Source: Schmidtea polychroa (taxonomy: Eukaryota). Taken from it: a stretch of 64,000 nucleotides of DNA. The translations under genes were made by a program, and so were the position numbers. Below the pieces are notes generated by a model that was given only the letters and a program-made list of their open reading frames with translations, did no database searches and was not told where the DNA came from. The stretch is from positions 28,956,001 to 29,020,000 of the forward strand of contig CM097885.1 of NCBI GenBank assembly GCA_044892525.1. The letters run 5' to 3'. Within the stretch, counting starts at the first letter, position 1, and the number at the start of each line of letters is the position of its first letter. Of the stretch, positions 1-64,000 are shown piece after piece.

Positions 1-1038
1 TTATGGTTTTCAAGCTTTTTTAATAAATACTAATTTACTCTGTTTTATGTATTTAATTTAGTTATTATAAGAATATACTATATATATTATATATATTATA
101 ATATTATAAGAATTATATATTATAAGAATTATTATAAGAACATTTTTTTTAATTTTATTGATAAAAATTATTTTCTTAATTGAATAAAAGTTTACATATA
201 TTAATCAAGTGGTTGACTGCTCCAATAAAAATGTTGGTAGAAGAAAGATTACAATTCAAAATCCCAAGTAATAAAAATGTTGACAAATATATACAACAAA
301 ATTAAACAAGGAAATTAAGTCAAATGTTTAAATGAGAATTCATTTATTTTCTGAAAAGATTAAAACTTTTTTGAGAGTTTTTTGTAAATTATAGATGAGA
401 AGAATTTTGTCTAAAAACCAAAAGATCAAAGAATTATTAATTACTTTGTCGAATTTCAAGTAAACTCAATCTCAGCAGTGTTTTTTGTACTTATAAATAT
501 TATCTTATTTGCTGGTTATCATATTTTTATTAAACACTTATATATTTTTCAAAGAATAAATTATAATAGAGAAAATTATATATTTGAAATTATTTATAAG
601 TGATAATTAATAAACAATATTCAAACAGGAAATATATGTATCTATATATATATATATATTAATACGTAAAGAGAAAACTTTCTAACCTTTTTTAAAGCAT
701 ATAGTTAAAGTGTATATAGGCATAGTTAAAGTGTATATGGAGAAGGAGTGTAGAAAGGTAAAATTTATATGTAATGTTGGTTACAAATAAATTAAATTAA
801 ATTAAACATTTCACAATAAACTATTGATCGACTTCAAATGTTTCTTTATGTATTCAACAAAGTGAGTAGTGAACTCAATTGTTACTTTTTATTTCATAAG
901 TATTGCAGGAAATTAAGCCAAACAACTCACCTATTGACATATTTGTACACGCTCACAGTTGATGTAATAGAAATAAATTCAAAAAAATTATAAAACAATG
1001 TATATAGAGTATGCTCTTTGATAAAAAGACCTCAATAA

Positions 1039-1285
1039 CAGAGTCGTAGCTAGGGGGTGGTGAATAGGGCGACCACCCCGGGCGCCAAAACTGTGAAATG
1101 ATCATTTAAATTTTTTTGCATTTTCTTTCTTTTTTTCATATTAAATTTTTTTTTCTTAATTTGACTCTTCAAGACCAATTACATTCCTGTAAGTACATAA
1201 TTAATGGGAGCGGTGGATTCTTTTGGCACCAGGGGCGCCAAATTTCAATCTCGCCCGGGCGCCATTTTCCCTAGCTACTGCTCTG
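1039..1285. mobile_element. hAT-type MITE
   Basis: Imperfect 17 bp TIRs (CAGAGTCGTAGCTAGGG / CCCTAGCTACTGCTCTG) and a perfect 8 bp TSD CTCAATAA at 1031-1038 and 1286-1293. Confidence 0.85.
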
Positions 1286-3413
1286 CTCAATAACATTCAA
1301 ACTTACAAATTTAATGAATTACGGTCAAATTTCAACTACTGGGCGATCACTAGTATATATTAATTTCTGTTGTCATTAACTATTATAATTTCTGTTATAT
1401 TTTCTGTAGAAGTGCAAAACCGCAGTTTTTTTGAAACTATAATAACGTTGCTATTGGTATTTCATTATCATCACAAAAATGATCAACGGGTAAATTTAGT
1501 TCAACAGCTTCGGATGATGAATATAAATGTGTTAAATTCGCTTAAAAATTTGAAATAGAGTTGAGATGTGCATTTGAACAGCAACATCAGGATATATTCT
1601 CGAACCACTTGATAAGGTTTCATAAATTTTCATATTGTAAGATTTAGGATCACTAGAGTCCAGAATGAGACCCGAGGAACAATTTTAAGCGTACAGAGAA
1701 ATATCTGCTTGAATTGAAACATACATAATTGTTATTCCCGTAAACATTTTCATTGTCATTATCATCAAATCTTTCATTGGTGCAATAAATGTCTCCAACA
1801 TAATTTGAGCCATGGATCCTCTGTCAGTTTTGGGAACATTGAAAAGAAGAAATTGTCTCACCATATATGGTTAAGATACAAATACCGTGTCTCTCTTCAA
1901 AGTTGAACAGTCATTCATCATTTTCAACAAACTCTTCATTGCACCTCATTTGAACATGGATCTCCTTGGCCTTCAATTGAAGAATTTCATTTAAGACAAT
2001 ATTTTTCAAATTTCGTTGTTATCAAAAACAAGAATACAATAATTTTCCAATTCATTGAATGAAACAGAAATAACCAATTTTGATTTATGTGAAGTTTTGT
2101 TTTTCGTTTTATTTAAAGACAATAAGGTTTTCAGCGAGTTCAAATGGTTAATGACCTTGTATCACTGATCCTGCAAGGTTTGAATGAAAGTCAATGTAGC
2201 ATGCGTGTGGTTAAGAATCAAATGAGTGAAGTTATTTCCACACTAAGAAATTGATTCAAGGTGCAGAATCTTTCCACTGACTATGGGAATTAGACTGTCA
2301 GTAGTAAGATTTGGCACACCTACTAGGAAAGTCCCTCTCGTTTCTCGCCAATACTCACATAATTCTAACCCATTACTTTAGACTCAATATTCTCCACAAT
2401 AAACTCACCACCTTTGATTTGATGATTAACTCTGAGCAAATTGGTAGTACAGAACTTTTGCAAATAATTATTCTCATCCTCAAAAGTTACATGTTAAATA
2501 TTAAGTTAATATTTCAGATTAATTTCAATAGGTTTAGACTCTAAATGTTAGAGTTATATACTGTAAAAGGCATTATAATCATATAAAACATCACTCATCG
2601 TTCTATTTTATTGCTCCTATGACCCACATTATATTTGTTTGTCTCTTTTTTGATTAAAAGGTTTCTATTAGAAAATAAATTTAAACTAAATTTATTCTGT
2701 TATGATATCCGAGTATCCGAATAATTGGTTAGAGGACATGGGCGTTTAAAAAAGACGAAATACCCGGGTTTGGGAACCCTTATTATTGCAGAAATGGTAA
2801 AAAAGAAATATATGAATTACCATATTTTCTTAATGAGAGTCATAATTCAGGAAGTCAAATATTCACAAAAAAGCCACTTTCGTTTCGACAAAAACAGATA
2901 TTGCATCGCCATTACTTTTGCTTTTCTGTGACACAAATTTGTATCTCATTCGATTTGTGACAAAATTTAGAATGAAAGTTTGCTGTATTTTTTCATCTGC
3001 TCATTTTATCACTTTTTATCACTTTCTTATATAGAATAACTTTGAGGTGATAGGATTATAAAAGAAAAGATCCAATATTTCCCATGTAAAACCATAAACA
3101 CTGTTTTCACAGTTCATGAGCTTCCATGATCAAAAGGATATTATTAATAAATTGTAATTATTTACAAATACAATATTTAATACAATATTAAATACAAAAT
3201 TTCAAATACGTATATTTTGCTTAATTGCTTGGCTTTAAAAAAATATAGGCTTGATGAAAATTTTCATTTAAGAAATTGATCAAAAAATAAGCAAAAAATG
3301 TTTAAAAATTTATTCGAATTAATAACTATCAGTAATGTTATTTATTTTTTGTTCATATTTGATCTGTTTTTATTTTCTTTTAAATGTCATTTATTATCCT
3401 TATGTCTATAGAT

Positions 3414-4153
3414 CATTGGTTCTTAATCGGAGTGTAAGACAATATAAATTATTTTTGCGATATTTGTAAATTATTTGAATTTTTTCGACGTCATCGGTGT
3501 ATTTTTTTTTGTTTGAAAACGGTTAGGTGTAGCGATGGTTGTCGTGAGGATTAGGCCGATTTTTACGTATAACACATCAAGCTTCTTTCATACTGTTAAC
3601 GAGAGTTTTTACGCGACCCAAGACCGCCAGTTGCCACCCGTCAAAATATATTTCTTCGATACTATGTTTGCGACTTGACAACACTGACTGTCAAACGTCA
3701 TTACAGTACAGTAGATTTTGCTGTGTTCACTGCTCTTTTCTTACTTTCTACTTGAGTACCATTGTTTGGGATGATCGACAGTTTGTCGTGAAACCACTTG
3801 AGGCGAGTACGTGTATGCAAAAAACCATTCGATTAGGAAAGTTACCTATCAATTTATTACACGCTTAATTGGTAAGTGACTTAAGCTCAAATATGATACG
3901 TTGATTACACAAACATAAGAATCGCTCCACGAGTATTATAACGAACAAGCAACAACAGTCTAGTCATTAATTAAATTAATATTGTTCTTAATTTGATGTA
4001 AAAATTCTATGTTTATTTTTAAATACACAATATATTTCGCAAAAAAATGTATATTTCTAAATTAAAAAGTCGAAACACATTTTTCAATTTGTTGCGGAAA
4101 CATATTTTCAAATTCGGAGGGGTGCGGCTCACTTAAAAGGTTAGGAACCACTG
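3414..4153 (+). mobile_element. Degenerate hAT (Buster/Charlie-like) non-autonomous element
   Basis: Ends CATTGGTTCTTAA / TTAGGAACCACTG, near-TSD CTATAGAT/CTATATAT, and an internal remnant ending in ...QQQSSH*, similar to Buster-type transposase C-termini. Confidence 0.55.
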
Positions 4154-4755
4154 CTATATATCAATGTTTTTCTTTTCATTTCTAAATCCAATTTTCACCA
4201 CGGTCTTTATTTATTGTTAAAAATTTAAGAGAGAATTAATCTGTTAAAATTTTTAAAACTTTTATATATATATATATATATATTCGAATATTTTTTCATC
4301 ATTTTAATTTTTATAATGAATGATTATTTTATTCAAATTAAGTGACCTTAATATTAACAAGGGGCCCTAAATTTAGACCTTAATGTTGTATGAAAAATAA
4401 ACTTACAAATCTTTGTTGAACGTGAACCGGTTCTCCGAACAAACTGTCATCAACAATTGATCGTCTATGTTGAACTCTATAGTTCTTCATTTTTGTATTA
4501 TCTATGCATATATAAATATATTTCATTAAATATTACCAAAATAGACTCCTAAAAATTACCTTATCGACAATGAAAACAATTATAAATTGAGATTATTTAT
4601 TAATGATATTATAAAACAAAATGTTATTTTATTTTCTATTTTCATTTATTTAATTTTTTAATTATTTCTATATTAAAAATTTCTTTTAGAATTTGTAATA
4701 CTTGTGAGAAATATTTTTTTAGTGTTAAAATTTGTTTTGTGTAAAAAACGAATAT

Positions 4756-4908
4756 ATAATTTCATCCCGTGTAATTTCGTCTCAGTGTAATTTCATCCTG
4801 TGTAATTTCATCTCAGTGTAATTTCATCCCGTGTAATTTCGTCTTGTGTAATTTCGTCTTGTGTAATTTCGTCTTGTGTAATTTCGTCTTGTGTAATTTT
4901 GTCATGTA
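4756..4908. repeat. Tandem repeat, 15-16 bp unit (GTGTAATTTCRTCY)
   Basis: About 10 directly visible copies; abuts the truncated 3' end of the retroelement. Confidence 0.9.
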
Positions 4909-5168
4909 ACCTTAATTTCTACTAACTTTAATATTTCCTTTTCCGCTCTCTTCAAACTTCTATTTTCTTTTCTTCGACCAACTGGCAATTATGTTTCTTT
5001 GCTGGTTCCTTTTATACTTGACCTGTCAATTGATTTTAATTCGTCAAGCCCTTCGTATCCAATTTCCCGGGCTTCCTCCTATCTCTTTCTCTCATTATTC
5101 TAATTTAATTTTTGTCGGCCGATCTAATTTCCCCTTTGATCTACCATTTAGGCTCTCCCAAGACGCTA

Positions 5169-5284
5169 GGGCTTTCCATTATCTCGGGCTTCCCATTATC
5201 TCGGGTTTTTCATTATCTCGGGTTTCCCATTAGCTCGGGTTCTCCATTAGCTCGGGTTTCCCATTAGCTCGGGCTTCCCATTAG
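5169..5284. repeat. 17 bp tandem repeat (GGGYTTYCCATTAKCTC) x ~7 in retroelement 3' region
   Basis: Directly visible copies. Confidence 0.9.
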
Positions 5285-5791
5285 TTAATTAATTTTTAAT
5301 TAATTTTTGTTTTTTTGTAATTTATTCTTTCTAGGGACCCCCCATTGATTTTATTTTATTATATTTGAACTCGTCTCATAATTTGGCATCCGCCCATACC
5401 AGTTTCCCCCGAAATTATTCAATTTTTGTTTTTTTGATTATTTTAATTAATCTCTTTGTATTTTAAATTTATTATTATGAATTTGGTGTTTTCATTGATT
5501 TTCACCTCAATTTTGTATCTCTTTTATTGAACCCCAACATTATATAATACTGATACCGCGCTTATATAAAGATATAAAATACTGTTACATAAATAATTAT
5601 AGTGTACTTACTTTTTACAATTTATATACAGTCATAATCCGTTTAAATGCGTAGGTTTGGAGGGCGCTGAGCATTCCAGGCCTCCACCCACTGTTCCTGA
5701 TTAATTTTACTTGGTTTTTCCACTCGATGCTGGAAATTTTTGATTCTGGTTATCTCTAGTTCTCCGCGATGCCGTCTGTCTTTGATTATTT

Positions 5792-8700
5792 TTATTGTCC
5801 CCCCCCCATTATGATCAAAAATGCCCCAGTTATTATTATTCCGCTGATCCACATCATTTGTTTTACGCTTATGATTTCTGATTTATCTTTGTTTGTGGTT
5901 GTTGATGTCGTCTCTGTATTTTTATGACTACCGCCTTTGCCATTTCCTTCTATCCTTCCTCGTATTCTTGCTATCTCCTCGTTCATACCTTCCTTTGCCA
6001 TTTTTTGTATTTTTTCCATTTCTTCTTCTGACACATAATTATCTTGATATTTCTCACTGGTTTTCTTGCGCTTTCCTTCCTCATCTTTTTCATAATTGCC
6101 TTTTCTTTTCTTCCCCCTTTTCCCTGGGTATCGTCGACATTCTCTTTCTGGACCGTTTCTCAGGATACAGACCGTATATTCCTTTGGCGGTTGTTGTTGC
6201 GTTACATATTGTAGGCAGTCTTCTCCTGGTCCTAGTCTTGAAATACAAACTTTGTGTTCTTTCCTTGGCTGAAGTTGTGTTATCACTATCTCACCTCCTT
6301 TACTCAGGTGTACCTCTTTCCATTTGACTTTTGTTATTTTCTTCCCGTTTCGATGTTGGTACGCTTCTTGTATTCCCACTTCTGTTATTGGTTCCGCATC
6401 TTCATTTTTTAACACTAGTCTCTGATACGCTCTAGACATGCATCTTCCAAATATACACCTTTCTTTTAGATCCCATTCCTCTTTTAAATCCCATTGTTGG
6501 TCTTGTACTCGTTTTTTCTTTTCTTGATTTAGTTCCTCTTCCTTGTTGTTGTTCTTTTCCGATTCTTTAGCTTCTTTTAACATTCTCATTCCTCCATGAG
6601 CTGTTATCATATCCACCATTGTTAGCACAATTATCATTAATATCATATTCGTCTCTATTTCCTTGTTGGTGAAAAGTAGGCATACCCTCTGTTTTTCATT
6701 GTTCGTCTTTCCCTCTTCCTTTGTTTGGTTTCTCGGTTTATTTTCCTCCTTTTTTACACTTGAGTCGTTATTCCTTTGATTATTTTCCTCTGATTTCTTT
6801 TCCTTTCTATCGTCGTTTCGCCCTTTTCTATCATTATCGTCGTCTCCATTATCTTTATCTCCCCCGCTGTCGTTTGAAATGTCGTCCTCGACATTTATAT
6901 CATTTATCAATCTGCGGTATGCTGTTAACACTCTGTTTCTCGCTAATTTTACTTCGAATTCGAACTCTTTTCTGCCTGTTGCCGCATGCCTCTTTCTATT
7001 CCATTTCTTGACTAATTCTCTCAATTGGATACGACGATGTTTTCCGATTTGCTTTTGTTCATTTTGATTTTGCGTGAATTTGAGGTCTTCCCGGTTTAAT
7101 ACGATCAGTATGATTTTAGGAGTTCCTCCTTTTGTCAGCGTATTTTTAACCATTGCGTTTTCTCCGCTTTCGTAGAACTCGTTGATATTGACTGCATATT
7201 TATTGCTTTGTGGTATTTTCCATGTTAACAGTAACTTCATGGCTTCTGAGTTTTTCCGGACTGTATTCCATTGGAACTGTGACGTGTTTTTACGGATATT
7301 TTCTACCTCAGTTTTTGTTGCATTTTTACAGATGAATCTGATCATTTCCAAATTTGGTTGTATTGTCGCCCAATCCATGGTGGAATTTCCTTCGTGTGAT
7401 ATTTCGTCAAGTCTTGATCCTGATTGATGTAGTATATGTAGTGTTTTCGGGTGTATATTTGTTATTGCTGCATACATCATTGCTGTTTCACCTTGTTCGT
7501 TTTTAGCGTTTGATTCTTCTCCTAAATCTCTGAGAATTCTTATGATTGTTATTGGTCGGTTTTCTTTTGCTGCTAATATTGCTTGCTGTAATGGTGTTCT
7601 TGAATCTTTTGTTGGTATAGTAAATGCTAGTGGTATGAATGTTTTTATTTTACTTATATCTAGGTTTGTGGTTTGATCTCTTGCGTAGTTGTGTACTGTC
7701 TTTATTATTTTCGCTAGTGTCGCTTCGTCAGATAAATCTCGCATTTCTTCGAAGAACACCTCTTTGGCTTTACGTATTACTATCACTTGATCTGAGTTCA
7801 TTTTCTTTGGTTTACTTACGGTTGTTATATCAGTTGTTATTTGATCGACTGGTTCCTCAGACTCTCTGATCACCACTTTCGTTGTTTTTGCCTTTTTTCT
7901 GTTGGAACTGTTAATGCGTTCCTCCGCCGTAAGAACTTGAATGATGCTTAGGTAGTTTTCGCGAATGTTATTCATGGTTTCCATCATATATAGAACACTC
8001 ACGGTTTCCCAAAATTTCACTTGTACTTCGTTGGTGAATTGAGATATGGATTTTTCGAAATTGCTAATTCGCTTCCCGATTAGTTGTTCGTCTTTGTGGT
8101 TTGAGAGCTTTATACCTCGTTGTAGTAGTTGATTTGGAATTTCAAACAGATGATGTCCTCTCATAGCTTCTCTCATCAAGGTATTTTCCCCTCTTGTAAA
8201 ATGTTCGTTTATGTCTATCATATAATCGTTTCTGATCGGGTTTCTCCACGAAATTAATATCCCAGTGATTGTTATCAATTTCTCCTTGATCGCTGCTAAT
8301 AATCCGTCGTACATGTTTCCTACTTCTCTGTTATCTTCGTATGACAATAGATCTAATAGGATTATGAATGCTTCAGTACTTTTCCCTTCGATTGCATGAT
8401 GTAGTGCATTTTTCTGATTATGATCTTGCGTGGTTATCTTTGACCCTGTCTCAAGTAATGCAGTAATAATATCTTTAGTTTTATTGCGATTTGCTGCTAT
8501 CATCAGTGGGGTGTAACCTCGATTGTTTTCTTGATCTGTCGAAATGTTACAGTCGTGAAACGCTTCGATTGTTTCCAGTATCTGTTCATTATTTCCAACT
8601 TTTAAGAGCTTGTGTAGTGGTGTGTCTCCGTAGTGATCTGTGATCGTGAACAATATAGGCCATTGGCTTTTAACTATTCTGAGTAATGGGTGTGTTCTTT

Positions 8701-11149
8701 CTCGATTCGCATAGTTTTCTATCATTGTTAGTAGACCTCCCAATATCTCGAAATCCAATTTATCTTTTGCCCATCCTGGTATTTTAACTTTTACCTCCTT
8801 TATAATTTTCTCGGCTTCTGATGGTTGTAGCCCCAATCGATTGCCTGTTGGTTCGTGTATCTGTTGTAACATGTTCATTCTATACGTTTGTGATCTTGTT
8901 GTTAACGTTCGCCCTTCCGGCTGACTAGTCGCAGTTTTCGGTATTGGTTTACATCGCACCACATTTACATATATCGGCCTTGTAAAAGGATTGTCTACTA
9001 ATCGTACTCTTACGTTAGTTTCTCCGACGAATAAAATCTCATACGGTCCTTTGCCGTTTCGTTGTAATTTCCTGGTGGTTCCGGGGATTAATTCTGGTGT
9101 TTCGATCATCACCCAATCGCCTGTTTGAAATGTATGTTGTTTAACGTTTTTCTTTCTATCATGCAAATCTTTGTAGCTTTCTTGATAAAACTTTATATTT
9201 AATCCTGCAGTTTCCCAGATTTCTTGCATTCTTTCTTTAAATTTTGTTACGTAGTCGTCTATTTCCATGTATTGGGATATTGGTGGTTGATACTCTAAAT
9301 CCATTGGCATATTGCATTCTCTGCCATACATCAACTTGAACGGACTCATCTTTGTGGATGCGTGAATTGACATCCTGTAGGCCATTAAACATAATTTTAT
9401 ATACTCATCCCAATCCCGTTGATGACGGTCGACATAATTTGATAACATTTGAATGAGCGTCCCGTTGAATCTTTCTGTCATGCCATTTGTTTGTGGATGG
9501 TACGGTGATGTTCTTAATTTTGCAATCTTGAAGTAGTTGGTTACTTCGCTCATTATTTCGCTCATGAAATTTGTTCCTTGATCAGTTAGTATCTGTTTAG
9601 GCGTTCCATATCGGCAACATATTTCCTTTACTAGTATTTTCGCTATTGTTTTTGCTTTCTGATCTGCCATAGCAAATGCCTCGGGGAATTTAGTCAAATA
9701 GTCCGTGATCACCAATATATAGATGTTTCCTCTGTCTGATTCTGGTAGTGGACCGACTACGTCCATTGATATCATTGTCATTGGTTCCGCTGGCACTGGC
9801 ATTGGCGTTAATGGTGCTTTCCATTTTGTTCCCGTATTTTTTCTTGTTGCGCAGGTTATACAATTTTTCACCCATTCTGTTACGTCTTCAGGTAACGTCG
9901 GCCAGAAGTATTTTTGTTTCATTCGAGCCAGCGTCTTTTTTGATGACATATGTCCTCCGAGTCTTCCGTCGTGGTATTGTGTTAACAAATCTTTACGTCT
10001 ATTCTCTGGGATACACATGAGTCTCTTTTCACCATCCATTATCAATAACCAATCTTTTTCTATTATATATCGGTGTCGGTGTTTATCCATATGCTCTTTC
10101 AACTTTTGATCTTTCTCATATACCTCCGCTTTCCCTGTTTTCACATATTCAATAATTTGCTTCAACTCCACATCTTCCTGTTGGTCTTTCCGTAATTGGC
10201 AAAAATCTAAATCTTCCGCTACCATCAGACATATCCGTTGCATTTCGTGATCTACTAAATCTGGAAAAATAAATCTTGACATGCAATCTGCATTGGCATT
10301 CGCTCTTCCCGCTTTGAATTTTATGAACGGCGAATATTCTTGCAACTGCATTGCCCATCGCATCAACCTGCTTGAAGCTTCTTTATGTTGTCCGAGCCAT
10401 ACTAATGGTTGATGGTCAGTGGTTATGCATATTTCGTGACCCCATAACAAATATCGAAAATGTTTAATCGCTTGTATTATGGCTAACGCTTCGCGCTCGG
10501 TTACGGAATAGTTTCTCTCATGCTTTTTAAACGTTCTGCTGTAATAGCCGATTACTCTTTCTTTTCCTTCCTCATCTAGTTGTCCTAGTATTGCTCCGGC
10601 TGCATACCCACTTGCATCTGTTGCTAGTAAGAACGGTTTCTTGAAATCCGGATGTACTAGTATTGGAGCTTCAATCAATTTATCTCGTAATGTCTCAAAT
10701 GCTTTTTGTTGTTCTGCACCCCAAATAAATGAAGTATCCTTTTTCACTAATTCCTGGATTGGTTTCGCAATACCTGCGTAGTTTTTAATGAATTTCCGAT
10801 AATATCCGCATAATCCGAGAAATTCTTGAACTTGGGTAACAGTTTTTGGTGCTGGACAGGTTTTTATTTTCTCTATATTTCTGGGATCTGGTTCTTTGCC
10901 TTTTGCTGACACTATGTGTCCCAAAAACGTGACTTTCTCTTTTGCCCAATCACATTTTGATGGTTTGAGTTTCAACTTCCATTGTCGTAATCGAATGAAC
11001 ACGTTTCTGATATCTTCCAAGTGTTGTTCATATGTTGCTGAATATATTAACAAATCATCAATATATACCATGCACTGCTTGATTCCGTGTGTGACAAAAT
11101 TCATACATCTTTGAAAGGACGCTGGAGCGTTGGTTAGTCCAAATGGCAT
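5792..11149 (-). CDS. pol: Pol C-terminal part: RT palm, RNase H, integrase, two ankyrin-repeat modules, membrane-anchored tail
   Basis: MPFGLTNAP, YIDD, LATDASG, H-x6-H/CxxC zinc motif, DVVGP, TDQGTNF, ERFNGTL, GPY, and ankyrin motifs GDTPLH, GYTPLMIAA, GETAMMYAA. Probably continues to 5643 through a frameshift in the C run near 5800. Confidence 0.93.
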   Translation of the reverse strand: MPFGLTNAPASFQRCMNFVTHGIKQCMVYIDDLLIYSATYEQHLEDIRNVFIRLRQWKLKLKPSKCDWAKEKVTFLGHIVSAKGKEPDPRNIEKIKTCPAPKTVTQVQEFLGLCGYYRKFIKNYAGIAKPIQELVKKDTSFIWGAEQQKAFETLRDKLIEAPILVHPDFKKPFLLATDASGYAAGAILGQLDEEGKERVIGYYSRTFKKHERNYSVTEREALAIIQAIKHFRYLLWGHEICITTDHQPLVWLGQHKEASSRLMRWAMQLQEYSPFIKFKAGRANANADCMSRFIFPDLVDHEMQRICLMVAEDLDFCQLRKDQQEDVELKQIIEYVKTGKAEVYEKDQKLKEHMDKHRHRYIIEKDWLLIMDGEKRLMCIPENRRKDLLTQYHDGRLGGHMSSKKTLARMKQKYFWPTLPEDVTEWVKNCITCATRKNTGTKWKAPLTPMPVPAEPMTMISMDVVGPLPESDRGNIYILVITDYLTKFPEAFAMADQKAKTIAKILVKEICCRYGTPKQILTDQGTNFMSEIMSEVTNYFKIAKLRTSPYHPQTNGMTERFNGTLIQMLSNYVDRHQRDWDEYIKLCLMAYRMSIHASTKMSPFKLMYGRECNMPMDLEYQPPISQYMEIDDYVTKFKERMQEIWETAGLNIKFYQESYKDLHDRKKNVKQHTFQTGDWVMIETPELIPGTTRKLQRNGKGPYEILFVGETNVRVRLVDNPFTRPIYVNVVRCKPIPKTATSQPEGRTLTTRSQTYRMNMLQQIHEPTGNRLGLQPSEAEKIIKEVKVKIPGWAKDKLDFEILGGLLTMIENYANRERTHPLLRIVKSQWPILFTITDHYGDTPLHKLLKVGNNEQILETIEAFHDCNISTDQENNRGYTPLMIAANRNKTKDIITALLETGSKITTQDHNQKNALHHAIEGKSTEAFIILLDLLSYEDNREVGNMYDGLLAAIKEKLITITGILISWRNPIRNDYMIDINEHFTRGENTLMREAMRGHHLFEIPNQLLQRGIKLSNHKDEQLIGKRISNFEKSISQFTNEVQVKFWETVSVLYMMETMNNIRENYLSIIQVLTAEERINSSNRKKAKTTKVVIRESEEPVDQITTDITTVSKPKKMNSDQVIVIRKAKEVFFEEMRDLSDEATLAKIIKTVHNYARDQTTNLDISKIKTFIPLAFTIPTKDSRTPLQQAILAAKENRPITIIRILRDLGEESNAKNEQGETAMMYAAITNIHPKTLHILHQSGSRLDEISHEGNSTMDWATIQPNLEMIRFICKNATKTEVENIRKNTSQFQWNTVRKNSEAMKLLLTWKIPQSNKYAVNINEFYESGENAMVKNTLTKGGTPKIILIVLNREDLKFTQNQNEQKQIGKHRRIQLRELVKKWNRKRHAATGRKEFEFEVKLARNRVLTAYRRLINDINVEDDISNDSGGDKDNGDDDNDRKGRNDDRKEKKSEENNQRNNDSSVKKEENKPRNQTKEEGKTNNEKQRVCLLFTNKEIETNMILMIIVLTMVDMITAHGGMRMLKEAKESEKNNNKEEELNQEKKKRVQDQQWDLKEEWDLKERCIFGRCMSRAYQRLVLKNEDAEPITEVGIQEAYQHRNGKKITKVKWKEVHLSKGGEIVITQLQPRKEHKVCISRLGPGEDCLQYVTQQQPPKEYTVCILRNGPERECRRYPGKRGKKRKGNYEKDEEGKRKKTSEKYQDNYVSEEEMEKIQKMAKEGMNEEIARIRGRIEGNGKGGSHKNTETTSTTTNKDKSEIISVKQMMWISGIIITGAFLIIMGGGQ

Positions 11150-11170
11150 TTTCCTGAATTGATATAGATC

Positions 11171-12550
11171 TCAGCCCAATGTAAATGCTGTTTTCTCTTT
11201 GTCTTCCTCTTTGACCTTGATCTGCCAATATCCGCTTTTCAGATCTAAAGCCGTAAAATATGCGGCCCCTTGTAACATAAGTAACATCTCATTGATATCT
11301 GGTAGCGGGTATGTGTCTCTTTTCGTTACCGCATTTAGTTTCCGATAATCGATACAGAATCTCTGAGTACCGTCTTTTTTCTTCACCATAACTACTGGAA
11401 ATTGCCATGGTGAACAACTTGGTTCTATTACTTGTGCATCTAGCATCTTTTGCACTTCTGCTTCAGCTATTTCTTTTTGCTTTTCCGCTAGTTTATATGG
11501 ACGTAATGCGATTGGAGTTTCGTCTATCAACGGTATTGCGTGTAAAGTAACATCGCATGCTCCCAAATCTAAATCTGAAATTGCGAATATATCTTTATAT
11601 TCTATCAATAATTGCTGAAGTTTTCCCTTTTCATTCTCTGTTAGCAAGGTACTATCGATTGTCCATAATTCGTCAGCCTTGATTGGTTCGTCGGTGACTT
11701 TTGGTAATTCAATTTCCATCATCGGTGTTAATCTACCCAATCTTTCATTCTCATATATGATCTTATCTTCTTCCTCGAAATTCGTGATGTTAATTGGTAT
11801 TTCTCCTTCTCCATTGATTGTTATTATTTCCCTTGCTAATGGTAATTCTCGTCTTTTTTCGAATGATTTGCTTGGTTCGAATATGGCTTCTCCTTCCATT
11901 CCTGCGTCTACTTTTATTTGACATATCATTTGCGACTTTGCTGGTACAATTATTCTCTCCGGACATCTAATTGTTGCATTCATCTTACATATTCTACCCA
12001 TTTTATCTTTCAGACACATTGTTGTTAGATCTATTACTACTTCCTTGAACAATTCGGGCATCAAATCTGTTCCGGTGATGCATGGTTCGCTAAGTTTCGG
12101 TATTACAGCTAAATAGGTTTCGATTTCATTATCTTGATATCGTAACGTGGTCCACCATCTTCCTACTACGTCTACGGTTTCTTTGCTGCATGCGATGATG
12201 TGGATCGTTGTTTGCTCAATATCCTTCCAATACTTACTTGGTATTTGGTTTATTGCTATCGCTGATACGTTTGCTCCTGTATCTATCATTGCGCTTGTCT
12301 CTTTTCCGTTGATTTGGATCATGACTGTGACTGCTGCGCCTCCTGGTGAACTCATTACTGCTATTGTTCTCACATCATCCGCTTGATCTACACTTTTGGT
12401 TCTTCTAGTTGGCATATAATGCATCCTGGTTGACTTGGTAGCTGTGGATACATATTTTGTGTCATGGTCAAAGCTGTTTGTTGTCCAACGATATCCGGTG
12501 ATATATAACTCCCGTTGGCGATCCAGGTGTTTGTCTTTTCCTTTTCCCAA
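11171..12550 (-). pseudogene. pol: Retropepsin protease, spacer and RT N-terminus (separated from the rest of pol by one in-frame TGA)
   Basis: IDTGA, SPWQFPVVMVKKKDG, RFCIDYRKLN, LDLKSGYWQ. TLG*DLYQFRK-MPFG reads in frame into the 11149 ORF. The relevant coding part starts near 12400. Confidence 0.9.
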
Positions 12551-14716
12551 TACGGTGCTGTTTCTATCGGCTTTTCGTTCGGATTTCTACTTGGATACAG
12601 ACATTTATCGTTCCCTTCATCGTTGTCATCGCTATCGCTGCTGTTGGATCGATTTCTGAATTTATCCAGAAATTTCGGTTTGTTCTTCTTTAATTGGGTT
12701 CTTGTGGCTTCATCATACATTACTTTCCGGAATCGTCTACCAACTTCTTCGTCAGTCCCTTTTATTTTTGTTAGTATTTTAATTAATCGTTTTATTCTAT
12801 GGATGTCTTTTGAGTGACCGTGCAATACCATGGTTTTTGCCAAGAATGGTAGGAATCCTACTATCATTTTCCAATTCACTTTCTTTTCTCGCTTGTATAT
12901 ATCAAAACAAGCTAACATTTGTGTTAGTATTACTCTGACAATTTGGATTATGAGTATGATTCCCAATATTCCGGCCATCATTTGTCCGAAAACCAAGAAT
13001 CTTCCCCACATCGCTTTCATCATATTTGATGTTGCTTGTTGAAAATGGTCTGGAGATAATAGTAGCTCGTAATTTGGACCTGATTGATAATTTGTTCCCC
13101 CAGTTATCGTTACCATATTTGACAGAATAGATTCTCGTCTGGCTGGGAAGAGTACGTTAAGTCGTGCTGTTTCTAGATCTTCTGGGCAATACATACCTCC
13201 GTTTGATACGTCAATGGGTTTGAAGACTTGTTCCGTGGCGAGTTCTATTAATCCAAATTTCTTGGGCTCCTCTGTTATGGATTTTACCGGTAACATTATC
13301 CATTTCCCATCGGGTCTTTCATACAATGGTCCGTACGCATTAGAACAGTTAAATAGATTTGGGTAGAAGCCTACTGGGTTCATAATTCTGGTGACTGGTT
13401 GGACGAATCGATTTTGTCCTTTATAACGAATCTCTAATTCATTTGCACATTTCTTTTCTGGTAGCGTGGATTTTTCTGGCATTCGTGCATACCTCTTGGT
13501 ACATTGGTATATGTACATCACTTCTCCCACCATTCTACCAAAATGTCCATCAGGTAAAGGGAGTGATGGCATCGTATTATCTGGGTGTGTTATCGCGATA
13601 GCTAGTTTCGTTTTTAATATCTCTTTATTTAACGAACAATCGTCGTTTTGTATCAGGTCGTAATAGACTTTTTGCAAGGTCGTTTGTCCGCGGTGAAATA
13701 GAAAGTCCATTTTGTTATTGGCGTATAGGTATAACTTGACGTCCTCGGTGGCTATCTTTCCCACTGCTCTATCGATTATTTGTCTCGACATATAGATACC
13801 AGCGTAGTTGGTTTTATATACTATACTATCGCATTTGGTGGTTTCTTTCTCTTTGATGAATCTCATACCTAGGTCAGGATCGTCTGTGATTAGTGCCATT
13901 GGTGTTTTCTGCGTTGAGAGTCTTTTTTTCTCTGGGCGATGGTGGCACTGGTTTTCCATTTCGCATTCGCACTCTTCCATTTCCCTCCTTGTCATCTTCG
14001 TTCTCATAGATTTCTCCTTTTACCTCATTGAACAAAGCACTTTTTAACAGTTGGAGTCGGCATTTTTGGGTATTAGCTTCATATATGATGGTCGATACTC
14101 CTGTTCTACATACGTTTTCCGTAGCTCTACAAGCTGGGTTGGTTTTCATTTGGTAATTATTGGCGTCAAATTGCGCTTCGTATTCTTTTAATTCGACCGT
14201 ATAGGACTCGATCACTACTACTCCCGATATCACCTCGCCTCGAATCGTATAGGTACCTCCGTTGCATGATCCATCTGATGATTTTACTTTTCCGGACACA
14301 TAAACACTTTCAGTTTTGATCATTCCGGTTTGTCCGTGTATCGTTACTCCGTTATGCATTTTCATCGCTCCTGTTCTAAAGAGCTCTTTACAGTCCTCTC
14401 TTTGTATTTGCACGATTTCTTTATCTAATCCGGGTAGTATGAGAGTCGAATACGAATATTGTCCGCAATAATATGCGAGTACCTTCTTCGATACTACGCA
14501 TTCCCTTGCTTGTGTTCTGATGAAATCTGATTCTTGATATACATGGTAGGTAACTTTGGTGTTCACTATGTCCAATTTGTTGGGTGACGCCTGTCTGCAT
14601 TCTTCTATATCTCTCAATGAGTATTTATCTCTCATTACCATATTATCGCAATCGTAAATCGTGAAACTTGTTGCCCCACTTGTACATAACATCCATATCA
14701 TCATAGTCATCATTAA
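12388..14716 (-). pseudogene. env: Envelope glycoprotein, chuvirus-G-like, split by a frameshift near 13900
   Basis: Signal-like LMMTMMIWMLCTSGATS, then FTIYDC..YSLRDIEEC..YQESDF..ECVV..YYCGQYSYS. C-terminal half GEVMYIYQC..CANEL..FVQPVTRI..CS. TM segment WGRFLVFGQMMAGILGIILIIQIV. Confidence 0.75.
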
Positions 14717-14839
14717 TGAGTTGATCGACGCTTTCCTGCTGGCTGGATCTTTCATTGGTAATTCCCATTCTAGTTCATTCAATAGTTTTTTCAATCGAAC
14801 TTGCATTGATCTTTCCTGCTCGTTTTTTCGTGGCGCTTG

Positions 14840-15226
14840 TATTAATCTTTTCCATCCTCCGGCACGGATAATATGTGGTTCGATTGTATTTTCTATGATT
14901 GTAACTGTCATTTCTACATGATTTGCGAATTGTTTGTTAGGTATTTTCCTCGCTGCTAATCCCATCAGATTGTACATTAAATACGTTAGCACTACTAGAT
15001 GATGTTCGTCGTCGTTTTCTTTTAAGGTTAATTGTTCGATCACCCTTCTGGTCTCTTCCCAATCTGTCTTAGTGGTCTTGGTTTTCTCTTTTATTAATTT
15101 CGGAATTATTCCGGATATTATATTCCACAGTTGTCTGGCTTCTGCACTTGCTACCTTTCGTTGCCATAATCGTCTCAATTGCGGGTTGGTTATTATTAGC
15201 ATATCTTTTACTAACTCTCGTATCCA
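14840..15226 (-). CDS. Putative Bcl-2-like helical domain within the polyprotein
   Basis: BH2-like IEPHIIRAGGWKRLI preceded by a BH1-positioned hydrophobic helix (RRVIEQL...HLVVLTYLMYNL). The NWGR motif is not conserved. Confidence 0.5.
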
Positions 15227-15301
15227 CCTTTCACCTCTTTCGATGGTTGGTTGGGCTTCTTTTAGATTCCACACTATTTTATCCAGTTTCTCCAATCTGA
15301 T

Positions 15302-17204
15302 TTATCCTTGTTCTTGTTTTAGTTGTTCTCTGGTTTTAAATTCTGGTTTCTCTCCTTGTTTCTTGGGTCTTCCTTTTGCCCGTTTTTCCATCATTGTTCC
15401 AGCTTCTCTTGTCATTTCGTAACTCGGGTTTCTCTCATTATCTGTTCTTTGTAATGAGCTATCGTTATTTCTCAACCATTCATTCCATTCATCTATTATT
15501 TTATCGGTTTGACCTTCTGGTGTTATTCTGGTTGGTTCATTTTGTTTCCTGAATTGGTCATCCGTTTCGGTTTCCGTAGTATTGTCGATGATTTCTTCGA
15601 TGTTTAGTTTTGTTGGTGGTTGGTAACTTGTTGATGGTTGGTTGTTAGTCCATATTTCTGCCCCTGTCGGCCGTCTTACTAGAATTGGTGATCTTTCTCC
15701 AGCTTCTTCGTCGCTGTCTTCTAGTATGATCTCCTCGATTTCCTTGGTTTCGTTCGATTTACTTGGCCCTTTGTCAGGACTTGGTCTACTCAGGCTACCT
15801 TTCGCGGGTCTGCTGGATTTGGTTTTCCTTTTGATGGGTTTTCCTAATGTTTCTGCCATTGTCAATACATTGATTTCCCCCAATCTCATGGGTGTTATTC
15901 CGACATCCGCATTATCATCTAGTGATTTTCCTCGTAGTTGTAAATGGAATGGCGTTTCGTATGCTAATTTCTTTTTTAATTCTCTGATTTTTGTTGTTGG
16001 ATGCACTTCTATTTCCTCGATGCTTTTGTCGGGGTATTTGATTCGGATATGATACCTTTTGGTTTCTCCATTTTCTAATAATTTGTTCTAGCTGTTCTGG
16101 ATACCATTCATTATACTGTCGGTATTCCTCTATCGCTTTCGCCATTTCTCTCAGATTGTGGATATTCTCCGATGTCTTTAGAATGATGTTAGCCAATGCT
16201 ACCACTTGTCGTTTTTGGTTTTTTGCTCCCATTGCTAAGATATCATTTAATTGTTTATATCTTTCTTTCTCTTCCCGTTCTCTCGCTTCTATTGCTTCTT
16301 CGCCGTCCATATCGGCATATTCACGTTCCTTTTTTCTCATTGCATGAATATGTCTAGTTTCTGTTTCGCTTTCAGACGTGACATCTGTTTCACTTTCGTC
16401 ATCTGATATTGGTTCTATTTCGTCTTCTTCGTATTTCGGAGGTTCATCTTCCTCTTCTTCTGACTCACTTTCTATCTCACCGATGTCTGTTTCTACGAAA
16501 ACTCCTTTCCTGATTTCCCATTCTTTATTTTTCGCATTCCACATCCTTTCCCACGGGGTTCGTCTGCAAGATCTAGTACTCAGTTTCTTTATTTTCCCTT
16601 GTAGTTCTTTTTCGTTTAGCCATTGTTGATGCATTTCAATTATCTCTACTGATTTTTGGTATAACGTCTTCATCCTATCTCGTATCTCTTTCTGGTAAGT
16701 TACATCCCTTGTTCGGAATTCGTCCATGGGCAATATTCTAATTATTTGATGATTATCCCATATTCCCATTTCGCTTAACGAGGTGTCGTCTTCAGCCCGT
16801 AATATTATTTTATCGTACATCATAACCGCATCATCTATCATGCCATCGCTACTCTCGCTTCGTACTTTTTCCGTTATCTCTTGGTTTATTTTTGATACCA
16901 AGTCATCCACTGTACTCTGGTTGCTCATTTTCATTCGTCGTTTTTCTTCGTTCGGTAACCATAGGGTTATTTCTAATTTCTGTGGTTGTGCTTCTTTTAA
17001 CCTTCCATATTTGTGAATCAAATTGATGGTTCTCCAATCACTCATCCTGAGCAATTCAGTATCGCGTAATCGACTCATTAGTTCATGCATCGCTGAGGCT
17101 CGTCTTGCTATGAGTAAATCCCAGTTATCCTCGACTTGTTCTTGGATTTGTTTGATTAATTTATCTAAATTTCGTCGTAAAGTGCATTGTTTTAGTTGTT
17201 CCAA
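15302..17204 (-). pseudogene. Polyprotein segment with two ubiquitin-like domains and acidic/low-complexity linkers (frameshift near 16080)
   Basis: Ubl at 16731-16979 (STVDDLVSKI..YDKIIL..DDTSLSEMGI) and at 15857-16054 (YHIRIKYPDKSIEEIEVHPTTKIRELKKKL..LQLRGKSLDD). In frame with gag upstream and with the Bcl-2/env ORF downstream, across stop codons. Confidence 0.65.
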
Positions 17205-17270
17205 TTTCAGCTTGATATTAAAATCGTATTCAGCCTTGGCGTCCTTAGCCCATTCCTAAATGTTAGCGGG

Positions 17271-19760
17271 TTATTTTTCTTTATGCAACTTAAATATTTG
17301 GGTTTCTCCTGGCCAAATTAGTGCGTCAATTAGGTGCATATCTGGTCGGATTTGTTCTCCTTGATATTGATATAGATACTCTTTCTTCCTCGAACTACCT
17401 AAATGTTCCCTGATCCAATCGAAAAGCTCATCGGTAACTGCATTTTTTATCCATATTCTCAGGAGTCCTTTGCTCGTCCCGATTTTTATTACATAGCGTG
17501 TCGTATCTGCTTGTTTCATTTTTTCCATATACTTCTTTATTATCGTTTTTTCCTCGCTTGGAATTAGATCTTTCTCGTCTCTTTCTAGTTTCATTATCTT
17601 TTGTATGAAGCGTCTATATGGTATAATGTCAATTAATTCCTGGTTTCTTACTACCACTGGAAGTATTTCTTTTACTTGTTTTATCGCTTCTTCTCTTTCT
17701 TTTCTCAATTTTATCTCGATATTCTCATCTTCACTTTCACTTGTTACATCGCTTTCGCTCTCACTTTCGTGCTCTTCTGCCCCAATCTTTTCTCTCAGTT
17801 GTTCGATATTTTCATTTAACTGGAATATTTCTCCACCAAGGCTACTTACATAATCCTCCTCGTCATCTGTTGACAATACCTTTTTTGTCGTCCTCATCAT
17901 ATTAATTCGTAAATTTCTCATTCTTGGTACTCTCTTTAACCTTTTATTCTCGAATATCGTTAGCTCTTCTGAGTCTAATTCTTGTATCATATCATGATTT
18001 AGATGATTAATCTGTTTCTCATTTTCGTTATTTCCCGCTTCCGCTTCTGTTTTGATTTTCTCGTGTTCCCTTTCGATTTTATCTTTTATCTTTTTCCAGA
18101 ATATTTTCTGAATTCTCTGATTTCCCTTTAGCGGAGTTCTTGGATTTTCCTTTTTAGCTTCTGTAATCGTTTCTTTCGGTTTCTCCGGTTCGATCAATGG
18201 GGCTACTCGTGGATTTTTACCGTAGTTATAACAATATTGCTCTTTTATCTCTTTTACCATTCTCATCATATTTATTCGTAACGGTTGTTCCTGTCGCTGC
18301 TGAATTCGCTCTCTTTTTATTCTCTCTTCTTCGGCTTGTAATCTCTGCCATTCTTGTGCATGTTGTTGTACTTCATAACTATTGAGATTTTCAGTGCTTC
18401 TCATCATACGGATATTCTGAGTTTGTTGTGGTACTTGTTCTTGTCTTGGTCTCATCATTTGTTGCATCATCTGTTTCATTTGTGAAATCTCTTGCATTAC
18501 ATTCATTTGTTTTCCTTCACTGGGGTTACTTTGTCGTTGCGGATTTGGTGCATAATTATTATTTCGCTGTGGTGGTCGTTGTTGTTGGCTCCTCTCTCGG
18601 CATTCTCTTGAGATATGACCTGGTTGACCACAGTTATAACATGCTCTTGCTTGACATATGTTCTCCGTATGTCCTCGTCGTCCGCATCGGTTACAACTTG
18701 CATTTCTATAGCAATCTCTATCCCAATGCCCTAGTTTTCCGCATGTTCGACATTGTTTATTTTCGTTCATATTTCTCCTGTTATTGGAGTTATTTCCGTT
18801 GGTCATATTGTTACGCTCGCTACTATTTCCACTAGGTCGTCCTTGTGGTGGTTTGAAAATTTGGTGTGCTCCTGGTATAAACTGATTCATCTTTGGTTCA
18901 TGATTATTATGATCGTTATTCTCGGCTTTCACCGTTGCTGTCGCGATTCTTCCCTCTTCTTGCATGACATTCATTTGTGCTGGGAGGTGAAGTTCGCATT
19001 TCGTGGCCCAATCTATAGCCTCTTCCATTGTTTTGCACATTTGACATCCCACCGAGGCCCGTACCTCTTCTCGGCGTAGTCCTTCTACGAAATAACCAAT
19101 TAGGTTTTCCTCCGGTAAGTTTCCGTTCATGGCCTTCTTGGCCAGTCTTCGCAATTCACTTGCATATAACGTTATTGATTCGTTTGTTCTTTGTTTTCTA
19201 CTTGCCAGTTCGTTTAGCGCTTGATTAATTGGTTTGCTGGCTCCGAAAGTTTTCCGCAAAAATGTTTTAATACTTTCCCAATTATTCAATGTCGCATTTC
19301 TTTCTTTTTCTTCTAGGTACACTTCGAGTGCGCTATCGCACAAAAACAAAGGCATTCGTTTACTGATTGCTTCCTCTGACCATCCGCACACCGTTGTGTA
19401 AACTTCAAAGTTGGTTATAAACGCTGCTAATTTATTCGCATTCCCATTGAAGGGTTCGCCTCTGAATTTCTCCTTATACTCTTCTGGTTTGCTAACATTC
19501 GTCATGATCGGTTCTTGAAGTTCTACGATTTCTTTTAAATTATCTAACGATGTGGCTAAACTATGGGTGGATAGTTCTTCGGTTGATGCTGTTAGACTGT
19601 TCGTTATATCGTTTATGCTTTCTCTGCTTCTAGATCGACTTGGGGTAACTCGGGTTGTTGGGCTTTCTTTGTCGTCTATTGGTATTCTGGTGGTTTCGTT
19701 AGGTCCTTGTGATAATCCTCTTTTATGGCGATTTGGTCTTGTTCTTTTGATGCTTTGCAA
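17271..19760 (-). CDS. gag: Gag (capsid domain, three CCHC zinc knuckles) with C-terminal extension including a Ubl-like domain
   Basis: PFNG..FITNFE..W..LFLCDSAL capsid-like region; CRTCGKLGHWDRDC, CNRCGRRGHTENIC, CYNCGQPGHISREC. The frame stays open upstream to about 19865, so the true start is uncertain. Confidence 0.9.
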   Translation of the reverse strand: MQSIKRTRPNRHKRGLSQGPNETTRIPIDDKESPTTRVTPSRSRSRESINDITNSLTASTEELSTHSLATSLDNLKEIVELQEPIMTNVSKPEEYKEKFRGEPFNGNANKLAAFITNFEVYTTVCGWSEEAISKRMPLFLCDSALEVYLEEKERNATLNNWESIKTFLRKTFGASKPINQALNELASRKQRTNESITLYASELRRLAKKAMNGNLPEENLIGYFVEGLRREEVRASVGCQMCKTMEEAIDWATKCELHLPAQMNVMQEEGRIATATVKAENNDHNNHEPKMNQFIPGAHQIFKPPQGRPSGNSSERNNMTNGNNSNNRRNMNENKQCRTCGKLGHWDRDCYRNASCNRCGRRGHTENICQARACYNCGQPGHISRECRERSQQQRPPQRNNNYAPNPQRQSNPSEGKQMNVMQEISQMKQMMQQMMRPRQEQVPQQTQNIRMMRSTENLNSYEVQQHAQEWQRLQAEEERIKRERIQQRQEQPLRINMMRMVKEIKEQYCYNYGKNPRVAPLIEPEKPKETITEAKKENPRTPLKGNQRIQKIFWKKIKDKIEREHEKIKTEAEAGNNENEKQINHLNHDMIQELDSEELTIFENKRLKRVPRMRNLRINMMRTTKKVLSTDDEEDYVSSLGGEIFQLNENIEQLREKIGAEEHESESESDVTSESEDENIEIKLRKEREEAIKQVKEILPVVVRNQELIDIIPYRRFIQKIMKLERDEKDLIPSEEKTIIKKYMEKMKQADTTRYVIKIGTSKGLLRIWIKNAVTDELFDWIREHLGSSRKKEYLYQYQGEQIRPDMHLIDALIWPGETQIFKLHKEK

Positions 19761-20827
19761 TTGTTCTACTGAAAATAATGTATCGTATTGATTACTTGAG
19801 GATCTGAGCGTTCTTTGATTTGCCGTGATTTCTACCTGTAGTCCCTTTATCTCTCTTAGTTTCCTTTACTGGGTCGGGTTCCGAATTAGATGTCTTCGGT
19901 ACTCGGTATAGTCTCTTCAAAGAATATTCCACGTAGTTTTCCGGCGGATTTCCTGAGGAGATATCTGAGTCCTTGATTGGCTTCTGCTAGTACGTCGATG
20001 CTAAGTATTTCGATGATTCCGTCGTAGATGAAAACGTCGTCGTTGTCCTCCGTGTTGAATGGGTTGGTTTTCTTTTGCGCGGGTTCTGAATTGACGTCCA
20101 CTGGATTGTTAGTCTATCTTTTCCAAATTCATTCTGAACTGGTTCTGAATTGACTTGGTGGAATTGATATCTACAATGAAAAAATGATATCGTGTTGCAT
20201 TTGCTTACACGAATCAATCATTCCTTTTTTCCACATTCAAGCACAAACACCGTTTTAGGGCCTCTGTTATGCTTCTCTTCCTTTCCCCGTATAATCTTCG
20301 TGGAATATAATTACCCATCAACCCATAATTTTCGTCGATTTTAAATTATCTATTTGGGGTAGTAACAATTATCTATATGGTCGTATAAATAATCCATAAT
20401 TATCATTTATAATATCGATAAGTCGTTGTCGGTTACTGCTTATTACCCCCCATATTTTCTTAATCCTTTCACGCGGTTCCGCTATTTTACTTAATCTTTC
20501 GTCTCTGTTTCCCTTACTCGGTTCTACTCTGGAACCGAAAACAAAATTCGTTTATCTGGTTTAAACCCAAAAAAAAATTCTGTAGGACTTTGTCTACTTA
20601 CCTGGGATCCCCTTTAATTAATTATTTTCCTCCTTTACTCATTATTTATTCACGTTTATTCTTTATTTTCATTATCTCCTTAATCCATTTTCCTTTTCTA
20701 TTTCTACTTTTTTACTAAAAGAATTTTATTATTTCTTCACGAGCTCGTTTAATCCTCTCTATATTCGAATTCCCGTATCTAAATTCAATTCGTTCTAGCT
20801 AGCTTTATTATTCTATTCTATTATTCG

Positions 20828-21014
20828 CTTAACGTGATTTCATGGTAGGCATAATGCCTTCTCACTAGTGGCAATAATTGCTATCTCACTATTAGCTTAA
20901 CGCTATTTTTTGGTAGGCATAATGCCTTCTCACTAGTAGCAATAATTGCTATCTCACTATTAGCTTAACGCTATTTTTTGGTATGCATAATGCCTTCTCA
21001 CTATCTCACTATTA
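20828..21014. repeat. 68 bp tandem repeat x ~3 with internal palindromes in the retroelement leader
   Basis: Units start at 20828, 20895 and 20963; the first two contain AGGCATAATGCCT and RGCAATAATTGCT, the third is shortened. Confidence 0.9.
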
Positions 21015-21745
21015 TTCTAGACCTTTACGACTGGCTGGCTTTTTCAACAGCTCAATCTTCATTATTCTGACCGACTGGACCTTTCACAACTCGGCTTTAA
21101 TATCCCTGACCGGCTGAACTCTTCCGCAGCACGGCCCTAATATCTCTTACTATGCATGCTTTCACTTCCTGCTTTTCTTTTATTCTAATTCTCATTTTTC
21201 CCATTTTTATTTTTTAATTTGTCGACTTACTCTTTACCGCTTGAGAATGTTTTTCCCCTTTCCCCCTTGCTCAAAACGCAAAACGATCGCATTGGTCCAT
21301 TTCTACATTGGTATGGTGATCAGCCATACCGCAGAAACTTTCCAATATTCGCGATGGTACCTCGCCTTACATCTCTTACTCGGGGTGATCGGTTCTCCCT
21401 TCCCCAACGGTTTTACAAAAATCGTACCTCCCGAAGGTGGCTCGGTTTATTCCCCCCTTTAACCCTATATTGGGACTAATTCCACTTTATATAATCAATT
21501 TAACTTTTAAAAATACCTTTTCTTCATGGTGAAATTATAATAACACACATCGAATTATAACTTCGCATAATGAAATGAATACACAAAAAAAAACAAAAAA
21601 TGATTTATTGATCATTCAGTTCCTATTACATATAATAAATAATATCATCGTAAAACATTACAAAATTAAATCGAAATCAAAATATCAAAATGTTTAGTCT
21701 CATTGTTAATCATCCAATTTCCTTCACCGAGCGACGATCGCGTGC

Positions 21746-22225
21746 CTAACTGAAATAGATCGTGTGCTTCTCTTTTATTACACAGGTACACATAGAACAA
21801 CGGATTAGACTGGCGGCGCATTCGTCACAATGGCTAAGGTGCCCACAAGGTAGAATCAGAATTTTGGCAGGTCGCGTCTTGCAAATGTTGCACGTTCTCA
21901 AGGCCGCTGCTTTCTCTATGATCAAGACTCGTATTCTCTTAGACAGAGTTTTTACTTGTTCGCGTATTTTCACATATTCGATGTTCAAAGCGGGGTCGTC
22001 GAGTCGTTGTTGCATCCATTGGTAGTGGATAGATAAGTCAGTGTCGTTATTTGTTGATCCTAATCTGTCTGTTAAAAAGTTTTGCTTGGATATGAGTGGT
22101 GCGTTGTGGCGTTGTTGTTCTAGGGTCTCTATTTGTTGCAATTTCTTTCTTAACGTCTTTAGTGAGTCGATTTCGATGTCGACGAACCGGCTTAATCGTT
22201 GTAGATGTTGTCGGGCTTCTGACAT
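21746..22225 (-). CDS. Coiled-coil plus C-terminal IAP-type RING finger protein
   Basis: CNICKTRPAKILILPCGHLSHCDECAASLIRCSMC...IYFS at the extreme C-terminus; intact ATG-to-stop ORF; no BIR domain seen. Confidence 0.85.
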   Translation of the reverse strand: MSEARQHLQRLSRFVDIEIDSLKTLRKKLQQIETLEQQRHNAPLISKQNFLTDRLGSTNNDTDLSIHYQWMQQRLDDPALNIEYVKIREQVKTLSKRIRVLIIEKAAALRTCNICKTRPAKILILPCGHLSHCDECAASLIRCSMCTCVIKEKHTIYFS

Positions 22226-22637
22226 ATCTCAAGAAATGTGTTGTCATTACTCGGTTTCACTTATAAAAATAAAATAATATTATTGTGTTGTAATCGATAT
22301 TTGTTTGGTTTTAATTCGTGATTGTTTCTAGTTTATGTATTTTATTCAATCTCTAACAATTCCCCCTTTTTTTTTAATTTAATAAATTAAGATTAAACAA
22401 AATTAGCCAATTCCCGTTTTCTTCTCTCATCATGCTCAATCATATTCATTCATACCCATTTAGATTCATTTTATTCGCATCGTACTTTATTTCGAACTTG
22501 AGCAATCCGTATAATCATTCCATTGCAGTATAATATCGAATTACTTTGTTTCGGTCCCGTTTCTGTGTCGTTATCGTCATTAATTGTTAATCTAACGCAT
22601 TATAATACAATAATAGGTAATTACACAAATCAAATTC

Positions 22638-22655
22638 ATCCCGGCTGAGCCCCCA
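22638..22655 (-). promoter_or_regulatory. Primer binding site, tRNA-Pro-like
   Basis: TGGGGGCTCAGCCGGGAT matches the canonical tRNA-Pro PBS TGGGGGCTCGTCCGGGAT at 16 of 18 nt and lies 7 nt inside the LTR end CCAACA. Confidence 0.85.
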
Positions 22656-23152
22656 AAAATCATGTTGGCATATGTGGGGAAAGAAAATGTGCACACACAA
22701 TTTCCCTACCTATCAAACGTCAGTATTCTGCTCAGACCATTCCCTCACACATTCCATATGATTATTCATATATTCCCACGTATGAGCCCGTGGTGATGTT
22801 CCACGTTGGTGATGCTCACACGGGTCGACAAAGGTTAGCAGGTGAGCCCCTGCCTTAGGACTACTCCTAACCCCTGCTCGGTTCGGGTCCTACGGTGCCT
22901 TAGAAGGTCTTACCCTTGTTACTCATATAATTCAGTCCAACCTCGGTCCAAAGGGGACGACATTTGAGTTCAAATCATATCTCCAAAATCACTTTCCTAT
23001 TTAAATCAATCAACGCAATTCACACATACAACTAACATACTCAAAGAAACCGAACAGTTGTATTGAAACAAACAATAACGAAAAACATTTAAAGGGATAT
23101 TCACTATTAACTGAATAACAACCAAACATTGAAAATCATACGCCAGACAATG

Positions 23153-23968
23153 TCAATTCTTGGAGTTCTTTCTCAATACAGGGAATCGAGACTCATGAGA
23201 GAAGTTGTTACGAGAATGCTTCTCCTTCCCGAGCATTTTGTCAATATCGACGGGTAAATAGTGATCCGTGACATATTTAATTCCTCCCGCCGGAACTATC
23301 TTAAAAATCTCCTTGGAGGGAATTGAATGATTCGAGGATATTTCCTTTATGGCGGAGTTAGCTGCGGATAACGACGCTTCGAGAGCTGCCATCGCATCTC
23401 GGCGTTTCTGGTTTTTCTCGGCTCGGGTTGGCCGTTTCCGTTTGCGAGATGATGGACGGTTATCCGCGTTCGAGGTGACGACAGGTGCTATTAAGATGGG
23501 AGCTAAGATTGGATCGGTAGGTCCACCTACCAAAGGTTGATAGCTTGATAACGTTGGAGCCGGAACTGGTGGCAAATATGAACCATGCCCTTGACAGCTG
23601 GGGGTAGTCGATTGAGATATTTGATGATGGGAAGGAAAAACATTCGATCCATCCAATACGGGATATTCGCGTACTCGCTTTGCTATTTCTGCCTCCGTGT
23701 AAACCTTATGGAGGGCTTCTGATTGTGCTTTTATTGTGAGCCTTTGACATCGGCTCTCTTCCAGTAGGCTGTCCCTACAGTGCTCCAGCCTGAGGATCTT
23801 AGCCTTTTCCTCCTTCATCTGTGGCGGGGAGAACCACGTTCTTTCGTAAAAATCTATCCTCTTCTTGAGGGCCCCTATATATAAATGGAGTTGCGCGATG
23901 TCCGAGTTCTTGTCAGAGCAAGAGAAACACGGACGCAGTTCTTTGGCTTTAGTGGAGAGTACTGACAT
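23153..23968 (-). CDS. Orphan 271 aa ORF inside the LTR (CxxC, coiled coil, Pro-rich, basic NLS-like RKRKRP)
   Basis: Intact ATG ORF; ATG immediately preceded by acceptor-like TTTATTTTCTAG. Confidence 0.6.
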   Translation of the reverse strand: MSVLSTKAKELRPCFSCSDKNSDIAQLHLYIGALKKRIDFYERTWFSPPQMKEEKAKILRLEHCRDSLLEESRCQRLTIKAQSEALHKVYTEAEIAKRVREYPVLDGSNVFPSHHQISQSTTPSCQGHGSYLPPVPAPTLSSYQPLVGGPTDPILAPILIAPVVTSNADNRPSSRKRKRPTRAEKNQKRRDAMAALEASLSAANSAIKEISSNHSIPSKEIFKIVPAGGIKYVTDHYLPVDIDKMLGKEKHSRNNFSHESRFPVLRKNSKN

Positions 23969-25567
23969 CTAGAAAATAAATCATGTTTCACACTTAAAAG
24001 CCACAATCATTATCCTATTAGTTGAAATTAGAACCTATACTCAGAAAATTCGTCCATCACGCCAATCAACAGCCTCTACTAAGATGACTTGTTTCACTCG
24101 TCCGCACATCCTACATTCACTCATTTACGAAACAGCATTCAAACGCATTGCTTTAATCAAGATACTCAAGGGAAGAAGACGGGGAATATTAAATTCAATT
24201 CATTACTGAAAAATCTTCAATTTACTCTATATAATAAGGAGTTGTATGTTAATTTCTATATCAGTGTTAAACCTGAGGTTCATAATGACGAGTTAAAATT
24301 TAACAAATACAATAATATGTGGAAATTAAATTATATCATTAACGTGGAAAAATTCAAATTATGTCATAATGCATCGAAAGTTAAATTATACAAATTTTGT
24401 AACCGGCGCTATATTCGTCGTCATGGTGACGTCTACTTGTGTGTATGGGTGTATCAAACTCTCAGTGCTGGCGATGCGAGTTCGTGTGCCTAGGTACGAT
24501 AATTTCAACTCACGTTTTTTCTCATAGTGTTCATTTCATCTACCTCAGTGTAACAGATGTCATCTACTCATTCGTACTACCCACTGTCTCTTTCTCTCCA
24601 GGAGCTGTCATAAATTATTATGTAATACTACTATTATGGATGAAATCTATTGCCTAACTCGAATTGGCGTTTAGTGGAGAAGAGATTAACTATGGGGTGT
24701 ATAAGTGCTTGTAATGTACGAGTCCTAGTGGCTTATCACTTTGTCGGAGACGTCATGAGTAATGTGTCGTAGATACAGCACTACCATAAGACTGACAGAA
24801 AATTCGAACTGGGATGGACAACCTAAATCTCTTATCGTACGATCGACTCTAATCAACATCTACCTACGCATCTACACAGTCAGCTCGTTATGTACATCAG
24901 TCGGTATTTATCTCTGTCAGAGTTTCGTCGGGTATTCAATTCGGGCGGTTATCATCTGCCTAGACTTCACTCCTCAGTTCACTGATAAATCTCACAGCGA
25001 TTCCCTTGATTCAAATAATAATTAACTGATAAGTCTGACAGCGATTTCTTGCGCTTTTGTAGTAAGTACTCTGATAACTTCTCCTGGTTTATTTACTCGA
25101 TTTTCGGGAAAACGACGCTTATCGTAAATTCAAGGTCGACAATCTCACTTAAAAGTACATCGGCGAACGGGTGTGGGCGCTAATGTCCTCATGATCTAAA
25201 TCGAATGATGTCTCAAGAACAGTCTATTGCCGGATTCCATTCAGAGCTATTCGTGTTGTGAGCAACAAAGATTCATTCTGACCACTCTGATCGACAAGCG
25301 GATATCGGACACAAGAAAATGTTCTCTTATCGAGGTGGATTTTTATTAACAAGTGGCAAATGTAACGGTGCTTTTCTTTTCAATCTGAATCGTCTTTTGG
25401 AAATCTAAGTTGTATCCACATTTCTCAGAAGAACCGGTTAACTGGATATAATGACAAAGAGAAATTCTATAAGCGACCGTGATCGGTGAAGGAAATTCTC
25501 ACTGTGTAATTAAATTCTCTAAGCTCCTGAGTTTCCTCACCCCTCATGACCACCCAAGAAGGCATTC

Positions 25568-25765
25568 ATTGCTGCCGCCGTTCTTGCACCGTCATGAGGG
25601 ACAAATCGACCCTTTCACATTTCGATAATCAAAAATTCACATGCAATTATAATGATGATAGATAATAAATAAAAAACAAATTACTCGACGACCCTATCAT
25701 TTGGACTCCAAGTGTGATGCTCCCTCATTCCCAAATCACCAGTTCAAATCCAGCATTAATTAGTA
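25568..25765 (+). repeat. 198 bp direct duplication, left copy (right copy 41161-41358)
   Basis: ATTGCTGCCG...CATTAATTAGTA occurs on both sides of the Polinton; one substitution seen. Confidence 0.95.
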
Positions 25766-26758
25766 GTGTGGTTATATACCCAACCAAAACAGCCCTCCCA
25801 ACAAAACATGCCTCCAAATCACTTAAGCTATTAGAAAAACAACCTAAAACTTATACTTTTATAGTATTTTAACCCTATATTTTGAAAACAACCACCCTTA
25901 ATGACTCTAACTGTTTTAATCTTTAAAGCCTCAAACTCAAAAGCTTCAAACTAAAAACATAAAGAGAATAGAAAAGAAAATGGTATTATGAAAAAGTAAG
26001 AAGGCTACTTGAGGATGCCAACTAGCAAGTTGCTAATTGGCTAATTAAAAAAAATAAATGAAATCTTAATCTTGATGTCTTGAAGAATAAAAAATTTTAT
26101 GAAAATAGTAAAACTGCTCTGAGAGGACAGTGGTATTTTTTTTTTTTTTTTTTTTTTTCACTGTCATCTCAACAGTTTTTTTGATCCGGATCATTTTTTT
26201 CTTTTATTCAACCTCTTTCGTTTATCAAATCTCTTCCAATATACAAGCTGGCCAGGCTCATAATCAGAATCAATTCGATAATAGCAGCACACCTTATTAT
26301 TCGCTTCTCGCTCGAATACGATTTCATCGGCGTTTTAAGTGTGCTGCTCGAAAGTACAAATGAATTCGAAAGTGAATTCGAAAGAGGTCCGAAAACAACT
26401 GAGAAATAAATGTGCACATTAAAGAATCGATCCGGGGGTGTTCGAAAGACAGGTGGCGATAATTACCGGTTCGCCACCATCACCCGTTTCAATAATTTTT
26501 TTTTCATATTTATGTTTAAAAAATAAAATAAAATAAAATAAATAAAATAAAATAAAATAAAAATAAATAAAATAAAATAAAAATAAATAAAATAAAATAT
26601 AAATCTAAGATACCCACACTATTATTTTCAAATTTTTAATATTATTTTATGTTGAAAAAAAACTAACCACAGTTAGGATTTGAACCGCTATCCATTTGAA
26701 CCACGGTGCCGGTCTAGCCCACTGCGCCATCAAGGTTTGAATTTTTGTCATTTTTTTA
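25762..26758 (+). repeat. Polinton left TIR
   Basis: Near-identical reverse complement of about 40194-41162; contains (AAAAT)n. Confidence 0.93.
26655..26737 (-). ncRNA. tRNA-like Pol III unit 1 (in left TIR)
   Basis: A box TGGCGCAGTGG (26719-26729), B box GGTTCAAATCC (26676-26686), T8 terminator. Confidence 0.6.
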
Positions 26759-26885
26759 ATTTTTAATTTATAAAAAAAAAAATAAAATAAAATAAATAAA
26801 ATAAAATATACAAGTACTTTATAAATATAAGATACCCACACTATTTTCAATATTATTTTCAAATTTTTAATATTATTTTATGTTG

Positions 26886-26968
26886 AAAAAAAACTAACCT
26901 CAGATGTGATTTGAACCACTAGCATTTTGAACCACTGTGTCAGTCTAGCCCACTGCGCTATTAAGGTT
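26886..26968 (-). ncRNA. tRNA-like Pol III unit 2 (diverged tandem copy of unit 1)
   Basis: TAGCGCAGTGG, GGTTCAAATCA, T8; part of a ~230 bp tandem duplication. Confidence 0.5.
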
Positions 26969-27035
26969 TGGATTTTTGTCATTTTTTTAATTTTTAATTT
27001 ATAAAAAATGAATAATATAAATCTTAAAAAATAAA

Positions 27036-30000
27036 ATGAAAACAGGGTATCCAATAAAAAATTTTTTTCTAAAAATGAATTGTAATATTTGCAATAAAGT
27101 TTTTAAAAATAAAACTGGATTAATTTCTCACTTAAAATCGAAAGCTCATTTATTAAAAGAAAACAATCTTAATGATACAAATTCAAAACTTTGTCTTAAA
27201 TGTAAAGGAAGATTTCTACATTCTGGATATAATAAACATTTTGAAAATTGTATCGGGAAAAATAGAGAAATATTTACATGTCCTCATTGTAACTTTTCAA
27301 CAAAACTAAATTTCTATTATTTAGAACATATAAAAGAATGTAAAAATAAAAAACAAAATTCTGACGATGAGGAATGTCATTCAGAAGGAGAACCTGATCA
27401 TGTTGAAAGAGAAAAATATAACTGGGATAATTTTAATCATATAGATGAATTTCAATTAAAAATTAATGGGCCTGCAACTCCTGGAGAATATATAAATAAA
27501 AATAAAAAAAATATTAAAAATTCTTTCACTGAAGCTTTAAAAAATTATAAACCGACAAGGTATAATGTTATAAAATATAAAATTATAATCAAAGCAAAAT
27601 ACTGGCGAGGAGCAGAAGAAAAGACAACACCTTTAGATGTTGAAATTGGAATACCCTTTAAATATTTATTTTCAACTAAAGGATTTGATAAAACCATCAA
27701 AGAAATAATTCAAGCAGTAGAAGCAAAACAAGAAGAGGTTGAAAATGAATTAGGAGATTCAAACTTAGTATTCAACTCTTTCCAAACTTTAGTGATTGAT
27801 TATTGGAGAGGATTACCACCTAATCCTAAATCTTATATTCCTACACCCTTTAAATCTAAAAATGTTATAAACATACAGAATAATGATAACAAATGTTTCG
27901 TCTGGTCAATACTTGCACATTTACACCCTCAAGAATCAAACCCTCAAAGAGTTTCAAAATACAAACAATATGAAAATGAATTAATATTTCCCAAAGGATT
28001 CAAACATCCAATGAAACTAGAAGACATTCCAAAATTTGAAAAATTAAATAATCTTAAACTTAATATTTATGAACATGTTATAGGGAAAGAAATTATTCCA
28101 ATTTATATTTCAGATAGTGGAACCAAGGATAACGGAGCACAGGACAACGAGATATATCTTTTAATCTTGGAACAACAAAATAATCAACATTATGTTTTAA
28201 TAAAAAACTTTCAAGCTTTTACATCTCCAGAGAATCCAACTAGTGGAGGAGGAACATGTAAAAGATGTCTTCATTATTCAACAACTAAAAACTCTATGAT
28301 TAAACATACAAGATTTTGTGAAAAAGATGATCCAGCTTTAATTAAAATGCCTAATAATCCCAAGATGTATTTTAAAAACTTTTCAAATTTACTACAAACA
28401 GTTGGAGTTCTTTATGGTGACTTTGAATCTATAAACCATAAACAAGATTTGGTTTATCAATATTTAAAAATAATAGAAAAAAATAAACTCATGGATTTAT
28501 GGAACTCCTCAGGAGAGAAGATGAAACCAGAGAGGATGAAAGCCTTTCTAAGAAAAAGAAATAAACCTAATAGTGTTAAAAAAACTAAACAATTACCATC
28601 TGCTTATAAATTATTATTTAAAAGTAATTATCCTGAACTCATAGAATCTAGAGAATATTCAATTCTAGGAGGTACCCCTGAAGAAGTCTTGAATCATTTT
28701 ACTAAAAATATAAATGATCTAGAACATGAAATATTTAAAATATTAAAAACAAAGTATCCTCAAAATATTTCTAATCAACAACAACAAGAATATGAAAATA
28801 CTTCCAACTGTTGGATGTGTAAACAGAATATTCTTCCTGATGAAAAAGTTATAGATCATGATCATTTAAAAAAGGAAAATAATTATCGAGGAGCAGCTCA
28901 TAAAAATTGCAATCTTAATTGCCATACTCCTAAATTTATACCTGTTATATTTCATAATCTTTTTGGATATGACATACATCTATTTATTAAACATTTAGCA
29001 GCAAATGCTAAAAACTCTTTCAAAGTTATCGGCTTAACAAAGGAAAAATATAAATCAGTTGAATATGGGAAATTAAAATTTATAGACTCGTTAAACTTTC
29101 TTCAAATGTCTCTAGATGGAATAGCTAAAACAATGAAACCAGAAGATTTTAAAATCACTCGAGAATTCTTGGAAAAAAATAATATTCCTCTAGAAGAATA
29201 TCCTACATGTTTAGCAAAAGGAATATATCCTTATGACTATGTTGACTCGTTTGAAAGATATAATGAAACAAGTCTTCCTAACAAAGAAGATTTCTTTTCA
29301 AACTTACTACAATCAGGGATTACAGATCAAGAATATTCTCGAGCATTAAAAATGTGGGAATTATTCAAGTGTAAAACTTTAGGAGAATATACCAACATGT
29401 ATTTATCCTTAGATGTTTATATTCTAGCAGATTGCTTTGAAGAATTTACAAACTCTTTTGTTCTTAAACCTTATAATTATATAACTGCACCCTCTTTAGC
29501 TTGGGATACTATGTTATATACCATTTGGACTTCAAATATAGAAGATGCTGATAAAATTATAGATCTTTTAACTAACCTCGATATGTTTAACCAAATTAAA
29601 ACAAACATTAGAGGAGGAGTCTCTTCAGTAATGGGGAATAGAGAAATAAAAGCTAGAAATGCAATAACTACTAGCCGAAGACTATCTAAACACCCTGATG
29701 ATTCATATATGAAAATTAACAATGAGGAATTAAAAGAATTATTAGAAACAATGAAAAATCCTATATTTATACTTTATATAGATGCAACAGCTTTATATTC
29801 AGGAATTATGACTCAATATTTACCAATGAGTGATTTCACTGAAATAGAGAACCCAACAGATGACCTTATGAAAGAAATACTTTCAACATCGAAAGATTCT
29901 CCAATAGGTTACTTTATAGAATGTGACCTCGACTATCCAGATGATATAAAATCAGGAACAAGATATTTTCCTTTAGCTCCCATAAGAAGAAAGATTGATA

Positions 30001-31355
30001 TCAACGAACTTTCTGAATGGCAAATCTCACAAGATAAACCTCCAACAATGAAACTTCTTTGTGATCAAACAGATCGAAGGTTTTATCTTTGTCACTATAG
30101 ACTCCTCCAATTTTATCTCTCACGAGGAATGATATTAAAAAAAGTTCATAGTGTCATAAGATTTAAACAAGCTCCATTCATGAAAGCTTTTATCGAGGAG
30201 AACATTAGGTGTCGAAACATTGCAAAAAGAGAAGGTAACCTTTTTAAAGATAATAATTATAAACTTTTAAACAATTCAGTATTTGGGAAAACAATGGAGA
30301 ATGTTGATAAATATACTCATATTGAACTCCTAACAAATACTACCAAAGATATTAAGCGTTATAATCGCATGCTAGGAAAGCCTACATTTAAAAACGCACA
30401 AGTATTTTCTGAAAATCTTACTGCAGTAGAATTAAAAAATTATGAGAAAACATATAACAAACCAATATTTATAGGGTTTACAATTTTAGAACTTTCAAAA
30501 TTACAAATGTATGAAACATATTATAACATCTTACAACCTATATACGGAGCAAATATATCAATGCATGCAATGGATACAGATTCAATGTTTTTAACAATAA
30601 GAACTCATGATTTACAAAAAGATATGAAAGAAAATCCTATACTTTCAAATTTAATAAATTCATCTGGAGAACTATTTTCGTTTAAAGATGAAAAACCTTT
30701 TACTCCTATAGAAAATGGAATATTTATTCGTGCTAAACAATATTCATACGAAACATTTAGAAACCCTGAATTTATAACTAGATCATTTATATTTAAAACT
30801 CCAGAAACAGAAGAAACCATTACACATAGATATCCTATATTTCCTAAAGAAGAAAAACCTGTAAAGGATAACAGATGTAAAGGAATACAGAGAGTGGTTG
30901 CAAAGAATCTTTCTCATCAAGATTATATAGATACATTGAATCTAAATCATAAAGATAAAATTGATGAAATACATCAACTTAAAAGTGAAAACCATGATAT
31001 TCACTTGATAGAATCTCAAAAAGTATCATTATCAAATTATGATGATAAGAGATTCATACTAAGTGATTTAAAGACAACTCTACCTATTGGAAATAATTTA
31101 ATCCCTATAATAAAAAATCTAGAAAAGTTGAATAAGTTATATGATACAAAGATTACTGATCTTGATATTTATAATGTTGAAATTATTTATCCCGAGAGAG
31201 AAATCGAGAAACCTTTATATTCTCAAGTTTTTAATCCTATATGTTTAGAACTTAAATATTTTAATACTGATCCTGAATATATAAAAGGTCTAAGTGATAA
31301 AGAATTTAAAGATCATAAATTAATGATTCATAGGTTGGCTTTCAACCATAACTGA
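27036..31355 (+). CDS. polB: Protein-primed family B DNA polymerase with N-terminal zinc fingers and endonuclease VII-like insert
   Basis: CNIC..HLKSKAH; YGDFES; CWMC..DHDH..YRGAAHKNCN; HNLFGYD; KGIYPYDY; YIDATALY; KLLNNSVFGKT; MDTDS. Uninterrupted 1439 aa. Confidence 0.95.
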   Translation: MKTGYPIKNFFLKMNCNICNKVFKNKTGLISHLKSKAHLLKENNLNDTNSKLCLKCKGRFLHSGYNKHFENCIGKNREIFTCPHCNFSTKLNFYYLEHIKECKNKKQNSDDEECHSEGEPDHVEREKYNWDNFNHIDEFQLKINGPATPGEYINKNKKNIKNSFTEALKNYKPTRYNVIKYKIIIKAKYWRGAEEKTTPLDVEIGIPFKYLFSTKGFDKTIKEIIQAVEAKQEEVENELGDSNLVFNSFQTLVIDYWRGLPPNPKSYIPTPFKSKNVINIQNNDNKCFVWSILAHLHPQESNPQRVSKYKQYENELIFPKGFKHPMKLEDIPKFEKLNNLKLNIYEHVIGKEIIPIYISDSGTKDNGAQDNEIYLLILEQQNNQHYVLIKNFQAFTSPENPTSGGGTCKRCLHYSTTKNSMIKHTRFCEKDDPALIKMPNNPKMYFKNFSNLLQTVGVLYGDFESINHKQDLVYQYLKIIEKNKLMDLWNSSGEKMKPERMKAFLRKRNKPNSVKKTKQLPSAYKLLFKSNYPELIESREYSILGGTPEEVLNHFTKNINDLEHEIFKILKTKYPQNISNQQQQEYENTSNCWMCKQNILPDEKVIDHDHLKKENNYRGAAHKNCNLNCHTPKFIPVIFHNLFGYDIHLFIKHLAANAKNSFKVIGLTKEKYKSVEYGKLKFIDSLNFLQMSLDGIAKTMKPEDFKITREFLEKNNIPLEEYPTCLAKGIYPYDYVDSFERYNETSLPNKEDFFSNLLQSGITDQEYSRALKMWELFKCKTLGEYTNMYLSLDVYILADCFEEFTNSFVLKPYNYITAPSLAWDTMLYTIWTSNIEDADKIIDLLTNLDMFNQIKTNIRGGVSSVMGNREIKARNAITTSRRLSKHPDDSYMKINNEELKELLETMKNPIFILYIDATALYSGIMTQYLPMSDFTEIENPTDDLMKEILSTSKDSPIGYFIECDLDYPDDIKSGTRYFPLAPIRRKIDINELSEWQISQDKPPTMKLLCDQTDRRFYLCHYRLLQFYLSRGMILKKVHSVIRFKQAPFMKAFIEENIRCRNIAKREGNLFKDNNYKLLNNSVFGKTMENVDKYTHIELLTNTTKDIKRYNRMLGKPTFKNAQVFSENLTAVELKNYEKTYNKPIFIGFTILELSKLQMYETYYNILQPIYGANISMHAMDTDSMFLTIRTHDLQKDMKENPILSNLINSSGELFSFKDEKPFTPIENGIFIRAKQYSYETFRNPEFITRSFIFKTPETEETITHRYPIFPKEEKPVKDNRCKGIQRVVAKNLSHQDYIDTLNLNHKDKIDEIHQLKSENHDIHLIESQKVSLSNYDDKRFILSDLKTTLPIGNNLIPIIKNLEKLNKLYDTKITDLDIYNVEIIYPEREIEKPLYSQVFNPICLELKYFNTDPEYIKGLSDKEFKDHKLMIHRLAFNHN

Positions 31356-31441
31356 AACCAACGATATTTAATAATAAAATGTCGACAATTAATTTAAGCA
31401 ACTATAGCCACTTGATCTACTTTTTTAAAAATACACCCATT

Positions 31442-32038
31442 TTATAAGTAAGAATTCTTTAACCATTTTTCTCGAGATGTTTTTTTATTACTTATAACAT
31501 TAGCCACCATGCCCTCCCTTTTTAATCTTATAACCTCATTCTTTATATCTTGTATTATTTGATTTGATTTCATTATTTCTTCTTCTGTCAGGATTCCATC
31601 TTCCAAAGCTTTTAATTGAAATAAAAATAATTTAGAGATTCCTAATTCTATTGATAAACAAACTTCTCTATATAAACTTTTCTTTTTAGAAGTATAAGAT
31701 AATGAAACTATTTCAGTTAAGAAACCATCAGCCACAGAAATACTTCCAAGTATTACAGGTGCAAGAGTAACAACTGGTAAAGTTATGGGTAAAATAATTG
31801 TTAATATTGCAGATGCAAATCCTAAAGAATAACCTATAACTTTTAAAACTGTATTCCCTTTATTCCATCTATTTTTAATTTTTTTATAATGCTTTAATAA
31901 ATCTTGTAAATGTAAGGTTTCTGATTTAAATTCTTTTACTCTCATAATTTCAAGTTCTGTGGGAGCCGAGGCCTTGGAAGAATAATATCCTGATGATCTC
32001 AATTCTGGGTAAATTTTTTCTTCTCTTACTTCTTCCAT
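31442..32038 (-). CDS. Polinton conserved membrane-associated protein (PW/'gasderminX'-like)
   Basis: HYKK..W followed by a double hydrophobic segment and a KALEDGILTEEE motif. Confidence 0.55.
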   Translation of the reverse strand: MEEVREEKIYPELRSSGYYSSKASAPTELEIMRVKEFKSETLHLQDLLKHYKKIKNRWNKGNTVLKVIGYSLGFASAILTIILPITLPVVTLAPVILGSISVADGFLTEIVSLSYTSKKKSLYREVCLSIELGISKLFLFQLKALEDGILTEEEIMKSNQIIQDIKNEVIRLKREGMVANVISNKKTSREKWLKNSYL

Positions 32039-32046
32039 TTTAATAA

Positions 32047-33057
32047 TTAAAAAAATAAGACTTTATTCTTCTGAGAACCATCTGGCACCAATACTCGGAT
32101 ATCAAAAGAAACTCTTGTTGAGAGGATATCTTTATACAATTCTCTCAATGCTTTACGAACTTCATCAACATCAACCTTTTTTTCATAAAATATTAAATCT
32201 ATATATTGTACAAGTGAACTAGAAAAATGAATATTCTTACTTTTAACTTTATGTAGTCCATGTGAATGAGTATTAACATACCAATCTCCGTGTGGTAAAT
32301 CATAACTAGTCATTATAACATCACCCTTTTCAAGCTTACTATTATAATCACATTTCACAAACCATTTCATTCTTTCATTATCATCATCAAACAAAAAGAA
32401 ATAAGGATCAATAATTTTTACAACCATAAAAACACCCCATTCTTTACTGTTTGTTGTTATTAAACTTGGTTCTATAAAATGTTTATATGTATGGGGTAAT
32501 AATGTTTTATTCTGTTCTAATTCAGCAGCTCTTTTTCTAATACTATGTGTGGTGTTAATGTGTGTTCCATGAGACTCTAAATTTGAAATTCTTTTATTAA
32601 ATGATGTAATCATCTCATTTATTTTATTATATATTGTATTAAATTTAGTATTCATAATTTGTTTATCTTTAGAATTTAATATAGCAGTATTTAACTTTAC
32701 AACTTGTTCAGTTAACAGACTTTGAAACTTGTCAAATTTATCATTAAATCGTTGTTCGATATTATTAAGCTTTGATTCCATTGAATCAATTTTTGTTGTT
32801 AATGAACTTTCAATTCTTGTTGTTGTTAAATCAGTATATTTTTTAACACCATCTACATATTTCTTATTAACTGCATCAGCTTCATCAGTTGGAAAAGATA
32901 ATTCTTTTATCTTGTGTCCATTTAAAATTAAATCACCCTTCATTGAATCACCTCTTTCATTAATATATTTATTTTCTGTTAAAGTTAATATTTCTTCTGT
33001 ATTAAACCATGTTTTTATTGTTCCACCACCTCTATTACATGGAATATAAGAACTCAT
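32047..33057 (-). CDS. Putative fibre/spike-like protein
   Basis: GDSMKGDLILNGHKIKEL..P...DAVNKKYVD fibre-neck-type motif, then a long coiled coil and a globular C-terminus; adjacent to the penton gene. Confidence 0.5.
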   Translation of the reverse strand: MSSYIPCNRGGGTIKTWFNTEEILTLTENKYINERGDSMKGDLILNGHKIKELSFPTDEADAVNKKYVDGVKKYTDLTTTRIESSLTTKIDSMESKLNNIEQRFNDKFDKFQSLLTEQVVKLNTAILNSKDKQIMNTKFNTIYNKINEMITSFNKRISNLESHGTHINTTHSIRKRAAELEQNKTLLPHTYKHFIEPSLITTNSKEWGVFMVVKIIDPYFFLFDDDNERMKWFVKCDYNSKLEKGDVIMTSYDLPHGDWYVNTHSHGLHKVKSKNIHFSSSLVQYIDLIFYEKKVDVDEVRKALRELYKDILSTRVSFDIRVLVPDGSQKNKVLFF

Positions 33058-33081
33058 TTATTAATAATTTAAAATGAATCT

Positions 33082-33846
33082 TCAAACCTGTTTCAAATGT
33101 AAATACATTGAAATCTCTTCTCCATTAAAATCAATCAATTCTCCTTCTTGATTAAGAATTTTAAAATTAATATCCATTATATATTTTCTACATAAAGGTA
33201 AATAATTTGGAGGATTCATTCTTTCAACTATTTTATATCCCATAGGAACTGTGTTTGAGGGAAAGGAATATAAAACATTTGTTTGTTTACCATTATTATA
33301 AGAACCTGTTATACAATCGCAATGAATATTTATTGTGTTTGTATTTATTATTTTTATAATATGTTCTGATGTTATTATTTTATCTTCTTTTATTGTTATA
33401 TCCATAGGTTTAAATCCTAAAACTGTGTGAAAGAAACAATTATCTAAAAAACTAATTTTTATATTCTTCAAAGTCATTACACATTTTGAAGTTGGTATAT
33501 CCATTTTAATTTTAATACCTTCATTTGTTTTTTTAGAAAGTATATCATTTAAATCTTTTATCTCATATGCCCCAGGTTCTATTGTTATAATTTCTGGTTT
33601 ATGCCCATCACGAGTTTGAATAGTAAATTTATTATTATCTTTAGTTATATTAAAAATAGTATTATAAGCACAAAACCATAATAGCCCCAATTCATAATTT
33701 AAATTTTGATCTAATTTAATTGAATCTTGAAAGTTTATAGTAAACTCTGATTCTTTTGAATTTATAGATAAAGTTCTTGAATATTTATCTGACATTATGT
33801 TTACCATTTTTTTTAAATTATCTTCCGGAGGGTTGTGAAGCTCCAT
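33082..33846 (-). CDS. Minor capsid protein (penton, PX)
   Basis: IEPGAYEIKDLN, INIHCDCITGSYNNG, GYKIVER..P.YLPL, NQEGELIDFNGE motifs. Confidence 0.85.
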   Translation of the reverse strand: MELHNPPEDNLKKMVNIMSDKYSRTLSINSKESEFTINFQDSIKLDQNLNYELGLLWFCAYNTIFNITKDNNKFTIQTRDGHKPEIITIEPGAYEIKDLNDILSKKTNEGIKIKMDIPTSKCVMTLKNIKISFLDNCFFHTVLGFKPMDITIKEDKIITSEHIIKIINTNTINIHCDCITGSYNNGKQTNVLYSFPSNTVPMGYKIVERMNPPNYLPLCRKYIMDINFKILNQEGELIDFNGEEISMYLHLKQV

Positions 33847-33894
33847 TTCTTTAGGAGTAAATTCATATAGTAAAAATCCTTATAGTAAAAATCC

Positions 33895-34359
33895 TTATAG
33901 TAGAGATTCTAGATCATTATAAATTTCTTGAATTATAGATTCAAAATCCTGCGTATGCCCCTTTCCCTCTCCCTTATTCAATCTATACAAAACATATAAA
34001 CTTAAAATACCACATATTTTAGTATTCAAAGGTTGAACTTGTAAAGAGTTAAAAGTATAACCATTTGGGGAATCAATCGGAGAACCCCTCAAGAGATAAT
34101 CTTCAACTTCTTTAGTAGGTTTAATCCCAAAAGAATCAAAGTAGATAGATTTCTTATATATACAAACCCAATGAGATCCTTTTTCATTTGAATTTTGATA
34201 ATTGATTATTATATTCAGGGGACTCTCCAGACTTGATAATTCATCATTCATTAATATTTTTATTTTTAAATTTAAATAATTTGCATAATCTTTTAAATCA
34301 AAATTTGTTTTTGCATTTATTCCAAATGTTTTTAAAAAATCTAATATTGAAGGAGTCAT
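33895..34359 (-). CDS. Adenain-like cysteine protease
   Basis: GSHWV, YFDSFG, QVQ...CG catalytic His/Asp/Gln/Cys pattern. Confidence 0.92.
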   Translation of the reverse strand: MTPSILDFLKTFGINAKTNFDLKDYANYLNLKIKILMNDELSSLESPLNIIINYQNSNEKGSHWVCIYKKSIYFDSFGIKPTKEVEDYLLRGSPIDSPNGYTFNSLQVQPLNTKICGILSLYVLYRLNKGEGKGHTQDFESIIQEIYNDLESLL

Positions 34360-34381
34360 TTTGTATTTTAAAACTTCGTAT

Positions 34382-35275
34382 TTATAACTTCGTATACTTA
34401 TTAAATTTATCTTTTGAAATTATTCCTTGTTTTAACAAATCTTTAGAAATCTTTAAAATATCAGAATCTAAATTATTATGTCCTGGTTTCCTTGCAGCTA
34501 ATAGTTTTCTTAATTCAATAAAAAGATTGATGGGATTTGGTTTACCACCTTCACTAATTAATCCCTCTCCCTCTGTAACAACATAACCCTTTTCATTTTT
34601 ATTTAAATAATTCTTTAAATCTTGAATATATTTTGCTTTAGAACTAGCTCTTATTAATCTTATTAAATTTAAATATTTTTTAATTTCTTCAACATCATCT
34701 GAAGAATATCCACAAAGTAATCTATAAAAATCATCTGTAAATTCAAAGTCTAAATATTCATTATTATAAACATTTTGTGAATGAATACGTGATTTATTTT
34801 CTGAATTTGAATATAAAGTAAAGTTTTGTTTATTAATTGTTATTATTTGATATCCTTCAGTATTAGTATTAAATGTGGGTCTAATTGAAGGAGGTAAATC
34901 ATCTCTAATTTTAGGATCAACTTTAAGAGGTTTTGTTTTTAAAAACATTTCTTCTTCTTCCACATTAGAAATTCTTCTGCGTTTTCTTTGATTTCTTTCA
35001 GAATGACTTTCAGGTTGGTTTTCACTGGATTCTTTTTCTTTATCCTGCCACTCTAGTTCTTTTATTTTTTGTTTTTTATCTTCTAACTCTTTAAATTTTG
35101 CTTGCTCATTGAAATCTTCCAACTCTTTTATAGCTTTAATTGTTGGCCCCTGTTGTTGTGTTATTACCTCATTTAATATTATAGATTCAGCATGTTGAGT
35201 TGTATCTTTTTTATTATATTTATCTTGTTCTGATTGTAATTTTTTTAAAAGTGCTAATCTTTCTTCATATACCAT
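34382..35275 (-). CDS. Polinton conserved protein (PZ-like)
   Basis: C-terminal LRKLLAARKPGHNN...ILKISKDLLKQGII motif; N-terminal coiled coil. Confidence 0.55.
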   Translation of the reverse strand: MVYEERLALLKKLQSEQDKYNKKDTTQHAESIILNEVITQQQGPTIKAIKELEDFNEQAKFKELEDKKQKIKELEWQDKEKESSENQPESHSERNQRKRRRISNVEEEEMFLKTKPLKVDPKIRDDLPPSIRPTFNTNTEGYQIITINKQNFTLYSNSENKSRIHSQNVYNNEYLDFEFTDDFYRLLCGYSSDDVEEIKKYLNLIRLIRASSKAKYIQDLKNYLNKNEKGYVVTEGEGLISEGGKPNPINLFIELRKLLAARKPGHNNLDSDILKISKDLLKQGIISKDKFNKYTKL

Positions 35276-35297
35276 TTTAATGGTATCAAAAATGGTA

Positions 35298-35876
35298 TCA
35301 TAGTTCGAAGGGCTTCAAGTATAATCCTTTACCATTTTTAGTTTTACAAAGGCATCCATTCTTTAAAGATTTACATATTTTTTTTAAATCTTCTTTATCT
35401 TTTGAAGATAAAGATTCAGATGTAGAAATTTGATTTTTTAAAAAATCATTTAAACCTCTACCTTTATAAGGATCAAGATAGAGACCTTTGCCCTGAGACT
35501 TTTGCCAACTCCCCTCGTATGGATTAAGATAGAGACCCTTTCCAACGGACACTCCCCCTTTAGCTTGCCCTACCTTCTTCATTGAATCGATTTCAGTTTG
35601 TAGTTTTTCTTTTTCTAGGTCTGTCTTTTGAGATTCTTTAGCTTTTTGAACTGTAGTTGCAATTCCTCCAGCTATTCCAGCAGCACCTGATAAACCAGCA
35701 ATGATTGCAGGTATTAAAGCAGCTAATGGAAGAATGCCGCCTTCTTTAGCTTCGTGGAGCTTCGCTCTAACTTGTTCTTTTACATGTTTTCCAATAAAAT
35801 AATTTTTACCATCAATTACTACTGATTTATTTTTATTTGAATTTATTATTTCTTGCAAAGATTCTTCAGTTGTCAT
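35298..35876 (-). CDS. Putative virion core/membrane-active precursor protein
   Basis: EGG-ILPLAALIPAIIAGLSGAAGIAGG amphipathic segment and three GKGLYLxP repeats. Confidence 0.6.
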   Translation of the reverse strand: MTTEESLQEIINSNKNKSVVIDGKNYFIGKHVKEQVRAKLHEAKEGGILPLAALIPAIIAGLSGAAGIAGGIATTVQKAKESQKTDLEKEKLQTEIDSMKKVGQAKGGVSVGKGLYLNPYEGSWQKSQGKGLYLDPYKGRGLNDFLKNQISTSESLSSKDKEDLKKICKSLKNGCLCKTKNGKGLYLKPFEL

Positions 35877-35891
35877 TTTATAATAAACAAA

Positions 35892-36683
35892 ATGGATATT
35901 TGGAAACCAATTTTAAATAGACATAAGAGTAAATTTAATAATAAAGTATTTCCTGATAATTTTAGATTATTAATTGTTGATTCTTCTGGATGTGGAAAGA
36001 ATGTACTTGTTTTGAGAATGTTACTTGAAGATGATTTTTTAGATTATAATAATTTAATCTTTTATTCTACAACCATAAATCAACCAGAATTACAACTTTT
36101 GAAATGTGGATTTGAAAATAAATTAACTAAAAAAGCAATAATTGATATTTTTAAAAATCAACATAGGTGTCCTGAAGAAGTTTTTCAACCTTGTGATATG
36201 GTTGATTGGTATAAGGAAAAGATTTTAGAATCAGATATTAGTAATAAAAATGATTATATTTGTGAAGAAGGGCAGGAGGCAATTCAAGTTTTATTCTCTA
36301 ATAAACCTGAAGATGTTTTACATTGTGATTTACTTCCTAAAGATAAAAAGAATCTAGTTATATTTGATGATGTTGTCAACATGAAAAATCAAGAGATTCA
36401 AAAGAGTTACTTTACACGAGGTCGACATAATAATTGTAATGTTATTTATATATCTCAAACATATTATGCTTTAGATAAAAATTCAATAAGAAATAATTCC
36501 AATTGTTTTATATTTTTTAAATTAGATCGCCGTGATAAGAATATGATTTATAATGATTTATTTTCAAATGTTGAACCTGATAAGAATATGTTTGATATGT
36601 TTGTTGATAATCATTGGAAAGAAAAATATAATTATATTTATTTGGATAGAGAAGAAGCTGAAATATGGAAAAGTTTGTTTTAG
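35892..36683 (+). CDS. A32/FtsK-like packaging ATPase with altered Walker A
   Basis: LLIVDSSGCGKN (expected GxSGxGKT), Walker B LVIFDD, RGRHNN, ISQ. First ATG at 35892. Confidence 0.9.
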   Translation: MDIWKPILNRHKSKFNNKVFPDNFRLLIVDSSGCGKNVLVLRMLLEDDFLDYNNLIFYSTTINQPELQLLKCGFENKLTKKAIIDIFKNQHRCPEEVFQPCDMVDWYKEKILESDISNKNDYICEEGQEAIQVLFSNKPEDVLHCDLLPKDKKNLVIFDDVVNMKNQEIQKSYFTRGRHNNCNVIYISQTYYALDKNSIRNNSNCFIFFKLDRRDKNMIYNDLFSNVEPDKNMFDMFVDNHWKEKYNYIYLDREEAEIWKSLF

Positions 36684-36694
36684 GGCTTGTCGAC

Positions 36695-38104
36695 TTAAAA
36701 ATCTGTTTTCTGTAGTTCATTATTATAAAATCTACCTAATATTTTTTCATTATTTAAATCAAAGATGGTATATGTTATTGGAGTTGTATAATGTATTTTA
36801 TTTATAATAAAAATTTCATTTGTCCATTTTGCTGTGAATCCTTTTTCAAATTTATTTTTATATTTAAATATTCTTACTCGGTCACCAATTTTAAACTTTG
36901 GTTTTTCAATAACATCATTTTCAATATTTACCACTTTAATGGTTTCAGGCTTCATGGAAGCATTTAAAGGTGTTAATTTTATAGAACTATGTACATCATT
37001 ATTATATTCATTTACAATCTTTTGTAACAATTCATTGTTCCATTTTTGTTTTCCAATAGCAGTAAAATATTTCCACATTTTATTTTTTAATGTTCTATTT
37101 AATCTTTCAACTACGACTGCTTTTCCTTCGTTTTCTGTTGAATATAATTTAATATCATTTTCATTTAAAAACTTTGTAAAAACTTTGTTATAAAATTCTG
37201 TTCCTTTATCACACCATAAATATTTTGGGATTCTTTGATTTTCTTCAAATATATTTTCAAATGCTTCTGTAATAGAATATCCTGTTTTATTTTCTAAACA
37301 TCTTGCAAAAGCAAATCTTGTATATAAATCTATTACAGTTAAAATTATTTTATATTTTTCAGGGTCTGATGATTTTGGCATAAAGACTAAATCTGCAGAC
37401 CATGTTTGATCTTTTTCATGTACTTGAACTTTTAAATATTTTTTATTTTTTCTAAATTCATGGTGTAATTCCTTTGCATATTTTATTTCTGATTCTGTTG
37501 GGGTTTGTAAACTAGTCTTGGCTGTACTCTCGAGGGATCTTTCAATCTCTGCTTGTTCGATAATCTTTTTATAAGCAACATCTTTTGCTTTCCTAGGAAG
37601 TCTTGCACCCATGGTGATCGGACTGTGTCCTAAGCCTATGAAAATCTTACATTTCATTGCTAATTTAACTAAAGCTCTTTGAATCTTTTCTTGGGTTGAT
37701 GGATTTTGGATACTATTTAAATCATGTATTAAATTCACATCTGCAACATGTCTATCTCTAAGATTTGTTGAATTGTATGCAATGTCATGTTTTAAAGCTG
37801 CTTGATCAATTCTATTTATTGGTTCTTCTCCTTGTTTGGGATTATTATTTTCATCTAATCTAATATCTAGACGTGTTCCTGGTCCAGTATAGTTGTGTTT
37901 AAATAAATGTCTTTCACCTGGATATTTTTCTGTAGTAAAAGGTTTTAATATTGAAGATGTTGTTTTTGAAGATTGCAAATCGCCTCCAGCTCGTGGAATT
38001 AGATCACCTCCTGTATGTTTTTTAGTTTTTAAATGACTTGCTTTATGATGTCTTGTAACTTGACAATTACAACTTTCACATCTCCAATATTTATTTAGAG
38101 ACAT
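36695..38104 (-). CDS. int: Retroviral-like integrase fused to an N-terminal zinc finger and a parvovirus-type phospholipase A2 domain
   Basis: CESC..HLKTKKH; NYTGPGT..INRIDQAALKHDIAY..RHVAD; WSADL, CDKGTEF, VERLNRTLK. Confidence 0.92.
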   Translation of the reverse strand: MSLNKYWRCESCNCQVTRHHKASHLKTKKHTGGDLIPRAGGDLQSSKTTSSILKPFTTEKYPGERHLFKHNYTGPGTRLDIRLDENNNPKQGEEPINRIDQAALKHDIAYNSTNLRDRHVADVNLIHDLNSIQNPSTQEKIQRALVKLAMKCKIFIGLGHSPITMGARLPRKAKDVAYKKIIEQAEIERSLESTAKTSLQTPTESEIKYAKELHHEFRKNKKYLKVQVHEKDQTWSADLVFMPKSSDPEKYKIILTVIDLYTRFAFARCLENKTGYSITEAFENIFEENQRIPKYLWCDKGTEFYNKVFTKFLNENDIKLYSTENEGKAVVVERLNRTLKNKMWKYFTAIGKQKWNNELLQKIVNEYNNDVHSSIKLTPLNASMKPETIKVVNIENDVIEKPKFKIGDRVRIFKYKNKFEKGFTAKWTNEIFIINKIHYTTPITYTIFDLNNEKILGRFYNNELQKTDF

Positions 38105-38133
38105 TTTAAAATGTTAAAATATCAGGGATTATA

Positions 38134-39426
38134 TCAAGAATCTCCCCTAACATTTTCGATTATTGAAATCTTTCCACCATATAATTTCATTTCTATTTTC
38201 TTTTCTTCTAATATTAATGTATATACTTTAGCTTTAAAATTAGAATCCTTTGTTACATGAAGTGTAACATCAACATTATTTATGGCTAGGCGATCATCTT
38301 GGTCTGAAACATTTATACAAAATATAGAATATAAATTTTTGAAATCTTCTAAACTTAATTGCGGTTCAACTTTGAAATCATAACATGTTTCAATATAATT
38401 TAGATATGGGAATATGTTTTCATTATTTTCAATATTAAATTCCATTCTATTTATTGGATAATAAGAACTATTTAATTGAATTTGGATTGTTTTTAAATTA
38501 TCAACTCCAATCTTTTGAATAAACAAGTTGTTATTTTTTTGGAACGATGAATCTACTTCTTTGAATCCAATCAAGATATATCTTGGTCGGTATGCTAAAT
38601 TTGCTACCTTTATAGAATATGTTGAACCCTCTGTCATACTAAATTCACTACAGATTCTATTTAAATAATTTACATTTATAGACTTGTTGGAATTTAATCT
38701 TTCAAGGAGTTTAATCTCAGAATGTGGGTTTAATGTCCATTCAGGTATATGTAATTCAAGTGTTGATAATTTTAATTTAGCTTTTGTATCTACAGCTCCA
38801 TAGAACAATCTTTTATCACCTTCTACTCTATTACAGATGAATTCTATAAAAACATTATGAAGTATACGATTATAGTTTTGAAGGAATCCAAACAAGTGTT
38901 TTAATTCAAAATAACCTTCAAATTTTTTAGATTTATAAAGTTCAGCTCTTTTATGGTAACCATGGTTTACATCTTAACCATCTTTATCTAAATCCCCTTT
39001 ATTAACATCAGGAATCCAACCTGTTAATTCACCATATTCGTTTTTATAATCACAACCAGTCAAAATAAAATTTAACATTGTAGAATATACTCCCGGATGC
39101 AAAACAGTTTCAATTTCTGATGATCCTAGTTTTAATCTCATGTTGGAGAATAAATTTGGAAAGAAATTATTTTCTAGGGTTATATCTTTGTTTGCTTCAA
39201 TTTCTAATTCGATTTTATAATATAATTTGGCATTACAAATATCTATAGGGTTTGATGTTTGAAGAGATTGAAAAACTATATCACCCCTACGATTTAAGTT
39301 TGCAATCGATCCTGACGTAGGGGATATTTTAAGTACATCATTTTTCTTGATTTCATGAGTAAATTCTTTATTATAATCAAGATTTAATTTATTTTTTTCT
39401 TGAATTTTAAGATTTATATTATTCAT
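38134..39426 (-). pseudogene. Major capsid protein (PY) with a single in-frame TAA at 38974-38976
   Basis: The two ORFs share a frame: DKDG*DVNHGYHKRAELY..LKHLFGF gives about 430 aa. Motifs LENNFFPNLFS, PRYILIGF, IQLNSSYYP. Confidence 0.85.
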
Positions 39427-39482
39427 TTTTATATATTAAAATTTACACACACACAATAGGATTAATTAAATATATTTTGTAA

Positions 39483-39564
39483 GCCATTATAGCGGAGTGG
39501 GAATAGGCTTCAATTTTATCACCGGGAGTACCGGGTTCAATTTTCGATTTTGGTCAATTTTTTT
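39483..39564 (+). ncRNA. tRNA-like Pol III unit 3 (degenerate B box)
   Basis: TAGCGGAGTGG (39490-39500), GGTTCAATTTT (39534-39544), T7. Confidence 0.4.
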
Positions 39565-39724
39565 CGATATTTTTTTTCAACGGAATCTGATTCAGCGTAC
39601 TGATTTTAGTATATATTTAAATTTTCAGATGGATCTGAGTGGTAGTTGTCGAGAAAATGAATAATTAATTATCAATTTCATCAATAAATAGTCACACATT
39701 AACAACTTATTTTATATTGAGTAT

Positions 39725-39806
39725 AGCTCTAATAGCTTAGTGGTAATAGCACTCGACTGCATTGCCAATACCAATGGGTTCAAATCCCATTTCGGTCATT
39801 TTTTTT
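39725..39806 (+). ncRNA. tRNA-like Pol III unit 4
   Basis: A box TAGCTTAGTGG (39733-39743), D-arm-like GCT..AGC, perfect T arm ATGGG-TTCAAAT-CCCAT, T8 terminator. The anticodon stem does not pair. Confidence 0.65.
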
Positions 39807-39967
39807 CAAATTTTTTTTAACGAAATATTGATCAGCATACTCGATTTAGTACTTGTACAACTTTTTAATGAGATTGGTCAACGGCAACTCTTGGAAATTT
39901 AAGATCAAAAACGTTTTAACTTAAGCTACCAAAAATTAATATATCCAATAAAAAAATATTTATAAAA

Positions 39968-40237
39968 ATGGATGAGTTAAAAGAAAGAATGAGAAATGAA
40001 TTGAATGAAGTTAAACATAAGAGAATGAAAAGAAGAGAAGAAGAACCATTAGAATACATCAAAGAGTTGATGGTAGATAATGAAAAGTATCGACATTTTT
40101 ATATGAAGGCTGTAGATGTTGCTGATATAAGATTGAAGAAAATGAAACAATTACAGGAAAGAGTTAAAGAACTTGAATCGATTATTTATAGTCTAAAAAA
40201 TAACAAAAATCCAAACCTAGATAGCGCAGTGGGCTAG
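39968..40237 (+). CDS. Small coiled-coil protein, unknown function
   Basis: Intact 89 aa ATG ORF with an AAAAATG context like the other Polinton genes; the stop lies within the TIR. Confidence 0.55.
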   Translation: MDELKERMRNELNEVKHKRMKRREEEPLEYIKELMVDNEKYRHFYMKAVDVADIRLKKMKQLQERVKELESIIYSLKNNKNPNLDSAVG

Positions 40238-41162
40238 ACCGGCACCGTGGTTCAAATGGATAGCGGTTCAAATCCTAACTGTGGTTAGTTTTTTTTCAAC
40301 ATAAAATAATATTAAAAATTTGAAAATGATAGTGTGGGTATCTTAAATTTATATTTTATTTTATTTATTTTTATTTTATTTTATTTTATTTTATTTATTT
40401 TATTTTATTTTATTTTTTAAACATAAATATGAAAAAAAAATTATTGAAACGGGTGATGGTGGCGAACCGGTAATTATCGCCACCTGTCTTTCGAACACCC
40501 CCGGATCGATTCTTTAATGTGCACATTTATTTCTCAGTTGTTTTCGGACCTCTTTCGAATTCACTTTCGAATTCATTTGTACTTTCGAGCAGCACACTTA
40601 AAACGCCGATGAAATCGTATTCGAGCGAGAAGCGAATAATAAGGTGTGCTGCTATTATCGAATTGATTCTGATTATGAGCCTGGCCAGCTTGTATATTGG
40701 AAGAGATTTGATAAACGAAAGAGGTTGAATAAAAGAAAAAAATGATCCGGATCAAAAAAACTGTTGAGATGACAGTGAAAAAAAAAAAAAAAAAAAAAAA
40801 TACCACTGTCCTCTCAGAGCAGTTTTACTATTTTCATAAAATTTTTTATTCTTCAAGACATCAAGATTAAGATTTCATTTATTTTTTTTAATTAGCCAAT
40901 TAGCAACTTGCTAGTTGGCATCCTCAAGTAGCCTTCTTACTTTTTCATAATACCATTTTCTTTTCTATTCTCTTTATGTTTTTAGTTTGAAGCTTTTGAG
41001 TTTGAGGCTTTAAAGATTAAAACAGTTAGAGTCATTAAGGGTGGTTGTTTTCAAAATATAGGGTTAAAATACTATAAAAGTATAAGTTTTAGGTTGTTTT
41101 TCTAATAGCTTAAGTGATTTGGAGGCATGTTTTGTTGGGAGGGCTGTTTTGGTTGGGTATAT
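40194..41162 (-). repeat. Polinton right TIR, missing terminal 12 nt
   Basis: Ends ...GGTTGGGTATAT; the expected AACCACACTACT is absent. Confidence 0.92.
40214..40296 (+). ncRNA. tRNA-like Pol III unit 5 (right TIR copy of unit 1)
   Basis: TAGCGCAGTGG (40222-40232), GGTTCAAATCC (40265-40275), T8. Confidence 0.6.
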
Positions 41163-41828
41163 TGCTGCCGCCGTTCTTGCACCGTCATGAGGGACAAATC
41201 GACCCTTTCACATTTCGATAATCAAAAATTCACATGCAATTATAATGATGATAGATAATAATTAAAAAACAAATTACTCGACGACCCTATCATTTGGACT
41301 CCAAGTGTGATGCTCCCTCATTCCCAAATCACCAGTTCAAATCCAGCATTAATTAGTACTTTCTCAAATTTACGTCAACTCTCCTCCATTCCAACAATTT
41401 CGCAACATCTCCGGGACGCATGTCACAGCAATTCTTCGCGTCTACGCTCTCTCATTGGCATCACACTTGAAGTTCCCAGAGGATACAGTCGTCGACACCA
41501 TGAAGAAAAAGCCATTATGTTCTAAATAAAGCTTTATTAACGAAATTATTCTTGTCTATTCATAAAAATCTATTAACAAATAATCATAAATATATATTAA
41601 ATTCAATCCTATCAATCATCAATAACTTAACATACCTTGAGTTCGAATTACTAGATCAAATCGGTTGATGCTAAAATGTTCTCCTGGATAAATTTAATGA
41701 TGGTTCACTGTAAGTCCTTTTCTAAAATCGGTTTTGAATTAGTCTTCTGTAATAGCTGTAAGTAAGTCTTGAAATCTACAATCTGTAGAGATTTTGTTAA
41801 AGTGGTACTCTACTAATTTTTCGCGTTT

Positions 41829-41853
41829 CTTATATACTATTTTTCGTCCAATC
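41829..41853 (-). promoter_or_regulatory. Candidate LTR promoter (CCAAT box plus TATA)
   Basis: Minus strand GATTGG-N10-TATATAAG, about 500 bp inside the LTR start. Confidence 0.45.
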
Positions 41854-42418
41854 AGGACGCGTCTTAGCTTGTAATTTTATTATTTATTATTATTTTTATG
41901 TTTTTATTGTAATTTGTTAGCTTTTAATAACTTAACTTAGTACTTATTATTATTTTATTTATTTTCTTATTTCTGTTATTTTTTCCCTATTTTTTCGTAT
42001 TTTTCCTACGGTTTTATTGTTATTTTTTTTTGTAACATAATTTTGTTTTTATTAGACTTATAATTGGTTTTATTTTTATTTTGTTTTTATGGTAATTTAT
42101 TTTCTAACTTTGTTATATTACTTCTATTTTGTCTGTTGGATATCTTGGATTTTATCTCTTTTTGTCTTGTTCTTACCTCTTAGGGGTTTATTTATTTTGT
42201 TACTTATTCCTATTTCTTTTCTTAATATCTTATTATTCTCCTTATTTATTACTGCGATTTTACTGTAATTTATTTTGTATCTTATTTGTTTATTTACGAG
42301 GTTCGTCTTCTTCCGATTTGATCCAGTTTTTCAACTCCAAAACTTAGCCCAACAATATAATAAACATAATACTTGTAATCCCATCCTCTTTTATGAATTA
42401 GAAGTCATTTAGCTTTAA

Positions 42419-42630
42419 CCCTCCAGAGGGCGCGTTGGGTCTCACAGACCCATACGATCTTTTTTTGCGTAAAAAAATGTAAAAGCTTGTTTATAAAGTA
42501 ATAAATCTTATAAAATTTAATATTGCTTTATTTTGCCAATCAATAAGTCTATAAATCATGAGAAAACAATATTGGGTCTGTGAGACCCAACGCGCGCATC
42601 CATGTAATTTTTTTAGCGCGCTTTGCAGGG
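42419..42630. mobile_element. piggyBac-like MITE
   Basis: TTAA on both sides, CCCT...AGGG ends, internal inverted repeat CGCGTTGGGTCTCACAGACCCA. Confidence 0.85.
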
Positions 42631-43005
42631 TTAAACTCATATTTTGAATTATTTAAAATTTACAAAAACCTCAATGACAAACGTGAATAATAAACGCGGA
42701 AATATTTAAAGTTCATTCTATGGGAAAAAATTCTAGAAAATCATTGATTGTAATCAAATTCTATAAAACGTCAAGAAAATTAAACTGGGTGTATATTAGA
42801 AATTTTATTTTTGAATAAAATCTTATAACTATTTTCAATTGTTTTAATTTTAGATTATATAAATTTTTCATTTAAATATTTTGTTTTTAAATAGTTAAAT
42901 TAATTAATATTTTGAATTTAAATTATGCCATTCTTTGCCAGAATAAATAACATTTCTAGTATAGTTTATTAAATTTTTCTAATTAGATAGGAGTTTTTTA
43001 TTGAA

Positions 43006-60707
<17,702 letters not shown>

Positions 60708-60905
60708 GTGAGTAGTATTATTTATTGGTTTTTATTAATTGGTTAACATTTTAAACAGTTTTAATAATGAATTATTTATAAATAATCTGTGTTAAATCGG
60801 ATGAAAATATTCATAATTTTACCTAATAATTAAATGAATTCACGAATCATGAACGTTCGTTTTAAAAACACTTAAGAAATTGTAAATAAAAAAGATGGTC
60901 TAGAC

Positions 60906-62200
60906 CAGGGATGGTGAACCTTTTACTGATTGCGTGCCAATGAAAATTATTTTTATAAAATGAAAATATGATCGTGTCCGGTTGTGCCTTATCTAAAAAT
61001 GTATTTATTTATTTCATAATTTAGCCAACATAATTTTTAATGAGATTTTTGTTCTTGATAAGATTTTGATAATAAATCAATATCCGGATTATAATTTAAC
61101 AATTTCAATGAAATATAAGCATCGCTGGATTCATCGGTAAGACTGTTTCGTTGCATCTGATTTTATGGTATTCATTACCGAAAATAAACTTTCACAATTT
61201 TATGTTGATTGTGATTCATAAGAATAGCTAAAAATAATTTCGTCATATCATTAAATGTCTTCAATATCACATTGTCCATGTTTTCGTATTATTCTTCATT
61301 TAATTTTTTTTTCATTAATTTCCATTTCATGACTCAACTCTATAAATTTCTGCTTCCAAATAGAGCTTGATTGAAATTCTATTAATTGTATTTCTAAATT
61401 CTCTAACGTTAACCACCATAATTGATCAATTATAGAAGTTTCCAAATCAATCTTTTTGGACATTTAATAAAATTAATGGTGCAAATATTTTGAAATCTTG
61501 AAATCCTTTAACAAAATTATCTTGTATCTAGGGCCGGCTGAGTTTTGTGAGGCTTTGGTAAAATATTATATGCGGGCCCCCTTCCCAAAAATGGAAGAAA
61601 TGATACATGAATATAATTTTATCAATTTATTTATTGAAATATTTATTTCTTCAATATATTCAATAATATACGTACATAAACATAATATTTTTTCTTCTTA
61701 TTTCGTAAAATTTTTTTTACTGCTAATTCTTCGATAATATCATCAAAATTAATCTGTTTCATCAAATTTTACGCAGCAGCTGCAGCAGACAAGTATGCAG
61801 CAGATGACATGACCTGTACATACATGTTCAGACATATAAAGAAACAACGAGCGAGATTTTAATGCAGGGAAAGAGATACGTTAAAAAACGTTGCATTTGG
61901 TGTAAAAAACTTGCCATAGCTACTGATAATTGTTAGAAATATGAAAGTGCGAGGCCTCGGGAAAAATCGCCGAAGTTTCAACCTCTGAGTCGGCTCTCGG
62001 TTTGCTGCAAAAATGTCTATTATTTTCATAGACTTCATAAATGGAAAATTTTTGAACATGATCTTTCAGCAAAGGAAAATATCTATTGTTGTCAATATGA
62101 CGTTTAAATAATATTAATTTGACTTCAAAACCATTAATAATACCAAACATAACATCAATTGATTTTCCTATGCATTGCAATTATATATTTAATCCATTTC
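60906..62200 (-). mobile_element. Decayed hAT remnant(s)
   Basis: Terminus CAGGGATGGTGAACCTTTT; fragments such as INGFEVKLILFKRHI..YFPLL. Confidence 0.5.
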
Positions 62201-62237
62201 AATGTTTCATCTAAAAACATTCACCTATACACTAAAT

Positions 62238-64000
62238 CATAGGTTCTCAATATTTTTTTTCTAGAACCCCTCAATTTTTTAACTTACCACCTGTCGCGAA
62301 TCTGAAATAGCTATTGCAACGATTATATTTAAACGTGTAATTACACTGTAATATTATATGGTCCTATCCTATTTCTGAGTTTAAAGATAAATGTTTCAAT
62401 GAGAACATTTCAAACGCATACTTAATTATATTGAGAAGTATTTTTATTGGCATTCAAAAGTATTGAAGTTATAACTCATCTAGTGAGAAGGTTGAATTTG
62501 ATCCTTTTTAAGGAGTTTGTTAATATCAGGCTCGATTTTACTTAATATGGAGCTGATTTCTCTTTTTAGTTACCAACGTTGCGACAGCACTAAATTCACG
62601 TTCAGCTAAATATGACTATGTGAATGCTATCAGAAATCGTTGAACAATCGACCATAATCGACTTCTGTACCCAAAATTCTTGGTAGCCATTCTTAAATTT
62701 AATTTTTACTTTCTCAGTTGTCGTCTGGTCTACTAGTTCTTCTAACGGGGATGATCCTGCAGTGTTGACATTTAAAAAGACAAACATTTATTAAAATAAA
62801 AACAAAGATTTAATAAATACATCGCCAACAGATGTGTACCTTTAGGGGTCTTTCCCACATCTAGATAATAGATATTAAGTATGCCGTTTTTCGGATGCGG
62901 CCACAATCATATTCCTCGCTTGGGCCACGTCTATCAGTTCTGTCAAACAGGTCTGTCAAATGAGCAATATCATTCTTTGATGAGATGAGGTTGTCACGCA
63001 ATTCTGTGCCTTTGTTTCGTAGGAACTCTATCACAGATTCAAACAGATTGTAAAATCAAGCCAAACAAGTACCTTTTGATAGCCAGCGCACCTCTGGGTT
63101 AAGCAGCAATCGGTTGAAATCTTCATCATTGACAATGCAAAGCAAACTAAATGATCTGTCATTCAACGAGTTACTTCTGATTTTATTAACTGCTCTGATA
63201 ATATATTTCAGTGATGTATGTAGGAGTTCACTCGCAACCAAATAATGACGATGAATTACGCTATGAAGCCTTTATGATTCGTTGTCATAGCTGGCGCGCC
63301 ATCGGTAGCAAATGACAAAATTTTATTAAAATGAATTTATTTTTCGCCACAAAACATTTCCAGTATATTAAATATGGTTTCTCCTGTTGTATCTGTTTCC
63401 AAATTTGTAGCAAACAATAGTTCTTGACATGTTTTCTCATCATTGGTGAATCTCACGTATGCCAATGCTTCATTGGTTGTTAAAGTGGACTCATCAAGCT
63501 GAAATGAAAATTAACAAATCTGCAAATGATTGCACAATGATTCTTCAATGTTTTCAGCCATCAGCACAGAATTATTGCTCAAAAGCATTTTTCGGATAAT
63601 ATCTGCAGATGGTTTATGAATCACAGTGGTTATTACTTTTTTTATTGCCGGTAAAATTAAATCTTTCCAAACAGAATGTGGTTTGCCTGTTTTAGCAATC
63701 AACAATGAGATATTGTACGAAGCTTGGAATCCGTTATCGTAGCTAAGAATTTTGTATTTTTTCATGTCTTGAAAATAGGTTACATCTTTGTCTTTCTTAT
63801 CCGGGTGTATTTTATTAAAAATGATCTTGAAGCCTAGAAGACTTCACCTCTTCATTTGAAAAATATATTTTGAAAAATAAGGCACATTAGTGATGATGGA
63901 CTTGTGGAATTTTCGATAAATCCGTATACACACTATACTGCCAACTCTTCTTTTTTGCTTCCAACATGGTTTTTACTTTATAGGTACATGAGTCAAAGTT
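62238..64000 (-). pseudogene. Buster/ZBED5-like hAT transposase remnant
   Basis: ASYNISLLIAKTGKPH..LILPA..LSNNSV; LLLNPEVRWLSKG; multiple stops and frameshifts. Confidence 0.8.

Follow-up and report, generated by a model that had tools for sequence, protein, structure and literature searches.

A predicted class III fusion glycoprotein lies between Gag and protease in a probable Burro-type giant gypsy element of the planarian Schmidtea polychroa

Introduction

Is a viral-type fusion glycoprotein that sits inside the polyprotein of a giant gypsy element a recent acquisition, a passenger, or an inherited and working part of the element? A 64,000-nt stretch of the Schmidtea polychroa genome (GCA_044892525.1 CM097885.1:28956001-29020000; hereafter the window) raises this question. 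A first-pass annotation had proposed that it holds a gypsy element with a chuvirus-like glycoprotein between Gag and protease, captured independently from an RNA virus in an unusual gag-env-pol order, and had suggested a comparison with the planarian Burro elements.

Much of the background is in print. Giant gypsy elements of the Burro/GYPSM1 type are known from dugesiid planarians (Jurka 2007; Grohme et al. 2018, as cited in PMC6431247). Arkhipova & Yushenova (2019, PMC6431247) placed the planarian Burro env in frame between gag and pol; the Burro env matched mononegavirus fusion glycoproteins, the review linked it to gypsy Env/baculovirus F, and the provirus hypothesis for Burro elements already appears there. 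Chary & Hayashi (2026, PMC13524379) described gypsy elements of GAG-ENV-POL order with an HSV/gB-type env in Nematoda, Bryozoa and Platyhelminthes, including six gB-type elements from S. mediterranea, and argued for an ancient origin, with the entry mechanism given as unknown. Transcripts of BURRO1 rise on SMEDWI-2 knock-down (PMC8532177), and Anakin, a mosquito BEL/Pao element, carries a chuvirus glycoprotein (PMC7642597); further background sources are PMC12440569 and PMC11410931. The gag-env-pol order with a gB-type env is an already published arrangement and not a discovery: the novelty first claimed for the order does not hold, as it was in print for Burro in 2019 (PMC6431247) and appears again in PMC13524379.

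Organization of the element and comparison with Burro

The window carries a minus-strand LTR element that spans ~5.5 kb to 42.4 kb (Table 1). Its coding span (19,865-5,792) comprises 4,691 codons and is broken into seven open frames, with frame changes near 16,090, 13,940 and 12,430 and stops at ~17,270, 15,302 and 11,171. The Pfam domain order is Gag - env - PR - RT - RH - IN - ankyrin (Ank_2, E 2.2e-19), so env does lie upstream of PR, as first annotated. The Pol order PR-RT-RH-IN is that of Ty3/gypsy, and the RT of a sister copy searched against the PDB gave Ty3 RT as the best match (E 3.4e-48), followed by a match at E 2.3e-37 and by retroviral RTs at E 3.7e-17 or weaker. A BEL/Pao host element was considered and rejected.

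Table 1. Features of the gypsy element and of the DNA element inserted in its LTR, in window coordinates.
Feature	Position	Strand	Evidence or remark
RT C-terminal part, RNase H, integrase, ankyrin repeats, two C-terminal hydrophobic segments	5792..11170	minus	Pfam, hydropathy
Aspartic protease, 160-aa linker, RT N-terminal part; in-frame stop 11,171-11,173 inside RT	11171..12586	minus	RVP E 7.4e-9, RVT_1 E 7.3e-11
env gene, predicted class III fusion glycoprotein, between Gag and protease	12,388-14,716	minus	PF24664
Cytosolic tail/linker running into protease; frame change near 12,430	12388..12924	minus	Continuous with PR in sisters
Transmembrane anchor	12925..12981	minus	KD19 2.53
env ectodomain, C-terminal half (central helix and later domains), second frame	12982..14019	minus	PF24664
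env ectodomain, N-terminal half (gB-like domains I/II by analogy); frame left near 13,940	13874..14658	minus	PF24664
Signal-peptide-like stretch, internal, weakly hydrophobic, ahead of ectodomain	14656..14716	minus	KD12 1.82
Bcl-2-like helical domain (weak), directly before env	14810..15301	minus	PF00452 E 0.024
Ubiquitin-like segment (weak) and low-complexity linker; in-frame stop 15,302-15,304	15302..16087	minus	PF00240 E 0.017
Polyprotein segment between Gag and ubiquitin-like part	15915..17255	minus	No Pfam match at E<=10
Gag, Retrotrans_gag and two CCHC knuckles	17271..19865	minus	Retrotrans_gag E 1e-9, zf-CCHC E 2e-9
Accessory RING-finger ORF between LTR and gag	21746..22228	minus	zf-C3HC4_3 E 6.4e-9
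PBS-like stretch after 5' LTR	~22,640-22,657
5' LTR, inner 3.1 kb	22663..25765	minus	95-96% match to six separate units elsewhere; terminal TG at 22,663 on +
Polinton/Maverick-like DNA element interrupting 5' LTR; foreign to the gypsy element	25774..41162		809-nt inverted repeats
5' LTR, outer 1.0 kb	41359..42354	minus	Same six units continue at 93-94%; terminal CA at 42,354 on +

The polyprotein of the host family is ~4,700-4,800 aa long and reads Gag - Ub-like - Bcl-2-like - Env - PR - RT - RH - IN - ankyrin. The Bcl-2-like segment recurs as a PF00452 match at the same position in three relatives (E 0.032, 0.00096 and 0.2), and all four matches miss the cut-off; a single-sequence model of the domain was unusable (pLDDT 43), and PDB sequence searches with this domain and with the PR-RT linker returned nothing meaningful. 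MATH, BIR and dUTPase-like domains gave no Pfam match at E<=10 in the polyprotein. Two further hydrophobic segments follow the ankyrin repeats at the polyprotein end (window 5,792-6,700, minus strand).

The comparison with Burro proved apt, and the anatomy matches that published in PMC6431247. Like Burro, the family has one giant ORF (4,732-4,811 codons from stop to stop in sister copies, against 4,873 aa in Burro), an N-terminal Gag with CCHC knuckles, ankyrin repeats, an accessory ORF, an LTR of several kb and a high copy number, and its env stands in frame between the Bcl-2-like segment (a weak match) and PR. The Bcl-2-like and Ub-like matches, both short of the cut-off, fall where a Burro element would carry these domains. 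The knuckles number two, as in the D. tigrina element, and three in Burro1. Unlike Burro, the family has no detected MATH, BIR or dUTPase-like domains, and the window copy is broken and shows no 3' LTR. MATH/TRAF, BIR and dUTPase-like domains vary among Burro elements, and ORF1 of the D. tigrina element likewise has no MATH domain (PMC6431247).

The closest of the six published S. mediterranea rows is Platyhelminthes_Rhabditophora_Smed_errantivirus_5 (ENV_HSV, cysteine group C1a; PMC13524379), likewise a flatworm gypsy element with a gB-type env. Over the domain I/II stretch the two align without gaps at ~104/187 identical residues (~56%, counted by eye), which indicates a different family or host species. 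One intact copy is listed for that element in PMC13524379, against at least 45 same-length open frames for the family here. This family may already be described in the supplements of Grohme et al. 2018.

The env gene and its predicted fold

All the motifs first named for env lie on the minus strand, at 14,656 (YDC), 14,473 (YYCG), 13,527 (GEVMYIYQC) and 13,407 (FVQPVTRI). The transmembrane anchor is strong: the helix from 12,981 is the only 19-residue window above 1.6 in the second env frame. The signal-peptide-like stretch fared less evenly. Its position is conserved: 11/11 longer, mostly polyprotein relatives carry hydrophobic residues just ahead of the same [YF]DC (KD12 1.94-3.45), and in 3/3 stand-alone glycoproteins of ~660 aa this segment forms the N-terminus; its hydrophobicity in the window copy is weak, with a best KD12, by hydropathy only, of 1.82 from 14,716. 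A candidate protease site at 14,725, directly before the signal, is one of 20 matches to a loose pattern, counted without a chance control.

In the window, env passes from one frame into another near 13,940. The N-terminal frame matches PF24664 (Monjiviricetes_fusion, Pfam) over profile positions 3-208 (E 8.5e-27) and the C-terminal frame over 244-579 (E 1.3e-43), and the two halves share 239/254 and 292/306 aligned residues, respectively, with a sister copy. All 22 of the 22 nearly invariant positions of the family alignment are kept across the two frames. The frame change near 13,940 falls in an A-run, the same codon is hit in another locus (L005), and a third env match also follows the frame of the window; this recurrent change may reflect shared descent, slippage or sequencing error.

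Structural comparison relied on the unbroken ectodomain of a sister copy (550 aa, modelled from a 103-row alignment), which gave a model with pLDDT 89, pTM 0.75 and a 48-residue central helix. In a fold search of the PDB, all the listed matches were herpesvirus gB (best E 7.6e-14, TMq ~0.44), with TMq of 0.38-0.46, below 0.5, for all but the last of them. A fold search of a viral library returned chuvirus-like and related negative-strand virus glycoproteins as the best matches (E 4.4e-37), with TMq up to 0.74 at 17-21% identity. The env profile reaches gB by sequence as well (E 4.6e-5), and a single-sequence PDB search with the ectodomain yielded 0 matches, so that profile and fold searches were needed. 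The model, with the long central helix and the conserved cysteines of this class, thus shows env to be a predicted class III fusion protein of the gB/chuvirus type. The chuvirus-like character first proposed is upheld by PF24664 on both halves and by a sister fold that resembles both chuvirus G and herpesvirus gB. The 2019 review linked the Burro env to gypsy Env/baculovirus F, whereas the fold here is class III and gB-like; the class III fold and PF24664 indicate that this env is not of the F-type of Drosophila gypsy, and an F-type env was rejected accordingly.

Anakin offers the same glycoprotein family on an LTR element, but one of BEL/Pao type in insects rather than gypsy (PMC7642597). Drosophila gypsy errantiviruses combine a Ty3/gypsy Pol with an env, and a soma-to-germline infection model has been put forward for them (PMC13524379). 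Their env is F-type and a separate ORF after pol, whereas the env here is gB-type, in frame and before PR.

Taken as a whole, we favor the reading, at a probability of about 0.7, that the window holds a Burro-type giant Ty3/gypsy element in a decayed state, whose class III Env belongs to an env-pol lineage and whose particles would be made by way of a membrane-threaded polyprotein. The internal signal would direct the ectodomain into the ER lumen during translation, and the single transmembrane helix would halt the transfer, leaving Gag before it and PR-RT-IN after it in the cytosol. Signal peptidase, the protease of the element and possibly furin might then free the parts; furin could possibly cleave at a basic R-x-K-R site, which lies in a flexible mid-ectodomain loop modelled with low confidence. 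Capsids may bud through the Env-bearing membrane to form enveloped particles, and the trimeric fusogen could carry the element between cells, for example into stem or germ cells. Such cell-to-cell spread would be as in Drosophila gypsy, which uses a different env. Several features count against this reading: a single polyprotein implies Gag, Env and Pol at 1:1:1, which is unusual for a retrovirus; the signal is weak; the ectodomain of the sister copy inspected contains only one N-glycosylation sequon; the searches detected none of the MATH, BIR and dUTPase-like domains of Burro; and the TM-scores to gB stay under 0.5.

Sister copies and selection on env

The host genome assembly (781 Mb, 1,012 contigs) contains many relatives of the window copy. 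Of 611 candidates from a DNA-level search with the env segment, 40 were scored: the window copy and 39 others, which are 87-91% identical to it. The first-pass placement of env inside the polyprotein, which is not visible in the broken frames of the window copy, stands in the sister copies: the env motifs and the protease motif share one open frame in 27 of the 29 sister loci fetched, and 19 of 30 loci stay open along the full 5,325 nt. Identity among the 26 loci of equal length is mostly 97-100%, which indicates a recent expansion of the family. The open frames around the best 80 env protein matches, drawn from 2,581 candidates, reach 4,700 codons or more in 48 cases, 45 of them with 4,732 codons, and those around the best 99 gag matches do so in 38 cases; these sets are not copy numbers and, being chosen by top score, are biased to well-kept copies. 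An env profile search of the genome scored 68 of 2,580 candidates at other places, in frames that were mostly shorter and often of 3,334 codons, so that a second env-bearing family is probably present in the same genome. The same profile matched 0 of 14 control genomes. Contigs of four runs cover the region in part; those runs that we guessed to be RNA contained no joint, and this is evidence in neither direction.

Selection was estimated by the Nei-Gojobori method for 12 of the 29 other loci, each against one natural copy; with this common reference, the pairs are interdependent. The env ectodomain (549 codons) gave dN/dS of 0.00-0.05 in 12/12 pairs (dS 0.03-0.51), RT gave 0.00-0.05 in 11 pairs, and the 500 codons upstream of env gave 0.04-0.09. 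One RT value of 1.24 (locus L004) was discarded, since that pair contains 41 frame-shifting gaps and the locus stops being homologous there. The low env values show that env is under purifying selection as strong as that on RT.

What the selection maintains is a separate matter. The same element and fold could be kept for an intracellular role rather than for entry into other cells, with Env anchoring Gag and Pol on the ER membrane, supporting budding into the lumen or ensuring correct release of PR. Because Env lies inside the polyprotein, its misfolding could harm the release of Pol, so purifying selection is possible without infectivity; the weak signal stretch fits such a role, as does the available text of PMC6431247 and PMC13524379, which carries no infection data. 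An anchor, however, needs hydrophobic segments only, whereas the RT-like constraint extends over the whole ectodomain, every family-invariant position is retained and the gB-like model is complete. We therefore consider a purely intracellular function unlikely. The stronger proposition, that Burro elements are true infectious planarian retroviruses and that the family, whose dozens of full-length frames are nearly identical, is now spreading between cells or animals as enveloped particles, is one that we put forward only tentatively and judge to be somewhat improbable; we found no demonstration of infectious Burro particles in the literature that we searched.

Relatives and origin of env

A HMMER search over 1.84 billion representatives recovered 899 env relatives. 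The closest full-length ones (28-41% identity) are long proteins, and stand-alone glycoproteins follow at ~20-27%. Of 11 long relatives scanned, 8 have a protease or RT/IN after env, 1 has a zinc knuckle before it and 2 show env only. A search with the TM-tail-PR region gave one match, an env-protease fusion fragment (P0001); the ectodomain matched nothing among 4,898 candidates at near lengths and one polyprotein at longer lengths. An env-PR-RT-IN polyprotein (P0008, HBK71150.1) is filed under a Flavobacteriaceae metagenome-assembled genome and is likely eukaryotic DNA in a bacterial bin.

The env tree is a quick IQ-TREE of 59 ectodomains, taken from 127 eligible rows of which a random 68 were omitted, with a midpoint root and no bootstrap. 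In this tree, all 9 retro-labelled rows and 5 unlabelled ones form one clade (SH-aLRT 99) apart from the ~650-aa stand-alone glycoproteins, and the env of the window family falls within this clade of envs from other env-PR/RT polyproteins. Five unlabelled fragments or long proteins fall between the labelled rows, and this alone accounts for the 5 changes that the retro label requires on the tree. Identities of env and RT correlate (rho 0.60; 15 pairs of 6 elements, the pairs not being independent). The clade and the correlation fit inheritance within an env-pol lineage rather than a capture special to the window element, and sequence comparison thus supports common descent of env in a broader lineage of elements with env-pol polyproteins.

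The origin first inferred, in which the giant element captured a chuvirus glycoprotein independently and in its own lineage, would accord with the nearest named structural relatives of env, which are chuvirus-like glycoproteins. GAG-ENV-POL elements are also not monophyletic in the Pol tree of PMC13524379, so several captures or rearrangements across phyla are possible. Against a capture in this lineage stand the closest sequence relatives, which are env-PR/RT polyproteins in one clade apart from the stand-alone proteins, and the six related S. mediterranea envs already published (PMC13524379), and we hold this origin to be very improbable. That env is a one-off or passenger insertion in decay, as its frameshift and the further breaks in the window copy might suggest, is refuted to the point of being negligible by the 39 further matches, the in-frame env of the sisters, their long open frames and the dN/dS of at most 0.05.

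For this probable Burro-type element, the S. polychroa genome adds support for a functional env and not a passenger, in the form of RT-grade selection over the whole ectodomain, together with a recent multiplication of copies that keep the frame complete. Whether GAG-ENV-POL elements with a gB-type env assemble into enveloped particles and enter stem or germ cells can now be addressed more easily in a tractable animal. Should they do so, the element would be retrovirus-like, equipped with a class III fusogen and expressed through a single polyprotein.

Element ends and an inserted Polinton-like element

The 5' LTR measures 4,099 nt with TG...CA ends and is split by a Polinton-like element; the six LTR-matching units run on into window 41,161-42,360. 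The PBS-like stretch may resemble tRNA-Pro. No second (3') LTR was found within the 64-kb window, and 39 other genome matches to the 3' end of the element stop near 5,510-5,540. The window copy accordingly measures ~21.3 kb with one LTR; neighbouring matches to env and the 3' end are spaced 26.2-26.4 kb apart, which suggests full elements of ~30 kb with two LTRs; Burro elements have total lengths near or above 30 kb. A 271-codon ORF without a Pfam match lies inside the LTR (23,153-23,968, minus strand), and tandem arrays occur near the 3' break (4,739-4,920) and in the leader (20,813-21,016), consisting of 15-nt units and three 68-nt units.

The inverted repeats of the Polinton-like element (809 nt) are 100% identical. 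It encodes PolB (27,021-31,355), an A32 ATPase (35,841-36,683) and an integrase joined to a phospholipase A2-like domain (36,695-38,113). A 198-nt direct duplication of the LTR flanks it (25,568-25,765 and 41,161-41,358; 197/198 identical); target duplications of Polintons are short, far below 198 nt. Outside the gypsy element, fragments at window 50,598-51,597 may represent a Penelope-type RT and a GIY-YIG endonuclease.

Follow-up and report, generated by a model that had tools for sequence, protein, structure and literature searches.

The Bcl-2-like domain that had been noted in this stretch of Schmidtea polychroa DNA (64,000 nucleotides, hereafter the window) is confirmed: a segment of about eight helices, encoded on the minus strand within the stop-to-stop frame 13874-15301 and placed before the signal sequence of an envelope glycoprotein (Env), is predicted by template-free modelling to adopt the Bcl-2 fold. 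The element that carries it is filed as a decayed Burro-type Ty3/gypsy retrotransposon, an assignment made by its layout and not by a match to the named elements Burro-1 to -4 (Table 1). Burro elements were reportedly described by Jurka 2007 and Grohme et al. 2018, and they are treated by Arkhipova and Yushenova 2019 (PMC6431247). A BCL2-like motif at this position of Burro is already known and has been in print since 2018-2019; it was recorded for Burro-2, -3 and -4 with credit to Grohme et al. 2018 (PMC6431247), where section 7 gives it as a motif note without structure, BH analysis or test. This earlier record had escaped the first-pass annotation. PMC11410931 and PMC13238120 name Burro and nothing more. 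A structural or functional study of the Burro BCL2-like domain was not found in the literature, and Grohme et al. 2018 and Lee et al. 2026 may contain one. New in the present analysis are the support at the level of the fold, the mostly synonymous variation among copies, the occurrence of the domain in metagenome relatives together with its absence from four others, its position before the Env signal as a possible shared anchor, and Glu-His as a natural variant of BH1. The fold support, the shared signal or anchor and the natural BH1 variants make the known motif newly testable.

Table 1. Features of the Burro-type element in window coordinates
Feature	Position	Strand	Basis and remarks
Whole element, approximate	4740..25560	-	GC 37-41% vs 27-30% in flanks, strand-skewed; limits inferred
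Separate ORF with IAP-type RING finger, upstream of Gag	21746..22228	-	PF13920 E 6.4e-9
Polyprotein region, about 4,690 codons (14,074 nt)	5792..19865	-	seven frames
Gag capsid domain and CCHC zinc knuckles	18597..19352	-	PF03732 E 1e-9, PF00098 E 2e-9
Ubiquitin-like domain, upstream of Bcl-2-fold domain	15860..16048	-	Pfam ubiquitin E 0.017, below cut-off
Bcl-2-fold domain (eight predicted helices)	14837..15229	-	AlphaFold2 on alignment A2; helix coordinates; VIA matches
BH1-equivalent (helix 4 end, helix 5 start)	14984..15040	-	A2 and its match to Bcl-xL
BH2-like motif with GGW	14840..14884	-	alignment / Bcl-xL profile match
Hydrophobic signal-like sequence directly before Env; candidate membrane anchor	14669..14746	-	hydropathy
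Env, Monjiviricetes-type (gB-like, class III) fusion glycoprotein	12892..14668	-	PF24664 E 8.5e-27 and 1.3e-43; broken by frameshift
Aspartyl protease	12050..12325	-	PF00077 E 7.4e-9
Reverse transcriptase (RT), RNase H, integrase	9440..11386	-	PF00078, PF17917, PF17921, PF00665; one in-frame stop in RT
Ankyrin repeats	7301..8623	-	PF12796 E 2.2e-19; limits approximate

Homologues, predicted fold and BH motifs

Taken alone, the Pfam match of the domain to the Bcl-2 family (PF00452) is weak, at 16.6 bits and E 0.011 against a curated cut-off of 31.4; the best score among the relatives, 17.6 bits, also lies under the cut-off (as does P0012), and in the other six of the eight domains scanned Pfam found no Bcl-2 at E <= 1. 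As a single sequence the window domain gave no match to the PDB with phmmer and no homologue among the representatives, the near-length proteins, IMG/VR or the contigs of a first metagenome scan, while a search of longer proteins returned one match, P0001, which is 57% identical and terminates inside the domain. With the RT-integrase region as the query, long proteins yielded 38 matches, six of which are unbroken polyproteins that share this Env, and an Env scan of metagenome contigs yielded 12 loci. A related domain occupies the pre-Env slot of P0012, P0016, L001, L002, L003, L008 and L012. These seven relatives and the window make up the eight rows of alignment A2, which includes no cellular Bcl-2 sequence and comprises five lineages with 12-27% identity between them.

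A profile of the seven relatives, from which the window row had been removed after the columns were aligned with it present, recognises the window domain over its full length at E 8e-8 (591 targets), the next unrelated target reaching only E 0.17. The full profile additionally recovers L007 (E 6e-20) and L011 (E 1e-17), neither of which was used in training, so that the domain is found in 7 of the 12 metagenome loci, namely all that score with the profile (five training rows plus these two); at the remaining five the slot is not reached or the Env start is absent. Four intact relatives (P0013, P0014, P0015 and P0018) give no score with the profile, and their pre-Env slot holds unrelated coiled or acidic sequence. 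Searched against the PDB, the eight-row profile places Bcl-xL at the top (E 0.005), with both BH1 and BH2 aligned in register, and 55 of the 60 rows listed are Bcl-xL/Bcl-2 constructs, the other five being an FNR regulator. Pairwise shuffles were mixed, with 340/1000 for the window against P0012, 7/1000 for the window against P0016 and 0/1000 for P0012 against P0016. Leads from the ESM Atlas (hypothetical phage proteins, and cullin/tethering-complex helices at low recognition) were rejected as weak and unrelated.

Structure prediction, which the first-pass annotation had named as the check on its reading, bore out the fold. AlphaFold2 run on A2 without templates predicts eight helices (pLDDT 79.3, pTM 0.76), and the model has the arrangement that defines the Bcl-2 fold, a bundle of some eight helices packed around a hydrophobic helix 5 at its centre; from the single sequence the model is poor (pLDDT 42.6), and its fold search returned generic helices alone. 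In a VIA fold search of the A2 model against 48,161 chains, ranks 1-34 are all Bcl-2-fold proteins, the best match having a Z of about 13.7-14.0 and an rmsd of 2.7-2.8 A over 135-137 of 140 residues, and the first unrelated chain stands at Z 6.1. The top matches are pro-survival proteins (Bfl-1/A1, Hydra Bcl-2-4, A179L and Bcl-xL; Z 12.9-14.0, tied within about 1 Z), while BAX, BOK and BAK score 11.0-11.7 and A52, A46 and B14 score 8.7, 6.9 and 5.9. Helical proteins can attain a Z of 13-14 in VIA, a caveat that is answered by the coherent family list, the full coverage and the gap in Z. All 35 rows listed by Foldseek belong to the Bcl-2 family, none of them at E <= 0.001 (best 0.008); against viral models the best E was 0.11, with many vBcl-2 rows and none significant.

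The helical region does end in a BH2-like motif, as had been described (12 residues, 14875-14840, minus strand), in which the Ile and the GGW of WIxxxGGW are kept and the first Trp is replaced by His, and the central hydrophobic helix is predicted at 15010-14951 (minus strand). Conservation of GGW in relatives, on which the annotation had staked its reading, holds for GG in all eight aligned rows and for GGW in six. BH1 is degenerate, again as claimed: NWGR reads DDEH in the window, with Glu-His where Bcl-xL has Gly-Arg, in a register derived from the alignment that may be shifted by one. The glycine is retained in six of the eight A2 rows and followed by Lys in three, which by lineage amounts to three of the five, two with Lys next; L007 is like these, and Gly-Arg is absent also from L001. 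Since P0001 shares the Glu at the glycine position, this residue is a lineage trait and not a product of decay. The BH3 motif L-x-x-x-G-D (Leu, three residues, small-Asp; BH3 and BH4 as defined in PMC3847314) was not found in helix 2 of the seven A2 rows that cover this helix, and it may be missing in pro-survival members. Helix 1 has the hydrophobic spacing of BH4 in 7/7 rows, with Met or Leu and not an aromatic residue at the third position. Judged by these alignment-derived motifs, the domain joins the predicted fold to a part of the BH set and does not qualify as a canonical multi-motif member of the Bcl-2 family.

Glu-His in place of the BH1 Gly-Arg would argue against classical BH3 binding in the window lineage. 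The G145E substitution in Bcl-2 leaves no inhibition of apoptosis (PMC2150879), and the BH1 Arg forms a hallmark salt bridge with BH3 ligands, which some poxviral proteins contact through other Arg residues (PMC7719400). The G145E of PMC6078858 was set aside as a telomerase substitution, not one of Bcl-2.

The host element and the Env signal

Burro elements (GYPSM1, Burro-1 to -4) are giant gypsy-like LTR retrotransposons of planarians, over 30 kb in total, with long LTRs, a polyprotein of about 4,900-5,100 residues and MATH, dUTPase-like and BIR motifs; in a 4,873-residue Burro ORF, BCL-2 is preceded by a ubiquitin/SUMO-like motif and followed by Env, which in turn precedes the protease (PMC6431247). 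The element in the window has the same single polyprotein (about 4,700 residues here vs 4,873), accessory ORFs upstream of it, and the same order of Gag (CCHC), ubiquitin-like, BCL2-like, Env, PR, RT, RH, IN and ankyrin; the ubiquitin-like domain reaches a Pfam E of 4.4e-5 in the relative P0012. Unlike Burro as published, the window copy is broken, repeat searches found no LTR pair within the 64-kb window, and Pfam gave no MATH, dUTPase-like or BIR match at E <= 1, the published Burro calls having used HHpred; a pattern scan for BIR was likewise empty. About 21 kb of the element remain, ending at a Polinton, and a search with 16 short motifs revealed no primer-binding site. The polyprotein region is interrupted by three frameshifts and by in-frame stops in three zones, and because three of these six breaks lie upstream of the Bcl-2-fold domain, this copy cannot make the domain as part of a polyprotein. 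The earlier description of a domain in a retrotransposon polyprotein is right for the family, whereas in this copy seven separate frames remain.

Gene order and Env class are also those of the GAG-ENV-POL errantiviruses with an HSV/gB-type Env (PMC13524379), and by eye the window Env is closest to Smed_errantivirus_5 among four Schmidtea rows of its supplement. This likeness and the base composition agree with a planarian host. Bcl and apoptosis are unmentioned in the main text of that paper, and Bcl is absent from its seven supplementary text files. By hydropathy, Env has a transmembrane segment at 13008-12895 (minus strand).

The signal-like sequence before Env is weakly hydrophobic in the window, with a 13-residue hydropathy of 1.62 vs 2.06-3.02 in 11 relatives, and is missed by a 19-residue scan at 1.5. 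In each of the eight carriers covered, a hydrophobic stretch lies 22-62 residues beyond the BH2 GG (48 in the window) and ends 6-9 residues short of the conserved Env start. As the stretch is present in all 12 sequences, carriers or not, together with a small residue three positions ahead of where the conserved part of Env starts, at the likely cleavage site, we regard it as the signal sequence of Env; its retention in the four relatives without the domain makes it primarily Env's. Given a putative cleavage at the Env start, the signal might also serve the Bcl-2-fold piece as its tail anchor. A motif that recurs at domain borders has a candidate at 15874, at the end of the ubiquitin-like domain, where it was picked up by a loose pattern with no control run.

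Copy number in the host is high, with 390-1,407 contig pieces on 1.26 kb in three runs; contigs from run X8, guessed to be RNA, cover the region and give no evidence of expression. Among the best-supported 40 of 308 variant sites between copies, a selected subset that is not equivalent to a formal dN/dS, 18 fall in the domain, of which 14 are synonymous (p 4e-6 vs 25%) and 13 lie at third codon positions; Env is similar, with 16 of 19 synonymous. These counts show that the protein encoded by the frame was being conserved as the family expanded. An RT tree of 14 rows (P0035 was dropped as too short, and L002 and short loci were left out) joins eight Burro-like rows, the window and metagenome relatives, in a supported clade in which carriers and non-carriers of the domain are mixed. 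With its inner fork open, the tree fits either loss of the domain or repeated gain.

Possible roles of the domain

We give about an even chance to the reading that in intact copies the domain acts as a membrane-tethered pro-survival piece that damps apoptosis. The element's protease would cut upstream of the domain, near the end of the ubiquitin-like domain, and free its N-terminus, and signal peptidase would cut at the Env start, so that the piece with the Bcl-2 fold would end in the hydrophobic signal. There the retained signal would replace the tail anchor of cellular Bcl-2 and hold the domain on the cytosolic face of the ER, where, by binding pro-death Bcl-2 proteins of the host, it would damp the apoptosis that arises from transposition or Env load, alongside the IAP-type RING. 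Lineages with Gly-Lys at BH1 would probably use the classical groove, and the Glu-His lineage would need altered contacts. Protection of the host cell is plausible, as the same element encodes the IAP-type RING (best PDB matches to the RINGs of cIAP1, cIAP2 and XIAP, E 2e-9 to 3e-8) and the IAP of Burro1 is reported to protect stem cells. A helix 2 without the L-x-x-x-G-D motif would fit a non-killer. The poxviral DPV022 has unrecognisable BH motifs, yet binds Bak, Bax and Bim (PMC11209288). Against a survival role stand the loss of the BH1 Gly-Arg, the weak hydrophobicity of the candidate anchor and its predicted location at the ER. An ER anchor differs from the mitochondrial site at which Bax and Bak act. 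The domain is also dispensable, given the four intact relatives that do without it.

Several other readings account for parts of the same evidence. It is possible, if rather doubtful, that the Bcl-2 fold serves as a scaffold repurposed like that of vaccinia A52, B14 or A49 and damps innate-immune signalling, autophagy or calcium signalling at the ER by way of a surface distinct from the BH3 groove. The loss of the BH1 Gly-Arg in the window lineage and L001, the fast divergence seen in the low identity between the five A2 lineages, the predicted site at the ER instead of mitochondria, and the precedents for non-apoptotic Bcl-2-fold proteins (A52 and B14, PMC3847314; PMC4358236) all suit a scaffold. 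The model, however, is nearer in Z to pro-survival cellular proteins than to A52, A46 or B14, the BH2 GG is invariant, and the BH1 glycine persists in three of the five lineages, with Lys in two, and in L007. We think it unlikely that the domain now has a structural role in the assembly of particles, as the cytosolic head of an extended Env leader by which Gag is joined to Env at the membrane, much as with the leader peptide of foamy viruses; its fixed position directly before the Env signal in all carriers and the in-frame Gag-Env-Pol arrangement are what such a part would look like, but the unrelated sequence in the slot of the four intact non-carriers means that the fold is not needed.

A role like that of Bax, Bak or Bok, in which the domain promotes death or permeabilises membranes and so aids particle exit, would suit the fold (BAX, BOK and BAK are among the matches) and a membrane tether, but we consider it quite unlikely in view of the missing BH3 motif in helix 2, the lower Z than for pro-survival members and the IAP-type RING in the same element. 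That the likeness is due to chance, an ordinary helical spacer that happens to have GGW, is very improbable and largely refuted: the sub-threshold or absent Pfam matches, the empty PDB search and the poor model from the single sequence would agree with it, but a model built without templates from element sequences alone has the whole Bcl-2 fold and the profile matches Bcl-xL with BH1 and BH2 in register.

The pro-survival reading can be set beside known systems. With viral and cellular Bcl-2-fold proteins (Bfl-1/A1, Bcl-xL, ASFV A179L, EBV BHRF1, DPV022, ORFV125, N1 and A52) the domain shares the predicted eight-helix fold round the hydrophobic helix 5, the BH2 GGW and a hydrophobic segment that would be C-terminal; it differs in being part of a retroelement polyprotein and not a free gene of a large DNA virus, in its identity of only 7-17%, in having no NWGR and no BH3, and in a tail that would be the signal sequence of Env. 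Large DNA viruses characteristically carry Bcl-2 mimics, and a retroelement that keeps one under selection suggests a virus-like management of host cell death. An anti-apoptotic gene borne by Burro is Burro1 B-IAP, which is reported to protect stem cells and support regeneration in planarians (Lee et al. 2026, Dev Cell, as related in PMC13465017), and the window element has its IAP-type RING ORF upstream of Gag. B-IAP consists of BIR plus RING and acts on caspases, whereas no BIR was found in the window copy; the Bcl-2-fold domain would be a second module, inside the polyprotein and acting, if at all, upstream. Given the reported role of the Burro1 IAP in stem cells and regeneration, a second, upstream anti-death module in the family would be easy to test. 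We tentatively raise the possibility that a Bcl-2 gene was captured at the root of a Gag-Env-Pol clade that extends beyond the named Burros of planarians and has been kept there ever since, and that the Env signal peptide serves these elements in two ways, directing Env to the ER and acting as tail anchor for the Bcl-2 protein once released, with the Bcl-2 mode having drifted to a non-classical one here. If so, Bcl-2 and IAP would be two independent apoptosis blocks in one retroelement.

Further features of the element, its relatives and its neighbours

Tandem repeats are present at both ends of the element (20813-21016, 3 x 68 nt; 4739-4920, units of about 15 nt), and upstream of the RING ORF lies a 271-codon accessory ORF without a Pfam match (23153-23968, minus strand). 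A basic Gly-Arg-Pro motif, which we take to be AT-hook-like, is found just upstream of the Bcl-2 slot (15376-15362, minus strand); it also occurs in P0001 and P0012, and in P0014, where the domain is absent. Two more hydrophobic segments stand at the end of the polyprotein (6661-6587 and 5866-5795, minus strand), similar to the polyprotein ends of P0012 and P0013, and these terminal segments would suggest that another membrane protein follows the ankyrins.

Intact Gag-Env-Pol polyproteins of 3,181-4,057 residues (P0012-P0016, P0018, L001 and L002) recur in metagenome assemblies, in clusters of 2-21 members and on contigs of 12-18 kb. Up to three aspartyl-protease-like stretches are seen in P0013, P0014, P0015 and P0018, and behind the polyprotein of L001 an accessory ORF (10617-12104) encodes a DEDD-type exonuclease (PF00929, E 1.4e-5).

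The neighbouring Polinton/Maverick (25771-41162) has open frames for a protein-primed DNA polymerase, a packaging ATPase, an integrase with a phospholipase-A2-like domain and a double-jelly-roll capsid, the capsid gene having one in-frame stop. Long inverted repeats are present, the right one without its terminal bases. On either side of the Polinton stands a copy of a 198-nt direct repeat (99%; 25568-25765 and 41161-41358), which far exceeds the usual 6-bp target duplication and may be an assembly artefact or the result of a rearrangement. A decayed RT at 50598-51597 (plus strand), with a GIY-YIG-like tail by eye, is probably Penelope-like.

Follow-up and report, generated by a model that had tools for sequence, protein, structure and literature searches.

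Polintons are regarded as a link between transposons and adenovirus-like viruses, and to our knowledge the toolkit described for them so far consists of protein genes. The Polinton in the window analysed here (64,000 nucleotides) raises the question of a further layer: Does a virus-like transposon that is very abundant in its host genome carry RNA polymerase III (Pol III) units, and do these act as RNA genes, as protein-binding sites, or as neither? An initial annotation of this DNA had described five short tRNA-like units and read them mainly as analogues of adenovirus VA RNAs, with a role as chromatin insulators as the second option.

The element is a Polinton/Maverick, as annotated, an assignment borne out by Pfam matches and terminal inverted repeats (Table 1): pPolB, a retroviral-type integrase, a packaging ATPase and a double jelly-roll capsid are all present. 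The terminal inverted repeats begin with AG(T) repeats. In this copy the capsid gene is broken by a premature stop near 38975, and the right end stops 13 nt short, with 198 nt of the left flank duplicated behind it; a 6-bp target-site duplication is absent from this copy, with its shortened and duplicated right side. The 89-aa ORF matched no Pfam family.

Table 1. Features of the Polinton copy (window coordinates).
Feature	Position	Strand	Remarks
Polinton/Maverick, adintovirus-type copy	25761..41162		left end starts AGTAGT
Left terminal inverted repeat	25774..26756		exact over 809 nt; 97.9% over 983 nt vs 40195-41162
Protein-primed DNA polymerase B (pPolB), 1439 aa	27036..31355	+	Pfam PF03175
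Packaging ATPase, 263 aa	35892..36683	+	Pfam PF04665
Integrase fused to PLA2-like domain, 469 aa	36695..38104	-	Pfam PF00665, PF08398
Double jelly-roll major capsid gene	38134..39426	-	PF21738
89-aa ORF	39968..40237	+	stops within U5 A box; deleted in some copies
U1, U5-type short tRNA-like unit	26655..26737	-	A box 26729, B box 26686; two B motifs, T8
U2, U5-type unit, tandem paralogue of U1	26886..26968	-	A box 26960, B box 26917
U3, short unit identical to rDNA spacer copy	39483..39564	+	A box 39490, B box 39534, weak
U4, short unit	39725..39806	+	A box 39733, B box 39777
U5, short unit at inner edge of right terminal repeat	40214..40296	+	A box 40222, B box 40265, T8 40289
Long unit, left copy	26110..26483	-	A box 26476-26466; B box start 26433; hairpin with A-tract; T4 26113; predicted ends
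Long unit, right copy	40453..40826	+	A box 40460, B box 40503, T4 at 40823, T6 at 40842; ends predicted
Block common to Polinton and host rDNA intergenic spacer	39438..39932	+	495 nt, ~97% identical

A scan for an A box, a B box and a T-run yields exactly five matches in 64 kb, at the annotated places and on the annotated strands, and every unit faces outward. The A-to-B box distance is 43-44 nt in all five, and runs of T7-8 lie 22-24 nt beyond the start of the B box. The type-2 layout ascribed to each unit is thereby confirmed, although the B box of U3 is imperfect: its final C is missing, and two T4 runs follow it. Markov simulations of the 15.4-kb element give a chance expectation of 0.003-0.01 units per element (1-3 of 300 runs with one), so the five short units exceed chance and their signals are genuine. 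A relaxed scan, allowing one A-box mismatch and a GGATCGA-type B box, gives seven matches, adding 40460(+) and 26476(-). The five units are not independent, because U1 and U5 are mirror copies across the terminal repeats (92% identity) and U2 is a tandem duplicate of U1 (231 nt, 85% identity). They are of three kinds: U1/U2/U5, located at the inner edges of the two terminal repeats and bearing a further B-like motif 16 nt inward of the first (at 40249 in U5), and U3 and U4, in the rDNA-spacer block. Two units stand back-to-back with the start of a gene: U2 with pPolB, whose start codon is ~70 nt away, and U3 with the capsid gene, whose start codon is 64 nt from the unit's A box.

As annotated, none of the units folds as a complete tRNA. 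ARAGORN finds no tRNA, and the acceptor and anticodon stems of the cloverleaf do not form, which rules out a functional tRNA gene. With 32.4 bits, U4 alone attains the tRNA threshold of Rfam; its T-arm is intact and its other arms, acceptor and anticodon stems included, are broken. Sequence comparison suggests that U4 probably derives from tRNA-Cys(GCA), with 52 for Cys vs 50 for Lys among four tRNA types compared, a comparison that assigned no parent to U3, U5 or the head of the long unit; a whole-genome tRNA search gave only Lys, Arg and Arg-derived arrays, and the comparison was therefore limited to these four. Dispersed tRNA-derived SINEs, a check proposed with the initial annotation, are excluded as well: in samples consisting of the first matches along one chromosome, 30/30 U5-type copies and 30/30 long-unit copies (see below) lie in Polinton ends, and stand-alone copies were not met. 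U3 copies are in Polintons in 29/30 cases and in the rDNA spacer in 1/30.

In the U5 type, the boxes and the body differ sharply. Columns variant in at least three copies number 2/31 in the boxes and 22/45 in the body (p = 1e-4; 57 rows from 90 loci chosen without use of these boxes). Over 68 distinct rows, variable columns number 3/31 and 24/45, a difference that holds separately in GC columns (p = 0.0016) and AT columns (p = 0.037), and both B motifs are unchanged in 27/27 aligned rows. These 27 rows share no structure: RNAalifold returns 7 pairs at -4.5 kcal/mol with zero compensatory changes, and a common fold is rejected. Folding z-scores are -0.02 for U1, -1.59 for U2, +0.10 for U3 and -0.32 for U5. 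With boxes fixed, body variable and no fold kept, protein-binding sites fit better than a VA-like RNA, and U1/U2/U5 are thus better described as putative TFIIIC/Pol III binding sites than as VA-like RNA genes; between the two annotated options, the cis site or barrier gains for the short units and the VA-RNA reading loses. The annotated caveat that boxes might be no better conserved than their flanks holds in part, since the U5-type boxes (3/31) and the AT-rich flanks (8/61 variable columns) differ only in GC columns (1/15 vs 5/12). What stands out in the U5 type is its variable body, and gene conversion among old paralogues could also yield such a pattern.

The opposite pattern, boxes together with a fold, is found in a unit of ~375 nt in each terminal repeat, the left copy being an exact mirror of the right. 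Its A-to-B distance equals that of the short units (0/2000 shuffles, for a promoter pattern chosen after the sequence had been seen); its A box has one mismatch, and an internal T4 at 40541 could stop Pol III at ~90 nt. Both boxes are intact in 29/30 copies, and 26/30 ends chosen by the long unit retain an intact short unit upstream. The predicted fold contains long imperfect duplexes, including one of 24 pairs, and a hairpin with an A-tract loop; the head does not fold as a tRNA. The folding z-score is -8.25 on the outward strand and -4.69 on the inward strand. Among 42 rows, our own pick from 108 distinct copies, seven pairs vary, and of their 15 common pair types all are paired when the outward strand is read and 9 when the inward strand is; one pair, the only one doubly changed, switches between A-U and G-C (21 and 18 of the 42 rows). 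G-U pairs make up 13/81. Variable columns are rarer in the long unit (20/300) than in the distal repeat (37/229). Avoidance of T-runs was rejected as evidence, T5 runs being absent from 292/1000 shuffles. Thus a conserved double-stranded fold is predicted for the long unit and not for the short units, and the long unit, as a predicted RNA, is the likelier VA-RNA analogue: the best VA-like candidate is none of the five annotated units and lies just outside them.

U3 and U4, contrary to the annotated reading of all five units, are not specific to Polintons and occur in the rDNA spacer of the host as well. The block that carries them has a 6-nt microhomology at its junction, is missing from many sister Polintons and, where present, occupies two different positions, with every unit facing outward in both. 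The host has two rDNA types. In one (18S, 5.8S and 28S located by Rfam on G000 C1:1-10000), the spacer bears a U3/U4-like array 2.9-3.9 kb upstream of 18S and pointing away from it, with 1-3 tandem copies of U4; the second type has no such array in 8/8 stretches, and neither type contains a U5-type or long unit. The spacer has an extra unit, U6, with 705 matches, 18 of them on the four chromosomes; 15/15 scattered matches checked are spacer fragments, and two scattered spacer pieces lie within Polinton polymerase genes (L294, L307).

Did the Polinton take the block from the spacer, or give it? The Polinton pieces are nested within spacer sequence, and in a satellite of 81% identity U4 already adjoins flanking sequence peculiar to the spacer (136/147 identical). 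Between the spacer and this derived satellite, mismatches reach 18/74 in the unit and 8-11% in the flanks, with the boxes largely retained. A tree rooted on the satellite (its row 'SAT_L120' is a Polinton copy, to be discounted) places the spacer copies as one clade within an unresolved star of Polinton copies, a topology compatible with donation to the spacer as well as with capture followed by homogenisation. Nesting, the satellite, U6 and the two pieces in polymerase genes, not the tree, thus favour the spacer as the likely donor, and U3/U4 were likely taken by the Polinton from it. Shared variants in U3/U4 (boxes 0/44, rest 13/410, p = 0.63) are too few for a conservation test. Private mutations are not significantly raised (p = 0.20 and 0.87) and were rejected as a sign of transcription: U3/U4 bear no mutational mark of heavy transcription.

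The units are not a general Polinton feature. Among 30 loci picked by capsid, 9 have short ends free of any unit; such sisters have spread nonetheless, which makes the units optional. Relatives of the ATPase in public assemblies gave 60 matches (44-92%), and its alignment includes four viral contigs at 26-33% identity, in which the same scan found no Pol III-type unit; metagenomes gave no ATPase matches. The double-B pattern turned up in 19 metagenome stretches, all of them devoid of an A box and of Polinton proteins, and in 0 viral ones. The long unit is covered by contigs from four runs whose RNA nature is a guess, at depths that cannot be ranked and with gaps that coincide with skipped repeats; contigs from three such runs cover U5-type units and extend across the predicted start or terminator. 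In the literature we found nothing on Pol III units or VA RNA in Polintons, and the words VA RNA, polymerase III and noncoding are absent from the Polinton papers searched; Repbase reports, subscription papers and supplements may describe these ends.

The account we prefer, and would place near an even call but short of it, is that one Polinton clade carries a cluster of Pol III cassettes in which short units act in cis, U3/U4 are captured and the 375-nt unit makes a trans-acting RNA. Host TFIIIC would bind the A and B boxes; the short units would be cis landing sites for TFIIIC and Pol III, their RNA disposable. Facing outward and set back-to-back with the start codons of the polymerase and capsid genes, they could maintain open ends and form a barrier to silencing that enters from the flanks. 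U3 and U4 would add two more sites, possibly still as passengers. The long unit is predicted to make a structured RNA that might, like adenovirus VA RNAs, engage proteins of the double-stranded-RNA and RNAi pathways as their decoy or substrate, and the cluster would be an optional module moving between capsid lineages through exchange of ends. That the element owns a Pol III non-coding locus in both ends, with a 375-nt double-stranded decoy against host RNA silencing and TFIIIC barrier cassettes, two of them from the spacer array, is a more doubtful proposition that we consider possible.

How well do other readings fare? The short units could be neutral passengers, tRNA-derived spacer debris spread by hitch-hiking and end exchange, with only the long unit, or nothing, functional. 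Spacer fragments at scattered sites, even within Polinton genes, a block absent from many copies and placed in two positions, unit-free sisters, the lack of a sign of selection in U3/U4 and a capsid tree with 6 changes of end type, near the mean of 7.8 for shuffled labels, all speak for this. We nevertheless think it unlikely, because the U5-type boxes, duplicated B motif included, persist while half of the body columns vary, and because every unit faces outward in both block positions. Somewhat less probable again is the annotated main reading, that all short units are genes for trans-acting small RNAs, VA-RNA or vtRNA/TMER-like decoys. Each short unit has a complete A box, a B box and a strong terminator; 26/30 ends chosen by the long unit keep an intact short unit upstream of it; the T-stem of U4 is perfect with letters unlike those of the host tRNA-Cys, and its folding beats 197/200 shuffles; and the tRNA-like part of TMERs is described as a functional element (PMC8223928). 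Against these stand the missing common fold and the unremarkable z-scores of U1, U2, U3 and U5, the T7-8 directly after each unit, which leaves no room for downstream hairpins, the lack of a VA match in Rfam, and the presence of U3/U4 in the host spacer.

We regard as improbable the reverse direction of transfer, in which the U3/U4 array arose in Polinton ends and passed from there into the spacer of a single rDNA type. The spacer clade nested among Polinton copies and the array-free second rDNA type agree with it, as does the match of U3 to some U5 variants at 18/20 first letters from the A box, which would imply a long family history in Polintons. The spacer, however, has no other Polinton sequence, U6 was found in no Polinton end, the U4-to-spacer junction already exists in the satellite, and Polinton copies of the block differ from each other much less than those of the adjacent U5. 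As Polintons presumably replicate via single-stranded panhandles, the long folded stretch could instead form in single-stranded DNA at the ends while the element is copied, or belong to a Pol II transcript that crosses the terminal repeat; the folding of its inward strand, the imperfect A box and the internal T4 would suit this. Yet the G-U pairs and the shared variants that pair on one strand only fit RNA, the A-to-B distance is that of the short units, and short-ended sisters replicate without the stretch, making this the most remote of the readings.

If the more doubtful proposition of a decoy and barrier module is true, it would help explain how this clade came to number well above a thousand copies. 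With Pol III cassettes and a conserved structured RNA, Polintons would gain a non-coding layer and a possible route to escape silencing. The spacer link also reveals something about the host: of its two coexisting rDNA types, a single one has a tRNA-derived promoter array, a difference that may be relevant to the unequal expression of such types.

How do these units compare with known systems? tRNA genes and extra-TFIIIC sites act as chromatin barriers, in which the A and B boxes matter more than the RNA, and in the yeast rDNA spacer a 5S gene faces away beside a strong transcription unit. The outward orientation here is similar; the spacer array, unlike the yeast gene, consists of degenerate tRNA-like units, and by this analogy a barrier role is putative. 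Among mobile elements, Pokey, a piggyBac DNA transposon of Daphnia, holds repeats on the 200-bp scale from the rDNA intergenic spacer (PMC10946416). Only the U3/U4 block resembles it, as an internal segment nearly identical to a tandem-rDNA spacer; the cited part of that account describes no Pol III signals in the Pokey repeats, whereas the piece captured by the Polinton holds tRNA-derived units, in a carrier that, unlike Pokey, is scattered over chromosomes. The TRIMs Cassandra, Helenus and Ajax carry 5S- or tRNA-derived promoters in their LTRs, with boxes conserved and RNA fold lost (PMC10886601), and likewise a promoter from a small-RNA gene is retained in the Polinton terminal repeat. Their promoter makes a reverse-transcription template, whereas the Polinton copies itself as DNA and its units point outward; a non-autonomous LTR retroelement of the TRIMp3 kind is ruled out, this being a DNA element with inverted repeats and its own polymerase.

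Some MELD viruses, mid-size linear dsDNA viruses with other replicases, have predicted tRNA genes (PMC8502044), whereas the Polinton units are incomplete tRNAs. VA RNAs block PKR and serve as Dicer substrates (PMC4378190). Like the Polinton units, adenovirus VA RNA I/II have an internal Pol III promoter of type 2 and reside in virus-like linear dsDNA, and their structured RNA has a predicted counterpart in the long unit; they differ in length (~160 nt vs ~80 and 375 nt), and the Polinton units, unlike them, lie in terminal repeats, the short ones keeping no fold. Between 25500 and 41500, even at an E-value limit of 10, Rfam finds no VA-family RNA. Near one end of the murine gammaherpesvirus 68 genome, the TMERs (tRNA-miRNA-encoded RNAs) form a cluster with type-2 promoters of tRNA origin (PMC8223928, PMC4378190). 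A TMER layout, in which a tRNA-like head is co-transcribed with pre-miRNA hairpins, is excluded by the T7-8 in the short units, which stop there with no downstream hairpin and have not kept the cloverleaf. The tRNA-like head with hairpins of a TMER resembles the long unit (same sources), and although the head is refolded, a TMER layout is possible for the long unit on its predicted structure.

We found all five of the Pol III-type units that the initial annotation had placed in the Polinton, and they are the sole matches of the short-unit pattern in the 64-kb window (chance expectation in simulations, 0.003-0.01 per element). None is a tRNA, as that annotation had held in saying that none folds as a complete one. 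Because U5 is the mirror image of U1, and U2 a second copy of U1, the five represent only three kinds: U5 type (U1, U2, U5), U3 and U4. U3, U4 and some U5 variants are mutually related (z of 6.5-13 against shuffles). U4 equals host tRNA-Cys(GCA) at 25 of 28 aligned letters in the stretch between A box and anticodon, both included, which points to an origin from this tRNA, an assignment that is provisional because the comparison took in four host tRNA types.

Coordinates of the features discussed (window positions unless a host-genome contig, G000 C1, or a locus, L-number, is given)
Feature	Position	Strand	Remark
Polinton	25761-41162		terminal inverted repeats; genes identified by Pfam
U1	26655-26737	-	
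U2	26886-26968	-	
U3	39483-39564	+	
U4	39725-39806	+	
U5	40214-40296	+	
Block with U3 and U4	39438-39932		
Long unit, two copies	26110-26483; 40453-40826	-; +	predicted, ~375 nt, one per terminal repeat
Flank duplication	25568-25765; 41161-41358		198 nt, direct
Capsid-start repeat	39410-39443; 27002-27030		
Gypsy-type element	5792-24000	-	
rDNA spacer array	G000 C1:12243-13300 (L224:2243-3300) and many unplaced contigs		tRNA-derived Pol III-type units, facing away from rRNA genes
Satellite, 1245 bp	G000 C1:145-168 kb (L175-L188, L288)		diverged U4 copy and spacer flank
U6-bearing fragments	L292-L308		ends at C1-repeat positions 12337-12362
Fold-back-like repeats	L117:5655-6928; L119:2071-3505		
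Retroelement frames in rDNA	L228, L229, L224-L225		R2-like or other non-LTR, judged by eye
U5-type copies with three B-like motifs	L140, L141		16-nt motif can expand
tRNA-Tyr-like gene	L114:2864-2936		host, with intron

The Polinton encodes a protein-primed polymerase, a packaging ATPase, an integrase that bears a PLA2-like domain, and a capsid protein of the double jelly-roll type, whose gene is interrupted by a stop codon in the present copy; PLA2-like genes are reported in one adintovirus class (PMC8502044). Its inverted repeats agree at 100% over 809 nt and at 97.9% over 983 nt. The flank duplication replaces a short target-site duplication and the right end is 13 nt short, which we read as aberrant integration or an assembly effect. 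The first capsid codons and the AT-rich motif upstream of them recur just before the polymerase start, which suggests a common promoter or a formerly longer inverted repeat. Elsewhere in the window, the large gypsy-type retroelement carries gag and protease/RT. Its RT-RNase H-integrase frame has ankyrin repeats fused to it, two frames between gag and pol encode a Monjiviricetes-type fusion glycoprotein, and there is also a RING-finger ORF.

Are the units dispersed host SINEs, as the initial annotation had allowed? In the 781-Mb genome (four large contigs), the U5-type motif has 2025 exact matches (control, 0) and the U3 motif 2000. Among the first 30 matches along one chromosome, all 30 U5-type copies lie in Polinton-end sequence and 29 of 30 U3 copies lie inside Polintons; we therefore reject the SINE reading. 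In two of the sampled U5-type copies, the Polinton end fragment is borne by a different, fold-back-like repeat. Such fragments (U4, small ORF, U5, long unit) sit centrally in long repeats of this kind, one of which (L119) has tandem 192-aa frames resembling, by eye, HMG-box proteins.

The thirtieth U3 copy lies within a 13.5-kb tandem repeat carrying the 18S, 5.8S and 28S genes. Here a spacer array, 2.9-3.9 kb upstream of 18S and oriented away from it, is made up of an additional unit, U6, together with U3 and one to three U4, at a period of ~240 nt. The U3/U4 block of the window is ~97% identical to this array, with U3 unchanged, and the rest of the Polinton has no match to the rDNA repeat beyond one 34-nt AT-rich stretch. 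The view of the units as Polinton-specific is supported for the sampled U5-type copies but not for U3 and U4. The genome has 855 matches for the 18S start and 705 for U6. Two rDNA types, as documented in dugesiid planarians (PMC6884822, PMC10991399), are present, 8% apart (18S 92% identical): the array-bearing type (13.5-kb repeat, ITS1 ~520 nt) and another (11.6 kb, ITS1 ~790 nt), in which the array was not found in any of eight stretches. This restriction to one type could bear on the types' unequal expression. Some rDNA repeats also hold retroelement frames.

The block was probably captured by the Polinton from the spacer, judging from sequence comparison. Different Polinton subfamilies carry two nested pieces of the spacer, at two positions; the block is missing from many Polinton copies, and its junction shows 6-nt microhomology. 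All 15 scattered U6 copies checked proved to be fragments of the spacer, and two of these lie within polymerase genes of Polintons. Block diversity among Polintons is much below that of U5. Finally, a satellite whose U4 region is 81% identical runs on into spacer-only flank, so this junction predates the Polinton-spacer split. Against capture, a satellite-rooted tree of 42 rows places the 13 spacer rows as a clade among Polinton rows that form an unresolved star, and the array is missing from the second rDNA type; even so, we consider donation of the array by Polintons to the spacer improbable. In the 1245-bp satellite, changes cluster in the body of the unit, most of them being to A. The ends of the scattered U6-bearing fragments often fall in a span of ~25 nt immediately behind U6, perhaps a break-prone site.

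The unit cluster is an optional module of Polinton ends. Of 30 loci chosen by capsid profile, 18 have long ends with units, nine have short ends without, two are truncated and one is masked; at the opposite end of eight short-ended elements (reached in seven), no unit was found. The capsid tree implies six switches of end type (mean with shuffled labels, 7.8), and ends have therefore been exchanged between lineages. In a single case, a tRNA-Tyr-like gene lies ~460 nt outside a short-ended Polinton end.

Each terminal repeat also holds a long candidate unit, which the initial annotation had overlooked. Approximately 160 nt beyond U5, an A box (40460) is followed 43 nt on by a B box of GGATCGA type (40503), and a mirror copy lies at 26476. 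A looser A/B pattern, chosen after the fact, matches only U1-U5 and the two long-unit copies in the window and arises in none of 2000 shuffles. The fold of 40446-40830 is stronger on the outward strand (z = -8.25) than on the inward (z = -4.69). From 108 distinct copies we selected 42 rows, in which 99.2% of cells in 81 pairs can pair; one pair, the single doubly changed one, alternates A-U/G-C, and at seven variable pairs the common pair types are valid in 15/15 cases outward versus 9/15 inward. Variable columns are fewer in the body than in the distal repeat. The motif has 2831 genome matches; all 30 sampled lie in Polinton ends, with boxes intact in 29 and a short unit upstream in 26. It was found neither in either rDNA type nor in the short-ended sister Polintons, and an Rfam search gave no match. 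An internal T4, a T4/T6 end and the lone doubly changed pair weaken the case for this unit; a DNA-level or Pol II structure is highly improbable.

For the short units, we compared U5-type copies chosen independently of their boxes: variants common to at least three rows occupy 2/31 box, 22/45 body and 6/62 flank columns, and a second count (68 distinct rows) gave 3/31, 24/45 and 8/61 variable columns. The boxes therefore vary far less than the body, whereas their advantage over the AT-rich flanks is not clear; on the comparison with flanks, which the initial annotation had named as a refuting test, the result partly counts against it. The pattern recurs between spacer and satellite; for U3/U4 within Polintons the comparison has no power. 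The pattern fits candidate TFIIIC sites with a disposable RNA. Transcription-associated mutation (PMC6130373) could explain the fast-changing body, but private changes in U3/U4 are not significantly raised. That the units are neutral passengers is doubtful; that their RNAs act in trans is unlikely, and among 27 U5-type rows no common fold or compensatory pair was found.

Our tentative overall reading, a little short of an even chance, combines predicted TFIIIC sites, captured U3/U4 and a long structured RNA. From the observed signals, contexts and conservation we infer the remaining steps: TFIIIC would bind the A/B boxes of short units, which stand back-to-back with the polymerase (~70 nt) and capsid (64 nt) start codons; these units may hold the ends open or stop incoming silencing; and the long unit would yield a structured RNA sequestering dsRNA-binding or RNAi proteins, the role proposed by analogy with VA RNAs, which tie up such proteins (PMC4378190).

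The Pol III-type units are real, and their general kind is known. In the literature searched, including Polinton-related papers (Repbase and closed papers lay outside the search), we found no such units for Polintons. Pol III cassettes are described in viruses (VA RNA, PMC4378190; TMERs, PMC8223928) and in transposons (Cassandra, Helenus; PMC10886601), and Pokey is an earlier case of rDNA spacer capture by a transposon (PMC10946416). For Helenus and Ajax the same argument has been made, that promoter sites are kept while the RNA is disposable (PMC10886601).
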